From positions 31,393-95,392 of the IMG/VR virus record IMGVR_UViG_3300038410_000026: a stretch of DNA of 64,000 nucleotides; one strand, written 5' to 3'. The notes under the pieces were generated by a model. That model saw only the letters and a program-made list of their open reading frames with translations. It ran no database searches and was not told where the DNA came from. Positions 1 to 64,000 of the stretch are shown one piece after another (positions within the stretch are counted from its first letter, which is position 1; every line of letters begins with the position of its first letter). The stretch comes from a virus. The translations under genes were made by a program, and so were the position numbers.

Positions 1-1
1 G

Positions 2-211
2 GCCGAGCAGTTCATACAGGCCCGCATCCGTCAGGATATATTCTCACTAGCCGAGGGGACCGTAACCATTCAATGGCCAGCCGCGCTCAGTGCTGAGAGC
101 TTTCAGGATCTCGCCGACTGGCTGGATATTGTGAAGAGGAAGATCGGAAGATCCGTCAAGGCTGCTGAACCCGGTCTTAATTTCGGCGACCCGAGCATGT
201 ACAAGCCGTAA
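2..211 (+). CDS. 3' end of a hypothetical protein truncated by the window edge (...EGTVTIQWPAALSAESFQDLADWLDIVKRKIGRS...YKP*)
   Basis: Frame 2 is open from base 2 to TAA at 209-211, with protein-like composition. Confidence 0.6.
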   Translation, partial: AEQFIQARIRQDIFSLAEGTVTIQWPAALSAESFQDLADWLDIVKRKIGRSVKAAEPGLNFGDPSMYKP

Positions 212-290
212 GGACAGTGCGAAATTTCCCTCTCCCGACCGCCACCAAGGATCAATGCAACATTAGGACACTACCCGGAACCGTGGGCTT

Positions 291-599
291 TCATTCTGCC
301 GGAATGGCAGCCTCCAACTCCGCAATTTCTTTCCGGAGAGCTTCCCGCTTCTCCTCGGCGGTCTTCAGAGACTCTAGCCGGATCTTGGCCTCACGCAACC
401 GCTTGGCCATAACGTCGGTCTTGCGGGTGCGAACCTCACGCTTCAATTCAGAGATCCGTTCATCGAGCCACACCGGGGCATCGGTAGAAAGCTCCATGTA
501 GCACCGCTTCAAGGAGGTAGCTGTGCCATAAAGATAAACCACCTCTTCGAGCGACAAGCGAATCAGGTCCAGGTTCTTTAGCTCATCCAATTCCAGCAT
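291..599 (-). CDS. Small coiled-coil protein (102 aa), translationally coupled downstream of the TROVE gene
   Basis: GGAGG SD before ATG at 599; overlaps the TROVE stop; heptad E/K/R/L-rich C-terminus. Confidence 0.75.
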   Translation of the reverse strand: MLELDELKNLDLIRLSLEEVVYLYGTATSLKRCYMELSTDAPVWLDERISELKREVRTRKTDVMAKRLREAKIRLESLKTAEEKREALRKEIAELEAAIPAE

Positions 600-2073
600 G
601 TTCAACCTCCTCTTTCTTCTGGGCGAAGACATCTTTCAACTCCAGTAGCGGCGTCTCCATGATCTCGTCGATCAGCGAGTAACGCGATGTTCGCATGGTC
701 TTGATCAGATTGGGCAGCGAGTAGTAGTCTACGTTGCTGCCGCTCAGATCAAACTTCTGGCAATCGATCCCGGCCCGCACGAGCGTTTCGGAGAAAACAT
801 CCTCCGAATCACCGCTCAGTCGGTACAGGTAAACCGTGGGCTCAACGCCTGTGTTTTCAGCATACTTCTTGTAAACGTTGTAGAAGTACGGAGGATTGTT
901 CTCTCCGCCGTCCGAAATTACAGCTATACCGTTGATTTCAAGACCATTATCGATTGCATACTGCAAGCCGCAGCCGATGGAAGTTCCGCCGCAAGCCCTG
1001 ACGTGCTTAGTCGAGGCGCTAAGTTCACTGTAAGTCTTGCCCGTAACCTCTATGTAGCGCGGATAAACATCGAAGAATACCAAATGCACCTCTCCCTGGA
1101 CCAACTTGGCCAGGGTGGATGCGATCATGCGAGATGCTTCGATGGCCACACTCATGGAACCGGACTTATCGCCGAGCACTAGCCAGTTGCCTTCGATGCC
1201 GCCAAGGGTCTTAATCTGCCGCTCCTGAAGGCTATCCAGCTTCTTGCTCAGAACCTCATCGCCGATGGCTTCTGCCGCCCGCGTGGTTTTGAAGGTGACT
1301 TTCTTGCTTTTCGATGCCTTCTCCAGCGCCGATTCGTAGGCTGCCCGCAGCGCCGCGTTGGATTTCACTCCTAGGCGCTCCAGCAGCTTGGTGTTGGTCA
1401 CCAATTCTGTGGGCGTCATACGGTTGATGAGCGCCAACACGAGGTCGGGATCTTTCCGTTTTTCGCCCAAGGCTCCCGTGGCGACCAGAAAGGGGATCTT
1501 GCGATCCATGATCTCGGAGGCGGCTTCCTGGACCGACATATTCTTGAGGTTGGCGATGGCTTCAAATACCGTCCCTTTAGGCTTATCTCCCTTGAATAGA
1601 ATGAGATCCGCCATGGCGGAAGGCTTGGCGTGGGTCAGGGCGTACAGTTCCTTTAGCTTCTTGCGATGCTGTACGGCGGTCCTTTCCCAACGCGCCCAGT
1701 TCGATTCGAGCGTCTTTAGGTAGTTTCCGATCACCCGATCCAGAAGTTTCGCCCGCCCCGGCAGTTTGATCTCCTTGGCAAAACGCAGCGCCCGTACCAG
1801 ATTGCGCGGATCTAGCAGCGAGAGATGCGCGAGGGAATTCTCGACGAATTCTTGCGGGAACTCTCGCGTGGCGAGAGATACCACCGGAAGGGCCACCTTG
1901 GAGTCCCGGATCTGTCCTTTCTTGCGGTTCCAGGCAATTAGGTGCGCCAGGAATTCCGGCTCCTGTTTGGCCGCAATCTGTCCCATGGGCACATATTCGG
2001 CCAGCTTTCCATGCGCCGACCGCGAGAGTTCGGCGATGATTTGGGTCTTTTGGACCCCGGTTTCTTTCTTCAC
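583..2073 (-). CDS. rsr: Ro60/Rsr-like TROVE + vWA domain RNA-binding protein (496 aa)
   Basis: Helical N-terminal part with MTPTELVTNTKLL (resembles the Ro60 MP.TALLRNL segment); C-terminal vWA with MIDAS DKSGSM, GGTS and ISDGGEN. Start reassigned to GTG at 2073 (AAGGAG SD) because the upstream part of the ORF overlaps the RNA units. Confidence 0.85.
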   Translation of the reverse strand: MKKETGVQKTQIIAELSRSAHGKLAEYVPMGQIAAKQEPEFLAHLIAWNRKKGQIRDSKVALPVVSLATREFPQEFVENSLAHLSLLDPRNLVRALRFAKEIKLPGRAKLLDRVIGNYLKTLESNWARWERTAVQHRKKLKELYALTHAKPSAMADLILFKGDKPKGTVFEAIANLKNMSVQEAASEIMDRKIPFLVATGALGEKRKDPDLVLALINRMTPTELVTNTKLLERLGVKSNAALRAAYESALEKASKSKKVTFKTTRAAEAIGDEVLSKKLDSLQERQIKTLGGIEGNWLVLGDKSGSMSVAIEASRMIASTLAKLVQGEVHLVFFDVYPRYIEVTGKTYSELSASTKHVRACGGTSIGCGLQYAIDNGLEINGIAVISDGGENNPPYFYNVYKKYAENTGVEPTVYLYRLSGDSEDVFSETLVRAGIDCQKFDLSGSNVDYYSLPNLIKTMRTSRYSLIDEIMETPLLELKDVFAQKKEEVEHAGIG

Positions 2074-2088
2074 TGTCGCTCCTTTTAG

Positions 2089-2164
2089 TGCGGCAAGTCC
2101 CGGATGCAATTGGCTGTCGGACCAATTGAAAGATGGTGACATGTAAGCTACCGGAGTAGCCGCA
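2089..2164 (-). ncRNA. Y RNA-like unit 5 (minimal)
   Basis: UGCGGC-UACU-CCGG..UACAUG..[CAAUUGG/CCAAUUG hairpin]..CCGG-GACUU-GCCGCA. Confidence 0.75.
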
Positions 2165-2171
2165 ACTTCAA

Positions 2172-2295
2172 TGGCGCAAGTCGAACCGGCGTCCAAGGCC
2201 CCCGTGAGATTTTTCTTGGGGGGCCTTTCGGATTCGAACCGAATCGCAACCCTTACGGGCTACTTTGCCAGCGTGTATCCGGTTCAGTAGCGCCA
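2172..2295 (-). ncRNA. Y RNA-like unit 4 with T-arm and acceptor-like stem
   Basis: UGGCGC-UACU-GAACCGG..UACACG..GUAGCCC/GGGUUGC hairpin; T-arm UUCGG-UUCGAAU-CCGAA; AGGCCCCC/GGGGGCCU stem..CCGGUUC-GACUU-GCGCCA. Confidence 0.8.
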
Positions 2296-2302
2296 AACTT
2301 AA

Positions 2303-2371
2303 CGGCGAAAAGTCGGAGTTGAGTTGGTTTGCTCAAAAGGATAAGCATGTACTCGGCTCCAGTATTCGCCG
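2303..2371 (-). ncRNA. Y RNA-like unit 3 (minimal)
   Basis: CGGCGAA-UACU-GGAGCCGAG-UACAUG..GCUUA/UGAGC hairpin..CUCAACUCC-GACUU-UUCGCCG. Confidence 0.75.
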
Positions 2372-2378
2372 GTCTTGA

Positions 2379-2484
2379 TTCCGGAAAGTCGTCGTGCCGT
2401 AGTTGCCATACCGTTAGGCGATATCTCCCGTGGGGGATACCCGGATTTGAACCGGGATACATGTAGGCACTCCAGTATCCGGAA
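2379..2484 (-). ncRNA. Y RNA-like unit 2, YrlA-type circularly permuted tRNA mimic
   Basis: UUCCGGA-UACU..UACAUG, then T-arm CCCGG-UUCAAAU-CCGGG, closed acceptor-like stem UAUCCCC/GGAGAUA, D-arm GCCUAACGGUAUGGC, ..GACUU-UCCGGAA. The T-AS-D order matches YrlA. Confidence 0.85.
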
Positions 2485-2492
2485 ACCTCCAA

Positions 2493-2612
2493 TCCCGGCA
2501 AGTCAGTGAAGAAGTCCCACCGAAATGGGTGTCCGGATTCGAACCGGAAATTTCTGATTATAAGTCAGATGCTCTACCGTTGAGCTACATGTATCTTCAC
2601 TAGTAGCCGGGA
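2493..2612 (-). ncRNA. Y RNA-like unit 1, tRNA mimic with D-, anticodon (UAU) and T-arms but no acceptor stem
   Basis: UCCCGGC-UACU-AGUGAAGA-UACAUG-UAGCUCAACGGUAGAGC-A-UCUGA CUUAUAA UCAGA-AAUU-UCCGG UUCGAAU CCGGA..CCCAU/GUGGG..UCUUCACU-GACUU-GCCGGGA. Confidence 0.85.
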
Positions 2613-2620
2613 AACTTTTT

Positions 2621-2677
2621 ATCCCCGGCTGCCGATCAAATCTTCCGTGATTCGGCAGAATCACCGCAGCCGGGGAT
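2621..2677 (-). other. GC-rich leader hairpin at the 5' end of the RNA array transcript
   Basis: 12-bp inverted repeat ATCCCCGGCTGC/GCAGCCGGGGAT enclosing a GTGATTC/GAATCAC hairpin. Confidence 0.6.
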
Positions 2678-2709
2678 CGGGCTCAGGCTCACTTCTCTAT
2701 CGCTTCTCA

Positions 2710-2739
2710 AGGGTACAGCCTTAGGATGCTTCCTGTCAA
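2710..2739 (-). promoter_or_regulatory. sigma70-type promoter for the RNA array and TROVE operon
   Basis: TTGACA (2739-2734), 18 nt, TACCCT (2715-2710). Confidence 0.6.
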
Positions 2740-2794
2740 CAAAAATCTTATGTTGAGCGCAAAAAATTTTATGCTACAGTTGGTAAGAGGGTAT

Positions 2795-3058
2795 ATGACA
2801 GATGGAAGTGGATCTAACGGTCTCGACAAGCCGCGCTCTGGAAAACCAGCGCCAGCAGGCAGCATCGGCAGCAAGATGCGCATTGCCCGTATGATGGCGG
2901 GTTTGCGGCAAGGGGATCTGGCCAACAGGATGGAGATATCCCAGGTGACGGTCTCCTCGTGGGAAACCGGAAGGACGCATCCCAATGCGCTTCAACTGGA
3001 ACGCTTCGCAAGTGTATTGGGGATGGATTTAGTCATCGAATTCCGCTCGCGCCAGTAG
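2795..3058 (+). CDS. XRE/Cro-CI family HTH regulator, divergent from the TROVE operon
   Basis: ARMMAGLRQGDLANRMEISQVTVSSWETGRTHP HTH_3 signature; start uncertain. Confidence 0.85.
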   Translation: MTDGSGSNGLDKPRSGKPAPAGSIGSKMRIARMMAGLRQGDLANRMEISQVTVSSWETGRTHPNALQLERFASVLGMDLVIEFRSRQ

Positions 3059-3363
3059 GGTGAATGGGTTCGCAGGAATCCTAGCATTCTGGCCGATCCA
3101 AGGGGGTTCTGGGAATGAATCTGTACTCCTCCTTCCGGCCAAGATTGGTTTTTCCACATCCAGATCAGGACATCAAGGCCCGTCTTCTGATCCTCCCAGA
3201 AGCCCATCGAGGCCATCGGCGTCAGGTCGTGATCAAGTGAAGCGCACCAGACTTCTCCCGATTGCAACAGCTTGATCGCCTCTTCAACGGTTTTCACCCA
3301 AGTCCAGCCGCACCGGCCATGCTCCCAGGGATCGCGGGTATCGTCCAAAAATAGCTTGATCAT
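2992..3363 (-). CDS. Cyclic-phosphate-processing receiver (cREC-like) domain protein
   Basis: Motifs KLFLDDxR, SLDHDL, TGLDVL and IHSQNPxG. Confidence 0.75.
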   Translation of the reverse strand: MIKLFLDDTRDPWEHGRCGWTWVKTVEEAIKLLQSGEVWCASLDHDLTPMASMGFWEDQKTGLDVLIWMWKNQSWPEGGVQIHSQNPLGSARMLGFLRTHSPYWRERNSMTKSIPNTLAKRSS

Positions 3364-4130
3364 TGGACGGTTTTCACGGTCGGGGTGTTGGTGACGCGAG
3401 TGGCCCCAGGAATCAGGACTCGTAACGCGGTAGGGATAGCTTGACTGGTTAGGTTGTGCCAGAAGCTGGCCTTGGTGGGCTTGAACATATCCCGGATATA
3501 CCCCATGGTTTCAGCTACTTCTGCTGTCCCCTTATGCAATTCCTCGGTGCTGCCAGCGAGTTCCGCTACCATCTTCTTGACGTTTTCATCTCTAGCTAGT
3601 TGATCGGAATGCTCTAGGATCGATTGAAGCACTTTCATGTTTTGGTTGGTTTGATCGGTCAGGACTTGTAGGTTGCGTCCGGATTGCTCCAGTACTGCTG
3701 AGAGTTTTGGCAACAATTCACTGTTGATATTGTGGTCGGAATGCTCGATCAGGGAGCGGGTTGAGAGCATGGTATCGTGCAGGTCTGTCAACACGACGTT
3801 GGCTTTGGCTACCGCCGCCGCCGCGTCCTTTGCTGACTTGTCCCAGTATTCTCTTTGGTTTAGGGAAGCTCTCCGCCATTCATCGGCGCTCAGGCCAAGT
3901 TGCACCAGGACGGCATTGGTGTTGGCCAGCACGCCAGAGAATCCGCGTGGATTTTTGGGATCGATGTAGCTGTTGAGATTAGCTGAAACCTGATCAAGTG
4001 ACTGTGCGGAATGATCGATCCGGGCATTGATTTGAAGCAGGACTGCGGTTGCGGCCACCATGAAGGCGATGATGGCCAGAGCGGAAGCGGCGTGCAGCCA
4101 TTTAAGCAATACGTCTAGGGAGAACTTCAT
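3360..4130 (-). CDS. Membrane-anchored coiled-coil protein
   Basis: N-terminal hydrophobic helix followed by a long heptad-rich helical region; overlaps the cREC start (ATGA). Confidence 0.7.
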   Translation of the reverse strand: MKFSLDVLLKWLHAASALAIIAFMVAATAVLLQINARIDHSAQSLDQVSANLNSYIDPKNPRGFSGVLANTNAVLVQLGLSADEWRRASLNQREYWDKSAKDAAAAVAKANVVLTDLHDTMLSTRSLIEHSDHNINSELLPKLSAVLEQSGRNLQVLTDQTNQNMKVLQSILEHSDQLARDENVKKMVAELAGSTEELHKGTAEVAETMGYIRDMFKPTKASFWHNLTSQAIPTALRVLIPGATRVTNTPTVKTVQ

Positions 4131-4136
4131 GCCAGA

Positions 4137-4165
4137 ATATTAAGCGTGTTGACATTTGTAGTCAA
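4137..4165 (-). promoter_or_regulatory. sigma70 promoter giving a probably leaderless transcript of the 4130 gene
   Basis: TTGACT-17-TAATAT; ATG is 7 nt after the -10 box. Confidence 0.65.
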
Positions 4166-4186
4166 TAATATTGCAACGGATTTTGC

Positions 4187-4215
4187 TTGCAAAACGCCGA
4201 GCGGCGTTTTAATAT
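4187..4215 (+). promoter_or_regulatory. sigma70 promoter with a palindromic operator overlapping the spacer
   Basis: TTGCAA-17-TAATAT; AAAACGCC-gagc-GGCGTTTT at 4191-4210. Confidence 0.6.
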
Positions 4216-4241
4216 GTGGCCAAGTGCTGGCGAAAGGAGGT

Positions 4242-4334
4242 GCGAGAGATCCCGCCGCCTGGACTCTGCTACCATCCCTCCTCCGTATGGTAGACGACGA
4301 GAGCCAACGTCAGTCGGGCGGCGGGTTCTATCGC
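4242..4334 (+). ncRNA. Candidate structured RNA or 5' leader (three-way junction)
   Basis: Long stem CCCGCCGCC..GACU/AGUC..GGCGGCGGG enclosing CUACCAU/AUGGUAG (loop CCCUCCUCCGU) and GACG/CGUC. Confidence 0.45.
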
Positions 4335-4347
4335 TGTAATCATATCA

Positions 4348-4557
4348 ATGATATACGCTGAAAGACTAGCGAAGCGTGCGTTTGAGACCTGGGTGGCCAG
4401 CGGAAAGGCACCGGGCCGGAGACGTACCAGGACTTGGGAGCAGTTGTGGCCGTCCGAGCGGTTTGGATGGCAGCAGGTAGCCATGGCAGTGATAAAGGAA
4501 GCAGAAGAGAATCCACCTTCGTTTGCTATAATTTGCAAGGAAGAGGACCATGCCTAA
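4348..4557 (+). CDS. Hypothetical phage protein
   Basis: ORF overlapping the next gene; W..L.P.ER..W..VA pattern. Confidence 0.6.
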   Translation: MIYAERLAKRAFETWVASGKAPGRRRTRTWEQLWPSERFGWQQVAMAVIKEAEENPPSFAIICKEEDHA

Positions 4558-5050
4558 AATTGATCCGTACAGCATAGACGTGTACATGGAATTAGACGAA
4601 TGGTTCCGAGAAGATCTGACGGAAGCGTTCCGGGAGCGATATGGCCTTGCGCCACAGTTCTATAGCACCGTGATTGGGTTTCCGTTCCGAGATGTGAAGA
4701 ACGGGAACAGCTACGTGATGATCTGGACCATCGTGATCAACGATATGTCCATGCCGGTGACGGCTGGAGACTACTATCAGGCTTCCGTGGATGGAGATCC
4801 GGAGAAGCTGGCCGGGATCTTGGGGCGTCAATTCAAGCTGTCGCCGGTCCCTTCGCCTCCATTTCCGATCCCGGAGTATGACCCGCATCCCATCGGAAGC
4901 CCCATCAGTTCAGATCCTACGGGCAGGTCTTTTCACCCGTCCGCTACGGACAACTGGCCCACTGGCAAAAATTTCACCGATCCAGTGACCTTGAAGGTAT
5001 ATCGAAAAATTGGCGGCATAACAGGTCCGTACTGGTTCTTGAAGAACTGA
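4550..5050 (+). CDS. Hypothetical protein
   Basis: GAGGA SD; operon packing. Confidence 0.7.
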   Translation: MPKIDPYSIDVYMELDEWFREDLTEAFRERYGLAPQFYSTVIGFPFRDVKNGNSYVMIWTIVINDMSMPVTAGDYYQASVDGDPEKLAGILGRQFKLSPVPSPPFPIPEYDPHPIGSPISSDPTGRSFHPSATDNWPTGKNFTDPVTLKVYRKIGGITGPYWFLKN

Positions 5051-5064
5051 AAGGAGAAAACGGA

Positions 5065-5943
5065 ATGATAACCGACGACGGGTTGGCCATCATGAGGCAG
5101 GAGGCGCTGGCCAAAGAAGGTTTTCTGAAAGGAGAAATCGGAATGATAACCAAAGGACTCGAAGCAGCAAAATTCGAGGAAACAAACGAAAATAACGAGT
5201 TAGTTAGGAGGATGAAGGGCAAGCGCTTCATCGAATCAGAATTTGCCAAGGAATCCAGGATGAAGCAGGAGGCGATGGCCAGAGAAGGTCTCGTGGGGCG
5301 TTACGAGGACCAAGCCTGGACAGGCCCCGACTCTCCTTTCATATTCCGTACGGTCACCACCGATACGGTCACCACCAACGGAACAAGCTCCGATCCCTTT
5401 TTTCAATGGCAACCGGAGGCTTTTCAGCACAGCCCGCAGCGAGATCATGCAGTTTTTCCTGAAACTCCCGTGGCTGTGGCGGCTCCACGGGCTGAGGCCG
5501 ATGAGGAGTATCTGGGGCTGGCACAGGAATTGGGGATCTCTTCGGCAGCGGTAGACCGCGAAAGGCTCCTGCGGATTCTCGAAGATGAGGGCATCCCTAT
5601 CTACGATCCCGAAAAAGTAAACAAATGGATGGATCACAAGACCCCCCAGGGGAAGACCTGGAAATGGTTTCCGGTGCGGAGTAAGGATCTCGTGCCATCT
5701 TTATTCGATCTCGGGACTAGGATGCAGCGCCTTGGAGTGGGGACCTACCGGCACAGGATTCCGATGCCGGTGCTTGAGACCATCGCCAAGATCTCGCACC
5801 GGATGGAAGAGGCGGTCTTTTTCATCACCGACTATGAGGATAAAAGGCCAGACCCCTTCCTAGCGGTTAGCACCAAAAGCATGGCCAGCGCCGGTGAACT
5901 GTTCATAATCGAACGCTGGGACGAACCGGGGTTCCGCAGGTAA
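5065..5943 (+). CDS. Hypothetical phage protein with a duplicated initiation region
   Basis: AAGGAG SD at both 5065 and in-frame 5143; C-terminal PDPFL...IERWDEP motif. Confidence 0.8.
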   Translation: MITDDGLAIMRQEALAKEGFLKGEIGMITKGLEAAKFEETNENNELVRRMKGKRFIESEFAKESRMKQEAMAREGLVGRYEDQAWTGPDSPFIFRTVTTDTVTTNGTSSDPFFQWQPEAFQHSPQRDHAVFPETPVAVAAPRAEADEEYLGLAQELGISSAAVDRERLLRILEDEGIPIYDPEKVNKWMDHKTPQGKTWKWFPVRSKDLVPSLFDLGTRMQRLGVGTYRHRIPMPVLETIAKISHRMEEAVFFITDYEDKRPDPFLAVSTKSMASAGELFIIERWDEPGFRR

Positions 5944-5952
5944 CATCCAGAT

Positions 5953-6201
5953 TTGGACATGACGGCTCTGTTGTATAAACAGGATGGGAGAATGCGATTG
6001 GCGGTGGTGGCGAATCCGCCTCCGCCTACACTACTCGAATGGGAAAATGCACGCTTAGATAGCGGGTTTAACGCCTGTTTTGAATTGCCGATGTTTCCCG
6101 TGAAACCTCCCGTGGTCGAGATGGAGCTAGTGGGGTGCGATGACGAGGTGGCCGTCTATGAGGAGAAAGTGCCGGTTCTGCCACCTGGAAGGAAAGGATG
6201 A
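5953..6201 (+). CDS. Hypothetical protein
   Basis: ORF in operon context; start may be ATG 5959. Confidence 0.55.
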   Translation: MDMTALLYKQDGRMRLAVVANPPPPTLLEWENARLDSGFNACFELPMFPVKPPVVEMELVGCDDEVAVYEEKVPVLPPGRKG

Positions 6202-6359
6202 ATGAAATGATCGTATCCATTGATCAGGTGGCGGCTGCGGCTGCTCTCATGTTCACCGTTGGGGCGTTGCTCGACATCCATTTGAGCGGCAGTGCGAGAA
6301 GGGATCTTGAGAGATTGACAGAAGAGTACAGAAAGCGAATCTCGGTCTTCAGGAAATAA
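6198..6359 (+). CDS. Small membrane protein (53 aa), not in the ORF track
   Basis: ATGA overlap with the previous stop; MNEMIVSIDQVAAAAALMFTVGALLDIHL...FRK*. Confidence 0.55.
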   Translation: MNEMIVSIDQVAAAAALMFTVGALLDIHLSGSARRDLERLTEEYRKRISVFRK

Positions 6360-6416
6360 AAGAGGGCGGATTGACATCCGCCCAGAAACGAAAGGAGCAA
6401 CACAGAACCGAAAGGT

Positions 6417-6674
6417 GTGTGTCAACTGTATTCTACGTCGTTTTGGCCGCGAGTGCAAGCGGTGTTTACGGTTCAATATCGTTGTCCATACAGGGCTTAC
6501 TGGTACGATCATGGAGAATTTGCAGAGTTCTCAACGGCCTCCAGCGCTGCCGTTGGCCTCTATTTCAAGGAGAGGAAGATAGCTTGTAGAGTAGTGGATG
6601 AAGAAGGCCGCATGATGTACCAGATTCCAAACGAGATTCCTAGAGCGGGGACGATTCCGCAATGTGGAAGGTGA
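6417..6674 (+). CDS. Hypothetical protein
   Basis: ORF overlapping the next gene; start uncertain. Confidence 0.5.
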   Translation: MCQLYSTSFWPRVQAVFTVQYRCPYRAYWYDHGEFAEFSTASSAAVGLYFKERKIACRVVDEEGRMMYQIPNEIPRAGTIPQCGR

Positions 6675-7258
6675 TAGCGGCTCTATTCTGCTCATCTTGC
6701 CTTTATAGTCAAGTAGAGATGACCGCTTCTCCGGTGTCCAGGGACGCCGTTAAGCGCATGTTTGGACGGCGGGCGGTAAAGGTCATTCAGTTGTGGACTA
6801 TCACCTTGAACAACAAGACTCCCAACGCGGTTGGCATTGGCGAGGGGGCCATCCTGAGAAATATGTCCGAATTAAAACCTTATAGCCATGAGATGGCCAG
6901 CATTTTGATTCAGGACGCCGAGAAGAAAAGCCCCTGGTCCATCGCGGCGCGAGTCGTATCGGATCTCGTTCTGATCAGCAGCGTACTCGGGACTGGAGGC
7001 ATCGTGGCCATGCCGGATCAGGCACTGGCCGGTATGGCTCTGTTTTCATCGAATGCTCCCTATCTGAGCAACCGGCTGCTGGCGGCAAAACCCAATATCC
7101 TGCAAAACTTCGAGGCGATTTCCCTTAAGGGAGTGGTTACGCTGGAGCCGGGAGAAGGAGCCGTGACTGCGGCCTTTACGGCTCCATGGCTCAATCCATC
7201 CCCCCGCAACTACACCATCGACGTTTCCCAGTCCAAAACCATTCAACTGATCCGCTAA
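6662..7258 (+). CDS. Putative secreted or membrane protein
   Basis: Signal-peptide-like N-terminus MWKVIAALFCSSCLYSQ; central hydrophobic segment. Confidence 0.7.
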   Translation: MWKVIAALFCSSCLYSQVEMTASPVSRDAVKRMFGRRAVKVIQLWTITLNNKTPNAVGIGEGAILRNMSELKPYSHEMASILIQDAEKKSPWSIAARVVSDLVLISSVLGTGGIVAMPDQALAGMALFSSNAPYLSNRLLAAKPNILQNFEAISLKGVVTLEPGEGAVTAAFTAPWLNPSPRNYTIDVSQSKTIQLIR

Positions 7259-7560
7259 TGGCTCTGCGCTTATTGAACGCAAGGGATGTTAAGACCAGGA
7301 TGAAAGCGGGAACGTTGGCTCTCAAAACTGGAAAACCTCGTATTCCCAGATATTTAAGTCAGGCGCAGAAAAAGCGGATCAGCCGTTCGGTCGCGCTTTG
7401 CGAGCTTTATTTCAAAGACGGAATGGGAGTGGAAGAGATCGCTGCCAAGATCGGGAAGACTCATCAGCGAGTCAGCCAGATCCTCAATTTCGGAGTCAAT
7501 TTCCTGATCGATGAAGGCTACATTTATGTTTCTATCGTTCCTTCGGAGCCAGAAGCATAA
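7258..7560 (+). CDS. sigma70 region-4-like HTH protein (possible late regulator)
   Basis: LYFKDGMGVEEIAAKIGKTHQRVSQIL; TAATG coupling. Confidence 0.75.
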   Translation: MALRLLNARDVKTRMKAGTLALKTGKPRIPRYLSQAQKKRISRSVALCELYFKDGMGVEEIAAKIGKTHQRVSQILNFGVNFLIDEGYIYVSIVPSEPEA

Positions 7561-7721
7561 GGCTCCGAGTCGGATTTGAAACGCTTGAGTTCCGAAGCCA
7601 TGGCGTCGAAGGCGCGACCAAAATTCCGATGGTTCAAACTCTGGATGAATTCCATCGTTTTGGGATCTACGCGACCGAACACCAGGACTCTTTTCCTGTC
7701 TTCAGGTAGCTTGGGGCGCAT
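7524..7721 (-). CDS. Small ribbon-helix-helix-like DNA-binding protein
   Basis: RPKLPEDRK-RVLVFGRVDPKT pattern; strong promoter immediately upstream. Confidence 0.55.
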   Translation of the reverse strand: MRPKLPEDRKRVLVFGRVDPKTMEFIQSLNHRNFGRAFDAMASELKRFKSDSEPYASGSEGTIET

Positions 7722-7729
7722 TTGTGATG

Positions 7730-7758
7730 ATTTTATTTAAAACTTCGATTTGTGTCAA
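7730..7758 (-). promoter_or_regulatory. Near-consensus sigma70 promoter
   Basis: TTGACA-17-TAAAAT, 9 nt before ATG 7721. Confidence 0.7.
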
Positions 7759-7767
7759 CAAGACAAT

Positions 7768-8196
7768 ATGGGCACGATTTCCATTGTTGCGATAACAATT
7801 GCCGTTACCGTATCGTTGGCGGCGATTGTTTATGTGGTTTATGCGGCGCTTCGCGCTCTACTTGATTTACGTAAACATCTTGAGAGCCTGTGCGCTGCTG
7901 TCCAAAAGGAAACCGAGGCGGTGATCGACTCCGGACAGAACATGGGAAAGCTGGTGATGTTCTCACAGGATCTCCGCAAGCTCGTCGAGATGCAGGCCGA
8001 GCAATTAAAGGCCACCCAAGAGACCATCAAGCTGCTGCACAACTCTCTGTTTTCAGAAGACAGCAAGGGCTACATCCCGTACTCCGAGGAGGCAGCGAAC
8101 AAGGCGGCGGATCTGTTTGAGGAGATGGCTTCCGATCCCGAGATTCAGAGAAAGAAGAACCGGGACGTGTGGAAGAATTTGAGGTACAGCGAATGA
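7768..8196 (+). CDS. Membrane-anchored coiled-coil protein
   Basis: N-terminal TM helix; heptad repeats. Confidence 0.7.
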   Translation: MGTISIVAITIAVTVSLAAIVYVVYAALRALLDLRKHLESLCAAVQKETEAVIDSGQNMGKLVMFSQDLRKLVEMQAEQLKATQETIKLLHNSLFSEDSKGYIPYSEEAANKAADLFEEMASDPEIQRKKNRDVWKNLRYSE

Positions 8197-8921
8197 CAAG
8201 AGAGAAGTTTATCCGTGTCACCAAGCGGATTCTGGATCGCACGAAGGAGGGAGAATCGACAGCGGCAGTAGCCGAAAGGATTGCCGACGCGCTGGAGATG
8301 CTGATGGACATTGAAGGCGATGCGCCCGCTCCAGAAGCAGAGCCGGTCGATTGGCCGGTTGTCGAAATGGAGCCGCCCAAAAAACCTCCTGTACGTGCCG
8401 AAATTGTCTCGATTCCAGACTCACCCGCCGTGATCCCATCTTCTGGCCAGCCGATTACCATCTACAGTACCCGTCCTCAAACCGAGCCGAGCAAGCCTCA
8501 GTTCTTTTCTCAACAGGAAATCATGGATCGCGTAAAATTCGCAATCGATCTTTTTCAGAGAGCCACCCCAGGAAAGATCGTTGTGGTCCCTGATGGCACC
8601 AACACCGAGCTAAGTCTTGACAGAGACATCGTTTCAGACGTAGTTTCGGGAACCATCAAGATCACCTATAGCCTATCCGGCCAAGTGGCCCCTTCTCCTA
8701 GCGACCCCTATAAAACAGAGCCAATGTCCATAGACCGGATAGCCTACGAAGTCGTATCGGTGCTCGAAGACCCGCTTCCTTCTCCTGACGACCTAATGGT
8801 AAAAATCAGGCAGAGGGCGAGAGAGGTGTTCCGAGCGGGGCCGAAAGAGATCCGGAGTTCCACTCCGGTACGAACTGGCTCGTTGAGGTTTGATTCCTCT
8901 TCTCCGCACACGGAAGTCTAG
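8193..8921 (+). CDS. Hypothetical protein
   Basis: ATGA coupling; Pro-rich linker. Confidence 0.7.
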   Translation: MTREKFIRVTKRILDRTKEGESTAAVAERIADALEMLMDIEGDAPAPEAEPVDWPVVEMEPPKKPPVRAEIVSIPDSPAVIPSSGQPITIYSTRPQTEPSKPQFFSQQEIMDRVKFAIDLFQRATPGKIVVVPDGTNTELSLDRDIVSDVVSGTIKITYSLSGQVAPSPSDPYKTEPMSIDRIAYEVVSVLEDPLPSPDDLMVKIRQRAREVFRAGPKEIRSSTPVRTGSLRFDSSSPHTEV

Positions 8922-9102
8922 CCGCTCCAATCGTATATTTTTCTTGAGTCAGTACCGATAGTACGATTAGACTGTCCACGAGGGCCTATGAAAGCATGAC
9001 TTCTCTTTTGCGAGGGGTATGCTCTGCGCGTATAGATGCGCAGCCGGAGTATGGACTAGCCCTTTACCCTATAAAAACAAAACGGATAAAGGACGATGCC
9101 AA

Positions 9103-9387
9103 ATGAACCTCCTGCTTTTCCTGCTTCCTTTCGTGGCGGCTCAATCGGTAGATCTGGTTCCCGACAAGCTCGAAAAGATCGGGATCATCGGTTTGATGGG
9201 AGTAGCGATATGGGTGCAATACCGAGAAAACCGCGCCAAGGAGGCACACAATCTGAAGATGGCAGAAAGCCTCACATCTACCTTGGCGGTAATCGAATCG
9301 ATGACGGAGGCCCTGGAGAGGCTTTCAAAGAAAATCGAGGGATGTCCCCAGTGGAGAGACTCATTGACGAATTCCACCGAAAAATGA
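9103..9387 (+). CDS. Holin-like small membrane protein
   Basis: Two hydrophobic N-terminal segments (IGIIGLMGVAIW) and a coiled-coil tail; AAGGA SD. Confidence 0.5.
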   Translation: MNLLLFLLPFVAAQSVDLVPDKLEKIGIIGLMGVAIWVQYRENRAKEAHNLKMAESLTSTLAVIESMTEALERLSKKIEGCPQWRDSLTNSTEK

Positions 9388-9424
9388 TTACAATGAAAGA
9401 CAGGATCGATAAAATCGCCACCTG

Positions 9425-9820
9425 ATGGCCAAGAAGAAACCTACGGCTCTAGCTGTAGTCCCTTCTGTTGAGAAGGAGAAGCTGCCTTCCGAAGTTACCT
9501 CCTCCAAGCTTTATCAGCGTAAAAAAGTCAACAAAAACAACCTGCCCAATTACCAGGAGCGGATGCTCCTGCTGTTTGCCCCTCACATCATTCCCGAGAC
9601 GATGAAGTCGATTTATTCCCAGGTGAAGGAAGGGAACAAGGACGCCATTCAGTTGGCGCTCCAGATCTATAACTTCATCCAGCGTCAGGGCGGAGTTTCG
9701 GTTGTCAACAATATCTTCAACCAGAACAACAACTCTTCCGCCAATGAACGCGCCTTTGACGCCATCGCCCGCCGCCTCGGAGAATCCGTAGAGACCATCA
9801 CTCTCAAGCCGGAGAACTGA
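9425..9820 (+). CDS. Putative terminase small subunit
   Basis: Small helical protein directly upstream of terL; assigned by synteny only. Confidence 0.5.
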   Translation: MAKKKPTALAVVPSVEKEKLPSEVTSSKLYQRKKVNKNNLPNYQERMLLLFAPHIIPETMKSIYSQVKEGNKDAIQLALQIYNFIQRQGGVSVVNNIFNQNNNSSANERAFDAIARRLGESVETITLKPEN

Positions 9821-9821
9821 T

Positions 9822-11984
9822 ATGCCGCGAGACGCGGGCGTCACCGAATTGATCGAATACTTCGATCAGCCCGAGCGTGCCGAGCAGTTGGACAAGCTGA
9901 CCGCCAAGGAGATGCGCGTCATCGAGGCAGAGATTGAGCGTTGCCAGCGCGATTTCGTTTATTGCGCCCGCAACTATTTTTGGATCACGGATAAGGATGG
10001 AGTGGATCAGCTATTCGACCTGTGGGAATCGCAGGAGTTAATCCTCGAAAAACTGGATTACCTTTCGCAGCGTAAGCGGCCTCGCCGCCTCATGGTCATC
10101 AAGGCCCGCCAGCTTGGTTGCAGTTTGTTGATCGAGGCTCTGATTGCGTGGCAGACGATGTTCTACCCCAATCAGAATGCGCTGATCGTATCCCATTCGG
10201 ACGATCATGGCGGCTACCTGTTCTCGCTGATGCTGCACATCTACGATCAGATGCCGTGGTGGCTCAAGCCCATGCTCGCCACGCGCAAGTACGACACGGG
10301 CCTCCATTTCGCCAATCCAAACCTCGACATGCGCCGCATCAGCCCAGGGATGAACTCCAAGGTTGTGGTGCAGTCGGCCATGCAGACCACGGGCGTCGGC
10401 CAAGGCTATCGTCTGTCGGCTGTCCATGCCAGTGAATACTCGGACTGGGAGGAGCGCCGGGCCAAGGAGATCATCGATGGCGATCTCCGCTATGCACTAT
10501 CGGAAAAGCCCAAGACCTTCGCCATCCTCGAAACGACAGCCAAAGGAGCGGGCACCTACACCGAGAGCCTTTGGCTGGCTAATGTGAAGCTGGCAGAAAG
10601 AGCCGAATGGTATCCGCTCTTTCTGCCCTGGTTCTTTGAAAAGGGGCGCTTTATTCCCCCGGAAACCGGGTGGGTAGTGCCAGAACGCGAAGCGGCCATG
10701 CGTGACCGCGTGAGCAAGGAATGGGTGCGGTGCGACAATCCGAAGTGCGGACGTTTCAAGGAATCTCATTTCCTGGGAGACCCATTGTTCGGCTTCCCCT
10801 GTCCGGACTGTGCTTCAGGCATACTGCGGGAATACATATTGCAGGACGATCAGCTTTGTTGGATGTGGCAGGAGCGCATCAACAAGGAAGCCAAGGGTTC
10901 GGAGTCGGTCAAAGAATTACGCCAGGAACTTGCCACAACGCCCGAGGAAGCGTTTCAGTTGACAGGAATCCAGGTTTTTCCTGCCGATTGCCATGAATGG
11001 GTGAACGAGACCGTTGAGCAGTATCCTTTGGCCGTGGGAAACCTCGATGACAAGGGACGCTTTCACGGACCCAAGAGTTGGAAAACCGGAGAGTGCTGGC
11101 AGGAGTGGTGCAGGGCGGATCATCGCTATGAGCCGGAGCACCCGTTGAAAATCTGGGAGTGGCCCGATCTGAAGCGCCGTTATGTGGTTGGCGTGGATGT
11201 ATCGGAGGGGATCGGGGACAGTGATTCCGATTCCGACTTCTCGGTGGGCTGGGTCAATAAGTTGGGAGAAAACGGCGGTCCAGATGTGCATGTGGCCACT
11301 TACCGCTCAAACCGCATCGACCCAGGGGCTTTCGCGGTTCCTGTAAACTTTTTGGGGCGCTGGTATAACGATGCCCTGATGAGCATCGAGTACAACATCT
11401 TCCAGACCACCGCAGATCTGGTCAAGAACTACTTCATGTATCCGAACCTGTTTCGCTGGAAGCATCCGGATAACGACAAGATGTTGAGCCACAAGGTTCA
11501 TTGGATGACCCAGATAAACACCAAGTCGAAGCTGTGGCAAACCGCCATCAAATGGTTACGGGCAAGGCTGTGGGTTGTCCGAGATCCCATTTTCGCGGAG
11601 GAAATGAAGAGGTTTCAGAAGGAAGACTACGAGGACAAGAAAGCTTCGGCGGCATCGGGAAGCCATGACGACGTGATTATGGCGGCTATGATCGCCCTTT
11701 ATACCAGTCACGATCTCGATTGGGATGAGGCCGGGGTAGGGACTCCCCAGCATATTGCCAGCGATGCCGTTCTGCCTTCCGCCAACTGGATGATGCGCTG
11801 TCGGCGCTGCGACCATGCTTTTCCGGCAGACAAGCCATCGGTTCCAGGATGTCCGAATTGCGGTTCGATCATGCTATCTGGGCGCAAGATGGAATCGGAA
11901 AGCGCAGCCCGGACCCTTGATTTTCAGGAAATGGCATATAAAGGTCGAGGAAGTAGCGAGAATTTCGATTACGATCTATTGTGA
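9822..11984 (+). CDS. terL: Terminase large subunit
   Basis: Walker A region KARQLG, Walker B VHASE, coupling motif ETTA, nuclease GVDVSEG and HDDVIMA; extra CxxC pairs. Confidence 0.93.
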   Translation: MPRDAGVTELIEYFDQPERAEQLDKLTAKEMRVIEAEIERCQRDFVYCARNYFWITDKDGVDQLFDLWESQELILEKLDYLSQRKRPRRLMVIKARQLGCSLLIEALIAWQTMFYPNQNALIVSHSDDHGGYLFSLMLHIYDQMPWWLKPMLATRKYDTGLHFANPNLDMRRISPGMNSKVVVQSAMQTTGVGQGYRLSAVHASEYSDWEERRAKEIIDGDLRYALSEKPKTFAILETTAKGAGTYTESLWLANVKLAERAEWYPLFLPWFFEKGRFIPPETGWVVPEREAAMRDRVSKEWVRCDNPKCGRFKESHFLGDPLFGFPCPDCASGILREYILQDDQLCWMWQERINKEAKGSESVKELRQELATTPEEAFQLTGIQVFPADCHEWVNETVEQYPLAVGNLDDKGRFHGPKSWKTGECWQEWCRADHRYEPEHPLKIWEWPDLKRRYVVGVDVSEGIGDSDSDSDFSVGWVNKLGENGGPDVHVATYRSNRIDPGAFAVPVNFLGRWYNDALMSIEYNIFQTTADLVKNYFMYPNLFRWKHPDNDKMLSHKVHWMTQINTKSKLWQTAIKWLRARLWVVRDPIFAEEMKRFQKEDYEDKKASAASGSHDDVIMAAMIALYTSHDLDWDEAGVGTPQHIASDAVLPSANWMMRCRRCDHAFPADKPSVPGCPNCGSIMLSGRKMESESAARTLDFQEMAYKGRGSSENFDYDLL

Positions 11985-11991
11985 GGAGCCT

Positions 11992-12528
11992 ATGGCGAAA
12001 GGCAAGGAAGTTACATTTTCTGTTGACATTAACCTATCTGAACATAATGTCAACTTATTGCTGGCTTCAGCTAAACAGTCCGGACCCAGTTCTCAAATCA
12101 TCGGACGCATGGCGGCGGGGGTCCTGACTGAAATCGCAGAAGGTGGGGTGCTGCTTCCTAAGTCGGTGGTAGACCGGATCGTGGAGATGATGGGCAGCTT
12201 ATCCAACCCCCGTGACCTGATCCCGGTGGTTGAAAAAGCATATAACCGCAAAGACGGGCAGGTGGCCGCTGAATGGCGCATCGATCCGATCTATATGCCT
12301 TATCTCGAAGATGCGGCCATCTCGCAGGGCAGAACCGTGCAGCAGCTAATCCAGGATTGCATGGACACGGCCATGGACAAGGGGTGGTTGTACGAGCTTG
12401 ATCCGCAGCCCCACAGGCTCTTGATCACAGCCGAAGACATGGAAGCATTGCGTGGGGCGCTGGGCAAGGATGATGTCCACGGCTCTGATCTCGTGGAATA
12501 CATTCTTCAGCAGCGAGAGGCAGCCTAA
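11992..12528 (+). CDS. Hypothetical protein
   Basis: GAGGAG SD before ATG 11992. Confidence 0.7.
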   Translation: MAKGKEVTFSVDINLSEHNVNLLLASAKQSGPSSQIIGRMAAGVLTEIAEGGVLLPKSVVDRIVEMMGSLSNPRDLIPVVEKAYNRKDGQVAAEWRIDPIYMPYLEDAAISQGRTVQQLIQDCMDTAMDKGWLYELDPQPHRLLITAEDMEALRGALGKDDVHGSDLVEYILQQREAA

Positions 12529-12917
12529 TGCCGATTTACGAAGCACTATGCGAACGGTGCAACGTAAAAACCGAATGGTATGCCAAGTCGCGTACCGACG
12601 AGAATAAGCCCTGCCGATGCTGCGGAGGCGAAACGAGACGTTTGGCGAGCGCGTTTGGTGTGATCTGGACGGGCGCAATTACGCCGAAGTACACCGATCA
12701 CAACAAACCCGATTCGGCTGGTCCGCACTGGGCCTATCGGGTGCGAAGCTCGAAGAGCGGAAATCCCGAGCCGGTGCTGATCGACACGTGGGCCAAGCAG
12801 AAGCAGTTCTGCAAGGAAGAAGGATTGGTGGTTCCGTCTGATTTGCCGTCCAATGCGGAGGTTTCTGCGGATGGAAAGAAGCTCCAATCGGCTGGCATGT
12901 CCGGACAGTGGATATAA
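12528..12917 (+). CDS. FmdB-like zinc-ribbon protein
   Basis: MPIYEALCERC...CRCCGG..RRL.S signature. Confidence 0.75.
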   Translation: MPIYEALCERCNVKTEWYAKSRTDENKPCRCCGGETRRLASAFGVIWTGAITPKYTDHNKPDSAGPHWAYRVRSSKSGNPEPVLIDTWAKQKQFCKEEGLVVPSDLPSNAEVSADGKKLQSAGMSGQWI

Positions 12918-12948
12918 AGAAAACCACGTCCAGATCTGGACATAAACT

Positions 12949-14817
12949 ATGGCTACTTTGGAGTTGGTTCCTCGCGGCCCGGTGGCTTATGGCCGCAGCG
13001 GAAACATGGACTATGCCGATGACTATCGGCGGAAAATGATCAAGTGGCGGGATGCTGCCCGCGACGAAGCCATCAATACCGTTCGTCTCAATCCAGAATT
13101 CACGGATGTCGGCAAGTACATCGATTGGATTGAAGGACGCCAGTGGAGAGAAGATCGACCGAAGTACCGTTCCCGCTTCTTCGACAACCGGGTAGCCCGC
13201 CTCCGCGTTGATTCCATCAGCTTGTTGACCGACATCCGGCCCGCGCTTGAAGTGACGGCGGCAGTGCAGGCATACGAAACCCAAGCCAAACTCTGCGAGG
13301 CCATCGTCAAGCATGAGTGGTACAGGCTGAACCTAGATCTTGAAATCGGTAAGGTTATCGATCACGCTCTGTTTTCAGTGGGTTACTGGAAAATCGGCGC
13401 TCTGATGCCGGGGGTTATGACGATATCCCCTTGCGGTATGGATAAAGTCTTGCCCATCATGCCGGGAGACAGTCTTCAGGAATCAGTGGGTGTTTTATAT
13501 CGTGGTTACAAGCCAATACAATATTTCCGTGCGAAATGGGGGGAGAAGGCCAACGGTCTTGAGAAGTACGCCACCAGCATCACCTGGACCAATAGTTCAA
13601 ACGAATACGTAAGGCCGGGTCACATCACCGAATACACCTGGAACTCGCTCTCCCCACAGATGAAGCGGCACCTCGGTATGCGCTCCATGCGCAAGCAACC
13701 CCAGGACCGCAGCCCCTTTCCGGTGATCGAACACGAAGAATATTGGATTGACGATCCCGAGATCAACGATTCCGAGGTGGAGGTGACGGTCAAAGATCCG
13801 GATATGTCGCCATCCGATCACAACTATTGGTATCTGGTCCCCGCTGGCGGAAGGCTATGGCCGCGCAAGCGGCTGATCGTTTTCGGCGGCGACAAGATCA
13901 TGTACGACGGCCCGAGCCCTTATTGGCACGGGCTTTACCCCTTTGCCGAACTGATTCTGAATCCCATGGTCTGGGCTCCGGGCGGTCTGTCGAAGTATCG
14001 GGACATGATGCCCATCGCAAAGGCTCTCAACGAGGTGGGTGCCGGGACGCTAGATGTGGTGAAGCGGGCCATTAACCCGGTGGTGGTCACCAAGGAAGGC
14101 GCGATCCGCCAGCAGACCTTCGAGCAGTTTCAGCCGGATATGCCGGGAGGCAGGCTGAAGATGACCCCCAACTCCTCGGTGTCTCAGGACCTGCGATACA
14201 TCGATCCGCCCAATATACCGGCCTATGTGGGGACCTTCCATCAATACATCAACCAGGAATTCGACCGTCTCTCCGGGACATTGGATATAAACAAATTGAG
14301 CGGTAAGAAACAGGTTCCTGGGGGCGACACCATCGAACAGATGCGGGATTCCATGCAGACCGGATTCCGGTTGGAGTCGCGCTACATGGAGCCTTTTCTG
14401 CGCGACGTTGGAGCACAGTTCATCTCGAATATCTTTCAGTTCTATACGCGCCAGCAGCGCATGAGGATTCTCGGGGCGGACGGTCTTACCTGGGAAGACT
14501 TCGACTACGATCCGGACAACATGACCCCCTGGTCTGAACCACGCTATGATCACTGGAAAAAGTTCGTCATCCGTGTAGCTCCGGGGTCTTTGCATGGTGG
14601 AGCCAAGGATCGCAACAAGCAGGTGGCCATCGCCCTATTCCGCTTGGGAGCAATCTCCCGCAGGCATCTGCTCCGCACGCTAGATTTTCCGGATGGGTTA
14701 ATCGAGAAGGTCGAGCAAGAACTAAAAACGGAGCGAGAATCACTGCCTCCTATGGCCACTGGCAAGGGCCGCGTCCCCCGCATGACTCGCAGCGCCCGCA
14801 ACGCCAGCCCCTTCTAG
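12949..14817 (+). CDS. Portal protein (P22/podovirus-like)
   Basis: 622 aa, located between terL and the scaffold/capsid genes; YDGPSPYWHGLYPF segment and helical C-terminus. Confidence 0.85.
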   Translation: MATLELVPRGPVAYGRSGNMDYADDYRRKMIKWRDAARDEAINTVRLNPEFTDVGKYIDWIEGRQWREDRPKYRSRFFDNRVARLRVDSISLLTDIRPALEVTAAVQAYETQAKLCEAIVKHEWYRLNLDLEIGKVIDHALFSVGYWKIGALMPGVMTISPCGMDKVLPIMPGDSLQESVGVLYRGYKPIQYFRAKWGEKANGLEKYATSITWTNSSNEYVRPGHITEYTWNSLSPQMKRHLGMRSMRKQPQDRSPFPVIEHEEYWIDDPEINDSEVEVTVKDPDMSPSDHNYWYLVPAGGRLWPRKRLIVFGGDKIMYDGPSPYWHGLYPFAELILNPMVWAPGGLSKYRDMMPIAKALNEVGAGTLDVVKRAINPVVVTKEGAIRQQTFEQFQPDMPGGRLKMTPNSSVSQDLRYIDPPNIPAYVGTFHQYINQEFDRLSGTLDINKLSGKKQVPGGDTIEQMRDSMQTGFRLESRYMEPFLRDVGAQFISNIFQFYTRQQRMRILGADGLTWEDFDYDPDNMTPWSEPRYDHWKKFVIRVAPGSLHGGAKDRNKQVAIALFRLGAISRRHLLRTLDFPDGLIEKVEQELKTERESLPPMATGKGRVPRMTRSARNASPF

Positions 14818-14852
14818 TTTCTGTAAACAATTAGAAATAAAGGCACTTACGC

Positions 14853-14881
14853 TTGACAAAGCCAGAAGTGTAACTTATTTT
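14853..14881 (+). promoter_or_regulatory. sigma70-type promoter of the head operon
   Basis: TTGACA-17-TATTTT in an AT-rich gap. Confidence 0.6.
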
Positions 14882-14922
14882 GTTGGTGTCAGCGGCGGTG
14901 CGTGACAGAAAGGGGGTTCTGC

Positions 14923-14961
14923 ATGGCAAGACGAAGGCGGCGTGGCAAGAAAGCGCGGTAG
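14923..14961 (+). CDS. Arg-rich micropeptide MARRRRRGKKAR
   Basis: AAAGGGGG SD; ATG..TAG. Confidence 0.6.
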   Translation: MARRRRRGKKAR

Positions 14962-15059
14962 TGCTTCTGCCCGAGCGGAGCGCGGGACGTAATCTTACGT
15001 CATGCGTCTGATCGCGTCCCGTCTCGATTCAAGACGGGAATTAAACAAGGAGGTGGAAT

Positions 15060-15101
15060 ATGGCACGTCGAGGCCGTCGCCGTGGTCGGAAACATCGCTA
15101 G
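15060..15101 (+). CDS. Arg-rich micropeptide MARRGRRRGRKHR
   Basis: Consensus AAGGAGGT SD; ATG..TAG. Confidence 0.7.
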   Translation: MARRGRRRGRKHR

Positions 15102-15115
15102 AAAAGGAATCCGCT

Positions 15116-15178
15116 ATGGCTAATCCAAGGCAGTTGGCCCGAAAGGGAAAGAAAAGAATGTCGAAGAGGTGTTACTGA
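15116..15178 (+). CDS. Basic micropeptide MANPRQLARKGKKRMSKRCY
   Basis: AAGGA SD; TGATG coupling to the next gene. Confidence 0.55.
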   Translation: MANPRQLARKGKKRMSKRCY

Positions 15179-15492
15179 TGGCAAGAGGCAAGGGTCAGTA
15201 TCAGATTGTGGGCGATGAGCAGAAACTGAGCCACAAGCCGGTTAGCTCTCCGTCCGCGAATCCGAAGAGTGGGCAATCGCAACTCGTAGGAGATTCGGTT
15301 TCCCTTTCGCGCACGCCCGTACAATCACCCTCCGCCAATCCTCGCAGCGGACAATTCGATTTGGTCGGGGATACTGTTTCGCTGAATCGTACTCCCGTGA
15401 AGGGATGGGGTTCGGCTGCGAATCTTCCGATGTCTGAACGCGCTATTCAGCAGTCGAACACGGCTGCTGGAAAAGGCGGCAAGAAGAAGTAA
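15178..15492 (+). CDS. Small protein with three ~27-aa repeats (Q..LVGD.VSL.RTPV.SPSANP.SG)
   Basis: Internal repeats visible in the translation. Confidence 0.75.
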   Translation: MARGKGQYQIVGDEQKLSHKPVSSPSANPKSGQSQLVGDSVSLSRTPVQSPSANPRSGQFDLVGDTVSLNRTPVKGWGSAANLPMSERAIQQSNTAAGKGGKKK

Positions 15493-15888
15493 ATGGCTGA
15501 TACCCTGCCCTTCCCGGCTACCCCTCCAGCCGTGCGATCCCAACAGACCGCAGCGCCCGCTCCGGTCTTCATGATGGCTGGCCGAGACCAGATGATGGCA
15601 CAGCGGCCAGGAATGCAGCAGCAACCCGGCGCAGCGGGGAATCCGATTCAGCAGTTGAAGTCCAAACTGGGCGAACTGGAAACCCTGACCGGGGACCTGA
15701 TGATTCTGCTGAGGACCGTGCATCCGCCGTCCGGAGCGTTGCTTGTTCCGATTGCGCAGGCTGGAAAGGCTTTAATGTCGCAGGTTGCGGAAATTGAGCA
15801 GAGAGCGAGCGGGGCGCTTCCCTCGGGTTCTGAGGGTGCTCCGGTTCCGACACCTGCGGAGGGGGCTCCGAGAAGGGCAGCGGCCTAA
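15493..15888 (+). CDS. Hypothetical head-region protein
   Basis: Abuts the previous gene; P/A/Q-rich. Confidence 0.7.
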   Translation: MADTLPFPATPPAVRSQQTAAPAPVFMMAGRDQMMAQRPGMQQQPGAAGNPIQQLKSKLGELETLTGDLMILLRTVHPPSGALLVPIAQAGKALMSQVAEIEQRASGALPSGSEGAPVPTPAEGAPRRAAA

Positions 15889-15903
15889 AGAGAGAGGGAT
15901 GGA

Positions 15904-16791
15904 ATGGGAGTTTTTGACGACATCTTGGAAAACGTCGAGGATGACGACAAGGAAATCTTCGACAAGTACCCGCAGCTTAAAGAAACGGTAGATGGCTTAG
16001 AGGCCCGTTACTCTGATGCCGACAACCGCCTGAAGGGATGGGAAAGCTGGGCGCTCAAGCACTACAACTACGACAGCGGGAAAACCACTGAGCAGATCGC
16101 AGCCGAGCGGAAAGCCCAAGAGATGGAAGCCAGAGCCAGGGCGCTGGAAGCTTTAAAGGATACGGAAATGACATTCGATGAAATCCTCGAAGGATTGAGG
16201 GGACAGGGATTTGTCAAGCGCGACGAGATCCCCGAAGTGGTTAAGCAGGCCACTTCGGGCTTGGTGTCTCGGGAGGAATACAGCAATTCTCAAAACCAAC
16301 TGGCCTTGGGATTTGAGTACATCTACAAGAAGACCGCCCATCTCCCGTCCAAGCACATGAAGGAATTCGGCGATCCGATGAACATGAATGACTTCATGGA
16401 CCATTGGCAGAAGTCCGGGATCAAGGACCCGGATCAGGCTTACGAATCCTTCATCTCTCCCTTGAAGCAGGAGCGCGACAAGGTGGCGGCGGAGAAGCGG
16501 GAGAAGGAATACCAGGATCGGGTCGAAGCCGCCCGCAAGGAAGGCGAGGAAAAAGCTCGCCGAGAAATGTCGATGGGGCAGGGTGGAAGGATTCCCAGCG
16601 ACCAAGGCGGAACATCCGGGATGGGGATGTTGGAGCGACAGATTATGCAGAAGCGCACGCAATCCGGGGCACAGAAGGATAATCCCCCCGAAATCCCTGA
16701 CAGCGTGAAGCTTGGCGACGGGACACTGGCCCAACTCGGGTACGAAAAGTACCTGAAAGGAGAACTCGGAGCGGACAACAAAGTTCAATAG
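15904..16791 (+). CDS. Capsid scaffolding protein
   Basis: Charged coiled-coil protein immediately upstream of the major capsid gene. Confidence 0.7.
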   Translation: MGVFDDILENVEDDDKEIFDKYPQLKETVDGLEARYSDADNRLKGWESWALKHYNYDSGKTTEQIAAERKAQEMEARARALEALKDTEMTFDEILEGLRGQGFVKRDEIPEVVKQATSGLVSREEYSNSQNQLALGFEYIYKKTAHLPSKHMKEFGDPMNMNDFMDHWQKSGIKDPDQAYESFISPLKQERDKVAAEKREKEYQDRVEAARKEGEEKARREMSMGQGGRIPSDQGGTSGMGMLERQIMQKRTQSGAQKDNPPEIPDSVKLGDGTLAQLGYEKYLKGELGADNKVQ

Positions 16792-16805
16792 GCTCCGAAT
16801 GAACT

Positions 16806-17774
16806 ATGGCGCTGACTTTAACTGAGATCAACGCTTACACTCTCCAGTATATTGTTCCGAAGACCACTGATGTGATCTTCCTGAACAGCCCGGTTTTCAC
16901 CCGGCTGCACAGTCGGAACATGGAGAGGTTTTCGGGCGGCTTGCAGATTCAGCGGCCAATCATTGTTGGCCAATTGAACGGTGGTCCGCTTGGCCGTGGC
17001 GATCCGATGAACATCGATTTCGTCACGACCGATACGGCACTCGTCGTGGACATGAAGGCGTACTACACCAACATCACGCTTTATGGATTCGACTCCATGA
17101 AGAACGATGGGGAGCAGGCGGTTTTCTCCCAGGTGGAGTTGAAATTCCAGAACGCCTCGCTCACGATGGCGAAGCTGCTCGCAACAGACATGTATCTGAA
17201 CGACGTGGCCCCTCGCACGAAGGCCCTGACTGGATTCCAGCAGTGGTACGACGACGGGAACACCTACACAACCATCGGGGGAATCCTCCGTTCGGATGTG
17301 CAGACGGTGGGCACGGTCGGCGGCTTGAACTCCTATGTGGCGACCTTGACCACATTCTCGCTCCAGGCGGTGAACACGGCCTATGGAAACGCATGGTTCG
17401 GCAACGACCACGTAGATCTAATTCCGGCCACGCAAAATGGCTGGAACCTGATGTGGAACGCCATGCAGCCCCTCCAGCGTTATTACGACAAGGAATCGGA
17501 TGTCGGCGTAGCTGGCTTCCAGTCCTTCCGTTTCAACGCTGCCGAGGTGGTGGTGGACAAGTATATGTCAACCGGAACCAACGGAGTCATGTATGGGTTC
17601 AACACCAAATACATCGAGTGGTATTTCTCCACTAATCCCAAGTTCCAGTTCGGGTTCACCGGATTTAAGGAAACGAACAATACCATCGATGTGGCGGGCC
17701 AGTTCCTGGTCGGCTCAAATATTGTGGTGCCGAACCCGCGCAGCGGCTTCAAGCTACTTTCTACGCTGTTCTGA
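16806..17774 (+). CDS. Major capsid protein
   Basis: 322 aa; DVIFLNSPVF, GGLQIQRPI, GGILRS, GFQSFRFN..VVVD and N.R..GF motifs typical of HK97-fold podophage coats; synteny. Confidence 0.88.
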   Translation: MALTLTEINAYTLQYIVPKTTDVIFLNSPVFTRLHSRNMERFSGGLQIQRPIIVGQLNGGPLGRGDPMNIDFVTTDTALVVDMKAYYTNITLYGFDSMKNDGEQAVFSQVELKFQNASLTMAKLLATDMYLNDVAPRTKALTGFQQWYDDGNTYTTIGGILRSDVQTVGTVGGLNSYVATLTTFSLQAVNTAYGNAWFGNDHVDLIPATQNGWNLMWNAMQPLQRYYDKESDVGVAGFQSFRFNAAEVVVDKYMSTGTNGVMYGFNTKYIEWYFSTNPKFQFGFTGFKETNNTIDVAGQFLVGSNIVVPNPRSGFKLLSTLF

Positions 17775-17788
17775 GGAGGTGAAAGACT

Positions 17789-18217
17789 ATGGTAACCAGT
17801 GGAATTGCGACAGATCTTGGCGGTCAAGTAACCTTCCGGCGCTTCACCATCACCTACGCTGATCTGACGGATGCCGATACTTCGCAGACCATCAACCTGT
17901 TCACTCTGCCGAAAGGCGGAATTATCCTTGGTGTTCGCATCAAGCATTCGACCGCTTTTTCGGGTGGTACGGTGGCCACCTGCACGGTTTCGGTGGGATC
18001 TGCTGCCGGTACGGCTACCGATTTCGCTTCGGCCTACGATATCTTTTCGGCTGCCGGAGATACGGCCTTCCAGGTCACATCCGAATTCAAGGCTGTAACT
18101 TACGTAGCCGACACGGTGACTGCCACTGTCACCACAACGGTAGGGAACGTGACTGACACTACGGCTGGATCTGTGGATATCGATGTCTGCTTCCTGAACG
18201 TGACTACTCCGCTGTAA
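17789..18217 (+). CDS. Putative capsid decoration protein
   Basis: Beta-rich, T/A-rich; LFTLPKG.II motif; follows the capsid gene; GGAGGT SD. Confidence 0.6.
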   Translation: MVTSGIATDLGGQVTFRRFTITYADLTDADTSQTINLFTLPKGGIILGVRIKHSTAFSGGTVATCTVSVGSAAGTATDFASAYDIFSAAGDTAFQVTSEFKAVTYVADTVTATVTTTVGNVTDTTAGSVDIDVCFLNVTTPL

Positions 18218-18239
18218 AGCTGAGGGAGGTGATCCAAAA

Positions 18240-18449
18240 ATGTCGATTGAAGCTTATCACGCGCCGTTTTCACCGGCAGGAACGAGCCAGTATTGGGGGA
18301 CGGCAGCCCCAGCAGCCGCAACAGACGGAGCCTATCAGTTGGGAGATATCGTGTGGAACACGGTCCCCACTTCCGGCCAGCCCATCGGTTGGGCTTGCAG
18401 CGTAGCCGGAAGCCCTGGGACCTGGATAGCGATGGCGAACTACGCATAA
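18240..18449 (+). CDS. Small virion protein (GDIVWN..P..G..GW.C..AG.PGTW motif)
   Basis: GGAGGT SD; motif common at fibre termini. Confidence 0.65.
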   Translation: MSIEAYHAPFSPAGTSQYWGTAAPAAATDGAYQLGDIVWNTVPTSGQPIGWACSVAGSPGTWIAMANYA

Positions 18450-18458
18450 GAGGCTCAC

Positions 18459-19079
18459 ATGGCAGCTATTTCAGAATTCAAGAACAATCAGCCGCAGAGC
18501 GCGGTTCAGTATGGGACCACGGCAACGGCGGCTCTCTTGGAGGGGGCCGGAACTTCATCCAGCCCCTACTCTAGCGGCACCACTGCCGACAAGAATTTCA
18601 TCGGCTATTGGCTGAAGACCACCGCCCTCAGCGGCACCACCAGGGGCGTGTATCTCCGGCTCTATATTGCCGGGGCCGGATGCTCTGGCGAGGCTGCCCG
18701 CATTTTTACCACGGTCAATGGCGTAGCGGGAGGCACCGGAGGTATCCATGGCGCTCACATCACGGGCAGCCTGGATGCCACTGGAACCTGCGGTGGACTG
18801 TTGGTGGGATGCCGAGCGACCCTTGGAGTCAGCGAGGCTACCCGGAGTTTGTCCGGAACCTTCGCCGCGCTTCAGGTGGACAGCGACATCGGCACGGGGA
18901 ACACAATGCCCGGAACCACCAGCTTCATCCGGGTGGCGAACAACAACTCGGTGGCGATTGCGAACCTGTTCGAGATTCCCACCGGGGTTGTGACCAGAAA
19001 GGGCTCCGCTCCGAGCGCGAGCGATGGTCTGGCATGTAGGATCAATGGAGCTTTGGCCTACATCATGGTCGGGACATAG
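18459..19079 (+). CDS. Gly/Thr-rich virion protein (head fibre-like)
   Basis: Composition and position. Confidence 0.6.
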   Translation: MAAISEFKNNQPQSAVQYGTTATAALLEGAGTSSSPYSSGTTADKNFIGYWLKTTALSGTTRGVYLRLYIAGAGCSGEAARIFTTVNGVAGGTGGIHGAHITGSLDATGTCGGLLVGCRATLGVSEATRSLSGTFAALQVDSDIGTGNTMPGTTSFIRVANNNSVAIANLFEIPTGVVTRKGSAPSASDGLACRINGALAYIMVGT

Positions 19080-19083
19080 GCGG

Positions 19084-19422
19084 ATGCGGAAGCTGGATGT
19101 TTCGGATTATCCGTGCGAGGTGTTAAGGGCGACTCCGGAAAATCCCGAAGGGGTCCTCATCACCGAGCCGTATGAAGTGAAGAAGTCCATCGTGGGCGTG
19201 ATGTTTTCCCAGGAGCGCTTGGATGCCCACGAGCTTTTGGAGCGGGACGATCTGGCGAAAAAGGTTCTCTCATCCAATGGGTTCATTCTCTTGGAAGAAG
19301 CGGAATACATCAGAATTAAGGCTGCGTTTGAGGCGTTTCGAGGGTTCCGCAGGATCGACGTGGATCTGGTGCGAAGGGTAATGAATGCACCTGAGATCAA
19401 AGTCCGGGAAGCTGATTCCTGA
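19084..19422 (+). CDS. Hypothetical protein (possible fibre chaperone)
   Basis: Helical; ILLEEAEY..IK motif. Confidence 0.6.
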   Translation: MRKLDVSDYPCEVLRATPENPEGVLITEPYEVKKSIVGVMFSQERLDAHELLERDDLAKKVLSSNGFILLEEAEYIRIKAAFEAFRGFRRIDVDLVRRVMNAPEIKVREADS

Positions 19423-19445
19423 TCCGGTAGACCAAACATCAAGAG

Positions 19446-19478
19446 AGGGCCGGTGGCATCGAGCTTCCGGCCCTTTTT
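19446..19478 (+). terminator. Rho-independent terminator after the capsid operon
   Basis: AGGGCCGG...CCGGCCCT followed by a T-run. Confidence 0.7.
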
Positions 19479-19497
19479 GCTAGTTGAAGGAGAAAAG

Positions 19498-19806
19498 ATG
19501 GGTCCAGTAACGATAGTCGTAAAGGTATTGGCGGCGGGAACCCCAGTTCAGGTCACTACGGACAGTACGGTTGTTGCTTCAATGCTCAATTTCCATCCGG
19601 TAGCTGCCAATGCGGGCAACGTCTATGTCGGATCTTCCGGTCTGAACAAGACTTCATTCGCCAATGTAATCACCGAAATCGCCAAGACTGGGCCTGACTT
19701 CCAAATTATTCCCGGAGCGGGTGCCAGTGCATTGGTGGTTTCCGAGTACTGGATCGATGCCGTAAACACCAACGATCAGGTCACCGTGACGTACTGGACG
19801 CTCTGA
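19498..19806 (+). CDS. Small beta-rich virion protein
   Basis: AAGGAG SD; NAGNVYVG motif. Confidence 0.7.
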   Translation: MGPVTIVVKVLAAGTPVQVTTDSTVVASMLNFHPVAANAGNVYVGSSGLNKTSFANVITEIAKTGPDFQIIPGAGASALVVSEYWIDAVNTNDQVTVTYWTL

Positions 19807-20960
19807 TGGCACAGTGGGGAGACAAGTTGTTTTCGATGCGAGGGCGGGTGATCCAATTTCGCCCTGGCGTATCGAAAGATCAAGTGGACGGCTGGATCAA
19901 TGACCGCATCCGGCAAGCCATAGACTCGCGCATCTTTTGGTCCGATCTGCTGCAACCGGGTCTTATCGCGGTTCCGGACATGTACAACACCGGAACGGCT
20001 ACCACCGCCAACGGTTCTGGAACGGTCGCGGGAACCTTGACAGCGTGGCCGATTGACGACAAGGTGAACACCACGCTCGCAGCAGCCGTGGATGAAATCG
20101 GATATTTCCCCGCCACTCCGACATCTATGACCGGCATCACGGCGGATACAATCCTGCTGGTAGACAACGGCGGATCAAACCAGGAAGTCGTTCCGGTGAT
20201 CCGTGTGGACACCACACAGTTCATCGGAAAGTTCTCCAAATATCATGATGCTGGCGAAACGATTACCTGTTCTTCTTTGGTAGGCAGGCAATTCCGGGTT
20301 TCTTCGAGCTATCCGATTTTCACGGTTCAGGCCGTGACTTCCGCCACCAGCCTGCTGCTCGACAATCCCTGGAGTAGCACCGGATTGACCGATGTAGCCT
20401 ACCAAATCATCGGGATGTATTACACCCTGGCCACCGATATCAAAGACATTCTGACCGTTGTGGACACCCAATACGGGGGCTGGCCGTTGCGTTATCACGT
20501 TTCGATTTCGGAACTGAACTGGCGCGATCCCCAGCGCACTTCTTTCGGGCCACCGCAGATGCTGGCCGATCTGGCTCCCAATGCTTGCGGCAACATGCAG
20601 TACGAGCTTTGGCCGACACAGTACGCAGCCCGTCAGGTCTGGTATCTCTATCGCAAGCAATGGCCAGAACTCGTGAATGATAACGACGTTCCGCCGTGGT
20701 TTATCAATCCCATGGTGTTCGTTCACGGTGCGATTGCTGACGCCTTGCGCTGGCGTAAGGGCAAGGAAGACCCTTTCTTCAATCCCGATCTGGCGGAAGT
20801 ATTTGAGCGTAAGTTCCTGATGGGCCTGGACGACGCGAAGAATGCCGACGAGTCCAAGTCGCCCAACCAGTATTCGTTCGACTACACCAAGATCTTCGGA
20901 GCCGGAGGAGCCAATTTCTGGGTTTCCCACGATCCGGATGTCTGGAATTGGGAGATGTAA
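19806..20960 (+). CDS. Head-tail adaptor-like protein with inserted beta domains
   Basis: Helical termini (WIND..RQ; VHGAIADAL) flanking a beta-rich insert; ELWP motif. Confidence 0.6.
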   Translation: MAQWGDKLFSMRGRVIQFRPGVSKDQVDGWINDRIRQAIDSRIFWSDLLQPGLIAVPDMYNTGTATTANGSGTVAGTLTAWPIDDKVNTTLAAAVDEIGYFPATPTSMTGITADTILLVDNGGSNQEVVPVIRVDTTQFIGKFSKYHDAGETITCSSLVGRQFRVSSSYPIFTVQAVTSATSLLLDNPWSSTGLTDVAYQIIGMYYTLATDIKDILTVVDTQYGGWPLRYHVSISELNWRDPQRTSFGPPQMLADLAPNACGNMQYELWPTQYAARQVWYLYRKQWPELVNDNDVPPWFINPMVFVHGAIADALRWRKGKEDPFFNPDLAEVFERKFLMGLDDAKNADESKSPNQYSFDYTKIFGAGGANFWVSHDPDVWNWEM

Positions 20961-21316
20961 TGCCACCTCGTTTCATGAGAAATCGAGCCATGCCAATGCC
21001 GGTAGAGCCAGCAACCGTGCCCCCTGAACGGAAGGATATGCTGACGGAGCACCTTTCTCCTGCCAATCGGCAGGATGTTCCATTCAATGCTCCCATGCAC
21101 GAGTTTCTGGGAGCCACCGCCCGCTTGCAGGAAGAAAAGGCGGAGATGCGGTATCAGAAGAAAATGAACCAAATGGTCGATCCGGTTCATGACGAACAGT
21201 TGTGGCAGAGGAAGATGCGAGATCACGAGATCATCCACAACTATCGACGCACGGTGACCGACATGCGCGGAACGCAAACCAAGACCCGAGAGGGCATGAC
21301 GATCCCGAAGCCGTAG
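20960..21316 (+). CDS. Hypothetical protein
   Basis: TAATG coupling. Confidence 0.6.
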   Translation: MPPRFMRNRAMPMPVEPATVPPERKDMLTEHLSPANRQDVPFNAPMHEFLGATARLQEEKAEMRYQKKMNQMVDPVHDEQLWQRKMRDHEIIHNYRRTVTDMRGTQTKTREGMTIPKP

Positions 21317-21317
21317 T

Positions 21318-21536
21318 ATGCCCAGAAAAGCGAGCAGAGGCGAATTGGAGAGCCTGTCCAGGTATTTTCTCTCTCCGTCCAGACGCAAGACAGGCGGAAT
21401 GAGAGTACGGACTAGAAAACAGAAAGGCTTCGCCGAGCGCGTAGAGGCTGCCGACCGGGGCCGGAAGCGGATGCAGGCACGGATGCGGAAGACAGCGAGG
21501 GTGCGCTTTCGGCGAAGAAGAGGTTCCAGGCGGTAG
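21318..21536 (+). CDS. Small Arg-rich basic protein
   Basis: Fills the gap exactly; C-terminal RFRRRRGSRR. Confidence 0.6.
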   Translation: MPRKASRGELESLSRYFLSPSRRKTGGMRVRTRKQKGFAERVEAADRGRKRMQARMRKTARVRFRRRRGSRR

Positions 21537-22187
21537 ATGCCGTCTTATACTTTGGCGGATCTGGAGCAGCGTGTTTACTCCAGGCTGGAAAATAATTCGG
21601 TTTTTTACCCGCAGGCAGAAGTCGATGCGGCGGTGAACGAATGTCTTCGCGTTCTGAATTTACATACCGGGTTTCTCCAGAATTCCGTGGTCATCACATC
21701 GGAAGCTGGTCGGGTTTTTTACGACATTCCGTATCCTATGCTATTCCCCATTGCCGTAACCCTCGCGGGTCGGCAGTTGAAACGATCTTCCCTGCCCTCG
21801 ATGGCATTGAAATTCCGGGACTGGACGAGGCACGCCAGTTCGACCTTCGGGCCAGTTGCGGACTGGATGCCCCTCGGTATCCGGAAGTTGGCGATCCATC
21901 CCGCCGATTCAACCGGGGGCAGGGAACTTAAAATTTATGGAGTCATTGAGCCGACAGTTTTGGTGGGAGCTACTGACGCCATCATTCTTCAGGACGAGTA
22001 CGTGGACATCTTGGAAGAATATGCTGCGCATATCATACAACTAAAGGAGGGGGGCAAGATCTTCTCCGATGCTTCCCTCCTCTTTTTGAGGTTCCAGGAA
22101 AAGATGCGGGAATACGCACGATGGAGGAACTACGTTCAGCCACGGTACTTCGTGGAGGTGGAGAGTGTGAAGATCGCTGGAGGGTAG
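21537..22187 (+). CDS. Adaptor/gatekeeper-like tail protein
   Basis: TLADL..RV..RL, E+DAAVNE, IHPA and LEEYAA pattern. Confidence 0.65.
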   Translation: MPSYTLADLEQRVYSRLENNSVFYPQAEVDAAVNECLRVLNLHTGFLQNSVVITSEAGRVFYDIPYPMLFPIAVTLAGRQLKRSSLPSMALKFRDWTRHASSTFGPVADWMPLGIRKLAIHPADSTGGRELKIYGVIEPTVLVGATDAIILQDEYVDILEEYAAHIIQLKEGGKIFSDASLLFLRFQEKMREYARWRNYVQPRYFVEVESVKIAGG

Positions 22188-22202
22188 GGCCAATACCCGG
22201 AA

Positions 22203-23015
22203 ATGATTTCCGTATCCAATATCTACAGCCAGATCTGCACGATACTCATGGAGCCTCTGCCAACCGGACTGAGCACCGGCACCCTTACCGAGCAAGACTT
22301 TCTCAACATTTTCAGCGACATCATCCAGGATTTCGTCGAGAGGGCCAGCCTGATCAAGCAGTTGATTAACATTCCCGCAGAAAGCGGTGTGAACTTTTAC
22401 ACGCAGCCGGATTATGCGCTTTCAATCCAGGAGATTCTCTACGACGAAAAGTACATGTATCTGACCGACTCTCTTGAACTGGATGCTTTGCTGCAAATCT
22501 GGAGAAATATGACCGAGGCGGTTCCCCGTCGCTGGGTGCAGGATCGCACCATGGTAAACACCTTCGAAATCGTGGGCGCTCCCCTCTGGGATGGATACAC
22601 GGTTACGATGACTGCCCCATTGTACGGGACCCTTTCCAGTATAAGCTCAGTTAATGATTTTACCTTTACAACTTCAGCCCCGCTGTACGGGACCATTTCC
22701 TCTTATACCGGCCCGATGTACCTCGAATCCGGGGGCGGAATGCTGTTGGGCACAATCTCGGATATGGTCAGTTCAAACCATAACCTCGTCCTGGTTTCTC
22801 CGGTGAAGCCGTCCGGGATAGATTTCAGCCTGTCCAATATCATTGAATTCGTTTTGGACAGTTTCACTCCCTATATCAAATACGGAATCCTAGCCAAGAT
22901 TTTTGAGATCGACGGGGAGATGCGGGATGTCTTGCGGGCAAGGTACTGCAAGGCCAGATATGAGGAAGGAATCTTGTTGGCGAAGGCCATCGCAGCGGAG
23001 GCAGTGGAGGCGTAA
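22203..23015 (+). CDS. Adaptor/gatekeeper-like tail protein
   Basis: Similar architecture (IKYGILAKIF..DGE...RA.Y...RY). Confidence 0.6.
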   Translation: MISVSNIYSQICTILMEPLPTGLSTGTLTEQDFLNIFSDIIQDFVERASLIKQLINIPAESGVNFYTQPDYALSIQEILYDEKYMYLTDSLELDALLQIWRNMTEAVPRRWVQDRTMVNTFEIVGAPLWDGYTVTMTAPLYGTLSSISSVNDFTFTTSAPLYGTISSYTGPMYLESGGGMLLGTISDMVSSNHNLVLVSPVKPSGIDFSLSNIIEFVLDSFTPYIKYGILAKIFEIDGEMRDVLRARYCKARYEEGILLAKAIAAEAVEA

Positions 23016-23275
23016 TGCCATCTAGCAACACCATCACACCGCGCAAGCTTTATGTCGAGGATCTGGATCTGACCACCAATGCGAGCGGTGCCACGGCTTC
23101 GACCAACGTACTGGGCGCTCCCTCTAATCCAGTTACGGTCAACAAAATCGACATGGTGCGGCTGACGCAATTCACCCAGGCCGCTAATGATGCGGCGGCT
23201 GCGGCGGCTGGCGTAAATCTGGGTGAAGTCTATTACAACACCACGAATTCCAAGCTGCACGCAAGGCTGACCTGA
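23015..23275 (+). CDS. Small virion protein
   Basis: C-terminal ANDAAAAAAGV.LGEVYY motif. Confidence 0.6.
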   Translation: MPSSNTITPRKLYVEDLDLTTNASGATASTNVLGAPSNPVTVNKIDMVRLTQFTQAANDAAAAAAGVNLGEVYYNTTNSKLHARLT

Positions 23276-26200
23276 TGGCGATCAATCCTCCAGGCGAGTA
23301 CCAGCCAATCACGGTTCCTTTCGGGGACCGGGGTTGGGTATTGAAGCTCGATCCATCTCTTCTTCAGCAGGGACAATATCAGCTTGTCCGGAACATGGTC
23401 AGCTTGCAGGAGGGATCGATCCGGACCCGCAATGGGTATCGGGCGTTGAACACTGATCCTTTCCTGCTGATCATCGAGGCTGGAAACGTGGATTACATCC
23501 ACAGCATCGGCTATCTCATCACGGGGGCCGATCTCTCCTCGAATTACCGTTACATCGGGGGAAACCAGTATATCTTCCGGATGGACTCCAATGTTCCTCC
23601 CGGAAACTATGATTTAATCGCCGACCTGAACAACACGGAGTTCGGCAAACGATGGTCGATGGTCGGTTATCGCAAGAATTCTTCCGGATATCCATACGCT
23701 TACTTCGCCACCACGAGCTTCATGCTCAAGGACCCACTCACCGACAACACTACGGGGGCCTTGTTGGGTCAAGCCAATCCCGCTGCGGACGCGAAGCAGA
23801 TTCAGAAGTGGGGGATCGACGCTCCCCCGACTCCGGTGATCTATGTAGGAGCGAATGGCGGAGGGCTGCTCGATCCGGTAATTTCCACCTACAACTACGT
23901 CATCACACGAAAAAACCCCTTCACGGGAGTAGAGAGCAACCCTTCCATCCCTATGGCAGTCGAGATCGGAGATCCGGTCCTGACTCCCATGAACCCGAAT
24001 TCTTCGATCAGTCTCCTGATCGATCCCTATACCTGTTCGCTGCAATATCCAGACCCATCAAATACAAACGTTCTTTTTAAGGACCCGCAGGTTTATGGCA
24101 AGCAGACCATCTGCCTATACCGCAAGGGCGGCTCCTTTTCCGATGGACTGTACCGATTCGTGAGAGCATTCGATTCCGACGATACCGGGAACCCTCCCAC
24201 TATCCCCGATTTCACTGGGATCTTCCCCTGGACGGACAATGTTCCCGATGCTGACATTATTGACGGTCGCATAGTTGATTTCGACAACTTCTGTCCTGTA
24301 GTGAGCACCACTCCAGTTCCGATTGTCGCTGACATTATTGCTCTCGACCCAGTTCCCGGAGCTCCCGTCAAAACCTTTTACGTGAAGCTCGATGTTCACC
24401 AGGGATTTTATCCCAGCCATTCGACCATCCGGGACATCTTGCGCATCGGCAGCACGGTTACGGTAGGCTCCGGTGAGCTTAAGGAGCGGGCCATCGTGCG
24501 AGCCTTCCGGGACACCAGCCCGAATGATACGGTCGTCCTTTACCTTCAGAAGACGCATACCGTACCAGCCGATCCGAGCATCCAGCCATACGAAAAGCTG
24601 ACTTGCGATGCCAATACGAACCAGCCCTGCCGATTCTCGGCTCTGGCGTATGACTCTTTGTTCCTGGCTGGAGACGAAGCCAACCCCAATATTCTCTACA
24701 AATCCAAGATCGGCAGGCCGGAATACTTTCCGGTTATCAATCTCACCGATGGCACTCCCGGAAACGTCGAAGTGGGTTCGCCATCGAACCCGATCATGAA
24801 CATCTGCGAGTTCAACGGCAGCCTTATTTCATTGAACAAGGCTCGCATCTACGTGGTGCCGGTTTGGGGCAACCAGATGGGCGCTCCCCAGGAGACTCCA
24901 GCGCAGCGCGGATTGATCGCCAGTTGGGCATGGTGCAAGGGGGACAACTTCCTCGCCTATGTTGCCTATGACGGAGTGTATATCTGGAGCGGAAGCGACA
25001 GCATCAAGATCAGCGAAGAGATCGATGCTCTGTTCAAGGGGGAATGGATCACGGTCGATGGGGAGAACATCGCCCCCATGAATCTGAGCGATCAGATCCC
25101 CGAAGGGGAATTCCTCTCTCCGGCAGATCGCATCAACATGGAGTACTTCCGCAACCAATTGCTCCTCGCCTATCAGGACATTAACGGAGGAGTTCAGCGG
25201 TTGCGATGGCACGAGCTATACCGGCGCTGGTCGCTCGACTCGGTTTCTCCCACTGTGATGAAGCTCGAAGCGGAAACGGGCAACCTGCTCTTTGCCACCG
25301 CTGATCCTGCCAACGGAGATACGATTGCGCATCTGAATTTGGATGATGTTCCGGCTACTCCTACATCCACTTCGACATCCGATGGATGGACTAGCTCTCA
25401 AGCTGACGGAGCCTCCATCGACTGGAAGCTGGTGACGGCCTCCTACACCCTAGGTAGTCCCACCCTTCAAAAGCAGTGGGGAGATATCATCCTCGAATTA
25501 AACAACCCCGCCGATACGGTCACCGTAAACATGTATTACGACTACGGGGCGGTGGATGCGGTGGATGTTTTCACGATAGCTCCAGCCACGGGCCGACGCC
25601 GATACACCTTGCCCTTCAATGCTGGAGCGGCGCGGGAAGCCTATGGCATGACCTTCATGTTCACGGGCAGCACCAAGCAGCCTACCACGCTCTATTCAAT
25701 GACGTTCACGGCCCTGCCCCTGACCAGCATCATGAAGGGCAGGGCCTATGACTGGGACAACCTGGGCTACCCGCACGACAAAAAACTTCAGCAGTTGTCC
25801 ATAGAGTACGACGTGGGCGGATCTCCGGTGACGCTCAATCTCGATACGGTCAGCGGAATCGGCGGAGCCACCGAGACGCAAGCGAAGCAGACTTTTGATC
25901 TGGTCAGCCCTGCCGCCACCTTTCCCACTGGCCCGGTGAGGGCCAGAACCTCCTTCCCGATCAACGATGGAACGATTGTGAAGCTGGCGCGGCTGCGTCC
26001 CACGATTCCGGCGCTCGAATTCAAGATCTGGTCGTACAACTTCGACTTCATCCAGTACCCGCCCGATATCGTTCCCTGGACCGAGTGGAGCGATCTGGGC
26101 TATCCCTGCGAGAAGATCCTGCGGGAGCTTCTGATTCAGGTGGATACCGGAGGCGTTGACGCCACCACCAGCGTGCAGGTCGATGGGGTGACGGCCCAGA

Positions 26201-26748
26201 CTTTCAAGATCAACTCCAGCACCAATGACCGCCATCTCATCCTGACGATGGACTCAGACATTATCGGCAAGAAGTTCCGGCTGGTAAATGTTCACGGAAC
26301 GGGCGGCAAATTCCAATTGTTCGACTACAAGTTCAATTGGATTCCAGAGCCATGCGAGGTTATCCATTGGGATTCATACGAGCAGGCATACGGATACAAC
26401 GGTTTCAAGTGGATCAAACAGATCTGGATCGAGTACATTTCCTGTTCCGGCATAGACTGTTACATCTATACCGACAACAAGCGGTTGCTGCTAAAGCAAT
26501 CGCTTCCGAGGCATCCGTACCGGGCGATAGAGAGGTTTTACCTGCCTCCAATCAGCATGGAGGGAGTTCTGAACAAGAGCAAGATCTACCGTAAGGTGAT
26601 CGATTCCTGTGATCCCTGCTGCGGATTCAAGATCTATAAAGACGGAACGCGGGTTGAATGGATGCCGGTGGGGGCAGACATGAGGCAAGGATACCAGCAG
26701 TTTGCCTTCTTCCAGGACATCCCCATAGTGGCGTTGGGGGCGCAGTGA
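23275..26748 (+). CDS. Tail nozzle/stabilisation protein (P22 gp10/T7 gp12-like)
   Basis: 1157 aa, beta-rich; ILYKSK..RPEYFP, DGVYIW.G..KISE.I and KQW motifs; follows the adaptors. Confidence 0.7.
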   Translation: MAINPPGEYQPITVPFGDRGWVLKLDPSLLQQGQYQLVRNMVSLQEGSIRTRNGYRALNTDPFLLIIEAGNVDYIHSIGYLITGADLSSNYRYIGGNQYIFRMDSNVPPGNYDLIADLNNTEFGKRWSMVGYRKNSSGYPYAYFATTSFMLKDPLTDNTTGALLGQANPAADAKQIQKWGIDAPPTPVIYVGANGGGLLDPVISTYNYVITRKNPFTGVESNPSIPMAVEIGDPVLTPMNPNSSISLLIDPYTCSLQYPDPSNTNVLFKDPQVYGKQTICLYRKGGSFSDGLYRFVRAFDSDDTGNPPTIPDFTGIFPWTDNVPDADIIDGRIVDFDNFCPVVSTTPVPIVADIIALDPVPGAPVKTFYVKLDVHQGFYPSHSTIRDILRIGSTVTVGSGELKERAIVRAFRDTSPNDTVVLYLQKTHTVPADPSIQPYEKLTCDANTNQPCRFSALAYDSLFLAGDEANPNILYKSKIGRPEYFPVINLTDGTPGNVEVGSPSNPIMNICEFNGSLISLNKARIYVVPVWGNQMGAPQETPAQRGLIASWAWCKGDNFLAYVAYDGVYIWSGSDSIKISEEIDALFKGEWITVDGENIAPMNLSDQIPEGEFLSPADRINMEYFRNQLLLAYQDINGGVQRLRWHELYRRWSLDSVSPTVMKLEAETGNLLFATADPANGDTIAHLNLDDVPATPTSTSTSDGWTSSQADGASIDWKLVTASYTLGSPTLQKQWGDIILELNNPADTVTVNMYYDYGAVDAVDVFTIAPATGRRRYTLPFNAGAAREAYGMTFMFTGSTKQPTTLYSMTFTALPLTSIMKGRAYDWDNLGYPHDKKLQQLSIEYDVGGSPVTLNLDTVSGIGGATETQAKQTFDLVSPAATFPTGPVRARTSFPINDGTIVKLARLRPTIPALEFKIWSYNFDFIQYPPDIVPWTEWSDLGYPCEKILRELLIQVDTGGVDATTSVQVDGVTAQTFKINSSTNDRHLILTMDSDIIGKKFRLVNVHGTGGKFQLFDYKFNWIPEPCEVIHWDSYEQAYGYNGFKWIKQIWIEYISCSGIDCYIYTDNKRLLLKQSLPRHPYRAIERFYLPPISMEGVLNKSKIYRKVIDSCDPCCGFKIYKDGTRVEWMPVGADMRQGYQQFAFFQDIPIVALGAQ

Positions 26749-27116
26749 TGGACAGCAAGATCACGAATGTATTGCCGAAGCTGAGGAAAAAGGACTTGAC
26801 TGACGACAGCTTGTTTAAGCTCAATCTGGCATTGAACATCCTGGCCAGTCAGCTTGCGGCAACCCAAGGCAATTCAGGGCAATCCATATTCGGGGCTGGT
26901 CCGTTTTCATTCTCTGGTGCGGTGACGGTGGCTGGAAATGTTGACATCACCGGCAATACGACCTTGCGCGGCAATTCCGACGTGTTCAAAAACTTTCATC
27001 CCGTAAACATTCCGAATATTTCGGTCTTTGCCGACAATGCCGCTGCCCGCGCTGCCAAGCTCGTGCCGGGAGATCTCTACGTCACTCCGACCGGACAATT
27101 GATGAGGGTTTACTGA
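26748..27116 (+). CDS. Virion protein
   Basis: TGATG coupling; FADNAAA.AA.L.PGDLY motif. Confidence 0.65.
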   Translation: MDSKITNVLPKLRKKDLTDDSLFKLNLALNILASQLAATQGNSGQSIFGAGPFSFSGAVTVAGNVDITGNTTLRGNSDVFKNFHPVNIPNISVFADNAAARAAKLVPGDLYVTPTGQLMRVY

Positions 27117-27748
27117 TGGAAGCCCGCATGATTAACTTCACGTCTTCTCTGCTCGTGACGATAGTGCGCAGCAATGGCTCGCGCATTATTCTCGGCGCTC
27201 CCTTCGTTCGCAAAGAAATCGTGCAGCCCATCTCGTTCTGGCGAAGGCTGTGGTGGACATTGAAGGGCGAGGGCCTGATCAACATGGGCTTTCTGGCCTT
27301 CCTGGCATGGGTGCTTCACCACAATCACGAGATCTCTCTACCGTTGTTTGGTTTAGTCACCAGCGCCGGAATCGATTATATGGCCGGAGATTTTGCGGCC
27401 AACGGGAACGATGTTTCGAATTTCAACTACCATGAGTCCGGAATCGGGACAGCGGCAGAAAACGTCGCAGACACTGATTTACAGAGCAAGATTACTCTGT
27501 CCAGGGTGGCAGGAACCCAGACCAAGCCTGCGTCTGTAGGGTCATTCCAGAGCGTGGCCACCATCGGCCCCTATGGATCGACCTACTCCATAGCCGAATG
27601 GGGCCTGTTTTCCTCCGCTGGGTTTGGAAGTCCTCCCTCTGGAGGAACCCTCTGGGACCGGCGCAGAATCAGCCCCACAGCCGGAGTGAATGCCTCGGAT
27701 TCGATCATTTTTGACTATCTCTGCACAGGTCAAGCCGGAGGCTCTTAG
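27116..27748 (+). CDS. Tail-associated structural protein, paralog of 30460-31164
   Basis: Shared GLV..G...A.DFA, N.H.SG.GT, EWGLF, GGT.WDRR and DSI.F.Y...GG motifs. Confidence 0.75.
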   Translation: MEARMINFTSSLLVTIVRSNGSRIILGAPFVRKEIVQPISFWRRLWWTLKGEGLINMGFLAFLAWVLHHNHEISLPLFGLVTSAGIDYMAGDFAANGNDVSNFNYHESGIGTAAENVADTDLQSKITLSRVAGTQTKPASVGSFQSVATIGPYGSTYSIAEWGLFSSAGFGSPPSGGTLWDRRRISPTAGVNASDSIIFDYLCTGQAGGS

Positions 27749-27754
27749 ATTTCT

Positions 27755-27770
27755 ATTGTGTTGACTTTTT
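27755..27770 (+). promoter_or_regulatory. Conserved intergenic motif ATTGTGTTGACTTTTT, copy 1
   Basis: Identical 16-mer at 43309-43324; both copies lie in intergenic gaps. Confidence 0.55.
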
Positions 27771-27803
27771 CCGTAGTGTTTACTGCAACTTAGGAGGTTT
27801 TGC

Positions 27804-28241
27804 ATGAAGGCGTATTGTGCCAGCGGAGACGTGACCGGAGCGGCCTCGAAAACGGTAGTCGCCCTCATTTCGAGCGCCACTCGGCGTCCCAAACTTTTGC
27901 AGGTGATCATCGGCTGTTCCGGTACGCCTGCTGACAACGTGGCCAAGGTGGCAATCAGAAAATTCACCGCTGACGGAACCGGAACCAGCGGCACGACATT
28001 TCAGGCCGATTCATCCGATGGAGCGCCTTCGGTCACCACCAAGGTGAATTACACGGTGGAGCCAACGTATACGTCGGGAAACGTGGAGGAGATCAGCCTC
28101 AACCAGCGTGCCACCGTGATCTGGAATGCTCCCCTGGGGGCAGAGCCATCGGTCCCCATCGGCACGTCGAACGGCATCGGAGTGCAACTGATATCAGCCC
28201 CCACGCTCGCTTACAATGTGACGATGGTATGGGATGAGTGA
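27804..28241 (+). CDS. Virion structural protein
   Basis: AGGAGGT SD; beta-rich. Confidence 0.75.
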   Translation: MKAYCASGDVTGAASKTVVALISSATRRPKLLQVIIGCSGTPADNVAKVAIRKFTADGTGTSGTTFQADSSDGAPSVTTKVNYTVEPTYTSGNVEEISLNQRATVIWNAPLGAEPSVPIGTSNGIGVQLISAPTLAYNVTMVWDE

Positions 28242-28483
28242 CCCAAGGCGGAATTATGGCTTGGAAAAAAGCACAAGATCCAACGTATCCTCTCGGATTC
28301 CGATATCACGATCCCCTGCGCTGCATGAATTGTGGCCATCACCGGGACGAACACGATCCAGAGGTTGGCTGCACGGTGGATGGGGGTACTAAAACTATCG
28401 TGAGCGAGAGCGGGGAGAGAAGGTCGGCCTGTTCGTGTGAGGTGTACGTTCCCGCTCCGGATGCGGTTGACGCAGTGGCGTAG
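28238..28483 (+). CDS. Small Cys/His metal-binding protein
   Basis: CxxCGH..xEH...C...CxC. Confidence 0.6.
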   Translation: MTQGGIMAWKKAQDPTYPLGFRYHDPLRCMNCGHHRDEHDPEVGCTVDGGTKTIVSESGERRSACSCEVYVPAPDAVDAVA

Positions 28484-28491
28484 GAGTTGCT

Positions 28492-30438
28492 GTGCCCACT
28501 ACGGCCTACAGCATCAGCTTCGGCATTACGATGTCTGCCGAAGCCTATACCTATTACCTCGACAGCGAGGATGGAAATGATAACGCGGATGGGCTATCTC
28601 CCGGCTCCGCATGGCAGACTATTTCGAAACTGGATGGAATCACGTTGACTCCAGGGCAATCGGTTGGATTCAAGCGAGGTTGCGTTTGGAGAGAATCCCT
28701 GCTTCCCGGAGACAGCGGGAGTTCGGGCCACCTGATCACCTATGGGGCCTACGGTTCAGGAGACAGGCCGGAACTGAACGGATCTGATCTGGTGACTGGA
28801 TTATCAAATTCCGGATGGCTGACGGATTTCACACGCAGCAATAGTGGATCAGGAACCTACTATTCGAACGTCAATGTCCGGTCAGTCATAGAGGCGGACT
28901 CCGTAGATTCAAGCGGAAGCAAGATCCGAATTACCATTCGTGCCAAGTCAGACCACAATCTAGTCATCACTGGAGCTTCCATCGGGCGCATGACGACCGG
29001 GGCGGTCTACGACAGCGCCCCCACCAGAATTACCTGGGACAGCGGAGCTAATGGCACGACGGTCTCCTCCGGCCAGACCAAGCTGAGTGATGAAATCACA
29101 TTTTCATTCGACAAAACGCTGCGCTATGGAATTCACTTGGCGGGCGCGATCCTGGGCGCGACCTATGACGATACGGTAGGAGGAACGGCTGAGTACGACA
29201 ACTACAGCGGAACCGATGGGAGCCAAGATACGGCATTCAATATTGAGTTTTCGGGCGGGACGGTTTGGGCACTGATAAAGTTCGAGGTATATGGAACCAA
29301 TCCGGCCAATGTCTACAGCGCCAGCATCAGCGGAACCGCCACGCAGCTTTTCCGCAATAGTGTTCGCTGCACTCCGGTAGCTTCCATCGGAGATCTGGAC
29401 ACTCAAAACGAATGCTACCTGGGAACTGCGGGGGTGGTGTACCTATACAGTACGTCAGATCCCAGTGGCGACACAGTTGAGGCATCTGTGCGGCCATGGG
29501 TGATCGAGGCCGATGGCGTCGATTATCTTTATTTCCGTGATCTATCGGCCCAAAAATCGGCTGGGGTCGGCTGGGGTTGTCACAATGCCTCCTACATCAC
29601 AGCCAAAAATCTAGACACCGGCTGGGGAGGCGGAGCGGGTCTTTATCCCTGTTTCGGCGGCGGGACAGATCACGTCACCGTCGAAGGCGGGACGACCCAC
29701 GACAACGGCGGCTCCACCCTCTACGACCAGAACCAGATTGCCATGGGTGGAATCGGAGGAAGCTCGAATTCCAGTTACATCACAATTGATGGAGTTGACG
29801 TGGAGGGAACCAACTATTCGTACTCCGACAACACCGCATTGCAGTTAGCCACTACGGACACCGGGTATTCGGTTACGAATCTGGTGATTAAGAATTGCAT
29901 ATTTCATGGCGATAGCGGAGGAACAGCAATCCGATCAGACGGCAAGGGCCACGGCGTCATCATTCACCACAACGTAGTTTACGGATTCGTAGACGGGATT
30001 CTTCACATTGACGGGGCCGGAGGATCTGGAACAACTACGATGGAAGTATATCACAACACGATAACTACCAACAGCGGCGACGGTCTTGTCTTGGATGGCG
30101 CTACCTGTACGGTAAAGGACAATATCCTGTACCAGAATGCGAGTAGCGGTGGGTATTACGAGATAAGAGTAACCTCGGCTGCAACCCTCACGAGCGACTA
30201 CAACGACTTCTATCATTCAGCCGGTGGAAGCTATTTTTCCTATCAGGGAGTGGACCGGACCTTCGCTACGTGGAAAAGCTCTACTGGTGGAGATATCCAC
30301 TCAAGCGATGGCAACCCGCTATTCACTGATCCCAATAACCATATTTACACTTTGCAGGGCGGATCGCCCGCTCTTGAAACTGGAATCTATATATCTGGAA
30401 TCAGCACAGCAGACCCACCAAATATGGGGGCTAAATGA
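28492..30438 (+). CDS. Right-handed beta-helix tailspike/depolymerase-like protein
   Basis: YYLDSEDGNDNADGLSP..AWQT, FKRG.VWRE, YGAYG.G.RP; parallel beta-helix repeats; C-terminal PLF.D...YTLQ.GSPA. Confidence 0.8.
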   Translation: MPTTAYSISFGITMSAEAYTYYLDSEDGNDNADGLSPGSAWQTISKLDGITLTPGQSVGFKRGCVWRESLLPGDSGSSGHLITYGAYGSGDRPELNGSDLVTGLSNSGWLTDFTRSNSGSGTYYSNVNVRSVIEADSVDSSGSKIRITIRAKSDHNLVITGASIGRMTTGAVYDSAPTRITWDSGANGTTVSSGQTKLSDEITFSFDKTLRYGIHLAGAILGATYDDTVGGTAEYDNYSGTDGSQDTAFNIEFSGGTVWALIKFEVYGTNPANVYSASISGTATQLFRNSVRCTPVASIGDLDTQNECYLGTAGVVYLYSTSDPSGDTVEASVRPWVIEADGVDYLYFRDLSAQKSAGVGWGCHNASYITAKNLDTGWGGGAGLYPCFGGGTDHVTVEGGTTHDNGGSTLYDQNQIAMGGIGGSSNSSYITIDGVDVEGTNYSYSDNTALQLATTDTGYSVTNLVIKNCIFHGDSGGTAIRSDGKGHGVIIHHNVVYGFVDGILHIDGAGGSGTTTMEVYHNTITTNSGDGLVLDGATCTVKDNILYQNASSGGYYEIRVTSAATLTSDYNDFYHSAGGSYFSYQGVDRTFATWKSSTGGDIHSSDGNPLFTDPNNHIYTLQGGSPALETGIYISGISTADPPNMGAK

Positions 30439-30459
30439 TGTGCGAAAGGGAGAACAAGC

Positions 30460-31164
30460 ATGAGTAAAGAATTCAATCGATCTCTGATTGAAGGTAGTAT
30501 CGATTATGTTGGGTCTCTGGACGCTGTGCTCATTCGGAGCGACGGTAGCTCCAGGGATCTGGGGCGGCTGTCGGATGGAAAGAAATTCCGGCTAATCGGT
30601 CGCCCGGTGCAGTGGTGGAGGGCTCTGTGGGCCGAGATGAGAAAGTGGGGAATCATCCCGGCAGCCATGGGATTCGCCGCCTTTCTCAAGGTCTATGGCG
30701 TCGTCGATGAGCCGCACCGGATGTTAAAGCTGTTCGAAGATCCGCGTGTCCAGTCTCTTTTGCTGGGCCTTGGAAGTTTCGGACTGGTGGTGACAGGAGG
30801 CGCAAACTTCCTAGCCACCGACTTTGCTTCCGGTCAGGCAACTCCGCGCATCAGCGCGATGAACTTTCACGACAGCGGAACCGGAACCACCGCCGCTACC
30901 TCAACCGACTCTGGTTTGCAGACCCAAGCAGGACCGACTACCAGGGCCACCGGGACGCAGAGTAATCCGGTCACTAACCAGTACCGATCCATCGGCACGA
31001 TTGCCTATACCGGAACCCTGTCTATTACCGAATGGGGACTGTTCAATCAGGCGGCACAGGGCGGTACGATGTGGGATCGGCGCGTGTTCAGCGTGATCTC
31101 AGTGGGAGACGGTGACTCAATTCAATTTACCTACACTCTAACTATCACTGCTGGAGGCACTTAG
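30460..31164 (+). CDS. Tail-associated structural protein, paralog of 27116-27748
   Basis: Same shared motifs as the paralog. Confidence 0.75.
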   Translation: MSKEFNRSLIEGSIDYVGSLDAVLIRSDGSSRDLGRLSDGKKFRLIGRPVQWWRALWAEMRKWGIIPAAMGFAAFLKVYGVVDEPHRMLKLFEDPRVQSLLLGLGSFGLVVTGGANFLATDFASGQATPRISAMNFHDSGTGTTAATSTDSGLQTQAGPTTRATGTQSNPVTNQYRSIGTIAYTGTLSITEWGLFNQAAQGGTMWDRRVFSVISVGDGDSIQFTYTLTITAGGT

Positions 31165-31177
31165 AGATATTTTGGCC

Positions 31178-31206
31178 TTGCATACAGTTGCTTATGGTGC
31201 TACGTT
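31178..31206 (+). promoter_or_regulatory. sigma70 promoter of the LAGLIDADG gene (probably leaderless)
   Basis: TTGCAT-17-TACGTT with extended TG; ATG is 7 nt downstream. Confidence 0.55.
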
Positions 31207-31212
31207 AGCAAC

Positions 31213-31890
31213 ATGATATGCGAACAATGCAAGGCAGAATTCAGGCGGCGAGATCGAGGCAATCGCCCACGTTACGATCACGCATTTTGTTCTCAGGTGT
31301 GCTACACGCAATGGAAGATTGGCCGGATTCGGAAAGATCGCGGTCGGATGACCGTGGAGAGGGGATGTCCGACTTGCGGCCAACTCTTCCTTGCTGGTGG
31401 CCGGGGGAACGCCTCGAAACACGCTGTTTTTTGCAGCCGTGATTGTGCGGACAAAGCTCGTTACCGGCACAGCAGAATCGGCAGTTCCCTGACTAACGCC
31501 CAGGCTGCTTATCTGGCTGGCCTGATTGACGGAAAAGGATCTATCATCCACTACTTGCGGAGCGATGCAGTAGCGCTTCGGCTCACCATTTCCCATACTT
31601 CTCGGCGTCTCCTGGAATGGGTTGCTTCCACAACCGGGATCGGCTCCATAGTTCGCTCCGAGAAAAGGAACCCCAAGCATAAAGCCGGATTCTGGTGGCA
31701 GGTCAATGCCGACGCCGCCGAATCCATCTTGCGTCAGATCCGTCCCTATTTGGTTCTGAATCGAGAACAGGCGGATCTAGCCATCGAGTCCCACGAAAAT
31801 CTTCGTGATCCAGCGCTGAAGGTGGATCGCTCGTGGCATACAGAGGCAGTTTCCTGGATGCGGCAGTTGAACCAGCGAGGCAATCTATGA
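31213..31890 (+). CDS. Free-standing LAGLIDADG homing-endonuclease-like protein with two N-terminal zinc fingers
   Basis: AYLAGLIDGKGSI; IRPYLVL.REQA; CxxC..FCSxxC twice. Confidence 0.85.
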   Translation: MICEQCKAEFRRRDRGNRPRYDHAFCSQVCYTQWKIGRIRKDRGRMTVERGCPTCGQLFLAGGRGNASKHAVFCSRDCADKARYRHSRIGSSLTNAQAAYLAGLIDGKGSIIHYLRSDAVALRLTISHTSRRLLEWVASTTGIGSIVRSEKRNPKHKAGFWWQVNADAAESILRQIRPYLVLNREQADLAIESHENLRDPALKVDRSWHTEAVSWMRQLNQRGNL

Positions 31891-32360
31891 AAGTTATCGT
31901 ACCGTTCGCCACCGCATCCCCAATGCTTCCGGCAGTCAGACTGGCCTTGCGCCAAGATGGGGTGAACGCCGAATACGTTCACATGACCAAGGATGATTCC
32001 TACTACAACCTTTTGGTGGACTGTTGGCGAGCCGGAGAAACCTTCGCTATAGTGGAGCACGACATCGTGGTCTGGCCGGGAGGGATTCAAGAGCTTGAGA
32101 ATTGCCCGGAGCAGTGGTGTACCATCCCTTACTACTGCTCCGTTGGCTGGATTTTAGACGGCCTAGGTTGCACCAAATTCGGTGCTGATCTGATCCGGAA
32201 ATATCCGGCCTTCCTCGATGAGCCATTTCCTTCCTGTTGCAGCCATACGCGCTATTTCTGCGGGCTGGACCGGCTGATCGCTCACCGGATGCAGGAGCTT
32301 GAAATCGAACCCCACGTGCATAATCCGGGGGTTGTGAATTTGAACGAAAAATGGACGTGA
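31887..32360 (+). CDS. Small GT-A fold glycosyltransferase-like protein
   Basis: FAIVEHDIV (DxD-like) and GLGCTKF motifs. Confidence 0.55.
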   Translation: MKVIVPFATASPMLPAVRLALRQDGVNAEYVHMTKDDSYYNLLVDCWRAGETFAIVEHDIVVWPGGIQELENCPEQWCTIPYYCSVGWILDGLGCTKFGADLIRKYPAFLDEPFPSCCSHTRYFCGLDRLIAHRMQELEIEPHVHNPGVVNLNEKWT

Positions 32361-32368
32361 GGAACTGA

Positions 32369-35300
32369 GTGGCTAACGCTTGGGTCCGTGAATCCGGCAT
32401 CTTTACCACATTGAGCGCCACTATCACGGCGGCGGCGAGCGGCAATACGCTCGTCATGTTCATTGCGTCCTACCGTAGCCCTGCCGCCAGAACGGTAAGT
32501 TCCCTCTCCTGCACCAACGTTACTTGGAATAAACTCTGTGGAACAGCCAACGGAACTATAGATTCCGAGATCTGGTACGGGACCGTGGCCGGTGGAAGCA
32601 GCGGAACTACCGTTACGATCACAATGTCCGGATCGAATCCCAACGTCGCTGGCAGGTTTGTAGAATTCTCTGGCGTGCTGACCAGCGGAACGATCCCAGA
32701 TGGCACAGCCGTTACCAATACCGGATCGAGCACTTCCCCTACTACGTCTGCCTACAGCACCACGCTGGTCTATGATTTGGTCTTGACGGGAGTTGGTTAT
32801 CATTCCGATACCGCTCCGACCTCTCTCCCCGGTGGAAGTTGGGCAAATGTGACCTGGGCCAACAACAGCACCATCTGTGGAGTCCAGGCGGAATACATTC
32901 TGAAAGGAACCGTTGGAGCGCAATCGGCCTCTTGGACGATCAGCGATCTTCCATGGGTAACCTGCCTCGGTGCCCTTAAGCTTGCTCAACAGACTTCCAC
33001 CCTGAGCGGGGCTACGCACGCCATGGGCGGCGGGCTCTCAAAGACTTCCAAGAAATCTGTCTCCTCAGCCACCGCCAATCCGATTGCAGCTATAACCAGA
33101 AAAGTCTTCAGGGCTTCTATTTCCGCAGCCACCGCCAATCCGATTGCGACTCTCATCAAAAAAGTCCTGAGGAGATCTCTGAACGCGGCAACACAAGCTA
33201 CCAGCGCATCGGTCGGAGCGGAACTACAAACAGCAAGCAGCATAACAAACAACTGGTTGTTAAATCTTGCAACGGGAGAAGACACGATTCATGGTCTGAT
33301 CTGGGCCGAGAATAAATTATGGATTGGGACCCAGACCATCCCGGCTAAGGTTATCCGGATTGATCCATCAGATCCAGAGAACTATGACGTATTGACGTTC
33401 GCCAACGACGGACATCACAAGTCATCCTTCGACCTTATCTATATCGCATCGAAGGGCAAGATTTATGTGACGTTCCTCAATACGGGCGCGGGAAACCCGA
33501 TGGTGATTTCGGAGGTAGATCCGGATACCTTGGAGTATACGGACGTAATTTCCACTACTTCCTATAATCAATCGCAAAGCCTCGCCTCTGATGGGACATA
33601 TCTGTACGTCGGATGCTACGATGTTTCGACCACGAATGGGAAGCTGACCCGCTGGCTGCTGTCGGACTGGAGCGCCCAGGGATCGGTGGACATCGGCTTT
33701 TCGGACGCCCTGCACACGGTTCGCTATGACGGCACGAACATATTTTTCACCGTCACCGGATACAGCAAGATTTTCCGGGTCGATCTGACGAGCTTCACGA
33801 TTTCGCAATCCGCCAATTTCCAAGGTGGAGACACCACGCCTACCGATGACTTGGCCTTCACCACTGACTACGTGTGGTGCGGATGCGAGAATGACGGAGT
33901 AATTTCAAGAATCAAGAAGTCCGATCTGACATTCACCCGAATTGTCACTTCTATATCTAGGGCAACATACGCCGTCTACTATGCGAACGGATACATCTGG
34001 GTAGCTTACGCCTTGGGAACTCCCGGAGAAATCGTCCGGATCGATCCAAACGATCTGACGCTAAAGTATTACGTTTTCACGGATGAGAGCCAGACCAGCC
34101 CGAATGAGATCGTCGCCGACGATTCGGGAACGATGTATTTTACTTTTTATGTAGCTCCTGGTATAGTTTCATCCGCACCGTCAACCCTAACAGCTATCAC
34201 GCAATCCCTCACTGCGGCTACATCGGCCCCCGGAGGCAATCTTTCCTCCGTCCCGAAAAAACATTTGAGCGCGGCAATCCAGGCACTAGCCGCCGTCCAA
34301 TCAAAAGTTTCTCATCGATCCATTTCAGCTTCTCTTCTCGCCCAAAGCGCGACCGTGAAAAAGCAGACGCAACGGGCCTTGGAGTCATTTTTCACTTTCC
34401 TGAATGCCTCGGTGAGTGCCGTAACCAAAGTATTCCATGAATCGTTTTCTGCCGCTACCGCGCAGTTTTCTGTAAGCTTGAAGAAAGCTTCCGCCAAATC
34501 ACTTCTGGCTGCAAAAAGTTCTTGGGCAGCTACCTTGGCACGCAGTAAGCCCGCCTCTCTCGTAGCGGCAACTGTCGCCATGGCAGGCGCGGTCACCAGG
34601 AAAATCAGCGTCTCCAAAGCTGCCGCTACCTCCGCCTATGCCGGAGCCCTTTCCGCCATAAAATCTCTGGCGCGATCTTTTGACGCGGCTACGGCGGCAT
34701 TCTCAGCCTCCTTGATCAAGCTGTACAAGAGATCTTTGGCAGCCTCGATGACGGCATTCGCGGGAAGCTTGGCCCGGAAAGCCCTCCATGTTTTCACCGC
34801 TGCTACGGCAGCGCCTATCGGCGCTCTGCTGCGTTTGGTAAAACACACCCTCAGTGGCTCGACCAGCGCACTTGCCGCTGCCATAACCACCCTGAAAGCT
34901 TTCACCGCTTATTTCAGTGCGGCCACCGCCACCATGGCCGCCGCGCTGCCCTTTTTGGCGAGCAAGAAGTTGAGCGCGGTTACCCAAGCCCCGTCCGCTA
35001 TCCAGTCTAGGCGCGTCTCCCGAATTCTTGCGGCGGTTCTCCTGGCTCAGAGCGCATCAATCACGAAGCAGACGAGGATGGCCCTGGCTGCATTCTTCAC
35101 GTTTTTCGGGGCTTCCATCAGCGGCGTAACTGCGGCGACTCAACAATCTTTTTTCGCCGCAACGGCAGCATTCTCCGCTGGCCTGACTAAATTTTCCAAG
35201 GAAGATTTCATCGCCTCGACGGCGGCGCTTTCGGGCAGCTTGATTAAAACACTGTTTGAGGTTTTCAATGCGGCCACGGTGGCCTTCGCGGGCGCTCGAT

Positions 35301-38300
35301 CCAGTCTGGTGAAGCACGCTCTGAACGCTGCCAGCACGGCTTCTTCGGTGGTCTTTAACGCTGCCAAGGGAGCGAAGATATACACGAAGGATATATCTGC
35401 CTCGACAGTTTCCTTTTCCGTAAACTTTTTTCGAAAAACGGCGAAGGTCATATCGGCGGCGTCATCCGCATTGACGGCCAGCTTAACCAAATCTTCTACG
35501 CGCTCAGAGAGTGCGCAAACCCAGGTATTTGCTGCGATCCTTTCCCGAAAGACCGAGAAGGCTCTCTCTGCTGCAACCGCCGCGCTGGCGGCAGTTCTGA
35601 CTTTACTACGAGGTTGGGTCCTGACGGCTGCTCTGCCAGTCTTCCAGGCAACCTTGTCCCGGTCCTTCTACCGTCAACTGCTGGCTTCCACGCAGTCCAT
35701 GGCCGGGGCTTTATCCAGAATCTCGAAGCATGGTCTGACTGCCGCGATGTCAACATTTTCGGCGGTTGTGGATGGGATCAAGAACGCTGCCCTAAAAACG
35801 CAGGACTTGACGGCTTCGATGGCATCCTTCGCGGCGGCTCTTTCCAGGAGAACGGGCAAAGGAATCTCTTCCGCTACGGCCTCGCTTTCGGCCATCATAA
35901 ATAAGCTCACACAGCGAGTGATGCAGGCTACTACGGCGCAGGATTCCGCCGCATTGCCTAGGCTGACAGGGAAAGGATTGGCTGCTGCAACTTCCGCCGA
36001 GAGCGCCAGTTTACTCGAAGAGGCACCGTTTATGGGTACGTTGATGTCCGTCGCCACGGGGAATTTCACCAGTTCCTCCACCTGGGCCACCGTCGATTCG
36101 ACCAGCTACCTGGACTCCCAAGCTGCTCAGTCGGCAATCTCGACTTCGAATGTGGATTCGCAGACATTTGTTCCCGGAGCTATCACGGTCGATGGCGTTG
36201 CAGTGAAAGTAGCGGCGCGTGCCGCTACTCCGGTCGGAACATTTACCGTCACGTTGCGCAATTCCACGGATAGCGTGAATGTGGCATCGGTGGCGATCAA
36301 CGTCTCGGATATTACCTATAATTCCACGAGTACGAGTGCCTTTGGATGGTATTTCGTTTACTTTGGCCCACAGACTCTAATCGCTGGGAAATCTTATCTG
36401 GTGAGGGTCGTGTGCTCGAATACCGGAACACAGGTGACCCTGTACAGGAATGCGACTGTAAACAATATCAGCAGAATGCTTCGGACCACCACCAACGCCG
36501 CACCGGCAGCGGGCGATCAGTTGCAAGTCATAGGGCAATGGTCCGGAGCCGTAGCCCTGACGAGCTATACGGTTACCATGGACAATACGGCCACTACCTC
36601 GTTTGGTCCTACCGTGGCCGGTGGACCGCCGCAGGGAATGGTCATCAGCAAGGGCGGAACCCTCACCTTCGGAACGGCTGCCAGCACGAACTATTACCTC
36701 AAATTGAAGGGGGTTTGCGTTGTCGCCCCCGGAGGAACTCTCAATATCGGGACGAGCGGAACTCCCATCCCGGCCACCTCTACCGCCGTGTGGGAGATGG
36801 ATTCAGTAGTGAATGTGGACAGCAATCTTTTGGTGCATGGTGGGGCTACCTGCAATATTTACGGAGCCAGCAAAGCGGTTATCTCCACGCTGCTCACTGC
36901 CAACGTGGCGGCGTCGGGAACGGTGTTGCAGGTAGTCTCCACTTCCGGCTGGGCAGCAGGCGATCAATTAGCCCTCGCTCCAACCACGCGCACCAATACC
37001 GAAGCCGAAAAGCGGACTATCCAAACGGTAGATTCGGGAGTGCAGGTAACGCTCACTGCCGGTGTCACCAATGCTCATTCGGGAACCTCCCCCACGCAGG
37101 GAGAAGTGATCAACCTGACCCGCAACGTCAAAATCCGAGGCGTGAGCGCCAGTTTGCAGGGTTCTGTGCGGATCTATCAGGAGGCTACCTTCTCCTCTCA
37201 ATACGCCGAGTATTACCAGCTTGGCTCCGGGGCAGCCAACTTCCGAGGCATCAACGTTCAGACTACAGGAACGGGAACCTGCCTTATTCAATACTGCTCT
37301 GTGCATGATAATACGGTCACCGGAAGTATGGGTTTCGAATTCGATCAGAACAACTGGGGTGGAGCGGGAGTCACAATCGAGAATAACGTCCTCTATAACA
37401 TCTCAAGCACTGCCTTTGATGGCCAAGAAGCCCCCACATCGGGAACCGTGAGTTTCCAGAACAACACCATCATCCGGGCTACTGTGGGGATGCAGTTTAC
37501 CGCCGTCACCGGAAGTATGCAGAACCCGAGCGGTTCCAGCATCGCCGCCTGTGGAGAAACGGTTCTTGCTGGAAACGCGCTGGTATACACCATTAGCTCC
37601 TCTGCCACGGCTATATCCTGGTCCAACCTTACAGTTCATTCCAATAACGCCATTGGCTTACAATGCAATAACTCTCCGGCCACGGCAGCCATGATTACCA
37701 TGACCGGATTCAAGGTCTGGAGGAACACTCTCGCCGGAATCCGACCGGGGGCCGCTGGGATTGATAGCTTCAATCTGACGCTAGAGAACTGCACATTTTT
37801 TGGCAATATCGACTACAACATCCAGATAAATGCCGGATGTAATAACTTGATCCTGAAGAACATATCGTCCAATGGAGATAGTTCGTTCTCCACTTTATAC
37901 GGGTTGGCCCTGAACACCAACGGTGGACTGGGGCAGCATTGCACTTATATTCTGATGCAGAATTGCAATTTCTCTACCGCTAGCGGGATCTTGACTGCCC
38001 ATACTGCCGATATTGATGTGCATACGGCGTCTACGTTCGTGCAACTGTTCGGGCAACACAATGTTTTGGCGGCGGCAACCAAAGTCAGGCTACCCTCGAA
38101 TATGCTGCCCGGTTCCTATATTGGCATCGGAAATCTGGGGCAGGTGGATGGAGCGCACAAACGGTGGTTCCAGAACGGGACCGTGGAAGCGGATGCCGCG
38201 ATTTACCATACCGCCGCTCCGAGTGAACGGTCCACTCCTACCACGGCTTTCGCGAAGTTGGAATCCAGCCCCAAGCGAAAAGTGGTAGCCAACGGCCAGA

Positions 38301-38563
38301 CGGTTACTTTCTCGGTTTATATCCGCCAGAGCGTGGTCGGGGATGGAGCAGCCTACAACGGCAATGCGCCAAGGTTAATCCTGAGATCCAACTACGGGGC
38401 GGGGATCACGTCCGATGTTGTTTTAGACACCGCAGCTTTGGCGGCAGGCAGTTGGGAGCAGTTGACAGGCAGTTCGACGGCGGTGTGGGACGATGCGGTA
38501 CTGGAATGTATAGTCGATTGCGACGGTACAGCGGGATGGGTGAATGTTGACGACTGGACCTGA
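32369..38563 (+). CDS. Giant modular tail fibre/adhesin (2064 aa)
   Basis: Beta-sandwich N-terminus, propeller-like segment, many ~22-aa Ala/Ser/Lys repeats, then beta-helix and a carbohydrate-binding-like C-terminus. Confidence 0.75.
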   Translation: MANAWVRESGIFTTLSATITAAASGNTLVMFIASYRSPAARTVSSLSCTNVTWNKLCGTANGTIDSEIWYGTVAGGSSGTTVTITMSGSNPNVAGRFVEFSGVLTSGTIPDGTAVTNTGSSTSPTTSAYSTTLVYDLVLTGVGYHSDTAPTSLPGGSWANVTWANNSTICGVQAEYILKGTVGAQSASWTISDLPWVTCLGALKLAQQTSTLSGATHAMGGGLSKTSKKSVSSATANPIAAITRKVFRASISAATANPIATLIKKVLRRSLNAATQATSASVGAELQTASSITNNWLLNLATGEDTIHGLIWAENKLWIGTQTIPAKVIRIDPSDPENYDVLTFANDGHHKSSFDLIYIASKGKIYVTFLNTGAGNPMVISEVDPDTLEYTDVISTTSYNQSQSLASDGTYLYVGCYDVSTTNGKLTRWLLSDWSAQGSVDIGFSDALHTVRYDGTNIFFTVTGYSKIFRVDLTSFTISQSANFQGGDTTPTDDLAFTTDYVWCGCENDGVISRIKKSDLTFTRIVTSISRATYAVYYANGYIWVAYALGTPGEIVRIDPNDLTLKYYVFTDESQTSPNEIVADDSGTMYFTFYVAPGIVSSAPSTLTAITQSLTAATSAPGGNLSSVPKKHLSAAIQALAAVQSKVSHRSISASLLAQSATVKKQTQRALESFFTFLNASVSAVTKVFHESFSAATAQFSVSLKKASAKSLLAAKSSWAATLARSKPASLVAATVAMAGAVTRKISVSKAAATSAYAGALSAIKSLARSFDAATAAFSASLIKLYKRSLAASMTAFAGSLARKALHVFTAATAAPIGALLRLVKHTLSGSTSALAAAITTLKAFTAYFSAATATMAAALPFLASKKLSAVTQAPSAIQSRRVSRILAAVLLAQSASITKQTRMALAAFFTFFGASISGVTAATQQSFFAATAAFSAGLTKFSKEDFIASTAALSGSLIKTLFEVFNAATVAFAGARSSLVKHALNAASTASSVVFNAAKGAKIYTKDISASTVSFSVNFFRKTAKVISAASSALTASLTKSSTRSESAQTQVFAAILSRKTEKALSAATAALAAVLTLLRGWVLTAALPVFQATLSRSFYRQLLASTQSMAGALSRISKHGLTAAMSTFSAVVDGIKNAALKTQDLTASMASFAAALSRRTGKGISSATASLSAIINKLTQRVMQATTAQDSAALPRLTGKGLAAATSAESASLLEEAPFMGTLMSVATGNFTSSSTWATVDSTSYLDSQAAQSAISTSNVDSQTFVPGAITVDGVAVKVAARAATPVGTFTVTLRNSTDSVNVASVAINVSDITYNSTSTSAFGWYFVYFGPQTLIAGKSYLVRVVCSNTGTQVTLYRNATVNNISRMLRTTTNAAPAAGDQLQVIGQWSGAVALTSYTVTMDNTATTSFGPTVAGGPPQGMVISKGGTLTFGTAASTNYYLKLKGVCVVAPGGTLNIGTSGTPIPATSTAVWEMDSVVNVDSNLLVHGGATCNIYGASKAVISTLLTANVAASGTVLQVVSTSGWAAGDQLALAPTTRTNTEAEKRTIQTVDSGVQVTLTAGVTNAHSGTSPTQGEVINLTRNVKIRGVSASLQGSVRIYQEATFSSQYAEYYQLGSGAANFRGINVQTTGTGTCLIQYCSVHDNTVTGSMGFEFDQNNWGGAGVTIENNVLYNISSTAFDGQEAPTSGTVSFQNNTIIRATVGMQFTAVTGSMQNPSGSSIAACGETVLAGNALVYTISSSATAISWSNLTVHSNNAIGLQCNNSPATAAMITMTGFKVWRNTLAGIRPGAAGIDSFNLTLENCTFFGNIDYNIQINAGCNNLILKNISSNGDSSFSTLYGLALNTNGGLGQHCTYILMQNCNFSTASGILTAHTADIDVHTASTFVQLFGQHNVLAAATKVRLPSNMLPGSYIGIGNLGQVDGAHKRWFQNGTVEADAAIYHTAAPSERSTPTTAFAKLESSPKRKVVANGQTVTFSVYIRQSVVGDGAAYNGNAPRLILRSNYGAGITSDVVLDTAALAAGSWEQLTGSSTAVWDDAVLECIVDCDGTAGWVNVDDWT

Positions 38564-38565
38564 GA

Positions 38566-40269
38566 ATGGGACAGAGCCAAAAATACTGGATTGACGGCCT
38601 CTCCTACGGTGGTCTCACAGGGGACGGCACTCAAACCTTCTGGAAAGACGGCAAGGCCGATCCGGATCTTTTTGGCTTTGGCTTTTCTCCTCCCTTTGAT
38701 TATATTTACTACGACAAGTTTCCCTATCGGGAAGTTGACAATTGGATACGCCAGAGGTCTTTTTACCGCAGCTTCAGCGCCGATCAGCATTTCATTCTGC
38801 CACCTCCTGGGGCTCCGCACTTCGATTACGCCTACTACGATTACTATCCCTACCGGCAGATCCGGGAGAATGCTCTGGCTGAACAGCGACTCCGCATCAG
38901 TGGGTCTTTTCAGCCTCCCAAGATCATCACGTTCCCCATCGAGTCGATCTTCCTTGATACCTATCCCTATCAGGCCGTGGAGTGGAGGCAGCGGCAGCAA
39001 AGTTTCGAGCGCAATTACATTGGATTCATCAATATATATGGCACCGACATCGGGCAATCCCTTCCGCCGCTCGATTGGCTTTATAGCATTACCAGCCAAT
39101 GGGGAGGCGAGCCGCGCACTTCCGCTATTGTGCGGAGCTATCAGTACCGCAACAAAATAGACAATGGCGGAGGTCACGGAGGCGGACATGGCGGAGGCGG
39201 CGGCGGAGGCGGTGGTGGCGGAGAGCCGGGTCGGGGGCAGGAAGAACATTTCGCCCGCGTCTACCGTCAGCACTACTGGGACAACTATCGCTACGATGCG
39301 ATCAAGTCGCTGTTCATGCGGCTGGCCGTGGAGCGGGATTGGGTCACGCCCGTCTTTGCGGATTGGGTGACGCCTCCTCCAGTGCCCAGCTTCGACTACG
39401 CTTTCTACGACGCCAACCCTTACCGGGAAGTGGCACTGAAGCAGCTTGAATCGTGGTTCAACCAGTCGCTGGTATTCAATGAGATCACTGGAGCCTACGT
39501 CATTCCAGGGGTGCCTGCCGCCGATGGCTGGCTGCCGGTTCTGACCAGCCGCGCCATTGCTTTCGATGACCGCACCGGGCAAGTTTTCCTGGCATTTCCA
39601 AACGATATCTCCGAAGGCGTCATAATCTCCTCCTGGGACCCCGGACCCACCGTTCAGGCCGACGCTAGAAGGCTGTTAAGCGATCTGCGGTGGAGAGATT
39701 CTTTCGCCGCCAGCACCCAATCTTCTTCCGTTCTGCCGGTGACGCTGCTGGTGGTCTTCCGGCCCACGATGGCGGTGTTCAGCGCCAGATTGATTAAGAC
39801 ATCCGACCTTCACCTTCTGGCAATGATGAATCCGTTTTTGCCTAATCTGAACGTTGTCACGCCACGACCACCAACCGTACCGGGAGGATATATCATCAGT
39901 CTTTGCGTAGAAGATCGCAACAGCAGGATCATTCCGGAACCGAATCCGGAGATGTGCTATCAAAATCGAGGTATCATAGCTATGCCATCAGCAATCATCA
40001 CTTGCAAGATGTTCGACAAAGATCCAAGCGCTAAAAAGGATTACTTTGTTGATTGGTCTGAACTTCTGGAAACTTCAGAATATATCTTGACAAGCTCATG
40101 GGATGGAGGAGGATTGACAATCGATAAGAACTGGTTCACGGGAGGTGTGGCCTACGCTTACGTTTATGGCGGAACCCTAGGAACCGTCTATGTCGTTGGA
40201 AATACTATTACTACATCCAAAGGCAGGACATACAAAAGGGAAATCTTAATCAACGTGGTGGCAACATAA
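38566..40269 (+). CDS. Repeat-containing tail protein with a C-terminal fibre-adaptor-like domain
   Basis: FDY..YD..PYR repeats; poly-Gly; KDPSAKKDYFVDW. Confidence 0.7.
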   Translation: MGQSQKYWIDGLSYGGLTGDGTQTFWKDGKADPDLFGFGFSPPFDYIYYDKFPYREVDNWIRQRSFYRSFSADQHFILPPPGAPHFDYAYYDYYPYRQIRENALAEQRLRISGSFQPPKIITFPIESIFLDTYPYQAVEWRQRQQSFERNYIGFINIYGTDIGQSLPPLDWLYSITSQWGGEPRTSAIVRSYQYRNKIDNGGGHGGGHGGGGGGGGGGGEPGRGQEEHFARVYRQHYWDNYRYDAIKSLFMRLAVERDWVTPVFADWVTPPPVPSFDYAFYDANPYREVALKQLESWFNQSLVFNEITGAYVIPGVPAADGWLPVLTSRAIAFDDRTGQVFLAFPNDISEGVIISSWDPGPTVQADARRLLSDLRWRDSFAASTQSSSVLPVTLLVVFRPTMAVFSARLIKTSDLHLLAMMNPFLPNLNVVTPRPPTVPGGYIISLCVEDRNSRIIPEPNPEMCYQNRGIIAMPSAIITCKMFDKDPSAKKDYFVDWSELLETSEYILTSSWDGGGLTIDKNWFTGGVAYAYVYGGTLGTVYVVGNTITTSKGRTYKREILINVVAT

Positions 40270-40610
40270 TGTCGATTCCATTTGACATTACGAAAGAAGT
40301 GGATAAAGAAAGAGTGATGAGGCATGTTAAACTTCTTTCATGCCGCATGATTGACCGCGTAGAGGCCCTGCATTACCTAGAAACCGAAGCCGGGTTTATT
40401 TGTCTGGATTTTGACCTGTGGGCAGCGACCGAATCTGCCCTGGACGCCAGAGTTTGCCAATCGGCGAAAGGGATCATGCTGGGTCATATTCTACCTGCTT
40501 CCGATACCTCGATGTGGATGCGAATGATCAAGTCAAAACTAAAACATCAGAGGAAGATGTATCTTCCGGGACGACGAATGGTAGTGATTTCGACCTGCAC
40601 TGAGATTTAG
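40269..40610 (+). CDS. Hypothetical protein
   Basis: TAATG coupling; fills the gap. Confidence 0.55.
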   Translation: MSIPFDITKEVDKERVMRHVKLLSCRMIDRVEALHYLETEAGFICLDFDLWAATESALDARVCQSAKGIMLGHILPASDTSMWMRMIKSKLKHQRKMYLPGRRMVVISTCTEI

Positions 40611-40611
40611 C

Positions 40612-42735
40612 ATGGCCCTAGGCATCGACATTATAACTCTTCCTCCAGCCTTTGTGGGGGAACCTTTCTCGGTTCAGTTCACGACTAATTTCAACGGAGC
40701 GCCAATCCCTCAGACCGATCAGGTATGGTCAATCCTGGCAGGATCACTTCCGGATGGATTGATTCTGAACCAAACATCTGGAGAAATTTCAGGAATTCCC
40801 ACAGAGCAAGGAATTTTCCCTTTCTTACTGTTTGTCGTAAACAACAACATTGGAGACTCTGCCGGAGCAGAAGTAAACATCGCAGTCAACACGATGGGTC
40901 CGTTTCTCATCGACACGGACACATTCGGTAAGTATCAAGCCGCCACTCCTAGGGTATATGACGACAAGGTTTTCCTAGTCTGGTTTGACCAAGGTTCAGG
41001 AAACCTGAAGATTTGGAAAAGCATCGACAACGGTTATACTTTTAGCTCCATCCTTCAAGGAACTCTCCCTACTCCCGTGGTTTCTGGAACAGTTTCTGAT
41101 ACCATTCTGAATTCCACTACACTTCGCGTCGTTTGGCAGGACGTGTCGGACATGGTTCATCTGGGAGATTTTGACATGAACCTAGAGACCTGGACGCCAT
41201 TGTCAGTCGCTTTGGATCTGAGTTCTACATTTCGTCATCCGACAGGAATTTACATCGTAAACTCTCAGACGTGGGTGCAAATCGAGCAAAATCCAGCCAA
41301 TGTCTATATCTACATTTTTAACGGGTTAACGTGGGGCTCCGCCATCTTTATTGACACCAATATGCCGGTTGGTCCGCTGGGCGCGACTTCTGGCAGGAGT
41401 GCGATCACTCCCGATGGAGATTACATTTTGGTATATGGTTGGGCCACTGGAACCTTTTTCAGCCCAACATGGCATTACTACTACCGAAAACTGCATAAGG
41501 ATGGCGTTACACTCGATCCACCTGTCTGGTTTCACGACGAGAGCAATCTACCTGGGTTGGGACTGGGGAGGATCGGATTTGTAGGAGGGAAGGGAATCTT
41601 AGCGTATCGTAAGCCTACAATAGTTGATCCTTTCCTCTTCACTGGAGAATTCTTTTGGTTTAACTACACGCTTCTTGCTCCATCTTTCACGAGCGTTCCC
41701 TTGCCGACTCAACTCATCGGAGAAATCAATTGCTCTCCGATTGGCAGTGAGTTGTGGATCTACTGGATCGATATCTTCGAATTGGTTACTTATGCCTCCT
41801 TAGACCGTTTGGTTTATGTGACCTACGATGGAACGACTGTTTCCGAACCGACCGTGCTCAACGATCAGATCTTAACCCCATCGTTTCCCGATGTGCCCAC
41901 TCAATTTCTGCACGAAGTCAGCACCATGTATGTTCTTCCGAATGGCAACATCGGTTTTCAAATGGCATTGGAATACACCCCTCCAGGATCAGGAACGCAA
42001 TTGTGTGTTGGATTTTTCTGGCAGGTTGGCCCTTCGGCGGTTCCCCCACTGCCCCCTCCACCTGCCCCCAAGGCCGTCGCCTGCTTTCATGACCTAACCA
42101 AGAATCCAGCAGATGTAATCGAGGAAACCATCACTTGGTCTGGATGGCTGGCCGGAGATGCTATTTCCTCCTCTTCATGGGCTTCCGATCCAGGCATCAC
42201 GGCTACCGGGATAAACTTTACAGATAACTCATCTACAGTTCAAATATCAGGAGGTACATTCGATACGGATTACGTGGTTTCGAACACCATCGGAACGCAA
42301 TTGGGGAAAATTGAGGTGGCCAGTATTCTGGTTAAAGTGAGGCAATGTGCCTCAATCGCAGACCCTTCCTCCTGGATGACGGATGGATCAGGAACGGCGG
42401 AAGACATCAACCTGAGCGATTGCTACCACTTGATTATCAAAAATCCTGAAGACGTGCTAGATATCACCATTGACTGGAGTGACTGGCTCGAAGGAGACCG
42501 CATCTCTCGATCTGCATGGTCTCAATCTACGGGCGTCACTGTGATTGGCAGCACCCGTACCGATCTGACCACATCGGCAAGCGCCAAAATTTCAGGCGGT
42601 ATGGCAGGCAGCGAGTATTGGATAAGCTGTACTATCGAAACAGAAATGGGCAGGACAGAGGTGCGCCGCATCGTGCTAGACGTAGAAGGCTGCGCCCCTC
42701 CGCCCCAGATACCTTCGACATGGTGGAGAGACTGA
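40612..42735 (+). CDS. Ig-like + propeller + two fibre-adaptor-like domains
   Basis: GSLPDGLILN..GEISGIPT (putative Ig); WKSIDNGYTF (BNR-like); KNP.DV....I.W..WL twice. Confidence 0.75.
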   Translation: MALGIDIITLPPAFVGEPFSVQFTTNFNGAPIPQTDQVWSILAGSLPDGLILNQTSGEISGIPTEQGIFPFLLFVVNNNIGDSAGAEVNIAVNTMGPFLIDTDTFGKYQAATPRVYDDKVFLVWFDQGSGNLKIWKSIDNGYTFSSILQGTLPTPVVSGTVSDTILNSTTLRVVWQDVSDMVHLGDFDMNLETWTPLSVALDLSSTFRHPTGIYIVNSQTWVQIEQNPANVYIYIFNGLTWGSAIFIDTNMPVGPLGATSGRSAITPDGDYILVYGWATGTFFSPTWHYYYRKLHKDGVTLDPPVWFHDESNLPGLGLGRIGFVGGKGILAYRKPTIVDPFLFTGEFFWFNYTLLAPSFTSVPLPTQLIGEINCSPIGSELWIYWIDIFELVTYASLDRLVYVTYDGTTVSEPTVLNDQILTPSFPDVPTQFLHEVSTMYVLPNGNIGFQMALEYTPPGSGTQLCVGFFWQVGPSAVPPLPPPPAPKAVACFHDLTKNPADVIEETITWSGWLAGDAISSSSWASDPGITATGINFTDNSSTVQISGGTFDTDYVVSNTIGTQLGKIEVASILVKVRQCASIADPSSWMTDGSGTAEDINLSDCYHLIIKNPEDVLDITIDWSDWLEGDRISRSAWSQSTGVTVIGSTRTDLTTSASAKISGGMAGSEYWISCTIETEMGRTEVRRIVLDVEGCAPPPQIPSTWWRD

Positions 42736-43295
42736 TGGCGACAGCGGTTACGTCCAGATCTGGATACGAAATTCTGAAGTCGGAAGAAGTCTATCGAATG
42801 AATGGGCTGACGGTGGCTCCGCTGACCCATGAATCCACGCTCGCCTATGCCTACCTGCGCCTGGAGCATGAGAAGATCCTGCCCATCGTGTTCTACCAGG
42901 AAGTTCCGACTGTCAGTTGGTGGATGGAATGGGCGAAGAAATCTCTCGTCCTGGGCTGCTACCGAGGACCGGACTTGGTGGGCTTGGGTTGGGTCAATGT
43001 GATCGACAAAATGCAAGGAGGCCACATCAAGGCTGAGGTGGGGGTTGCCTTTTTCCGCAAGGAAAATGATCCTCTCAACTTCAGCCGCATCATGATCGAG
43101 TGGATTTTCGACCGGCTGCATCTCGATTCCGTCTACGCCACTACTCCCGCCCCCAATCGCGCCGCCAGACTGCATTTGAAGCGCTTGGGCTTTGATTTAT
43201 TCGGTCCCATTCCCGGTTATGTGGAGTGGGAAGGACGCCTCGAAGCTATTTATATTGGAGTCGTAACCCGAGAAAAGTGGTTTTCCTCGCTGTAA
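42735..43295 (+). CDS. GNAT-fold acetyltransferase
   Basis: YATTPAPNRAA...KRLGF motif; usual position before podophage ejection genes. Confidence 0.75.
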   Translation: MATAVTSRSGYEILKSEEVYRMNGLTVAPLTHESTLAYAYLRLEHEKILPIVFYQEVPTVSWWMEWAKKSLVLGCYRGPDLVGLGWVNVIDKMQGGHIKAEVGVAFFRKENDPLNFSRIMIEWIFDRLHLDSVYATTPAPNRAARLHLKRLGFDLFGPIPGYVEWEGRLEAIYIGVVTREKWFSSL

Positions 43296-43308
43296 CCCTA
43301 TCAAAACA

Positions 43309-43324
43309 ATTGTGTTGACTTTTT
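43309..43324 (+). promoter_or_regulatory. Conserved intergenic motif, copy 2
   Basis: Identical to 27755-27770; TTGTGT-17-TACCAT is possible. Confidence 0.55.
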
Positions 43325-43352
43325 TGGCGGATTACCATTGGGGCGTGTAGCA

Positions 43353-44246
43353 ATGGGAAACGCCATGCCGGAAACCCCATCCAAAATCAGGACGTTACGT
43401 GTCCTTTCTGTCCATAACCCTATCGCGCACTGGCAGCCCGACAGCAAAGACTCCATCGATCATGCCCGAGGAATCTTCGATTCGTTCTTAAAAACGGGCC
43501 GTTATTGGGCCTCCGGTGGAGAGAACAGGTGGCTGACCAAGTTTGATCCCGAAGCTGAAGAGATCGTTCTGGTTCCCAAGATTTCAGGTGGCGGTGGACC
43601 TAGCTACGAAACTACCCAGCGCATTGGAGGGAAAGAGGAAGCCCTCGCGGGAACCGCCCAGCAAAGCATGGCGGAATTCCTCGATCTGTTCAAAGCCGAC
43701 CGGGCCAAGATGTTCGAATTGCTGGGACCTTCAGAAGACTTCTACACAGCCATGGCCTCCGGCGACAGAAAGCGTATGTTGCAGGCGGCTGGCCCAATGA
43801 TCACGGAGATCTCCAAGGGAGGAAAGGCGGCGGAAGAGAACATCATGGCTACGGCTCCGCGTGGAGCAGGCCGGGACGTCGCCTTGGGCCTGTTGCCCAT
43901 GCAGCAGGCGGGCCTAACGGCACAGGCCATGTCGCAGCCTTTCCTTTCGAGCTTCGATAAATTGGCCCAGCTTGGAGCAGGGATCGGATCTTTCGGATTG
44001 CAGGAGGCCGGAGCCGGGGCAAGCTTCGGGGGACTGGCGGCGCGTTCGCTCGAAGGAGCCGAAAAGGCATCGGCAGATGTGATGGAGGCCCAGGCGGCGA
44101 AGAAAAAGGCCACCATGGGCTTCATTGGAGATCTGGCGGGAGCGGCCATCGGAGGGCCGCTGGGGGCCGGAGTTTTCGGAAAGATATTTGGCGGAGGAGG
44201 CGGCGGAGGGTTCGGCAGCACGATTCCAGCAGACTACCGAAGCTGA
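43353..44246 (+). CDS. Putative DNA-ejection/pilot protein
   Basis: G/A/Q-rich helical body with a Gly-rich hydrophobic C-terminus; start uncertain. Confidence 0.6.
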   Translation: MGNAMPETPSKIRTLRVLSVHNPIAHWQPDSKDSIDHARGIFDSFLKTGRYWASGGENRWLTKFDPEAEEIVLVPKISGGGGPSYETTQRIGGKEEALAGTAQQSMAEFLDLFKADRAKMFELLGPSEDFYTAMASGDRKRMLQAAGPMITEISKGGKAAEENIMATAPRGAGRDVALGLLPMQQAGLTAQAMSQPFLSSFDKLAQLGAGIGSFGLQEAGAGASFGGLAARSLEGAEKASADVMEAQAAKKKATMGFIGDLAGAAIGGPLGAGVFGKIFGGGGGGGFGSTIPADYRS

Positions 44247-44253
44247 TAATTTT

Positions 44254-46986
44254 ATGGCGAACGAAGATCAAAACCTTCTTCTGCGCTACGGTCAAGCGCA
44301 GCAGGCGCAACAGCCGCAAGCAGGCCCATTCTCTCCCTATCTCAGTATCGATGCCCCAATTCAGGCATATCTGAATCCCCGCGCTCCGCAGACGAAAATG
44401 GGCGAGCGGGAGTTTTCCGGCTGGGAGTCCGGAGCCGGAATTGCGGCTGGCGTGGCCTCGAAGATTCTGTCCGGTGCTCAGACGGCGCGGATGAACAGAT
44501 TCATCAAACAGGAAGAACAGCGCCGCAATTCGATGGCGATGTATGAGAACTATGTCCGCTCCATCATGTCCGATCCGAATTATACTCAGGAAGCCAAAGA
44601 CAAGATTCGCGCCGATTTCGAAAAGACGCTGGCCGCTCAAGTCTACCAGGATTTGGACAAGATCGAGGAATTTCCGGGACAGGAAGGAAAAGGCAAGGGA
44701 AAAGGCAAGGGGAAAGGCGGAGGCAACCCGGTTGTCAACTTTATCAAGCAGATGGCAGTCAATATGACTGGTGGTGAACTGCCACACAAAGGTCCTATCG
44801 ATTTTAGATCTAAGGTGGGCGAGTATCAGAACATTCTCTACGATCCATCGGCCAACGTCAATGTAGCTGTCCAGCAGATGCAGCAGCAGTTGAATCAGAA
44901 GATCGAAGAGTATAGACGTGCGAATAATGGCATGGAGCCAGACCAGCCAACCGTGCAGCAGTTTGCCCGCGACATCGGCTACGCCAATATGTCTCGCGTG
45001 GGACGGGAAGGGGTCGGCATCTTCTACGCCGGAGCGGGCGTCGGGTATGATCCCAGGTTGCTGATGGCCGAAGAAGCCCATCGTCAGTATAGGGAAAGAG
45101 GCGAATCCGGAGCAGCCCCGCCCGCCCCTTCGGTTGCCCCCTCTGGATCTCCGACCGTGCCTACTGAAACTGGGCCTGCCCCGATAGAGGCGATGTACGG
45201 CAGGCAGATCCCCGCTAACAGACCGCTGGAGACTCCCGGCGTAAGAACCGCTCCGCCGCCGCAGGTTCCGGCTGCCGCGATGCCGGTGCCAGGAACCGTT
45301 CCGGCTGCTACGCCTGTACCCGCCGCCACAATTCCTCCGGCAATTCGCCCGGAGACTGCGGAAGAGGCTCAAAAAAAAAGTACCCGCAAGCCTTCTCCTT
45401 TTCCGGTAACTTCTGATCAACAAGGCAAAATCAGGGAGATGGTGGCGCAAGCCGCCACCAAGTACGGCCTCGATCCAAACGAGATGAAGGCTCTCGCCAG
45501 CGTCGAGAGCAATTTCCAGAACGTCTACGGCTCTGAGATCAAAGGCAAGCCGTACCGGGCCTTTGGACCCATGCAGTTAATCCCGGAAACAGCCGAGAAA
45601 ATGGGCGTAAACCGCATGGATATTGGTCAAAATATCGATGGCGGGGTACGTTACTTCAAGGAAATTCAGGACAAATTCAGCAGTCCGGAGTATCAAGACT
45701 CCGATCTGGTAAGGCAGTACGGAACCAAAGCCTTGTCTTATATGGCCTACTATGCCGGTCCCGAGAAGGTGGAGAAGATGATCCAAGACAACATCACCCC
45801 TCCGCCTTCCTACGTCGATTACGCTCAAAAGATCATGGATCGATCCGGAAGCCCTGTTCTTCTGGCTATGGCGGGCCAGACCGCTCCGCAGGCCGAAGCT
45901 GGGGAAGTGGCCTCAGACATTTACGCTGGCCCCAGAATTGGGCGGCAGGTCCAATATTACGAGGACACGAACAGGGATCGTCTTGAAAGGATTATCAAGC
46001 TTTCCAGAGCAGAGTGGGGAAAAGCCTACGGCATGGCCGTGAGCGATCCGGTCGAATTGCGCTCTCCGAGCACCAAGGAGAGAGCCTATGCTGTCAGGGT
46101 TTCGGGCGCTGCCAATCCCAAAGACAACGGCTGGTGGGATGTCAACACCGGACAGCAGATCAAGTTTCCCACGGACTGGCTGCCATCTACTCGCACTGCC
46201 GGATATATCACCAACCCGCATTGGGCCGTGGACCCGAAGAATCCGGATCGGGAGATTCATTACGGAATAGACGCTACGACTGGAACTGAAGTTATACTTC
46301 GTGATGAATCCGGAAACCCAGTCACCCGCATGAGGAATACTCCGCTCTCTACGGGCGTGATGTTTGTTCGCCGTAAAGATCACCCAGGTAAGCCGATCCC
46401 GGTCCCGAGGGGGCTAATTCATTATGATGAAAATCAAATGAGTTGGGTGATTACCAGAACCGGAGAGTCGGTGGACGTGACCACTCCCCAGGAAAACCGG
46501 GCTATAGAGACGCTTCTGGCCGGTCTTAACAAAGACTACAACAAGTCAATAGAGAAAGCCGAAAAGTGGAAAGCGGATCAACTTTCCAGATTGAAAGCGA
46601 GGGAACTGGCAGGACTGAAATCGGAAATATCCTCCGCCATGGGGCGAGCAAGCGGCGGAAAAATAAAACCGATGGGCATCTCCGACAAAACGGAAGAGAT
46701 CGAAGCCTGGATTGAACGGACCAAAGACCAGATGATAGCTCAAGCGCAGAAGTCGTGGCGGGATTCAGCGGCCAGCCACATGGTTAATGCGGGGTGGTAC
46801 AGCAATATGAAAGAAGCTCAAGATATGGCGGTCGGCATGGACCCATTTGAGGAGCATACTGACATGATTCGGAAATCCATGCCTCCCGATCCGGAAACCA
46901 AACCGTGGGGCAAGCCATACGAAACCATCGGAAAACCTAGTTCGGAAAAGTATGTTCCTCCCGAAAACCTGAAGCCGTGGGGGTGA
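44254..46986 (+). CDS. Internal virion protein with a lytic transglycosylase (SLT) domain
   Basis: AATKYGLDP...ALASVESNF, GPMQLIPETA, NIDGGVRY, AYYAG. Confidence 0.85.
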   Translation: MANEDQNLLLRYGQAQQAQQPQAGPFSPYLSIDAPIQAYLNPRAPQTKMGEREFSGWESGAGIAAGVASKILSGAQTARMNRFIKQEEQRRNSMAMYENYVRSIMSDPNYTQEAKDKIRADFEKTLAAQVYQDLDKIEEFPGQEGKGKGKGKGKGGGNPVVNFIKQMAVNMTGGELPHKGPIDFRSKVGEYQNILYDPSANVNVAVQQMQQQLNQKIEEYRRANNGMEPDQPTVQQFARDIGYANMSRVGREGVGIFYAGAGVGYDPRLLMAEEAHRQYRERGESGAAPPAPSVAPSGSPTVPTETGPAPIEAMYGRQIPANRPLETPGVRTAPPPQVPAAAMPVPGTVPAATPVPAATIPPAIRPETAEEAQKKSTRKPSPFPVTSDQQGKIREMVAQAATKYGLDPNEMKALASVESNFQNVYGSEIKGKPYRAFGPMQLIPETAEKMGVNRMDIGQNIDGGVRYFKEIQDKFSSPEYQDSDLVRQYGTKALSYMAYYAGPEKVEKMIQDNITPPPSYVDYAQKIMDRSGSPVLLAMAGQTAPQAEAGEVASDIYAGPRIGRQVQYYEDTNRDRLERIIKLSRAEWGKAYGMAVSDPVELRSPSTKERAYAVRVSGAANPKDNGWWDVNTGQQIKFPTDWLPSTRTAGYITNPHWAVDPKNPDREIHYGIDATTGTEVILRDESGNPVTRMRNTPLSTGVMFVRRKDHPGKPIPVPRGLIHYDENQMSWVITRTGESVDVTTPQENRAIETLLAGLNKDYNKSIEKAEKWKADQLSRLKARELAGLKSEISSAMGRASGGKIKPMGISDKTEEIEAWIERTKDQMIAQAQKSWRDSAASHMVNAGWYSNMKEAQDMAVGMDPFEEHTDMIRKSMPPDPETKPWGKPYETIGKPSSEKYVPPENLKPWG

Positions 46987-46990
46987 TTGA

Positions 46991-49900
46991 GTGTCCAGCC
47001 CAGGCACCTATCTGTTTGGCAGAAAACCCGAGAAGGAGGAAAAGCCGAAGCCCGACCCCTTGGTCGAGGAGGCCACCCGGAAACCGCGCCTGTCGGATAC
47101 AGGAGGCTATCTTTTTTCTCGACAGGGAAGGGGTCCCGTCACGGCTCCAGAGCGGGCCGCACGGGAGCAGGCTCCGCGCAAAACCGCCGATGCGAGCAAG
47201 TACCTGTTTTCGGACTTGGGTGCTAAAGAGAAGCCAAAAGTTGAGGCAACTACCGCAATCGCTCCAGTCGCAAGGGGAGATAGAGCGTGGTATTCCTATC
47301 TGACCACCCCGTCCTGGAAGATTGTCAGGCCGGAATCATCCAGTCTGGCGGATGTGTATGAATCCGGCATTCGAAACGTGCGAGCCGTATTGCCGAGCAG
47401 CCTGACCACGGGCACTCCGGGATGGATGGAGCGGTTCACCGAGGAATTCCTGAAGCTGGGTCCGGAGATTGCCGATTTCGTCGCATCTCCGGCTGGCTTG
47501 GGATTGCTCGCCATGCACTTTATTCCGTTCCCTCCGACCCAAATGGCAGCCCTAGGAGCCGATGTGGCCTTGGGTCTGAAATCGGCCATCGAATTCGTTC
47601 CGGAGACCGCGCAGGCTTATAAAACCGGCAAACCGGAAGATGCCGCCACGGCAATTAAGAGCTTGGTGTCCGCGTTCGGAATGCGGAGCGCGGGGAAGCT
47701 GGTTGCCAAATCCATGCACAAGGGCGGAGCACCGCTGCGGATGACTCAGGAGCAGGCGCTGGCCAGAATCCAGGAATTGTCCGAAATGCCGCTCAAGGAG
47801 AGAACGGATGCCTTCATCGGCATGGGCATTCCGCGCACCAGGATGGAGACCGCTCTCCGCTGGATTCAGACGAAAGCCGGGTTGGGGGCTTTCTCCCGTG
47901 TGGTATTCGATCTTCCCAAGCCGAGACTGCTTGAGTATGGTCAGCATTTAGTGGATGCCAGGGACGCTTTCATCAACGTGAACGATGCCCAAACCGCCAT
48001 GCTGACGAACACCATCCGCAAATTTGCCACGCCGGAGGAAAGGGTCATCGAGCGAATGGGTTACGCGATGCAGAAAAGCATCACTCCGGAGGAGGCCAGA
48101 CTGTCGGAATCCGCCAAGCAAGCCATCGAAATCAACCGCAAGGAGCAGGCCGAATTTGACAAACAGATACGGGAGGTTTACGGCGAACACGTCGGATTAC
48201 AGGACCCGGAAAGGTATCTGGCTCAGGTTTGGGATCTGTCACGGGAAGGGATGAAAAAGATCCGGGCTGTTTCGCGCAACATCGTGCGGGATAAATTCTT
48301 GCGCGAGAAACTGATCGATGACTACAAGTACGGCAAGGAGGAGGCGGGCCTCACACCGCGCTTCAACGACGTAGCCGACATCATCGAGTACCGCCGCCAG
48401 TACGCCACCCGCGCCATGGCGAACAGGATGTTTGCCGATGCGCTTAAAAAGATGGGGGCCATGGTCGATGAGCGGCAGATGCACCAGCTTCGGCTGTACT
48501 CCTACGTCCAGGCCGTCAATACGCCTGCTCTCCAAAAAGCCACCTACATCGGAAAGACCCCCAAGGGCGAACGGACGCTGATGATGCGGAATCAGTACAT
48601 TCATCCGGATATCGCTCCGGCCATAAATGCCATTTTTGGAGAGCCTTGGGGAAAAACGATTCCCGGCACTGAGTACCGAAGCCTGTTTGGAGCAGTGGAA
48701 TTGCTGCGAGCCTTCCAGAAGCAGCAGGCTGTGATGTGGTCTTTCTTCCATAACATCGCCTTGGGAGAGGTCTCGCAGGGTGTCTACGCTTCGCTCGCCA
48801 CGCGCAACCCGAAGTACATCGGGAAATGGTTCACCTCGATGTTCTTCCTGAACCCGGACTTCTATAAAGGGATCAAATCGGGAATCTACGAGACAGTGGG
48901 GCACAAGTACGGAATGAAGCGCCCTTCCGATCCTCCCTATCTGACGCGGAAACGGGAAGAGATCCTCGATCCGCTGCAACACAACATGAGCTTAAGGACC
49001 GCTGAACAGGAAACCACCGTGGTCCGCACGCTCCGGCACGCTTTTGATCGCAGCGACTCCAGGCTGGCACGGGCAGCCGGGATTCCTTTCCGTACCATTG
49101 GCAACGTGGCCTACATTTTTAATCGGGCTCTCTGGGATTACTATCTGCCAGGATCGATGCTCGATTCCTACTGGTCGATTTTGAGGCAAGAACTGGCGAA
49201 AAACATCGACCGCAGCCCCGCCGAAATTTCGCAATTGAAACGTACTATTGCGGATCACCTCAATCGCATCTATGGTGCCGAGAATCTGGAGCGGTTACTG
49301 CTGCACCCCAAAGCCAGACAGGCGATGGCGTTCCTGTTCTTCGCTCCGATCTGGACGCTTTCAAATATCCGCAACGTTACGGCTGGCTATCAGAATGAAG
49401 CCGGGGCTAGGCTGACCAACCGCTGGATTGCAGGCGCGGCCTTTTCCTGGTTTCTGACTTCACAGCTTGCCAACTACGCCCGTAGCAAGCAGTTCGATAT
49501 GCCGGATAGGGAAGGAAAAACGGGCGGTCACTGGATGTGGGATAACCCCGGCGCTCCCTTATATTTCAACGGCAAATATTATGAGGGCCTGACTGACAAT
49601 GCGGTCAACATTGCCGATGGATACAACCTGGACGGATCGGAACGTTATATCCGCTTCGGGAAAGCTTTCCGCGAACCATTCATGTGGATGCTGGAGCCAC
49701 TCAAGACTCTCGGAACAAAACTATCCATTCCGATCCAGCTAGCCATGACTACCATTACCGGACACGAGCCCGGAACTGGATTCAAAGTGATCGAAAAAGA
49801 AGCTGACCCGGCTACCCAGAGAAAACAATTCGCTGGAATGATCCTTGAATCTTTCATGCCCTTCGGGATGCAGGATGTGTACCGTAAAGGGATGCGGGCC

Positions 49901-50266
49901 ATCGCTCCCGAGACGATTCCCGAATCGAACCTTCGGCAACAATATCTCGAATTGTTCGGCACTCCGGTAATGCCGAGCGGTTTGACCGTGCGTAAAGGGC
50001 TCAGCTACACAACGGCGGTGCAATCCTACAAGGAAGCGATCCTCGAAGGACGGGAAGACAAAATGCGGGAAGTCATTGATGCCGTGGTATTTAACTACAT
50101 TAGGCACAGGGATAAAGCCGGGAATTACGACGTGGACAGGATCGTTTCGAACGTGGTGCGAGAGGCCCACAAGCAACTCCGGAAGCAGGAAGAGATAAAG
50201 TACGGGCATCCCTTCCGTTACGACGATTACGGACAACCCATCGAGCCGGGAGAAAGCGAGAGGTAA
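46991..50266 (+). CDS. Large internal virion/ejection protein
   Basis: 1091 aa, helical; N-terminal YLF repeats; synteny. Confidence 0.7.
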   Translation: MSSPGTYLFGRKPEKEEKPKPDPLVEEATRKPRLSDTGGYLFSRQGRGPVTAPERAAREQAPRKTADASKYLFSDLGAKEKPKVEATTAIAPVARGDRAWYSYLTTPSWKIVRPESSSLADVYESGIRNVRAVLPSSLTTGTPGWMERFTEEFLKLGPEIADFVASPAGLGLLAMHFIPFPPTQMAALGADVALGLKSAIEFVPETAQAYKTGKPEDAATAIKSLVSAFGMRSAGKLVAKSMHKGGAPLRMTQEQALARIQELSEMPLKERTDAFIGMGIPRTRMETALRWIQTKAGLGAFSRVVFDLPKPRLLEYGQHLVDARDAFINVNDAQTAMLTNTIRKFATPEERVIERMGYAMQKSITPEEARLSESAKQAIEINRKEQAEFDKQIREVYGEHVGLQDPERYLAQVWDLSREGMKKIRAVSRNIVRDKFLREKLIDDYKYGKEEAGLTPRFNDVADIIEYRRQYATRAMANRMFADALKKMGAMVDERQMHQLRLYSYVQAVNTPALQKATYIGKTPKGERTLMMRNQYIHPDIAPAINAIFGEPWGKTIPGTEYRSLFGAVELLRAFQKQQAVMWSFFHNIALGEVSQGVYASLATRNPKYIGKWFTSMFFLNPDFYKGIKSGIYETVGHKYGMKRPSDPPYLTRKREEILDPLQHNMSLRTAEQETTVVRTLRHAFDRSDSRLARAAGIPFRTIGNVAYIFNRALWDYYLPGSMLDSYWSILRQELAKNIDRSPAEISQLKRTIADHLNRIYGAENLERLLLHPKARQAMAFLFFAPIWTLSNIRNVTAGYQNEAGARLTNRWIAGAAFSWFLTSQLANYARSKQFDMPDREGKTGGHWMWDNPGAPLYFNGKYYEGLTDNAVNIADGYNLDGSERYIRFGKAFREPFMWMLEPLKTLGTKLSIPIQLAMTTITGHEPGTGFKVIEKEADPATQRKQFAGMILESFMPFGMQDVYRKGMRAIAPETIPESNLRQQYLELFGTPVMPSGLTVRKGLSYTTAVQSYKEAILEGREDKMREVIDAVVFNYIRHRDKAGNYDVDRIVSNVVREAHKQLRKQEEIKYGHPFRYDDYGQPIEPGESER

Positions 50267-50269
50267 AAC

Positions 50270-53200
50270 ATGGCGGATCAGCAAGCAATCCAGGTAGGCA
50301 GTTGGGAGGATCTGGCAGAAGGATATTGGAACAGACTTAGCGACAAGAAAAAAACCGATCCCTCGCTTGACGCCGCTCGCCGGTTCTTCCGTGAAAACTA
50401 TATCGATGAGGAAGGGAAACTCAAAAAGACGGCCAGCCAGGAAGAATTTGCCAGGACGATGCACGATAAGTTTCCCGAGACCTTTCCATATGAAGAGAAA
50501 GATGAAAAAGGGAATCTCGTATGGCGGCTAGACCCTAACCTTGTCAAGCAAACCGTTGAGCAGGGACCGGCTGGTCCACAGGCAGCAAAGGCAGAAAAGG
50601 CAGCAGAGGGGCCGCCCCTTCTTCGGGAAGCCTGGGAATGGACCAAGGGAAAGTTGTTTACCCCGTTCCCCAAGCAGGTTACCGGAATTTCTATCGGAGA
50701 GAGGATGGGCGAACTCAGGGAGAAAGGGTACAAAGGCTTAGAAGAATTCCAAAAGGCTTACAAGAAAAAGTACGGAAAGGAAGCTCCATCGTCCATCGAG
50801 TTGGCCAAATGGATCATGAATCTTACTCCTGGATGGGGAGTCGGGCCACAGGCCGCCGAAGAACAAATTGACATTTACACCACGCCAGCTAACATTTTGG
50901 CAATGATCCCTCCGGTGGGAGCGGCTAGGGCTTTGGCTGCGCTTCCAAAACTGGCGAGGATCGCTCCTTGGGCGATACGAGGAATAAACCTAACTACTCT
51001 GGCAGGCATCGGAGAGCAGGGGCTTAAGGATCTTGACGATGTTCTATCCAATCCCACCCAAGAGAAACTTGGTCGCCTTAGCAAAGACGTTCTCCCTATC
51101 GCTTTGATGATCTTAAGCAGGATGTGGAGTCGCCGCCTGCCAACCGCGAGAACCCAACCCCAGGAAGGTCGGCCTCCGGCTGCTGCCGGTGAGCCCGGTG
51201 CTCCTGGTGGTCCGGGTGGCCCCGGAGCAGCACCCGCGCCTACTCCCATTCGTCCGACTCCAGAAGGACCGGCTCCCCAGGCAGAGCCCATTGCGGCCAT
51301 GCCGCGCCCGTCTCCCGAAGCCGCCGCGCCTGCGGAATCTCCACAAATAGGCAAGGCCAGACAAAATGTAGCTATTGCCAGGACGGCGGTAGAGAGGCAG
51401 GCCAACGATATTCGGGCCGTAGAAGATCAGATCCAGAAGCGCGAAAGCGATCTGCTTACGGCCACCGCCGATGAAGCAACCAAAATCAACCGGGAATTGG
51501 ATGGATCAAAGGGTAAAAAAGGGCAGGTTACCAAAGAGGGCTTACGCCAAAAACGAGATCGCCTCCAGCGGCGGCTTGATGAGTTGAAGGGCAACCTTGG
51601 AAATGCCGAAGCCACTCTGACCGGCATCCAACATGCGGAAGGCTTCGGTCGCCAGCCGACCATGACGGAACAGATGGGAGCCGTAGCCGCCGCTGCCGAG
51701 CCTGCCGCTCCTGAAGCAGCGCCGCCCACCGGGCCTACGGTAATTCATTCTGGCGGAGCCGGAGCGCCGCCTCGCGCCGAAGGTCCACAGGTCGCCGCTG
51801 CTGGCGCAGCGCCTCCCGGCAAAGCGACGGTGACGCTAGAGCAGGAAGCTCCTTCTTTAATCGTACAGATGAAGGATCTTCTGGCCGAAATGGAGCGACG
51901 GGCAGCGGAGCAAAAAACGCCTACCGCCGCTGCTCCTCGGGCTGCTGAAAGACCTCCCGTTGAAGCTCCTAGGCCAGCAGCCGGAGCGCCCGAAACGGCG
52001 AAGCCCGCTGCTGCTCCAACTCGAAGAGGTGGCAGGAAGGCTGCAAAACCACCTGCTGCCCCTCCTCCGGCTGCTGCTCCTCCGGCTGCTGGAAAGCCCC
52101 TCGTGGCTGCTCCTGTTCCTGTTCAGCCTCCTCCGGCTGCTCCTCCTGCCGCTGCGGCTGCGGCTATTCCAGAGGCCAAGCAAACCGAGATCCGGAATGC
52201 CACCGGAGCATCTCCCTCCCAGCTTCAAGATTTTATGGGCATGAGGCCCGAACAGCTTCGGGAAGCATGGTATAACAACCGGCAACTAAACCGGCCAAAC
52301 ATCATGCAGGCCATCGAAATGGTGGCCGATGCTAGGGGCATACCCGTAAAAGGTAAAGCCCAAGCGGGCGCGGAAGCGCCTGGGGCCACTCCGGCTGCTG
52401 CCGCTCCGGCTGCGGCCCCAGAGCCAACCTACGCGGAGGCCATGAAGCCTATCGTGGAACGGGCCAGAAAAGCCATAACCGATCCGCAGCAAGCCGAAAG
52501 ATTCGTCAATACACTGTTTCGGATGAAGCCGGAGGATCTCACCAAGCAGTTCCAGAGCATCAATCCGGATAAGGCCATCGACCCGATTTATAGGGCGGTC
52601 TTTGCGGCACGGGGAATCCAGATTCCGCGTGGTTTGAGAGGAGGCAGGAGAGAGCAAGTTGCCGCTGCCCGCCAAGCCCAAGCACCCCTTCCGCCAGAAA
52701 AAGAGCAGGCTGCGGCTGCTGAGGAACCGGCTCCCGATCTGCCGCCCCGCTTACGCCCGGAAAGCCCCGAAGCCATGGCTGAAGTCGGATTGCCTGAGCG
52801 CTTGGCCTATGCCGATCCGCTCGCGCCAGGACAGGCGGATTTCAGGCCGCGCATCGATCTCTACGAGTCCCTGTTGAAACACAACTTTGAAGATCTGGAG
52901 AAGATGCAGGGAGAAGCCCAGGGTAATCTAAAGAACGCCATCGGGAAGGTCATGGCCGTCAAGCGGGAGGCTCAGAAGATCGTCGATTCGAGCCAATTTT
53001 CTGATGCTGGCTTGATCGAGAAATGGATGGATTGGCCGCTGACCCGGCTTCGAGATCTATTTAATAAATCCCTCGCCAAAGCGGCGGAGAAGAAACAGTC
53101 TCCCGCCGATGTGCCTGCCATCAAAGCTCTCGATAGCATCATCGGCCTGAGAGAGAAAACCATTGCCCGAGAGAGGGCTAAAGCTGGCGCGGCGGCACCC

Positions 53201-53896
53201 GCCCCTATCCCCCCGCCAGAAGCCCTGGCTGGAGCGGCAGCGGAAGCCGAAAAGCCGCCCAAGCCGAGAGTCAAAACGCCTCGCGCCAGAGCGGAGAAGC
53301 GGCAGCAGGCCAAGCGCAAGCAACCGGCCACCTATCGCACTTTGGGCGAGGAGGCCAGAAGAAGGGAAGAGGCGAACCGGGAGCAACTGGCAGCGCTGAA
53401 GCCTCCCTCGCAGGCCCAAACGCAGCGCGTTACCACCAAGGAGCCGCCCGCTGATTGGAAGTTCACCGGCAGCTACCGCAACGAGGCTGACATCTTCGAG
53501 GGCACCGGACCCGATGGCAGGCCCCGTGATTTCGCCTACGTTAAAGGCCGGTTCCCCGAAGATCCGCCCATCGAGATCAGCGCCGATAAAGAGCTTGGCC
53601 CGAACATTCAAGAGGTGATCGACGCCACCATGCGCAGGGCCATACAGCGATCCGAGGCAGAGCGGGCAAAAGAAGCTGGAATCGATTATGGCAGGATCAA
53701 AGCAGAAGAAAAGCCAACTCCAGCCGTGGAGATCAAAGCTTCCGAGGCTCCGCCTGCGGTCAGAGCGCCCGAACCCGCTCTGGAGCCGCAGCCTGAAACA
53801 GTCGAAAAGCCTCCGGCTGAAGCCGAGCGAACTCTTCAGGGACGACCGGGCGGGCGAGGGAAGCGCAGAGCAAGGAAGACCGTCCCAAAAAAGTAG
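50270..53896 (+). CDS. Large Pro/Ala-rich internal virion protein (0-frame product)
   Basis: 1208 aa; GAGGT SD; ends A_AAA_AAG_TAG. Confidence 0.8.
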   Translation: MADQQAIQVGSWEDLAEGYWNRLSDKKKTDPSLDAARRFFRENYIDEEGKLKKTASQEEFARTMHDKFPETFPYEEKDEKGNLVWRLDPNLVKQTVEQGPAGPQAAKAEKAAEGPPLLREAWEWTKGKLFTPFPKQVTGISIGERMGELREKGYKGLEEFQKAYKKKYGKEAPSSIELAKWIMNLTPGWGVGPQAAEEQIDIYTTPANILAMIPPVGAARALAALPKLARIAPWAIRGINLTTLAGIGEQGLKDLDDVLSNPTQEKLGRLSKDVLPIALMILSRMWSRRLPTARTQPQEGRPPAAAGEPGAPGGPGGPGAAPAPTPIRPTPEGPAPQAEPIAAMPRPSPEAAAPAESPQIGKARQNVAIARTAVERQANDIRAVEDQIQKRESDLLTATADEATKINRELDGSKGKKGQVTKEGLRQKRDRLQRRLDELKGNLGNAEATLTGIQHAEGFGRQPTMTEQMGAVAAAAEPAAPEAAPPTGPTVIHSGGAGAPPRAEGPQVAAAGAAPPGKATVTLEQEAPSLIVQMKDLLAEMERRAAEQKTPTAAAPRAAERPPVEAPRPAAGAPETAKPAAAPTRRGGRKAAKPPAAPPPAAAPPAAGKPLVAAPVPVQPPPAAPPAAAAAAIPEAKQTEIRNATGASPSQLQDFMGMRPEQLREAWYNNRQLNRPNIMQAIEMVADARGIPVKGKAQAGAEAPGATPAAAAPAAAPEPTYAEAMKPIVERARKAITDPQQAERFVNTLFRMKPEDLTKQFQSINPDKAIDPIYRAVFAARGIQIPRGLRGGRREQVAAARQAQAPLPPEKEQAAAAEEPAPDLPPRLRPESPEAMAEVGLPERLAYADPLAPGQADFRPRIDLYESLLKHNFEDLEKMQGEAQGNLKNAIGKVMAVKREAQKIVDSSQFSDAGLIEKWMDWPLTRLRDLFNKSLAKAAEKKQSPADVPAIKALDSIIGLREKTIARERAKAGAAAPAPIPPPEALAGAAAEAEKPPKPRVKTPRARAEKRQQAKRKQPATYRTLGEEARRREEANREQLAALKPPSQAQTQRVTTKEPPADWKFTGSYRNEADIFEGTGPDGRPRDFAYVKGRFPEDPPIEISADKELGPNIQEVIDATMRRAIQRSEAERAKEAGIDYGRIKAEEKPTPAVEIKASEAPPAVRAPEPALEPQPETVEKPPAEAERTLQGRPGGRGKRRARKTVPKK

Positions 53897-53925
53897 GGGA
53901 GCCAGAGACGGCGACTCCGGTTCCC
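53872..53925 (+). other. Candidate programmed -1 ribosomal frameshift signal
   Basis: AAGGA (53872-76), slippery A_AAA_AAG (53887-93), stop, hairpin GGGAGCC/GGTTCCC (53897-53925). Confidence 0.65.
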
Positions 53926-56502
53926 GAAGCTAAAGCGCCACCAACTGCGATCACTGCCCGACCGCCAGGACGTGAGCGCTATGTCGTCGCCCCACCCGAG
54001 AACGAAGAAGCCGCCGCCCATCTCCGTGACCTGGGGCTGAATCCCAATCAACGGCTCACCTACGTCGGGGAATACAAAGGCACTCAGAAATTCGTGGACG
54101 AATACGGTCAACTGACCCTTTTTCCGTCTACGCGCCAGGAAGAAATCTTCCGCCACTTAAAGCCCACGGCGGAACCGTTCGTCCCCGAAGGCGAGCGGTC
54201 CATCTTCAGGCCAGAACCATCCGGAACCGCAGGGCCGACGTGGTGGAAATTCGTCGATAAAAGAGAATTACTTGGACTTTACGACGCCGACCAGCGAAGC
54301 TTTCTGGGGCAAGACTTCGAGGTGGATTGGGGAGCTTGGAACAAGCTGGGAGGGGTCTCCGGGAAAGCACTCTTGAAGCAACCGGATGGCACCAAATGGA
54401 TGTTCAAGCTTCCGCTTTATGGGGAAGGCCCAGAGCCGTATGCCGAAGCATCCGGAAATTCAATTGCTAGGATGGTTGATCCTGGATCAGCAGTTGAAGT
54501 GCGCGTCATCAATTTGAACGGGAAACTAGGAACCATACAGAAATTGATTCCGCAAGCGAAGAACCTATTGGAATACGAAGACTCACCTGAATCACTTTCG
54601 AGTGATCACCCAAATGCGCTAGATTTCATCGAAGGCCATCAGCCGATTGATTTCTTGATAGGTAATACCGATGCTCACTATGGAAATTTCTTAATATTGC
54701 CAAATGATAAAGTGGTAGCGGTCGATAAGGGCTTCTCGTTCTGGGCCAGCCCACATCAGCTTCCGCCATCAGGAGCTGTCTATAGCGATCTCTGGAGTCT
54801 CATCTCCAAAGATAGGATAAATCCACACCCCGAGAACGCCGAGCGCACTGTGCGCATGATCGAGGCTCTCCCCGAGGCCGAAATCATCAAGGCCATGACC
54901 CCTTACGCCACCCGGCGCTGGCCGAACAATTCGGACATGCAGTGGGATGAGATCGAAAGGGTCTTAAACCGTAAGCGAAAGATCCGCAAGCTGATGGACG
55001 GCTTTTATGTCTTCGCTACCAATGACAGTAACTTTCGGCTGGCCAACTACGGTGGAAAGCTGCCGCTACTGCCGCCCGAAGGCGAGATGCGGATTCCAAC
55101 CGGATGGGAGGAAGCCCTGCCTCGGGAAGAGGATATATCCAGTATCGACGACCTGATGGATAACCTTCGCTTCAAATACGTACCCAAAAAAGGACCCTTC
55201 CCTCCGCTTCTCTGGGTGAATCCCTCTGGAGGGGAACTTCTGCGGCTCGCACAGGAGATATATACCGGAGAGGAAACACCGGCTTTTTACGGCATGTCGG
55301 TAGGCCCAGGGATATCTAGAACCCTGACGGACGTAGTGCCTAGTACTTTTAGGCCCAGCGCAAGGCGAAATGTGGCCAATTTCCAGCAAACGATCAGGAC
55401 AGCTTTCAGGGACGCGCTAGGAGGCGGCTTCCCAACTTTTTCGGCTGTGGTCTATCATCCCTACTTTGGATTGAGTCATCTGCGCTCCACCGCCATGCAC
55501 GAGATGGCGCACGCCTCGCTCTCGCGGGCCTATATGGCCGGAGAGGGACTGGAATCGCTTGACCCTTCCCGGATCAGGCACTGGGAAAAGGTCAAGTCCG
55601 GCCTAGGGAAGCATGGCTACGAGGTTGAGGAGCACCCGTTCGATGTTCTGACTGAGCTTATGGCTTATGGCCGTACAATGGGCCATAAGGAGTTGGGCAT
55701 AACGCCGCAGGAGATGGCCGAAGCCTACGGCGATGCCTTGGAGCACATTTATGAAACAGCAGGAGAAAAGGGCTTCGGCCCGTTCCGCTACGCGGTCCCC
55801 GAAGCCAAGCGCGTTTACCAGCAGGTTTTCAGAAGAATTCAAGAACGTCATGCAGGAGAGGGGGGACCACTTCGAGGAACTGCTGGAGGCGTTTCACCAG
55901 GGAGGGAAGCAGGCCGTGGTGGAGAAGTACTTGCGGCTCGCCGGGGTGGCCCCACCGGATACTGGGTCAGTCCCCGAGGAAAGCTCATTGAAATCCCATC
56001 CGGAAAAACCCACCCCGGAATCACCGAAGAATTTGAGCTTGCCGGAAAGCCAGCCCCCTACGTCGAACGCAACTGGGTCCGAGTCACCCAGAACCACGTC
56101 GAGCACGCCGAGAAAGCGCCGCTCACCGCTATCGCCACCGGAGTAGAGAAAGCCGTCGATTTTGCCCGCAACAGCGGCAATCGGGCGGTCTACGTCGAGG
56201 TGGTCCGCAAGGGCAAGCCCACCCCGGCTTCTGGCTATTATTGGGTGGATGATCTCATCGACGCTAACTTTAACCCCAAGAAAGCGACGAAGGCTCCCTT
56301 TGATCCATCCCTGATGGGCGGGGAGCGTGCTATCGTTCCGCCCAAGAAAGCTCTCGGCAAGCCTGCCCCTGAGCCGAAGCCTACTCGACCCGCGTTCCAT
56401 CCCGAGAGCCGCAGAGAAATATTGGGTCTTAGCAGGAAAGAAGAAACACCAGTCGAAGAAGAAATCGCGGCCATGCCGCCGCGTCCTAGGGAGGTAAAAT
56501 AA
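53893..56502 (+). CDS. -1 frame extension: HipA/PI3K-PI4K-like kinase + HExxH metallopeptidase-like module
   Basis: LGGVSG, WMFK, PYAE, DFLIGNTDAHYGNFLI, VAVDKG; AMHEMAH...ELMAY. Frame open from 53821; first start codon is GTG 54094 with no SD. Confidence 0.75.
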   Translation, partial: VGEPETATPVPEAKAPPTAITARPPGRERYVVAPPENEEAAAHLRDLGLNPNQRLTYVGEYKGTQKFVDEYGQLTLFPSTRQEEIFRHLKPTAEPFVPEGERSIFRPEPSGTAGPTWWKFVDKRELLGLYDADQRSFLGQDFEVDWGAWNKLGGVSGKALLKQPDGTKWMFKLPLYGEGPEPYAEASGNSIARMVDPGSAVEVRVINLNGKLGTIQKLIPQAKNLLEYEDSPESLSSDHPNALDFIEGHQPIDFLIGNTDAHYGNFLILPNDKVVAVDKGFSFWASPHQLPPSGAVYSDLWSLISKDRINPHPENAERTVRMIEALPEAEIIKAMTPYATRRWPNNSDMQWDEIERVLNRKRKIRKLMDGFYVFATNDSNFRLANYGGKLPLLPPEGEMRIPTGWEEALPREEDISSIDDLMDNLRFKYVPKKGPFPPLLWVNPSGGELLRLAQEIYTGEETPAFYGMSVGPGISRTLTDVVPSTFRPSARRNVANFQQTIRTAFRDALGGGFPTFSAVVYHPYFGLSHLRSTAMHEMAHASLSRAYMAGEGLESLDPSRIRHWEKVKSGLGKHGYEVEEHPFDVLTELMAYGRTMGHKELGITPQEMAEAYGDALEHIYETAGEKGFGPFRYAVPEAKRVYQQVFRRIQERHAGEGGPLRGTAGGVSPGREAGRGGEVLAARRGGPTGYWVSPRGKLIEIPSGKTHPGITEEFELAGKPAPYVERNWVRVTQNHVEHAEKAPLTAIATGVEKAVDFARNSGNRAVYVEVVRKGKPTPASGYYWVDDLIDANFNPKKATKAPFDPSLMGGERAIVPPKKALGKPAPEPKPTRPAFHPESRREILGLSRKEETPVEEEIAAMPPRPREVK

Positions 56503-56503
56503 C

Positions 56504-56701
56504 ATGTCGGTCGTATCTGAAAAACAGCGCCGCTTCATGGCGGTCCACGCCTACGGAAAGCCGCGCAAGCGGAAAGGTAAAAGGGGTCCCTCGCGGGCCG
56601 TGGCGCGGGAGTTCATGGAGAAATCACGCGGCATTCGCGGGTTGCCTGAACGGGCCGGAGGTAAGCGCGGGCGCAAGCGTGGCCGCTCCCGGCGCTATTG
56701 A
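56504..56701 (+). CDS. Small Arg/Lys-rich protein
   Basis: GGAGGT SD; SEKQRRFM...VAREF...GLPER motif. Confidence 0.7.
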   Translation: MSVVSEKQRRFMAVHAYGKPRKRKGKRGPSRAVAREFMEKSRGIRGLPERAGGKRGRKRGRSRRY

Positions 56702-56992
56702 TCAGCGCAGGTAGCCCATAGGCTTGCCACTGAGAGTGAAGACGAGCGACGGTCCATTGACAACATGTAAGGCCACTGAGCCTAGCATCCGCTCCTCGGA
56801 AAAGTCCAGACCGAGGACGTTGATGATTTCTTTCGCCTGCTGCCAGTCCTGGATCTCGCCTTTGCGGCGGGCTGTGTGCAGCTTCTTGACGTTGGTGCGA
56901 TGCCTCCGCTCCGCCGCCCTCCGCAGGTTTCGCTCATGCAGCCCCTCGCAATCGTTATGAATCCTCTCCCGCTGCTCTGGCGTTAGCGCCAT
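56702..56992 (-). CDS. Hypothetical protein
   Basis: AGGAGG SD. Confidence 0.7.
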   Translation of the reverse strand: MALTPEQRERIHNDCEGLHERNLRRAAERRHRTNVKKLHTARRKGEIQDWQQAKEIINVLGLDFSEERMLGSVALHVVNGPSLVFTLSGKPMGYLR

Positions 56993-57398
56993 GGCTGCCT
57001 CCTTTCGTCAAAATTATCACTGTCTTATAGTGGTCGCAAATGATCGCTGGACGCAGAATCACCGTGCCGTTGCATTGCGCGATGCTATCGTTCCGGATCA
57101 CTCCATAGTCTTTGAGCAGATCCAGCAACGTGGTCAACATGTTGTCGCGGTCGCTGCGGCGATCCAGAACCCAAAAGGTCACGTCCAGATCTGGATGCAG
57201 AAGATTTAAATCGCGGCATTCGGCGGGGATTTGAACCGCCAGCCGGTCGAGTTCCGTCTGAAGGCCCTCGTCCTTGTACATCCCCCGGCCCTTGCCGAAG
57301 CGGCGGGGACGGTAGGAGTTCTTTTTCGCGGGGAGTTTCCCCCAGAGGGTTATCTCGACCGCCCCCTGCGATGTTGAAGATCGTGGCAGTTTGGGCAC
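56955..57398 (-). CDS. rusA: RusA-like Holliday junction resolvase
   Basis: PAKKN; RSDRDNMLTTLLDLL...GVIRNDS (DxDN..D..xD). Confidence 0.75.
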   Translation of the reverse strand: MPKLPRSSTSQGAVEITLWGKLPAKKNSYRPRRFGKGRGMYKDEGLQTELDRLAVQIPAECRDLNLLHPDLDVTFWVLDRRSDRDNMLTTLLDLLKDYGVIRNDSIAQCNGTVILRPAIICDHYKTVIILTKGGSHGANARAAGEDS

Positions 57399-57697
57399 AA
57401 GGCTCGTAAATTGGAAAGTTTATGCCCTCCGCCTTTCGAGCGGAAGACGATGTGATGAGACTGCAACTCCTCCACCCGGCCACATTCATCACAGCGCCAG
57501 TTTTGGGCTGCGAAAACCTGCTTGGCGCGGCGGCGTAGGACATCTTCCACCAACCGTTGCACGGTTTCCGATTCATGACTGCCGGTGAGTACGGACACGC
57601 AGGAATCGCCTTCCCAGGCCGCATAGCAGTACCCCTGACGGGTCTTCCCGCCATGGATAGTTAACCCTGTTAACCTTTCTGCCTTGGATTTGGTCAT
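57350..57697 (-). CDS. HNH endonuclease
   Basis: CDECG...HHIVFRSKGG...NLRALCPNCH..H. Confidence 0.85.
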   Translation of the reverse strand: MTKSKAERLTGLTIHGGKTRQGYCYAAWEGDSCVSVLTGSHESETVQRLVEDVLRRRAKQVFAAQNWRCDECGRVEELQSHHIVFRSKGGGHKLSNLRALCPNCHDLQHRRGRSR

Positions 57698-57924
57698 GTG
57701 CGGAACTGATCGGCCTTGGGGCAATCGATAAAATGCGAGAGGCCGTTTTCCGAATACGGCCCCACGCGACCATTCTTGTGGCGCACCCAATAAATGGGCG
57801 ATCCACAACCTTTGCAGCGGCCTTTATCGCCGATATTGCGAAGCAATGCCAAGATGTTTCCCTTGGCTACGGCAAGCTGGCGCTCCAGTTCTCTAACCTC
57901 TGTTCCTGCGGCGGGGGTGCCCAC
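57694..57924 (-). CDS. Small zinc-finger protein
   Basis: CKGC..IYW...HFIDCP; GAGGAG SD before GTG 57924. Confidence 0.65.
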   Translation of the reverse strand: MGTPAAGTEVRELERQLAVAKGNILALLRNIGDKGRCKGCGSPIYWVRHKNGRVGPYSENGLSHFIDCPKADQFRT

Positions 57925-58613
57925 GTCTCCTCTCTTTCCTGGGCCATCCATTCAATCGAGCACTCTTGGATCAAGCGGGCCAGGATGACGCCGTGGCTGG
58001 CGGAGCCGCAATAGCTCTGAATCCTCCCGTCATTGACAAACGATTGCCAAAGGGAAGCGATGTCCTGGGTGGTGGCGATGGTGATCACGACAGGGGTGGC
58101 TTCGCCTTCCGCGATCAGCTTCTGTTCCTCAGCCCAGGACCGGAATTTGGTGGCGGTCATCGAAAGGGCTTTGTCGATATATTTCTCGTGGTTTACGCAA
58201 CTTTGATCAGTGAACTTCGAGAGCACATTTAGCTTGGTGGGGCCAAGCTGCTCATATTTCTCCAGGCTGAGATTTGGCCATTTGCTGGCTAAACGCTTTA
58301 CTTCGTACAGGTTGGATCGAGACAGTTGCATGGCTTCGCACACTCCCCTGAGCAGAAAGTCCTCGAAGTTGCGATAGCCTCGACTGCGATAGATTTCGGG
58401 ATCTTTCTGGATCAGCAGGAGCATCCTGCCAATGATGGGTTTTAACCGATTGCTCTGACGGTCGAGGTAGTTGAGCGCCTTGCAGCAGGTTTCCAAACCG
58501 CCGTACAGCCACTCACCGGAGCTTGACGCCGGAACCACCACCTCGATTTGAGAATCCTCTTCGAGCAGTTCCCGAAGAAGGGCCTGTTCATCGGTGGTCA
58601 ATTTGTCTTTCAT
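57867..58613 (-). CDS. Hypothetical protein (possible DNA-binding)
   Basis: 248-aa ORF; GY.NFEDF....+.LSRS..Y pattern. Confidence 0.7.
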   Translation of the reverse strand: MKDKLTTDEQALLRELLEEDSQIEVVVPASSSGEWLYGGLETCCKALNYLDRQSNRLKPIIGRMLLLIQKDPEIYRSRGYRNFEDFLLRGVCEAMQLSRSNLYEVKRLASKWPNLSLEKYEQLGPTKLNVLSKFTDQSCVNHEKYIDKALSMTATKFRSWAEEQKLIAEGEATPVVITIATTQDIASLWQSFVNDGRIQSYCGSASHGVILARLIQECSIEWMAQEREETWAPPPQEQRLENWSASLP

Positions 58614-58771
58614 GGAGGGTTATCCGAACTGAATTTTAGAAGGCAGCCGCGCTCCACACACCAAACAGACTTGATAATCCTTTCCGTCAATCTTGCGGGG
58701 AAAAGTGAGACGGGGATGCCTGCACACAAAAAGGCCAATCAGCCAATTTGTGGCGCTTTTCAGGATTTTCA

Positions 58772-60196
58772 TCATGCGCTCCTCTCGTTTATTTCGTCTT
58801 GAGTCTTGTCCTGAGCCTGGGCGGAAGTATATGACGTACTGGCCGTACTGTCAACCTCCACAAAACGGGTAAACTGGCCTTCAAAACGCATGTTCACATC
58901 GCCCTGCGGGCCGTTCCTGTGCTTTCTGACCAGCAGTTCAGCCTTGCCTTTCAACTCCGCCCGATTGGGTTTGTCCATCTCCTCGCGGTACATGAACATC
59001 ACCACATCGGAATCCTTCTCAATCGAGCTACTTCCATGCAGATCCGACAGCTTCGGCTTCAGGTCGGAAGTCCTTCGGGCGCGGGCGCGGCTCAGTTGAG
59101 AGACCAACAGGATGGCCACTCCGAACCGCTTGGCGTACATGTGAATGTTGCGTGTAATGTACGGTATAGCTTCTTCCTCTCTGTGAAATTTGATTGGATT
59201 TTTCTCGTTCTGCCAGTCCATGATCTGCAAGTAGTCGATCACCACTAGCTTGATGGCCTTCTCGCGCACCATGCGGCTGATCTTTGCGTGGAGATCGGAG
59301 ACGGTCAGGAAGCCGTCATCATCGATGTAGATCGGATAATGGGAGATGTGCTTCATCACGAACATCGCATCCCGCCGTTCGCCGTAATCCATCAAGTTAC
59401 GCTTGATCTTCCATAGCGGGATCATGGCTTCAGAGGCCACCATGCGCTGAATCAAATCCTCCCGGCTCATCTCCAAAGAGAAGAACAGGACTGGAGTATC
59501 CTTCCGTGCTATGTAGTGGGAAATATTGAGCGCGAAAGCGCTCTTGCCGCCCGTGACATCTCCCCCCAAGGTGTACACCTTACCGGGTATGATGCCGTAG
59601 ATTATTTCGTCGAGCTTGGGGTAGCCGGTCGAAATCGGGGGACTGGCCATGGGGCTCAGGACGGCGTTGATTCCACCCTCGGTCACCTCGATCAATTCCC
59701 CTGGGTTTAGGATGCGGCGGTCGGCGCTGAGAAAAGACTCGATCTCATGGAGGCTTCCCTCCATCGAGTTCATGGCTTCGAGCGGGTCCGAGCCGCCCAT
59801 CACCGACTGGGCCGCATTGCGGCAGGTGAAGATCATGCGCCGCCCCGCCGATTTGGAGCGAATGATCCGCACATAGCTCTGGAGATTGAACAGTTCAGGC
59901 AAGCCCGCATCGAGCGAGGAGAGGTAGGCGATGCCGTCCACCGACTCCAGTTCACCATTCGAGAGAAGTTCGTTCGCTACCGTCACCCGGTCAATGTGAT
60001 CGCCGCGCCGGTACAGATCCTGAATACGGCGATAGATGATCTGGTGCTTGTGCAGCGCAAAGTCGCCTTCTGACAGAAACTCCGCCACCGAGGCGTAGTT
60101 CGAACCGTTCATCAGAATCGAGCCGAGAACGTACTGCTCCGCTTCGATGTTTACCGGAAGTCCTTGATTTTTAGGAAGTTGTTTACGGGTAGCCAC
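58772..60196 (-). CDS. dnaB: Replicative DNA helicase
   Basis: P.NIEAEQ.VLG N-domain; GGKS, FSLEM, VIDYLQ, SQLSR, P.LSDL..S.SIE.DSD, KHRNGP. Confidence 0.95.
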   Translation of the reverse strand: MATRKQLPKNQGLPVNIEAEQYVLGSILMNGSNYASVAEFLSEGDFALHKHQIIYRRIQDLYRRGDHIDRVTVANELLSNGELESVDGIAYLSSLDAGLPELFNLQSYVRIIRSKSAGRRMIFTCRNAAQSVMGGSDPLEAMNSMEGSLHEIESFLSADRRILNPGELIEVTEGGINAVLSPMASPPISTGYPKLDEIIYGIIPGKVYTLGGDVTGGKSAFALNISHYIARKDTPVLFFSLEMSREDLIQRMVASEAMIPLWKIKRNLMDYGERRDAMFVMKHISHYPIYIDDDGFLTVSDLHAKISRMVREKAIKLVVIDYLQIMDWQNEKNPIKFHREEEAIPYITRNIHMYAKRFGVAILLVSQLSRARARRTSDLKPKLSDLHGSSSIEKDSDVVMFMYREEMDKPNRAELKGKAELLVRKHRNGPQGDVNMRFEGQFTRFVEVDSTASTSYTSAQAQDKTQDEINERSA

Positions 60197-60214
60197 CTGT
60201 ATTTTTCTCTCGTT

Positions 60215-60535
60215 TCAATCTTCCGGGAGAGCTTCTATGCCATCGGCTGGCGGGAAGTACGCGCCATGCCACCTGCGCAGCTTGGCGGGCATGGGGAGCC
60301 GTTCCTCCTCGGCCACGATCTTGTCGAACAGCCAGTCAAGATCGTTTTGATCGGCGGGCAGCTTGCAGTCCACCGCCCTGTCCCCAAAGATTTCCTGTAC
60401 TGTCTTGTTGTGGACGATGCTGGCTACGGCTTTGGTGTATGCCGACAGGGATTTCGCTGTGGAGGGGAATCCCGGCATGTAGGCGATCTCAGCTAGTTTC
60501 CTGTTGACGGCTGAGAGTTTTTCTTTCTCGCTCAT
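60215..60535 (-). CDS. Hypothetical protein (helicase-loader position)
   Basis: GGAGG SD; lies between the initiator and dnaB. Confidence 0.65.
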   Translation of the reverse strand: MSEKEKLSAVNRKLAEIAYMPGFPSTAKSLSAYTKAVASIVHNKTVQEIFGDRAVDCKLPADQNDLDWLFDKIVAEEERLPMPAKLRRWHGAYFPPADGIEALPED

Positions 60536-60801
60536 TTCGCCTCCGCTGATTGTTCTTCCAATGGCCGAGATTCACGCCAGACCACAGTTACCGTCACGAC
60601 TCCGCTCACCGATTTTCCGCTTTTATTGTTGGCAGCCTTCACGGCCATTACACTTAACTTCCGAGGGTCGATGTCCACGTTATATCTAAATGATTCTTCG
60701 GCAACCGCCCTGCGGAACACATTCCCTCCGTCTTCTTCGAACTTCCGATAAACCTTTCTAGTTCCTACACATCCGGAATAAATCCTATGGTTGTTCTTCA
60801 T
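60532..60801 (-). CDS. Hypothetical protein
   Basis: GGAG SD; ATGA overlap. Confidence 0.65.
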   Translation of the reverse strand: MKNNHRIYSGCVGTRKVYRKFEEDGGNVFRRAVAEESFRYNVDIDPRKLSVMAVKAANNKSGKSVSGVVTVTVVWRESRPLEEQSAEAK

Positions 60802-60822
60802 GTGCCGCTCCCCGTTCCAAAT

Positions 60823-61029
60823 TCACATCGAAGGGCGCATTAATAGCTCGGCGCTTTCCTGGATATATTTGGCCATTTGGATGGCTGTTTCCGGTTTTAC
60901 CGCTAACCTCGCGTCTCCGAAGATCACCATCACCACATGGCGCTCGTGATCCGGGGCCACGTAAACTTCCGTTTCGGTAGGCGGTGGCTCAGGGGCCACC
61001 CTGCCATTGGGTTTGTTTTTGTTCTTCAT
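60823..61029 (-). CDS. Hypothetical protein
   Basis: GGAGA SD before ATG 61029. Confidence 0.6.
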   Translation of the reverse strand: MKNKNKPNGRVAPEPPPTETEVYVAPDHERHVVMVIFGDARLAVKPETAIQMAKYIQESAELLMRPSM

Positions 61030-61050
61030 CTGGTTTCTCCATCGCTCCAC

Positions 61051-62421
61051 CTAGCCTTCACTCAACTGCCGCATACTTTCAGCTACTAAAATCTCAACGT
61101 CGGAGGAGGTTTGGCCTTTCTTGCGCTTGACCATCATCCAGTCGAGTTCTCCCACGGCGAGCTTCCACCAGTTCTTCACCAGCCAGCGAAAGGTAAGCCA
61201 TCCCACTTCGCTTTCCCGCTGCCGGTGGATGGTTTCCGCCTTCGCGCAGAGCGCCTCAAACTCCCGCTCAAATTCGGGATCAGCCGGGATCGGCGGATCG
61301 CGCAGCATATTCCACTTTTCGACCTTTGGGCCGCTCTCAACCAGCCGGTTCCAAGTTTCAGCCTTCAGCGGCAAACTTGACGAAATTGTTTTAAGGCCCA
61401 CAGCGGCTCCGTTGGCACCTACCGCGTGGCTGGAGGCACCCCTACCCCTGAAATCCCCGCCTGCATCGCCGGGGGCGGCAAGGACATGGACTTCAGGAGG
61501 CGTCCCCGGTTCGAATTTGACCCCATGCTCCCGCACGAACTTCAAAAACGCCCCTAGCTTGTCGTCGTACTCGACCCAGTAATCCTCCCCAATGAAGGCT
61601 TCAAGTGATTGACTCCATTGGTTTTCTGTAAGGCCAGACTTCTCCATGGCCTCGCGCAAACGCTTGGTTTCCCTGGCTGAGTTGAGCTTCATGCCCTTCA
61701 GCCGCTTTAGCCTGGACTTAACCCACTTCAGGGTGGTGTCTACGTCCAGATCTGGACATGGAGAGGGGGGCGGCGGAATTGGGGGTGAGGTTGCCTCCAG
61801 GTCCGAGACAGGTTCGGGTTCTGGATACAGGTTCCGTCCAAGGTCAGGATGTGTATGCCTGTATGGGCAAGGGGACACAGGGGATTCTTCTTCTGTCTTC
61901 TCCACAGTTGTCTTCTCCACAGATCTTCCTTTATAAGCCCCGACAGATCTGTCGTAGTCCGTTACGACAGATCTGTCGTAGTCCGTTACGACAGTTTTGT
62001 CGCAGCTAGCTACGACAGATCTGTCGTAGCTGTGGCCTACCCCTACGTCATCACTCGATGGTTCGCTATCTTCTTCATCTTCAACATCATCGGGAGAAGA
62101 GGCGTAGATGTCGGTAAAGATTTTACTTGCCAAAAAGTGGTGCGCGGCGGTTTTCCCAAAACCCCGCTGTTGAGTTTCGATCAGACCAAAATTTCTCAAT
62201 TCCAGCAGGTATCGATTCACGCTTCTATCCGATACGCCCATCTCCTCGGCAATACGGGCGACGGATGCCATACAGTACGTTTTAGTCCTTTTGGACATTC
62301 TGGACATAATCGCATAACACAGCTTCGCATCGGTACTGATTTCAGCTAAACGTAATAGTCGATTTGGTACTACGGTTACATCTCGGGAGAATTCGAACGG
62401 ACGCAGGTATTGTTTAGCCAT
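61051..62421 (-). CDS. Phage replication initiator (lambda O-like layout, N-terminal winged HTH)
   Basis: S..RIAEEMGVSDRSVNRYLLELRNFGLI; internal iterons; upstream of dnaB. Confidence 0.85.
   Translation of the reverse strand: MAKQYLRPFEFSRDVTVVPNRLLRLAEISTDAKLCYAIMSRMSKRTKTYCMASVARIAEEMGVSDRSVNRYLLELRNFGLIETQQRGFGKTAAHHFLASKIFTDIYASSPDDVEDEEDSEPSSDDVGVGHSYDRSVVASCDKTVVTDYDRSVVTDYDRSVGAYKGRSVEKTTVEKTEEESPVSPCPYRHTHPDLGRNLYPEPEPVSDLEATSPPIPPPPSPCPDLDVDTTLKWVKSRLKRLKGMKLNSARETKRLREAMEKSGLTENQWSQSLEAFIGEDYWVEYDDKLGAFLKFVREHGVKFEPGTPPEVHVLAAPGDAGGDFRGRGASSHAVGANGAAVGLKTISSSLPLKAETWNRLVESGPKVEKWNMLRDPPIPADPEFEREFEALCAKAETIHRQRESEVGWLTFRWLVKNWWKLAVGELDWMMVKRKKGQTSSDVEILVAESMRQLSEG
61941..62031. 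repeat. Putative replication origin: four palindromic iterons TACGACAGATCTGTCGTA at 24-bp period
   Basis: Copies at 61941 (partial), 61963, 61987 (degenerate) and 62011. Confidence 0.8.
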
Positions 62422-62555
62422 CTTGCCCCCAAACTCTTCGCTTGAAGGTTTCGGAGGGGGTGGGAAGCGGCGGAAACTAGCGGATTCCGCTTCTCGTGGG
62501 TCCCCCTCGCGAGGTTTCCTTTTCCTCAGCCCACTGATCAGGTGGACCGGCTGTG

Positions 62556-62584
62556 ATGCTACAGTGAGATTACAGGCTTGTCAA
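62556..62584 (-). promoter_or_regulatory. sigma70 promoter of the replication operon
   Basis: TTGACA-17-TAGCAT. Confidence 0.65.
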
Positions 62585-63129
62585 GACCTAATTTTTGAAA
62601 TTACTCACCAGGGTCATTACCTGCGGTGCAATTTGGACAATAGAGAACATATGTCCATAACAGCGACAAAAACTGAAATATGTCGAGCGTGTTCAATATT
62701 CGACTATCTATGTCCTAGGACTCTTGGGGTGGTTATTCGGCCTTGACCGCCGCGCACAGGTGCGACCACAGTCCCTCTTCCTCGTCTTGGGCATCCGGCG
62801 CTCGCACATATAGGGCGCGGAAAGCGGCTCGCAGTTCGTCCTGATCCATCGAATCATCGTCCGCGTGGCATCGGACGAACTCAAGCGCATCTATTTTCGT
62901 CATCTTTGTTCCCTCCTGCCCGGATCGTCCGGGCGTTGATCTCCATCCAGTCTCCCCGCTTTCGCGGTCGGCGCGGCCCGAAGACCGCCGCTGGGGTGGT
63001 GCCGGGCGGGGTTAGAGCCCGGCAGTGTGTTCACCACTACTATTCGGCGATTTCCTCCTCGAACGAAGTGAGTTCGTCCGAGAAAAACTCAAAGAGTTTG
63101 AAGGTGCTGATGGTGGATCGGGACATCGC

Positions 63130-63360
63130 TTATTTTTTCACGTCACTCGATTGCCCACCCACGGCGGAAAGATCCCACGACGTCCCGGTATCTGGCTTAA
63201 AATTATTTAACGCCTCACGCCCTTGATGCACGGCGGCCCAATTAACTTCTTGGCCCAACGATCCTCGCTTTTCGTTGTCCATAACGAGCAGTTCAAGGGC
63301 TTGATAGAGCGCCCTGGTTTTCTTATCCATTTCGTTCCCAACCTTGAGTCCGTGTGGCAT
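63130..63360 (-). CDS. Hypothetical protein
   Basis: ORF packed in an operon; start uncertain. Confidence 0.5.
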   Translation of the reverse strand: MPHGLKVGNEMDKKTRALYQALELLVMDNEKRGSLGQEVNWAAVHQGREALNNFKPDTGTSWDLSAVGGQSSDVKK

Positions 63361-63507
63361 CTATCTGCTCCTCCGGTAAGAAACCATCCACTTGCCAGAC
63401 TCCATCTTGCGGATAGCCCATGTATCTTGCTTCCAGTTGATTTGCTGACCCCTCTCAGAGGCCATTGCCTGAAGATCGTCGCTGTCTTTCACCGAGTAGA
63501 TCATCAT
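63361..63507 (-). CDS. Small hypothetical protein (48 aa), not in the ORF track
   Basis: GGAGGG SD; MMIYSVKDSDDL...YRRSR*. Confidence 0.5.
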   Translation of the reverse strand: MMIYSVKDSDDLQAMASERGQQINWKQDTWAIRKMESGKWMVSYRRSR

Positions 63508-63560
63508 TGCTATTCCCTCCTGCCTTTCTTCTTGAAACTGCGTAGTATACCCCTGCTGAA

Positions 63561-63746
63561 TTAAGGTTTTAATTCCTTTACTTCAATCTTCCCGAATCGC
63601 TTCTCCATCCATCGGATGAGGTTGTTAAAGGGTTGCCCTTTGAACATGGAGACTACATTTGCCGCCTTGGTCACGATCAAGTTATCAGTGTCAACTTGTA
63701 CGGTCATCTTCGGGCTGGACACGTACCACTTTTGTTTGCCTGCCAT
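63561..63746 (-). CDS. Small hypothetical phage protein
   Basis: ORF; FKGQP..NL..W motif. Confidence 0.6.
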   Translation of the reverse strand: MAGKQKWYVSSPKMTVQVDTDNLIVTKAANVVSMFKGQPFNNLIRWMEKRFGKIEVKELKP

Positions 63747-63755
63747 TGATTGTTT

Positions 63756-64000
63756 CTAGCGCTTTCTGGCTTCGATCAGGGCGGAGATCTGTTGCGATAT
63801 GCCGCCCTTGGTGTATCGCAGATCGCCTGCCTTGTGGCGTTTTACCGCAAACTGGTACAAATCCCCTGGACTCGAAAAACTCTGCTTCATTCTCCGGTCC
63901 ATTTTGTACAGAGCATTGCATTGGGCTTCGGTTGGCTGGTCATGCCGCCAGCGGGCATTTGTCAACACGGTTCCGATATAGTCTTTGGGGACCAATTGAT
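63756..64000 (-). CDS. C-terminus of a gene truncated at the window edge (resembles SF2 helicase tails)
   Basis: ARWR..QPTEAQ...L...TKG.IS..I motif. Confidence 0.45.
   Translation of the reverse strand, partial: QLVPKDYIGTVLTNARWRHDQPTEAQCNALYKMDRRMKQSFSSPGDLYQFAVKRHKAGDLRYTKGGISQQISALIEARKR

What the first reader, a model, noticed from the sequence alone, without database searches (positions are those of the whole stretch)
2493..2612. Non-permuted tRNA mimic: intact D, anticodon (UAU) and T arms, with the putative Ro-binding stem replacing the acceptor stem
Seen: UAGCUCAACGGUAGAGC (D-arm), UCUGA-CUUAUAA-UCAGA (7-nt anticodon loop, UAU) and UCCGG-UUCGAAU-CCGGA (T-arm) occur in normal tRNA order. 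Only 2 bp of an acceptor stem can form and there is no CCA end. Known: YrlA has the opposite topology, with the Ro stem replacing the anticodon arm; UAU anticodons are rare in bacteria because AUA is normally read by lysidine-modified CAU. Inference: an unchargeable anticodon-displaying RNA could be a decoy for host anticodon nucleases (PrrC/RloC/AriB-type) or a sink for tRNA-modifying enzymes.
Basis: partly seen in the sequence, partly recalled or inferred. Interest (0 to 1): 0.85.

Follow-up and report, generated by a model that had tools for sequence, protein, structure and literature searches.

The report
Whole-tRNA mimic in phage Y-RNA scaffold
A phage small RNA next to a hidden Ro60-type gene carries a complete tRNA body in normal order but no usable acceptor end and a freely drifting anticodon, so it is a conserved tRNA look-alike of the Y-RNA kind rather than a working tRNA.

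Summary
ARAGORN and Rfam both call a tRNA there (58.9 bits). However, its acceptor stem is reduced to 2 bp, no CCA is encoded, and the body is closed by a 7-bp plus 9-bp helix.

The 496-aa gene just downstream has no Pfam hit, but its predicted structure matches Ro60/TROVE structures over the full length.

A covariance model found 49 distinct units of the same design in 43 related loci, nearly all viral contigs. All lie upstream of the Ro60-like gene on the same strand, and the helices covary strongly (98.7% paired against 65% in shuffles).

- **Anticodon arm:** its shape is conserved. The stem is 5 bp, the loop has 7 nt in 43 of 49 units, and U33 is present in 36 of those 43 loops.
- **Anticodon triplet:** it is not conserved. 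There are 21 different triplets, and they diverge at about the neutral rate. UAU therefore has no special meaning.

Best reading: a Y-RNA-like partner RNA whose cargo is a non-permuted tRNA mimic, not a decoding tRNA. The decoy idea is neither supported nor excluded. D. radiodurans Yrn1 already has this D-anticodon-T orientation, so I class this as a new variant of a known kind. This scan's own notes report similar handle-plus-tRNA-mimic arrays in other phages.

The parts
2493..2612 (-). Whole unit 1 (120 nt): scaffold helix plus non-permuted tRNA-like body
   Evidence: Model R1 hit at 2492-2613(-), 90.9 bits; fold
2606..2612 (-). Terminal stem, 5' strand (7 bp with 2493-2499)
   Evidence: Pair probability 0.95; all 7 pairs covary among 49 units
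2493..2499 (-). Terminal stem, 3' strand
2603..2605 (-). 5' side of the conserved internal loop (UAC; family consensus YACUG)
   Evidence: Column frequencies
2500..2503 (-). 3' side of the conserved internal loop (ACUU; family consensus CGACUU)
2594..2602 (-). Inner stem, 5' strand (9 bp with 2504-2512)
   Evidence: Pair probability 0.97; covariation
2504..2512 (-). Inner stem, 3' strand
2586..2593 (-). Junction UACAUG plus U8 A9. UACAYG is nearly invariant in the family and takes the place of the acceptor 5' strand
   Evidence: U 48/49, A 48/49, C 49/49, A 49/49, Y 49/49, G 48/49
2571..2585 (-). D arm (4-bp stem; loop with A14, G18, G19, A21)
2553..2569 (-). Anticodon arm (5-bp stem, 7-nt loop CUUAUAA; UAU at 2560-2562)
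   Evidence: all 5 stem pairs covary; loop statistics
2549..2552 (-). Variable loop, 4 nt (AAUU)
2532..2548 (-). T arm (5-bp stem, loop UUCGAAU)
2516..2529 (-). Extra 5-bp hairpin with a UUCG loop. It occupies what would be the acceptor 3' strand; relatives have a GNRA-capped hairpin here
   Evidence: probability 0.78; relatives
2089..2485 (-). Four further units with the same scaffold: 2378-2485, 2303-2371, 2172-2295 and 2089-2164
   Evidence: Scaffold scan; fold; R1 hit at 2378-2485, 31 bits
583..2073 (-). Ro60-fold protein gene (496 aa, GTG start after AAGGAG; helical repeats plus a vWA domain with DxSxS)
291..632 (-). Small coiled-coil ORF overlapping the end of the Ro60-like gene
   Evidence: tblastn hits in 56 of 66 related loci, just downstream of the Ro60-like gene in the hits listed

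Best explanation
This is the first of five back-to-back small RNAs transcribed ahead of a phage Ro60-fold protein gene. All five share one scaffold. It has a 7-bp terminal stem, a conserved imperfect internal loop (YACUG opposite CGACUU), an inner stem, and a nearly invariant UACAYG junction. I infer that this scaffold is the handle that the Ro60-like protein binds, as the paired 5'/3' stem is in Y RNAs. The cargo of unit 1 is a complete tRNA body in normal order (D arm, anticodon arm, short variable loop, T arm) with the nucleotides that build the tRNA elbow. It has no acceptor helix and no CCA, so it cannot be charged. The shape of the anticodon arm is under selection but the triplet is not. 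The RNA therefore works as a tRNA-shaped module rather than a decoder. By analogy with YrlA and Yrn1, it most likely tethers or gates the Ro60-like ring with respect to a host factor that recognises tRNA shape. Shown: the structure, its conservation, its linkage to the gene, and the loss of tRNA function. Inferred: protein binding and the tether/gate role.
For: tRNA-like body. Closed scaffold and missing acceptor. Ro60 fold of the neighbouring protein: model pLDDT 85.6. The top 11 Foldseek PDB hits are all full-length Ro60/TROVE structures: Thermus phage phiLo 9kop/9l5y, human 9nen, D. radiodurans 2nvo, Xenopus 1yvp. Their TM-scores are 0.53-0.66 and E-values 5e-10 to 1.6e-7. There is also a marginal profile hit to 9kop and a hit to PHROG 850 'RNA-binding protein'. 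Family: model R1 finds 49 distinct full-length units of at least 59 bits in 43 loci, all upstream and on the strand of the gene. In these, 98.7% of cells are paired against 65.3% in shuffles and 34-42% when slid, and 22 of 24 pairs show compensatory changes. Not a decoder: 163 of 183 free-standing tRNAs in these loci have 7/7 acceptor pairs and 174 encode CCA. Among ARAGORN calls inside scaffolded units, only 2 of 28 have 7/7 pairs and 8 of 28 have CCA. There are 21 different triplets, including UUA and UCA. Triplet divergence in the closest pairs does not exceed the 4-fold-site rate, while the rest of the RNA changes about 5 times more slowly. The bodies resemble each other more than they resemble real phage tRNAs in 44 of 49 cases. 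Precedent: Y RNAs lie upstream of Ro60 on the same strand and carry tRNA-like effector modules (PMC4201824; 10.1101/312249). Phage phiLo Ro60 binds two upstream Y-like RNAs and host PNPase (PMC12135203).
Against: There are no expression, processing or binding data. The known Ro60-contact motifs on the 5' strand (GGUCCGA, GNCGAAN0-1G) are absent from this unit. The Rfam YrlA model scores only 15.5 bits against a gathering score of 69. The protein is only about 15% identical to solved Ro60 proteins and has no Pfam TROVE hit. The alignment used for covariation was fitted to the model, which inflates the percentage paired. Conservation of U33, R37 and A38 shows that something reads the anticodon-loop shape, and a plain elbow-binding tether does not explain that.
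Confidence: 0.6

Rival explanations
1. Anticodon-displaying decoy or sponge. The uncharged mimic soaks up a host anticodon nuclease or a tRNA-modifying enzyme, and the triplet tracks the specificity of that enzyme in each host.
For: A canonical anticodon loop is kept (7 nt in 43/49 units; U33 36/43, R37 40/43, A38 39/43) while the triplet varies. The anticodon stem covaries. A cyclic-phosphate-processing receiver domain gene (cREC_REC, E 3.5e-23) lies 380 nt upstream. The closest real tRNA body is a tRNA-Lys(UUU) at 75% identity, and from general knowledge tRNA-Lys is a classic nuclease target.
Against: Triplet divergence is not faster than the neutral proxy (p 0.16-0.58), so there is no sign of diversifying selection. 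Six of 49 units have 5-, 6-, 8- or 13-nt loops. The cREC gene is found in only 1 of 66 related loci. No nuclease or its target is known for the host. A decoy does not need the Ro60 handle.
Confidence: 0.12
2. tRNA-like processing signal. The tRNA body recruits RNase P or 3' tRNA-processing enzymes that cut the polycistronic RNA-array/Ro60 transcript into units. In some relatives this releases a tRNA-like product.
For: Eight related units keep a 5-7 bp acceptor helix followed by N-CCA. M. smegmatis YrlA is cleaved by RNase P and receives CCA (PMC4201824). The units in the window are only 7-8 nt apart.
Against: This copy and the 30 other short-junction units have 0-5 acceptor pairs, and a 7-bp acceptor helix is a major RNase P determinant (PMC4201824). 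Four of the five units in the window lack a full tRNA body yet share the same boundaries.
Confidence: 0.12
3. A genuine tRNA-Ile(UAU) that reads AUA after processing and CCA addition.
For: ARAGORN and Rfam both call it a tRNA. It is the only tRNA call in the 95-kb genome, and a crude ORF set uses AUA at 8.35 per 1000 codons.
Against: At most 4 of 7 acceptor pairs can form, with three consecutive mismatches, and forcing them costs +13 kcal/mol. No CCA is encoded, whereas 174 of 183 real tRNAs of related loci encode it. Orthologous units carry 21 other triplets, including stop anticodons. Relatives carry a bona fide tRNA with the same anticodon beside the mimic, for example Thr(UGU) in L036 and L064.
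Confidence: 0.04
4. A decaying tRNA pseudogene with no function.
For: The acceptor stem is degenerate and the triplet drifts.
Against: In the closest pair, outside the triplet the RNA changes about 5 times more slowly than 4-fold sites of the adjacent gene (6/124 against 60/241). Every helix shows compensatory changes across 49 units.
Confidence: 0.02

Closest known systems
D. radiodurans Yrn1 (Y RNA bound by Rsr; Chen et al. 2014, PMC4201824)
   Same: It is encoded upstream of the Ro60 gene on the same strand. Its paired 5'/3' ends form the protein-binding stem. As modelled in that paper, its effector module has the D-like / 'anticodon arm' / T order, with the protein-binding stem where the acceptor would be.
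   Different: Yrn1 has no full D arm, a 6-nt 'anticodon loop' and no variable region, and its tRNA likeness is called less evident (10.1101/312249). The phage unit scores 58.9 bits on the Rfam tRNA model and has a canonical 7-nt loop with U33. Its handle motifs (YACUG/CGACUU, UACAYG) are different. I could not test sequence homology because no Yrn1 sequence was on hand.
YrlA (Rfam RF02553; S. Typhimurium, M. smegmatis, mycobacteriophages)
   Same: A Ro60-linked RNA with a tRNA-like effector module that keeps the D/T elbow nucleotides and lacks a free CCA. Examples in phages are known.
   Different: YrlA is circularly permuted (T arm, closed acceptor hairpin, D arm) and has no anticodon loop. 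Its anticodon-stem equivalent leads into the Ro60 module. Here the order is normal and a complete anticodon arm is displayed. RF02553 scores 15.5 bits against a gathering score of 69.
Thermus phage phiLo Ro60 with Yrl1/Yrl2 (PMC12135203; PDB 9kop, 9l5y)
   Same: A phage Ro60 with Y-like RNAs directly upstream. It gives the best structural match to the protein here.
   Different: The phiLo RNAs were defined as stem-bulge-stem RNAs with a CGAA motif and are not described as tRNA-like. The protein is about 16% identical.
Canonical phage tRNAs
   Same: Cloverleaf arms and elbow nucleotides. The unit often lies among phage tRNA gene arrays in relatives.
   Different: No 7-bp acceptor, no CCA, an unconstrained triplet, and enclosure in a conserved two-helix scaffold.

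Membership tests
tRNA (RF00005) | Score above the Rfam gathering threshold, with D, anticodon and T arms | tested here: met
   58.9 bits against 29, model positions 1-71
tRNA (RF00005) | 7-bp acceptor stem | tested here: not met
   At most 4/7 pairs; 2 bp in the minimum-energy fold; forcing the pairs costs +13 kcal/mol
tRNA (RF00005) | 3' N-CCA end, as encoded in the real tRNAs of these phages | tested here: not met
   Absent here; 174/183 free-standing tRNAs of related loci encode it
tRNA (RF00005) | Anticodon conserved among orthologues | tested here: not met
   21 triplets among 43 seven-nt loops; divergence close to neutral
YrlA (RF02553) | Rfam gathering score | tested here: not met
   15.5 bits against 69, E 9.5
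YrlA (RF02553) | Permuted order: T arm, closed acceptor hairpin, D arm | tested here: not met
   The order is D, anticodon, T
YrlA (RF02553) | GNCGAAN0-1G motif near the 5' end (PMC4201824) | tested here: not met
   Reading the 5' strand shows no such motif. The family's conserved CGAC/CGAA lies on the 3' strand
Y RNA in the broad sense (Ro60 partner RNA) | Encoded next to a Ro60 gene on the same strand | tested here: met
   49/49 units lie upstream on the same strand; Ro60 fold shown
Y RNA in the broad sense (Ro60 partner RNA) | 5' and 3' ends pair into a long stem with a conserved bulge or loop, plus a distal effector module | tested here: met
Y RNA in the broad sense (Ro60 partner RNA) | Bound and stabilised by Ro60 | not testable with these tools
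   Needs immunoprecipitation or a gel-shift assay
Ro60/TROVE (the neighbouring protein) | HEAT-repeat ring plus a vWA domain with a MIDAS motif | tested here: met
   Full-length Foldseek matches; D306, S308 and S310 invariant
Ro60/TROVE (the neighbouring protein) | Pfam TROVE sequence signature | tested here: not met
   No Pfam or NCBIfam hit; profile hit to 9kop at only E 0.006

The most novel reading that the evidence does not exclude
The Ro60-like ring and its handle form a modular phage platform that presents interchangeable tRNA bodies, with intact but freely re-assignable anticodon loops, to host enzymes that attack or repair tRNAs. For example, they could act as baits for anticodon nucleases, or as guides that bring cleaved tRNAs to degradation or repair. 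That would make this a counter-defence RNP rather than an RNA quality-control particle.
Probability: 0.12. Interest if true: 0.85.

Novelty: new variant of a known kind. Interest (0 to 1): 0.58.

Why it matters
Bacterial Y RNAs are known to mimic tRNA, but the well-studied YrlA type lacks an anticodon loop and the partner of its tRNA-like module is still unknown. Here a large, unannotated family offers something different.

- **Size of the family:** more than 1,300 homologues of a protein with no Pfam TROVE hit and no informative source name, mostly on contigs from viral or metagenome collections.
- **RNA design:** one conserved handle is coupled to a complete tRNA body. The shape of its anticodon loop is selected, while the triplet is free.

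This narrows what the unknown partner must recognise, namely overall tRNA shape including the anticodon-loop fold. It also supplies 49 natural variants for binding studies. It further warns annotators that tRNA calls lying just upstream of these genes are not decoding tRNAs.

Tried and rejected
- **Sequence searches on the neighbouring protein.** Pfam, NCBIfam and PDB sequence searches found nothing. Only the predicted fold revealed Ro60.
- **First scan of genome contigs** with single-protein patterns found no relatives. The alignment-based scan found five.
- **Exact motif scan** (TAC[TA] ... GACTT) missed most relatives because the loops vary.
- **Boundaries from minimum-energy folds** were too noisy. 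I replaced them with a two-helix scan and then with the covariance model.
- **Sigma-70 promoter scan** found no site in 400-3100, so the promoter proposed near 2739 is unconfirmed.
- **Test for accelerated triplet evolution** in the closest unit pairs showed no excess over 4-fold sites. I therefore dropped diversifying selection as an argument.
- **Palindrome UACAUGUA as a dimerisation site:** rejected, because 13 of 49 units have UACACG, which breaks the palindrome.
- **Two Y RNA reviews** could not be read because they are not held.

Full report
**1. Observation.**
The feature lies on the minus strand.
- Read 5' to 3' from 2612 down to 2493, the 120-nt unit runs as follows:
  - a 7-bp terminal stem;
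  - a small internal loop (UAC opposite ACUU);
  - a 9-bp inner stem;
  - the junction UACAUG followed by U8 and A9;
  - a D arm (4 bp; loop with A14, G18, G19, A21);
  - an anticodon arm (5 bp; loop CUUAUAA);
  - a 4-nt variable loop;
  - a T arm (5 bp; loop UUCGAAU);
  - two nucleotides (CA);
  - a 5-bp hairpin with a UUCG loop;
  - the return strands of the two scaffold stems.
- ARAGORN calls tRNA-Ile(tat) at 2522-2595.
- The Rfam tRNA model gives 58.9 bits, E 3.6e-10 for the whole window. Chance is therefore excluded.
- The Rfam alignment flags three consecutive non-pairs in the acceptor.
- The minimum-energy fold uses the UUCG hairpin instead of an acceptor. Forcing the four possible acceptor pairs costs 13 kcal/mol.
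- No CCA follows.
- The fold is far more stable than shuffles (z -4.96), and the same fold appears when the whole 621-nt array is folded.

**2. Context.**
- The window is a phage: terminase large subunit, portal and DnaB-like helicase are present. The genome held is one 95-kb contig with no other tRNA call.
- Unit 1 is the first of five units that share the same scaffold. They lie directly upstream of a 496-aa ORF (583-2073, minus strand).
- That ORF has no Pfam, NCBIfam or PDB sequence match. It does have more than 1,300 homologues, where named only as 'hypothetical protein', and the closest are on contigs of up to about 130 kb.
- Its AlphaFold model (pLDDT 85.6) matches full-length Ro60/TROVE structures and, at that level, nothing else. 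The matches are Thermus phage phiLo Ro60, human Ro60, D. radiodurans Rsr and Xenopus Ro, with TM-scores 0.53-0.66.
- The DxSxS metal site of the vWA domain is invariant.
- A profile of the family hits the phiLo protein marginally (E 0.006), and PHROG 850 'RNA-binding protein' is hit at 2e-7.
- So a Ro60-fold protein is the neighbour.

**3. Relatives.**
- I fetched 61 viral and 5 MAG loci that encode the protein.
- ARAGORN showed a clear contrast. Of 183 distinct free-standing tRNAs in these loci, 163 have 7/7 acceptor pairs and 174 encode CCA. The calls lying within about 1-2 kb upstream of the Ro60-like gene start with UACAUG, have 4-6 acceptor pairs and mostly lack CCA.
- Folding these with their flanks revealed the same two-helix scaffold around each.
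- A covariance model built from 22 of them finds 49 distinct full-length units of at least 59 bits in 43 loci. Every one lies upstream of the protein gene on the same strand. The window's unit scores 90.9 bits. Free tRNAs and other scaffold units score 57 bits or less.
- On the 49-unit alignment, 98.7% of cells are paired. The figure is 65.3% in shuffles and 34-42% when the partners are slid. Twenty-two of 24 pairs show changes on both sides, including all pairs of the terminal stem and of the anticodon stem. The alignment is fitted to the model, so the percentage is generous. The number of compensatory pairs is not explained by that.

**4. What is and is not conserved.**
- Scaffold: YACUG opposite CGACUU, a G-C pair closing the inner stem, and the nearly invariant U-A-C-A-Y-G.
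- Anticodon arm: the loop has 7 nt in 43 of 49 units. Among those, U33 occurs in 36/43, a purine at position 37 in 40/43 and A38 in 39/43.
- Triplet: there are 21 different triplets. UGA occurs 8 times; UAU occurs only here and in L033. The set also includes the nonsense anticodons UUA and UCA and the unusual A34 forms. The other loops have 5, 6, 8 or 13 nt.
- Rate of change: in the closest pair (L045/L046) the RNA differs at 6 of 124 positions outside the loop but at 2 of 3 triplet positions. Four-fold sites of the adjacent gene differ at 0.25. Across three close pairs the triplet is never significantly faster than that neutral proxy (p 0.16-0.58).
- The triplet therefore looks unconstrained. 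The rest of the RNA is under strong purifying selection.
- The bodies are closer to one another than to any of 142 real phage tRNAs in 44 of 49 cases. They therefore descend from a common mimic and are not repeatedly captured tRNAs.

**5. Two sub-designs.**
- Short-junction units (31 in all, including this one): UACAYG runs straight into U8 A9. Only 0-5 acceptor pairs remain, typically AUG with CAU or ACG with CGU. A GNRA- or UUCG-capped hairpin follows.
- Long-junction units (18): 4-6 extra nucleotides rebuild a 5-7 bp acceptor-like helix. In eight of them N-CCA follows.
- The statement that the scaffold 'replaces' the acceptor is therefore true for this copy. In the family as a whole the scaffold joins the end of an acceptor-like helix of variable length.

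**6. Mechanism.**
- Shown: a conserved, structured RNA that is obligatorily linked to a Ro60-fold gene. It has a tRNA body that cannot be charged and does not keep a codon specificity.
- Inferred: the scaffold is the binding site of the Ro60-like protein. This rests on analogy with Y RNAs, whose paired ends carry the Ro60 site (PMC4201824; 10.1101/312249), and on the fact that the scaffold is the only element common to all units.
- Inferred: the tRNA body is the effector module that tethers or gates the ring. Precedents are Yrn1 with PNPase and phiLo Ro60-Yrl with host PNPase (PMC12135203).
- The conserved anticodon-loop shape suggests that the partner contacts that end of the L as well as the elbow.
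- The decoy idea fits this feature too, but nothing here discriminates between the two. The lack of any excess triplet change, the units with irregular loops, and the absence of the cREC gene from 65 of 66 related loci give it no positive support.

**7. Comparison with what is known.**
- YrlA is permuted and has no anticodon loop. The Rfam YrlA model fails here (15.5 bits against 69).
- Chen et al. 2014 note that Yrn1 differs from YrlA in the orientation of its T and D arms. They also note that it has a 5-bp 'anticodon arm' with a 6-nt loop.
- The topology is therefore not unprecedented. The completeness of the mimic, the different handle motifs and the very divergent Ro60 are new.
- I found no paper describing this family, and Rfam 15 has no family for it.
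- This scan's own notes report similar handle-plus-tRNA-mimic arrays beside Ro60-like genes in other phages. I did not test those notes.

**8. Verdict.**
- This is a new variant of the Ro60/Y-RNA kind. It is of moderate to high interest as part of a widespread undescribed phage RNP. The UAU anticodon itself carries no significance.

Noticed in passing
window 583-2073 (-): The protein downstream of the array has no Pfam, NCBIfam or PDB sequence hit, yet its predicted structure matches Ro60 over the full length. More than 1,300 homologues exist, and those that carry a source name are called 'hypothetical protein'.
   Followed up: yes
window 291-632 (-): A 113-aa coiled-coil ORF overlaps the end of the Ro60-like gene. 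It is conserved in 56 of 66 related loci and may be a partner subunit.
   Followed up: partly
L018:1138-1266, L009:1908-2038, L028:2681-2808, L032:2427-2554, L058:2660-2785, L029:1381-1508: Related units keep a 5-7 bp acceptor-like helix, and all but L018 have N-CCA directly after it in the register I used. ARAGORN also reads a CCA end in L018. The tRNA body still sits inside the scaffold. These could be RNase P substrates, as M. smegmatis YrlA is.
   Followed up: partly
alignment A4, columns 23-28 (window 2588-2593): U-A-C-A-Y-G is nearly invariant in all 49 units. In the window's own array, UACAUG precedes the cargo of units 2, 3 and 5 (unit 4 has AUACACG), which do not carry a full tRNA body. 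It is the best candidate for a protein contact or a processing site.
   Followed up: partly
window 2378-2485 (-): Unit 2 has the YrlA-type permuted order (T arm, closed hairpin, D arm) inside the same scaffold. Both tRNA topologies therefore coexist in one array. Rfam YrlA does not reach E 10 on it.
   Followed up: partly
window 2992-3363 (-) and 2726-3058 (+): A cREC_REC (cyclic-phosphate-processing receiver) gene and an XRE-type HTH gene lie just upstream of the array. The cREC gene recurs in only one related locus (L032).
   Followed up: partly
window 2623-2675 (-): A long GC-rich hairpin with an inner hairpin sits between the presumed transcription start and unit 1. It lacks the scaffold motifs.
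   Followed up: no
L036:99-173 with 1732-1857; L064:1066-1140 with 2004-2126: In some relatives a bona fide tRNA-Thr(UGU) and a scaffolded mimic with the same UGU loop lie within 2 kb of each other.
   Followed up: no
L041:2118-2193: In this locus R1 found no full-length scaffolded mimic. A normal-looking tRNA-Lys(UUU) lies about 800 nt upstream of the Ro60-like gene. It is the closest real tRNA to the window's mimic body (75% identity).
   Followed up: no

Follow-up and report, generated by a model that had tools for sequence, protein, structure and literature searches.

Conserved micro-genes predicted to encode Lys/Arg-rich peptides ahead of the head genes of uncultured tailed phages

Accounts of how phages meet the electrostatic cost of packaging DNA into a head have so far named host polyamines, metal ions and, in the case of T4, larger internal proteins. 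In T4, the phosphate charge is balanced by the lysines of about 1000 internal protein molecules together with polyamines, an arrangement proposed to speed packaging (PMC3012670). The J protein of phiX174 is a small basic internal protein, found within the capsid, that participates in DNA packaging (PMC11945456). Among tailed phages, mycobacteriophage Patience carries an unannotated 37-codon gene, gene 111, directly after the portal gene, the product of which was detected in CsCl-purified particles by mass spectrometry, and gp10 of the same phage is listed as a virion protein (PMC4324244). Tiny basic proteins, often unannotated, also exist in ribosomes (PMC10085706, PMC10618245). Although small basic virion and packaging peptides are already known, gene-encoded polycations of 12-20 residues, set in mini transcription units within the head modules of tailed phages, are not, and we found no description of such micro-genes in the literature on tailed phages.

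The stretch of DNA analyzed here, referred to as the window, comprises 64,000 nucleotides (bases 31393-95392) of a 95,392-bp IMG/VR virus record with a CheckV completeness of 94%. The record is that of an uncultured phage of ~95 kb that carries a large terminase, a P22-type portal and an HK97-type major head protein.

The slot between the portal and the head genes

The genes and signals that frame the micro-genes, in window coordinates, are as follows:

9822-11984, + strand: large terminase
12949-14817, + strand: P22-type portal (phrog_156; PF16510, 1.1e-07), the upstream edge of the micro-gene slot
360-nt gap between the portal and the 104-aa gene, + strand: holds the micro-genes
14853-14881, + strand: sigma-70-like promoter, with -35 TTGACA (14853-14858), an N17 spacer and -10 TATTTT (14876-14881)
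14910-14916 and 14923-14961, + strand: micro-gene 1, SD AAGGGGG and ORF1, MARRRRRGKKAR (12 aa, free-standing)
14962-15046, + strand: structured spacer with two competing stems and no U-run 3' of them
15047-15053 and 15060-15101, + strand: micro-gene 2, consensus SD AAGGAGG and ORF2, MARRGRRRGRKHR (13 aa, free-standing)
15104-15108 and 15116-15178, + strand: micro-gene 3, weaker SD AAGGA and ORF3, MANPRQLARKGKKRMSKRCY (20 aa, coupled)
15178-15492, + strand: 104-aa repeat protein, the first larger gene of the head block
between the 104-aa repeat protein and the scaffold-like protein, + strand: 131-aa protein
15904-16791, + strand: acidic scaffold-like protein (295 aa, net charge -14)
16806-17774, + strand: major head protein

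The head genes at 15904-17774 (scaffold-like and major head protein) were assigned through phrog_9953 (5.9e-24), and the charge of the scaffold-like protein, which has a very acidic N-terminus, was computed. A DNA search of GenBank phages with the head block returned zero matches, Rfam over 14000-16000 gave nothing beyond chance-level matches, and a search of genome contigs for prophage relatives or a host yielded only MAG portal matches of 26-34%. ARAGORN called a single tRNA-Ile (anticodon TAT) on the - strand at 2522-2595. The 104-aa protein harbors three repeats of roughly Q[IL]VGD...L..[KT]PV.SPSANP[KR]SGQ, is basic (net +8) with a C-terminus of GKGGKKK, and has no Pfam or PHROG match; judging from its Atlas model (pLDDT 0.39), it is probably disordered. 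Homologues with the same repeats are positioned 3' of the micro-ORFs in most relatives.

An original prediction, made from the letters of the window, had placed in this gap a TTGACA promoter followed by three SD-bearing micro-ORFs, the third coupled to the next gene, as well as a hairpin between the first two, and direct reading found every one of these elements where it had been placed. The promoter is the top sigma-70-like match in 12000-19000, scoring 10/12. The SD of ORF2 lies 6 nt from its ATG, and the TGA of ORF3 shares the A at 15178 with the ATG of the 104-aa gene. Lysine and arginine together account for a fraction of 0.67 of the residues in ORF1, 0.62 in ORF2 and 0.40 in ORF3; ORF3 ends in Cys-Tyr, whereas ORF1 and ORF2 do not. 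All three escape gene callers. A longer candidate, a 58-aa ORF at 15002-15178 that extends ORF3 upstream, was rejected, being devoid of an SD, starting inside the hairpin region and not conserved.

The predicted hairpin has arms TCCCGTCT (15017-15024) and AGACGGGA (15032-15039). The minimum-energy fold of the spacer picks a rival stem instead, pairing 14984-14990 with 15014-15020 and overlapping the 5' arm of the hairpin; the minimum free energy is -35.5 kcal/mol (z -3.1), with an equally good fold in 2 of 200 shuffles. As for the ORFs themselves, arginine is encoded by AGA, CGA, AGG, CGG and CGT in ORF1 and by CGT, CGA, CGC and CGG in ORF2; since ORF2 is built mainly of CGN codons, it is not a purine-rich RNA element.

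Departure from chance and conservation in relatives

Very short ORFs that about half of the relatives lack could be functionless products of chance in a GC-rich leader. The statistics of the genome argue otherwise. The two strands of the window together contain 616 ATG-started micro-ORFs of 8-30 aa, of which just two, ORF1 and ORF2, each with an SD, have a K+R content of at least 60%, and in the full 95,392-bp genome these two are the sole ATG-started micro-ORFs that combine an SD with a K+R content of at least 42%. When the 360-nt gap was shuffled 20,000 times, a single shuffle contained one or more ORFs at the 60% cut-off and none contained two. The richness in Lys and Arg is also confined to the frame set by ATG and SD (0.62-0.67 vs. 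0.00-0.25 in the other frames). This genome-wide rarity and the shuffles exclude chance, as do the recurrence at a specific position, the synonymous-only divergence (basic-for-basic swaps aside) and the inheritance over deep branches described below. We consider chance ORFs to be extremely improbable, a reading already effectively refuted by conservation.

We gathered relatives by protein alignments of the portal and capsid protein over viral and metagenome contigs; alignments were needed, as a single-sequence search of viral contigs with the portal returned nothing. About 60 loci (L numbers) were retrieved, representing roughly 35 distinct lineages. At least 17 lineages of uncultured phages, with portal identities of 41-58% and capsid identities of 47-79% to the window, harbor one to three SD-bearing basic micro-ORFs on the + strand, ahead of the head genes. 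The same criteria applied elsewhere in the related loci, on either strand, gave only a few stray matches (the portal-anchored set alone spans ~219 kb). Peptides from the carriers include the following:

L047: MARRHKRGKKAR
L035: MARHKKGRKKSRK
L061: MARRGRKRAAKRSKKRV
L017: MARRAKRKGGRKGARKAKRV
L025: MYRRGRKRGKKSRK
L064: MARKKHRGGKKRK
L055: MDRKKKGRKSHR and two more
L053 and L067: two peptides each

Comparison of ORF1 with its counterpart in L047 bears on the level at which the micro-ORFs are kept, with 12 of 39 nt differing but only 5 synonymous changes (one of them AGA to CGT), 2 basic-to-basic replacements (R to H and R to K) and no other change. Together with the codon usage, this comparison bears out the original prediction that arginine codons are varied and that the peptide rather than the DNA is repeated. 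Residue order between the two is also closer than composition explains (z 5.5). Similarity specific to residue order was likewise seen for ORF2 with L025 (z 4.4), L061 (z 3.6) and ORF1 (z 3.0), and for ORF3 with L061 (z 4.2) and L056b (z 2.4). The comparison of ORF2 with the L035 peptide includes five basic-to-basic swaps. HMMER found no match to single peptides or to the family profile in PDB, Pfam, NCBIfam or PHROGs, as expected because the sequences are short and biased, and we claim no homology. These data indicate that the micro-ORFs are very probably genuine coding genes; the pattern of substitution points to purifying selection at the level of the peptide, and what is selected is the peptide, not the RNA and not translation as such.

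The micro-genes are absent from about half of the related lineages, some of them with identical gene order (L010, L023, L034 and L049). On the portal tree, presence is clustered, requiring 4 changes vs. 8.9 with shuffled labels, and spans branches of more than 1 substitution per site; absence is found in two well-supported clades as well as in scattered lineages (L010, L023 and L049). Taken together, the clustered presence, the deep branches and the scattered absence imply a trait that is old, inherited and under selection, yet dispensable. The closest cultured phages (Mx8, Mx9 and Bradyrhizobium ppBjS10J-1; ~26% capsid identity) contain no such micro-ORFs. The original prediction had staked itself on conservation in relatives, and what we found is that position, SD, length, composition and, in part, residue order are kept.

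Across lineages, the usual unit comprises a -35 box, a strong SD, an ORF of 12-33 codons and a GC-rich stem-loop. In 13 of the 17 lineages, a TTGAC box is found 30-150 nt 5' of the first micro-ORF (0.117 expected by chance per locus; binomial P about 1e-9), with TAnnnT at 17-18 nt from the box in 8 of these 13. In the relatives, the GC-rich stem-loop begins 12-23 nt past the stop of the micro-ORF; those of L017 (z -5.95) and L053 are canonical intrinsic terminators with U-runs, starting 12-19 nt past the stop, and folding is also significantly stronger than in shuffles for L043, L047 and the window, though not for the others. The sequences of the stem-loops vary between lineages.

Two classes of micro-gene recur: a free-standing class, positioned 42-136 nt before the next gene, and a coupled class, in which the stop overlaps or abuts the next start, as in window ORF3, L011 (offset -4), L026 (-1), L035 (+2), L054 (+2), L055 (+1) and L056 (-1). 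The window thus carries two free-standing copies and one coupled copy. Two or three diverged copies per genome are found in the window, L053, L055, L067, L035 and L011. In L055 (2990-3313), three basic micro-ORFs of 12, 24 and up to 37 codons lie in a row, the last two TAATG-chained and abutting the next gene, which reproduces the three-gene layout of the window with different sequences. L066 has a second copy, MARHKKGRKAKR, at 7569-7607; it lies 2.5 kb 3' of the capsid gene, flanked by two unrelated large ORFs, and has an SD of its own as well as a G5/C5 stem-loop followed by a T-rich tail.

A few other features of these loci were noted in passing. In L066, a 15-nt motif, GTCTTGACGTAGACT, is shared by ~2055-2070 and 7678-7692, that is, upstream of the first micro-ORF and again just past the terminator of the stand-alone copy, and probably represents a phage promoter present twice. 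In L053, just 5' of the promoter of the first micro-ORF (~2641-2770), the sequence resembles the 3' part of a tRNA gene (GGTTCAAATCC...CGCCACCA), with a T-run stem-loop behind it. A LAGLIDADG-like ORF (YIAGF[AI]DADG) interrupts or precedes the major capsid gene in L009 (3991-5693) and L066 (4308-4952); the capsid match is split in L009 and covers residues 94-320 only in L066, pointing to a homing endonuclease, an intron or an intein within the capsid gene of both.

Candidate roles of the peptides

With the promoter box conserved and stem-loops or terminators placed past the stop, the micro-gene appears to be a short unit built for high output. The presence of 2-3 diverged copies suggests that dosage matters, which a stoichiometric role would suit better than a regulatory one. 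This bears on the possibility that the micro-ORFs act in cis, whereby their translation would load ribosomes, prevent premature termination or control read-through of the stem-loop, and thereby set the level of head-gene expression; in one version this would be attenuation, possibly sensing the supply of Arg or Lys. A promoter, a short ORF, a stem-loop or terminator and then structural genes is indeed the layout of a classical attenuator, the window spacer offers two mutually exclusive stems, and in the coupled class the micro-ORF overlaps the next gene at its start. Nevertheless, we regard action in cis as quite unlikely, as judged by the following: 1) R, K and H swap freely, with the codons of no single amino acid being kept; 2) the ORF takes no part in the stems, which start 12-23 nt past its stop, and an antiterminator reaching into it was not seen; 3) the hairpin of the window has no U-run; 4) residue order is kept beyond composition; 5) two or three copies per genome would be needless; 6) the L066 copy, with its own SD and terminator, sits between unrelated genes with no head operon behind it. 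Points 1, 2, 3 and 6 speak in particular against the Arg-sensing leader peptides that had been offered as one option in the original prediction.

We surmise instead that a late-type promoter and strong ribosome-binding sites would drive the production of three peptides of 12-20 residues, almost purely Lys/Arg, from two free-standing genes and one translationally coupled gene that head the capsid-assembly genes. Once translated, these peptides would most likely serve, in trans, as a nucleic-acid-binding polycation made in bulk, a role suggested by the high-output mini-units, the multiplied copies, the co-expression with head proteins and the dispensability of the trait. The preferred form of this explanation is that of a gene-encoded counter-ion, a substitute for polyamines, which would be made in high copy number, bind DNA and screen its charge during head filling; the peptides may remain with the packaged genome and would then be present in the virion. 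DNA during head filling is favored as the target on account of the constant position among procapsid genes and the three precedents in J, T4 and Patience.

The nucleic acid bound could also be RNA. Modeled on bL37, bS22, bTHX, eL41 and arginine-rich-motif peptides, the micro-peptides would be made late, lodge in rRNA pockets or on structured mRNA and bias translation or RNA stability toward the late genes of the phage. Very small, basic and often unannotated ribosomal proteins do bind rRNA cavities (PMC10085706, PMC10618245), bL37 of M. smegmatis (PDB 5O60 chain 3) starts with MAKRGRKK, resembling several family members, and structured RNA adjoins the micro-ORFs. Set against this, the family profile finds neither bL37 nor another chain of the PDB at E up to 10, the constant position within head morphogenesis points to assembly and not to translation, and, given that the stem-loop sequences differ between lineages, no conserved RNA partner is evident. 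Taking both sides into account, we deem an RNA or ribosome target unlikely.

A location among procapsid genes would also suit assembly cofactors that neutralize the acidic scaffold, the portal or the inner capsid wall during procapsid assembly or scaffold exit, with no need to stay on the DNA. The net charge of -14 and the very acidic N-terminus of the scaffold-like protein are in line with such a partner, and in L054 the micro-ORFs directly precede the scaffold gene. However, scaffold acidity does not track the presence of the peptides, and relatives with the same scaffold and capsid do without them, making a role as assembly cofactor very unlikely in our estimation. Polycationic stretches destabilize outer membranes, and peptides of this type might also be directed at the host, compacting or blocking its nucleoid or RNA, or aiding permeabilization of the envelope at lysis. 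Small ribosomal polycations do display antimicrobial activity (PMC10085706), but the micro-genes belong to the head module, not to early or lysis modules, and the peptides have neither a signal sequence nor a hydrophobic segment, so that a host-directed function appears highly improbable.

Returning to the counter-ion, two predictions that could be computed from the relatives gave it no support. Genomes of carriers were expected to be longer, but carriers and non-carriers both extrapolate to ~100 kb; scaffolds of carriers were expected to be more acidic, but acidity was not higher, in a comparison in which the automatic scaffold picks were wrong for some loci. Neither a capsid-targeting signal nor a protease site is evident in the peptides, and profile searches detected no homology to DNA-binding families. 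Further weak points of the counter-ion are that the head is filled via the portal motor, with no evident entry route for a 12-residue peptide, and that about half of the relatives manage without the peptides. The DNA-condensing core peptides of the original prediction stand as the leading idea, with the support for them coming from analogy and context. By that analogy, we tentatively regard a role of the micro-peptides as DNA counter-ions in packaging as a real possibility, if somewhat short of an even call. The more specific proposition that a sizeable group of ~100-kb tailed phages encode polyamine substitutes of 12-20 residues, made in bulk from mini-units running from promoter to terminator, which enter the head with the DNA or accompany it there and neutralize a meaningful share of its charge, is in our view rather doubtful.

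Were the counter-ion to hold true, tailed phages would own a gene-encoded means of meeting the electrostatic cost of DNA packaging. The micro-genes, at 12 codons, would rank among the shortest conserved genes known, overlooked within a much-studied block of phage genes. They fall below every ORF cutoff, and trypsin leaves nothing of peptides so rich in Lys and Arg; gene callers and tryptic proteomics alike would then be missing a class of virion or packaging component. The signature of promoter, SD, micro-ORF and stem-loop provides a search rule for other phage groups.

Comparison with known systems

Among regulatory systems, the attenuators of trp, his and pheA resemble the present locus in having a short ORF after a promoter and before a stem-loop and structural genes. 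Unlike these attenuators, the micro-ORFs have no conserved run of codons for one amino acid, the stem does not reach into the ORF, the copies are multiple and include a stand-alone one, and the order of residues in the peptide is kept. Among cellular proteins, bL37 (24 aa), bS22 (33 aa) and eL41 share with the micro-peptides their size, charge and a start of the MA[KR]RGR[KR][KR] type, but they are the products of cellular housekeeping genes, as opposed to genes of a phage head module; for bL37, the family profile gave 0 matches against all PDB chains, 5O60 chain 3 included, at E up to 10, and none in NCBIfam.

In T4, the internal proteins IPI-III are folded proteins of 8-20 kDa that are loaded into the scaffold core via a capsid-targeting sequence and cut by the prohead protease. 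The peptides described here, in contrast, consist of little beyond a basic run and contain no targeting sequence of the T4 type, and no prohead protease was identified between the portal and capsid genes.

Patience, likewise a tailed phage, has a small basic ORF immediately behind the portal gene, in the corresponding slot. According to the record, gp111 starts with MARIGRRKRRR and has a K+R content of 38%, while gp10 (JN412589, L071 403-600) is 65 aa in length with about 45% K+R. In PHROGs, gp10 belongs to phrog_1375 and phrog_5320, both of unknown function, and gp111 has no match; larger polycationic post-portal proteins are recognized but uncharacterized phage families. As opposed to the micro-peptides, gp111 and gp10 are two to five times longer and include non-basic segments, and Patience represents a different phage lineage with a different head module (protease plus MuF). 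With gp111, ORF2 shows marginal similarity (z 3.4, p 0.002, without correction for the 24 comparisons made), and ORF1 and ORF3 showed no sequence relationship to gp111 beyond composition.

The J protein of the Microviridae (phiX174 and G4) and VP8 of gokushoviruses share several features with the micro-peptides, in that they are tiny and extremely basic and are encoded among morphogenesis genes beside the capsid gene. J and VP8 are small, highly basic peptides of about 20-40 aa, and the window peptides too are small and highly basic. A Pfam search (Microvir_J) with family members of at least 20 aa at E up to 10 gave no match, window ORF1 and ORF2 being too short for the tool. J has a hydrophobic or aromatic C-terminal anchor, which is missing in ORF1 and ORF2, with only ORF3 ending in Cys-Tyr. 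The present peptides, at 12-20 aa, are also shorter than J and come in 2-3 copies. Finally, J stems from T=1 ssDNA phages that have neither portal nor terminase, whereas the genome described here is ~95 kb in length and encodes both. By analogy, J is the nearest functional model in a phage for a peptide counter-ion encoded by a gene of its own.

Follow-up and report, generated by a model that had tools for sequence, protein, structure and literature searches.

A possible programmed -1 ribosomal frameshift linking a presumed ejection protein to a module with a kinase-like domain and a zincin-type motif in a wetland phage

The window analysed here is a stretch of 64,000 nucleotides (positions 31,393 to 95,392) of IMGVR_UViG_3300038410_000026, an orphan 95-kb phage from a wetland metagenome, and no relatives of the phage or of either of the reading frames described below were found in any collection searched. 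A gene of 1208 aa is the penultimate coding unit among the large genes clustered 3' of the tail genes, two genes after a protein with an SLT domain (44125..46986) and also after genes with Gp77 adaptor domains. Family and homologue searches with the 1208-aa protein returned no family match and no homologue, ejection proteins included, and position is the one argument for its identity: by synteny alone, it is presumed to be an internal (ejection) protein of a podophage. Its reading frame ends in CCA AAA AAG TAG, and the -1 frame remains open well beyond this stop. The features of the junction, all on the + strand, are as follows.

50270..53896, +: zero-frame gene of 1208 aa, small domains split by P/A-rich linkers
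53821..53892, +: overlap of the two frames, where the -1 frame (preceded by TGA 53818-53820) has opened and the zero frame has not yet ended
53872..53876, +: SD-like AAGGA, situated 7 nt upstream of C_CCA_AAA and 10 nt upstream of A_AAA_AAG
53884..53890, +: heptamer 1, C_CCA_AAA, in shift-prone phase, 6 nt before the hairpin
53887-53892, +: A6 run, read from the sequence
53887..53893, +: heptamer 2, A_AAA_AAG, in shift-prone phase, 3 nt before the hairpin
53894..53896, +: zero-frame stop TAG, adjoining heptamer 2
53897..53925, +: hairpin of 7 + 3 base pairs, from folding
53893..56502, +: -1 frame continuation, an open reading frame of 869 codons plus stop
53893..53979, +: residues 1-29 of the -1 part, a P/A/E/T-rich linker resembling those found in the 1208-aa protein
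53983..54156, +: small SH3-like alpha/beta domain predicted by AlphaFold over residues about 31-88
54094..54096, +: GTG with a weak SD duplex, the only canonical start for an independent 802-aa protein

A sequence-only reading of this DNA had placed a slippery A_AAA_AAG right at the stop, with AAGGA 10 nt upstream and a GGGAGCC/GGTTCCC hairpin just downstream, and all three were recovered at the positions listed. In a dnaX/IS3-type cassette the SD-like stimulator lies about 10-14 nt ahead of the shift site. The duplex of AAGGA with the anti-SD has an energy of -5.4 kcal/mol, which is matched by 15% of background positions. The hairpin pairs GGGAGCC (53897-53903) with GGTTCCC (53919-53925), adds three inner pairs and folds at -16.1 kcal/mol (z = -2.48); 3 of 200 shuffles and 1.2% of the 37-nt windows of the genome's coding DNA fold as well, and in longer folding windows it is unexceptional (z = -0.3 to -0.9). 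The joint background of SD-like element and hairpin is roughly 0.2%, a figure that becomes less strict when their post hoc choice is allowed for. Across 12 long ORFs (10,799 codons) there is a single in-phase A_AAA_AAG, the one at 53887, and it lies within the 25 codons in which a shift would be productive. The base rate for any in-phase X_XXY_YYZ heptamer is 29 in the same 10,799 codons, and the other strong in-phase heptamers lead into -1 frames open for 12-72 codons only, compared with 869 here. In hosts that have a tRNA-Lys with anticodon CUU the A_AAA_AAG heptamer is much less slippery, which would weaken it here if the host of this phage is one of these. Slipping on either of the two overlapping heptamers yields the same shifted product. 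The spacer between heptamer and structure usually measures 5-9 nt (PMC5009743); the earlier reservation about a 3-nt spacer is right for A_AAA_AAG but is eased by C_CCA_AAA, which is separated from the hairpin by 6 nt.

The -1 frame runs uninterrupted from 53821 to its stop codon at 56500-56502, and its 869 codons after the shift site are fully intact, giving a joined product of 1208 + 869 = 2077 aa in which ..TVPKK is followed by VGEPE... As first described, it contains no ATG, GTG or TTG from 53821 until GTG 54094, and no other real gene in the window has as long a run devoid of start codons as these 91 codons. The P/A/E-rich composition was likewise said to continue across the junction, and it does so in the linker at residues 1-29. 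Codon usage of 53896-54093 in the -1 frame scores a log-likelihood of 0.068 (coding mean 0.13, off-frame mean -0.28), a value reached by 3% of off-frame windows, and the chance of meeting no stop is 0.11 over 66 codons and 0.047 over 91 codons. The small domain that follows the linker is predicted from single sequence with moderate confidence (AlphaFold pLDDT 66-79 in the long model, 68.8 when folded alone) and has a weak SH3-like/FeoA structural match (TM 0.5); GTG 54094 falls inside its third strand. Taken together, the codon usage, the linker, the AlphaFold domain lying across the GTG and the background-level ribosome binding site of the latter suggest that the start-less 53896-54093 is translated in the -1 frame.

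GTG 54094 itself looks a poor start. Its SD duplex of -3.2 kcal/mol is equalled by 44% of random positions, a background level, whereas the median over 22 reference gene starts is -6.05 kcal/mol, these being the first start of each long ORF, some of which may be misplaced. Weak duplexes are also found at about a third of the reference starts. The GTG lies 197 nt from the upstream stop with no coupling to it, and no promoter-like or terminator-like site was found on the + strand in the gap before it.

The possibility had also been raised that a single-base error, A6 for A7, produced the apparent arrangement. The segment 53887-53896 is spanned by Logan contigs from two runs, belonging to different samples and studies, with 0 differences and 0 gaps; the 1208-aa sequence is identical in JGI/IMG and Logan, a third contig (24,114 bp) encodes a 553-aa fragment with the same end ...TVPKK, and the same stop terminates the ORF in three assemblies. 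In neighbouring genes, runs of A9 (45371-45379) and A7 (50348-50354) are in frame, and homopolymers were therefore assembled correctly there. The A6 run does not stem from an error of assembly, and the DNA sequence is real. Since this comparison was made on contigs at a depth of about 8-10 and not on raw reads, a minor A7 population could be hidden, and both samples are 2020 wetland metagenomes that may stem from one campaign. All copies are nearly identical (0 differences over 8 kb in the Logan contigs) and consequently represent one population. No RNA run was found to contain the stretch. The earlier caveat stands as regards a one-base deletion from A7, which would look the same.

The 869-residue arm carries, on the + strand, the following features of an effector module.

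54310..55077, +: PI3K/PI4K/HipA-like kinase domain, residues about 140-395, assigned by fold, motifs and homologues
54349, +: kinase motif GGVSG, from the sequence
54397, +: kinase motif WMFK, from the sequence
54670, +: kinase motif DAHYGN, from the sequence
54724, +: kinase motif DKG, from the sequence
55498..55512, +: HEMAH, a zincin-type HExxH motif at residues 536-540, the motif being the only evidence

The kinase domain is predicted to have a PI3K/HipA-like fold with intact catalytic residues. The AlphaFold model (pLDDT above 90 for residues 140-395) is bilobal, with a strand-3 lysine, a DxHxxN catalytic loop and a DxG metal-binding aspartate, and Foldseek matched it at a probability of 1.00 to VPS34, PI3K-gamma, PI4KII-alpha and CtkA. 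K172, D260 and D278 never vary among 30 aligned sequences, and H262 hardly does. In the Pfam comparison (PI3_PI4_kinase or HipA_C) the domain scored 12.9 bits against PF00454, below the gathering cut-off of 27.1, and among the homologues only one (P0009) passes; the domain is therefore a divergent relative and not a Pfam member by sequence score. In 119 of the 149 homologues listed it begins at least 279 residues from the N-terminus, in proteins of 700-4800 aa, and one homologue carries a Phage_Mu_F head domain. The HEMAH part may be a candidate zincin-type protease; its region had no sequence match in Pfam, NCBIfam or PDB, and an Atlas lead to polyvalent-protein domains reached 0.87, below the 0.9 line. 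The proposal that an effector module is appended to a virion protein is supported for the effector part, by the kinase fold and HEMAH, and has gene position in favour of its putative virion part.

Two separate genes could occupy the locus, the 1208-aa gene ending at TAG 53896 and a kinase/zincin protein of 802 aa starting at GTG 54094. Gene prediction in two sources yields exactly this 802-aa protein, in which the kinase domain (beginning near residue 140 of the 869) would remain intact, and in the remaining 30 of the 149 listed homologues the domain does lie near the N-terminus. Weak SD duplexes at some starts and gaps of several hundred nucleotides are moreover present elsewhere in the phage (300-700 nt between longer ORFs of the operon, some of which may hold small genes), and an open stretch of 66-91 codons has a chance of 5-11%, which is not negligible. 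What makes this arrangement unlikely, however, is that the gap is coding-like in exactly the -1 frame and encodes a linker, the first three strands and a helix, so that initiation at the GTG would cut the predicted small domain. The background-level SD, the lack of coupling over 197 nt and of a + strand promoter in the gap, and the position of the sole in-phase A_AAA_AAG of 10,799 codons within the productive 25-codon window point the same way.

Alternatively, the locus could be one 2077-aa gene in which an A7 suffered a one-base deletion or misread, any slipping being unprogrammed leakage and the stop either a recent mutation fixed in the population or an error. As CCA AAA AAA GTA minus one A gives CCA AAA AAG TAG, the heptamer, its phase and the adjacent stop are not independent of this explanation, because the loss of one A makes all three. 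Homopolymers are indel hot spots, and the nearly identical copies come from one population. Compensatory low-level frameshifting at such indels is also known (PMC5009743). Yet the same A6 recurs in contigs of two samples and three assemblies, the longer A9 and A7 runs elsewhere are in frame, and the 869 downstream codons are intact. An accidental deletion would, in addition, leave the SD-like element and hairpin unexplained, since it does not supply a rare hairpin at the right distance together with such an element; with these points considered, a broken gene is quite improbable. Productive transcriptional slippage, whereby the polymerase would add one A to the A6 and a fraction of the mRNAs would carry A7 and encode the 2077 aa, usually needs runs of about 7-9 or more, for which A6 is short. 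The extra A in the mRNA would give the identical junction ..PKKVGE.., and slippage on A or T runs serves gene expression in bacteria and mobile elements (PMC5009743). The SD-like element and hairpin are nevertheless marks of ribosomal recoding, and slippage by the polymerase is accordingly very unlikely.

The preferred reading, given a probability of about 0.5, is that ribosomes undergo a programmed -1 shift where the 1208-aa gene ends; we infer the shift, its ratio, and the packaging, delivery and processing of the long form. Ribosomes would reach C3A6G (53884-53893) with tRNAs on CCA-AAA or AAA-AAG, and a fraction would slip back by one base, probably aided by pairing of AAGGA with 16S rRNA, by the UAG next due in the A site and by the -16 kcal/mol hairpin situated 6 nt past heptamer 1 and 3 nt past heptamer 2. 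Non-slipping ribosomes would terminate and release the 1208-aa protein, while slipping ribosomes would make the 2077-aa protein, whose extra 869 residues would comprise a P/A-rich linker, the SH3-like domain, a disordered linker, the kinase, the HExxH region and the C-terminal remainder. Through the long form, a few copies of the enzyme module would be brought into the capsid and subsequently into the host, where the zincin-like part may cut modules free, as proposed for polyvalent proteins.

If the shift is real, automatic annotation errs in making an 802-aa orphan gene of what belongs to a 2077-aa fusion, and the case would illustrate how translation by itself can govern how many copies of an enzyme a phage injects; two literatures, on frameshift-extended virion proteins and on polyvalent/MuF effector fusions, would thereby be joined. 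The two overlapping heptamers, adjacent stop, SD-like element and hairpin make up a compact, testable cassette of about 75 nt. It is more tentatively suggested, as a rather doubtful generalization, that a terminal -1 shift is a general way for short-tailed phages to load a few large enzyme modules, in fixed number, onto an ejection protein. In that case the effector (kinase plus self-processing protease) would enter the host with the DNA while the stoichiometry of the ejection machinery is left undisturbed, a delivery strategy so far undescribed and missed by gene callers. Should no shift take place, what remains is an ordinary pair of genes or a broken gene, with interest confined to the kinase/zincin protein.

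In comparison with known systems, Escherichia coli dnaX (tau/gamma) and orfA-orfB of the IS3 family likewise combine A_AAA_AAG with an SD-like element about 10 nt upstream and a downstream stem-loop, and IS elements can have a zero-frame stop near the shift site. For dnaX, the heptamer, SD-like element and stem-loop are the three elements studied in PMC5389563. The dnaX shift truncates its protein, whereas the one proposed for this phage would lengthen the product by 869 residues; the hairpin here is 3 nt from A_AAA_AAG, reaching the usual 6 nt only from C_CCA_AAA. Shifts at the 3' end are known for the T7/T3 capsid 10A/10B, Lactobacillus phage A2 and Listeria phages A118, A500 and PSA (PMC5009743), in which, as proposed here, shifting just before a virion gene ends yields a major short form and, in smaller amount, one extended at the C-terminus. 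What is added there is short or is an Ig-like domain that decorates a capsid or tail protein, whereas the extension described here is larger than most whole proteins, carries enzyme-type domains and would sit on a presumed ejection protein, a class whose review (PMC8954989) does not mention frameshifting. Kinase and zincin domains recur in virion-delivered polyvalent proteins, which, as Iyer et al. 2017 propose, enter the virion, are injected and then undergo processing (PMC5512222). Polyvalent and MuF-effector fusions resemble the proposed product in being multidomain proteins of very large size whose genes lie among those of the virion, with kinase domains and linkers, and their zincin-like peptidase has a possible counterpart in the HEMAH part; homologues of the present kinase domain lie inside such giants, one of them with Phage_Mu_F. 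The present kinase, being PI3K/HipA-like, is set apart by description from the clade of PMC5512222, described as truncated and Ser/Thr/Tyr-type. Finally, polyvalent and MuF proteins are single continuous ORFs, whereas in this phage the effector half lies in another frame and would be attached in a fraction of the molecules only.

The 1208-aa ORF ends in CCA AAA AAG TAG, with its stop at 53894-53896, within the sequence ...AAGGAAGACCGTCCCAAAAAAGTAGGGGAGCC..., and the open -1 frame spans 53821-56502, with GTG 54094 as its first ATG, GTG or TTG codon. A one-base backward shift at the heptamer would join 1208 and 869 residues across the junction ..TVPKK|VGEPE.. into a fusion of 2077 residues. The ORF end, the open -1 frame, the late GTG, the hairpin and the length of the fusion were all found as the sequence-only reading had described them. 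To this reading is added a second, overlapping heptamer: the run is C3A6G and contains both C_CCA_AAA (53884-53890) and A_AAA_AAG (53887-53893) in shift-prone phase, and a slip on either one gives an identical protein sequence. In phase, A_AAA_AAG occurs as a single copy in 10,799 codons, and this copy lies within the 25-codon productive window; the other strong heptamers lead into -1 frames only 12-72 codons long. A G_GGA_AAG of the lambda G/GT type (50647-50653) occurs in phase early in the 1208-aa gene and opens onto a -1 frame of 72 codons.

The hairpin consists of a stem (53897-53903 with 53919-53925) and three inner pairs, for a folding energy of -16.1 kcal/mol. Its z-score is -2.48, with 3 of 200 shuffles folding equally well, and its stability is matched by just 1.2% of the 37-nt windows of this genome's coding DNA, the hairpin being unremarkable when longer windows are folded. 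The usual spacer between heptamer and structure is 5-9 nt (PMC5009743). The hairpin begins 6 nt past C_CCA_AAA, within this range, and consequently the concern about a 3-nt spacer, raised in the sequence-only reading, holds for A_AAA_AAG and is lifted for C_CCA_AAA. For a hairpin at the right distance together with a Shine-Dalgarno (SD)-like element the joint background is roughly 0.2%, a figure that becomes laxer given the post hoc choice. A minus-strand terminator, formed by the same hairpin (53898-53918) with CCTAC and T6 (53887-53892) after it, was considered and rejected, as it would lie within a plus-strand operon with a 3-nt gap before the T run; this terminator-like signal probably arises by coincidence from the A6 run.

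Logan contigs from two runs, belonging to different samples and studies, span the shift site with 0 differences and 0 gaps, the second sample contributing one 3362-nt contig that covers 50596-53957. The exact 1208-aa sequence is present in both JGI/IMG and Logan, a 553-aa fragment on a separate JGI contig of 24,114 bp likewise ends in ...TVPKK, and an A9 run and an A7 run in neighbouring genes are both in frame. Given these agreeing contigs and assemblies and the in-frame A9 and A7 runs, a random assembly error in the A6 run is unlikely. The agreement is between contigs at a depth of about 8-10, and the two samples, both 2020 wetland metagenomes, may come from one campaign.

Whether the start-less stretch (53896-54093, -1 frame) is translated was examined with a codon-usage model for which ten long ORFs served as the training set. 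In this model the -1 frame scored 0.068 against -0.12 and -0.44 for the other frames, the coding mean being 0.13 and the off-frame mean -0.28, with 3% of off-frame windows reaching 0.068. By chance, 66 codons would be free of stops with a probability of 0.11 and 91 codons with one of 0.047; no other real gene of the window has as long a start-less run as these 91 codons. One peptide encoded within 53896-54093 is VGEPETATPVPEAK. Residues 1-29 of the -1 part form a P/A/E/T linker like the inter-domain linkers of the 1208-aa protein, and the P/A-rich segment spans both sides of the shift site. In the AlphaFold model a small alpha/beta domain is predicted at about residues 31-88 of the -1 part, with a pLDDT of 66-79 within the long model and of 68.8 for residues 25-96 modelled on their own; FeoA and the DtxR C-terminal domain are weak, SH3-like matches to it (TM 0.5, E 0.065). 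GTG 54094 corresponds to residue 68, within the third strand of this domain, so that an independent start would cut the predicted domain, an argument that comes from a single-sequence model of moderate confidence. The HMMER envelopes of two proteins (P0089 and P0124) apparently reached the start-less stretch; BLASTP showed no real similarity there, and both were discarded. No RNA datasets were listed as containing the stretch.

Taken together, the hairpin, the SD-like element and the evidence for translation of the gap make a recoding fusion the best reading, and a programmed ribosomal -1 shift is given a probability of about 50%; the frameshift interpretation of the sequence-only reading is partly supported. 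Transcriptional slippage on the same run would yield the same product and is considered improbable. A separate 802-aa protein started at GTG 54094 is rather unlikely: the best anti-SD duplex of this codon, at -3.2 kcal/mol, is at background, with 44% of positions as good, against a median of -6.05 for 22 gene starts, and the evidence for translation of the gap speaks against it as well. In its favour, about a third of these reference starts, taken as the first start of each long ORF and thus in some cases possibly misplaced, are also weak in SD duplex, and larger gaps between longer ORFs occur elsewhere in the operon. Translational coupling to GTG 54094 is not possible because the upstream stop is 197 nt away, and termination-reinitiation was rejected because of the same distance. 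Non-canonical starts within the gap (ATC 53950, CTG 54031 and CTG 54037) were discarded, being without any SD, and the plus strand of the gap contains no promoter-like or terminator-like site.

Slightly less likely again is an indel or mutant, in which the loss of one A from CCA AAA AAA GTA would create heptamer, phase and adjacent stop in one step. Such a deletion would not supply a rare hairpin at the right distance or an SD-like element. The single-base error raised as a caveat in the sequence-only reading is unlikely as an assembly error, the contigs of two samples being identical at the site, and keeps its force as a one-A deletion mimicking heptamer, phase and stop. The remaining odds were assigned to something else.

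The IMG/VR record, from a wetland metagenome, is linear and 95,392 bp long, with a CheckV completeness estimate of 94%. The features surrounding the shift site are as follows.

Features of the structural operon and of the -1 part
About 9.8 kb, + strand: beginning of the structural operon
12949-14817, + strand: P22/SU10-like portal gene of the operon
32369-38563: ORF of 2064 aa without any Pfam match, between tail and adaptor genes
38566-40269 and 40612-42735, + strand: two genes of the operon with podophage GP4 fibre-tail adaptor domains
44125-46986, + strand: very large gene (953 aa) with an SLT transglycosylase domain
46991-50266, + strand: very large gene (1091 aa)
50270-53896, + strand: very large gene (1208 aa)
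Ending at 56502, + strand: ORF forming the last member of the large-gene block
55498-55512: HEMAH motif of the -1 part, past the kinase domain
Past 56502, - strand: DnaB helicase and other genes

By position, the large-gene block would correspond to the internal/ejection proteins of short-tailed phages. The same role is inferred from position for the 1208-aa protein itself, which has no family or homologue match and in which a hydropathy scan gave no clear membrane helix. The Podophage GP4 fibre-tail adaptor (Gp77) domain forms the end of both adjacent genes 38566-40269 and 40612-42735, the latter also with a He_PIG Ig-like domain, and the two may be alternative fibre or adaptor proteins. Inside the SLT-domain gene, an A9 run (45371-45379) is in frame and includes an in-phase A_AAA_AAA, where the -1 frame ends after 12 codons; transcriptional or ribosomal slippage there could make a truncated form, or the run may mean nothing. 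A minor 112-nt contig of sample X1 (50053-50164) carries SNPs at 50083 (C>A), 50108 (A>C) and 50134 (G>A), at the junction of the 1091-aa and 1208-aa genes, indicating some strain variation within the population. ARAGORN called a tRNA-Ile with anticodon TAT at 2522-2595 on the minus strand.

The -1 part carries a divergent PI3K/HipA-like kinase fold. A full HMMER search over 1.84 billion representatives found 288 proteins; all 149 listed matches, the query's own protein excluded, cover only residues about 150-385, at 25-43% identity. These are mostly proteins of 700-4800 aa, and in 119 of the 149 the matched domain begins at least 279 residues from the N-terminus. One homologue has a Phage_Mu_F head domain and several have weak HipA_C or PI3_PI4_kinase Pfam matches. 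Across the alignment K172, D260 and D278 never vary and H262 hardly does, the model of the domain has a pLDDT >90 throughout, and Foldseek matched it with a probability of 1.00 to VPS34, PI3K-gamma, PI4KII-alpha and the H. pylori kinase CtkA. As the Pfam score of the query is 12.9 bits, under the threshold of 27.1 bits, it is not called a member of those families. Further on, the HEMAH motif is the one sign of a putative zincin. The C-terminal 469 residues (55093-56499), which include it, had no sequence match anywhere; their language-model (Atlas) scores of 0.86-0.87 to clusters carrying LPD23 and ART-PolyVal, both domains of polyvalent proteins, are the sole lead and are below the reliability line of the tool. 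Kinase and zincin-like peptidase domains recur in phage polyvalent proteins, which are encoded among virion genes and for which injection and peptidase processing have been proposed (Iyer et al., PMC5512222).

Relatives of the locus itself were searched widely. In tblastn, no phage record was matched by the 1208-aa protein, and the sole match of the 869-aa part was a mycobacteriophage hypothetical protein (26% identity over the kinase domain). No relatives beyond self were returned when IMG/VR was scanned with the 869-aa part, with the C-terminal half of the 1208-aa protein, or with the 1091-aa protein and the single distant match of the latter (P0158), nor by a metagenome scan with the 869-aa part or by word-index protein searches. 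Searching metagenome and viral contigs for the junction DNA, its C/A run being allowed to vary, gave none either; own or near-identical records may be left out of such searches. Neither the 1208-aa protein nor residues 400-869 of the -1 part had a match in Pfam, PHROG, NCBIfam or PDB sequence searches. A 1084-aa cluster mate of the 1091-aa protein (P0007) is 99.9% identical to it and therefore useless for comparison, and the divergence of the homologue alignment (A1) precluded a locus scan.

Mechanistically, the proposed shift cassette is of the same type as those of dnaX and IS3. Biologically, it is similar to the terminal shifts that extend capsid or tail proteins in T7/T3, A2, A118, A500 and PSA (PMC5009743), from which it differs in that a presumed ejection protein would be extended, and by 869 residues of enzyme-type domains; frameshifting is not mentioned in a review of ejection proteins (PMC8954989).
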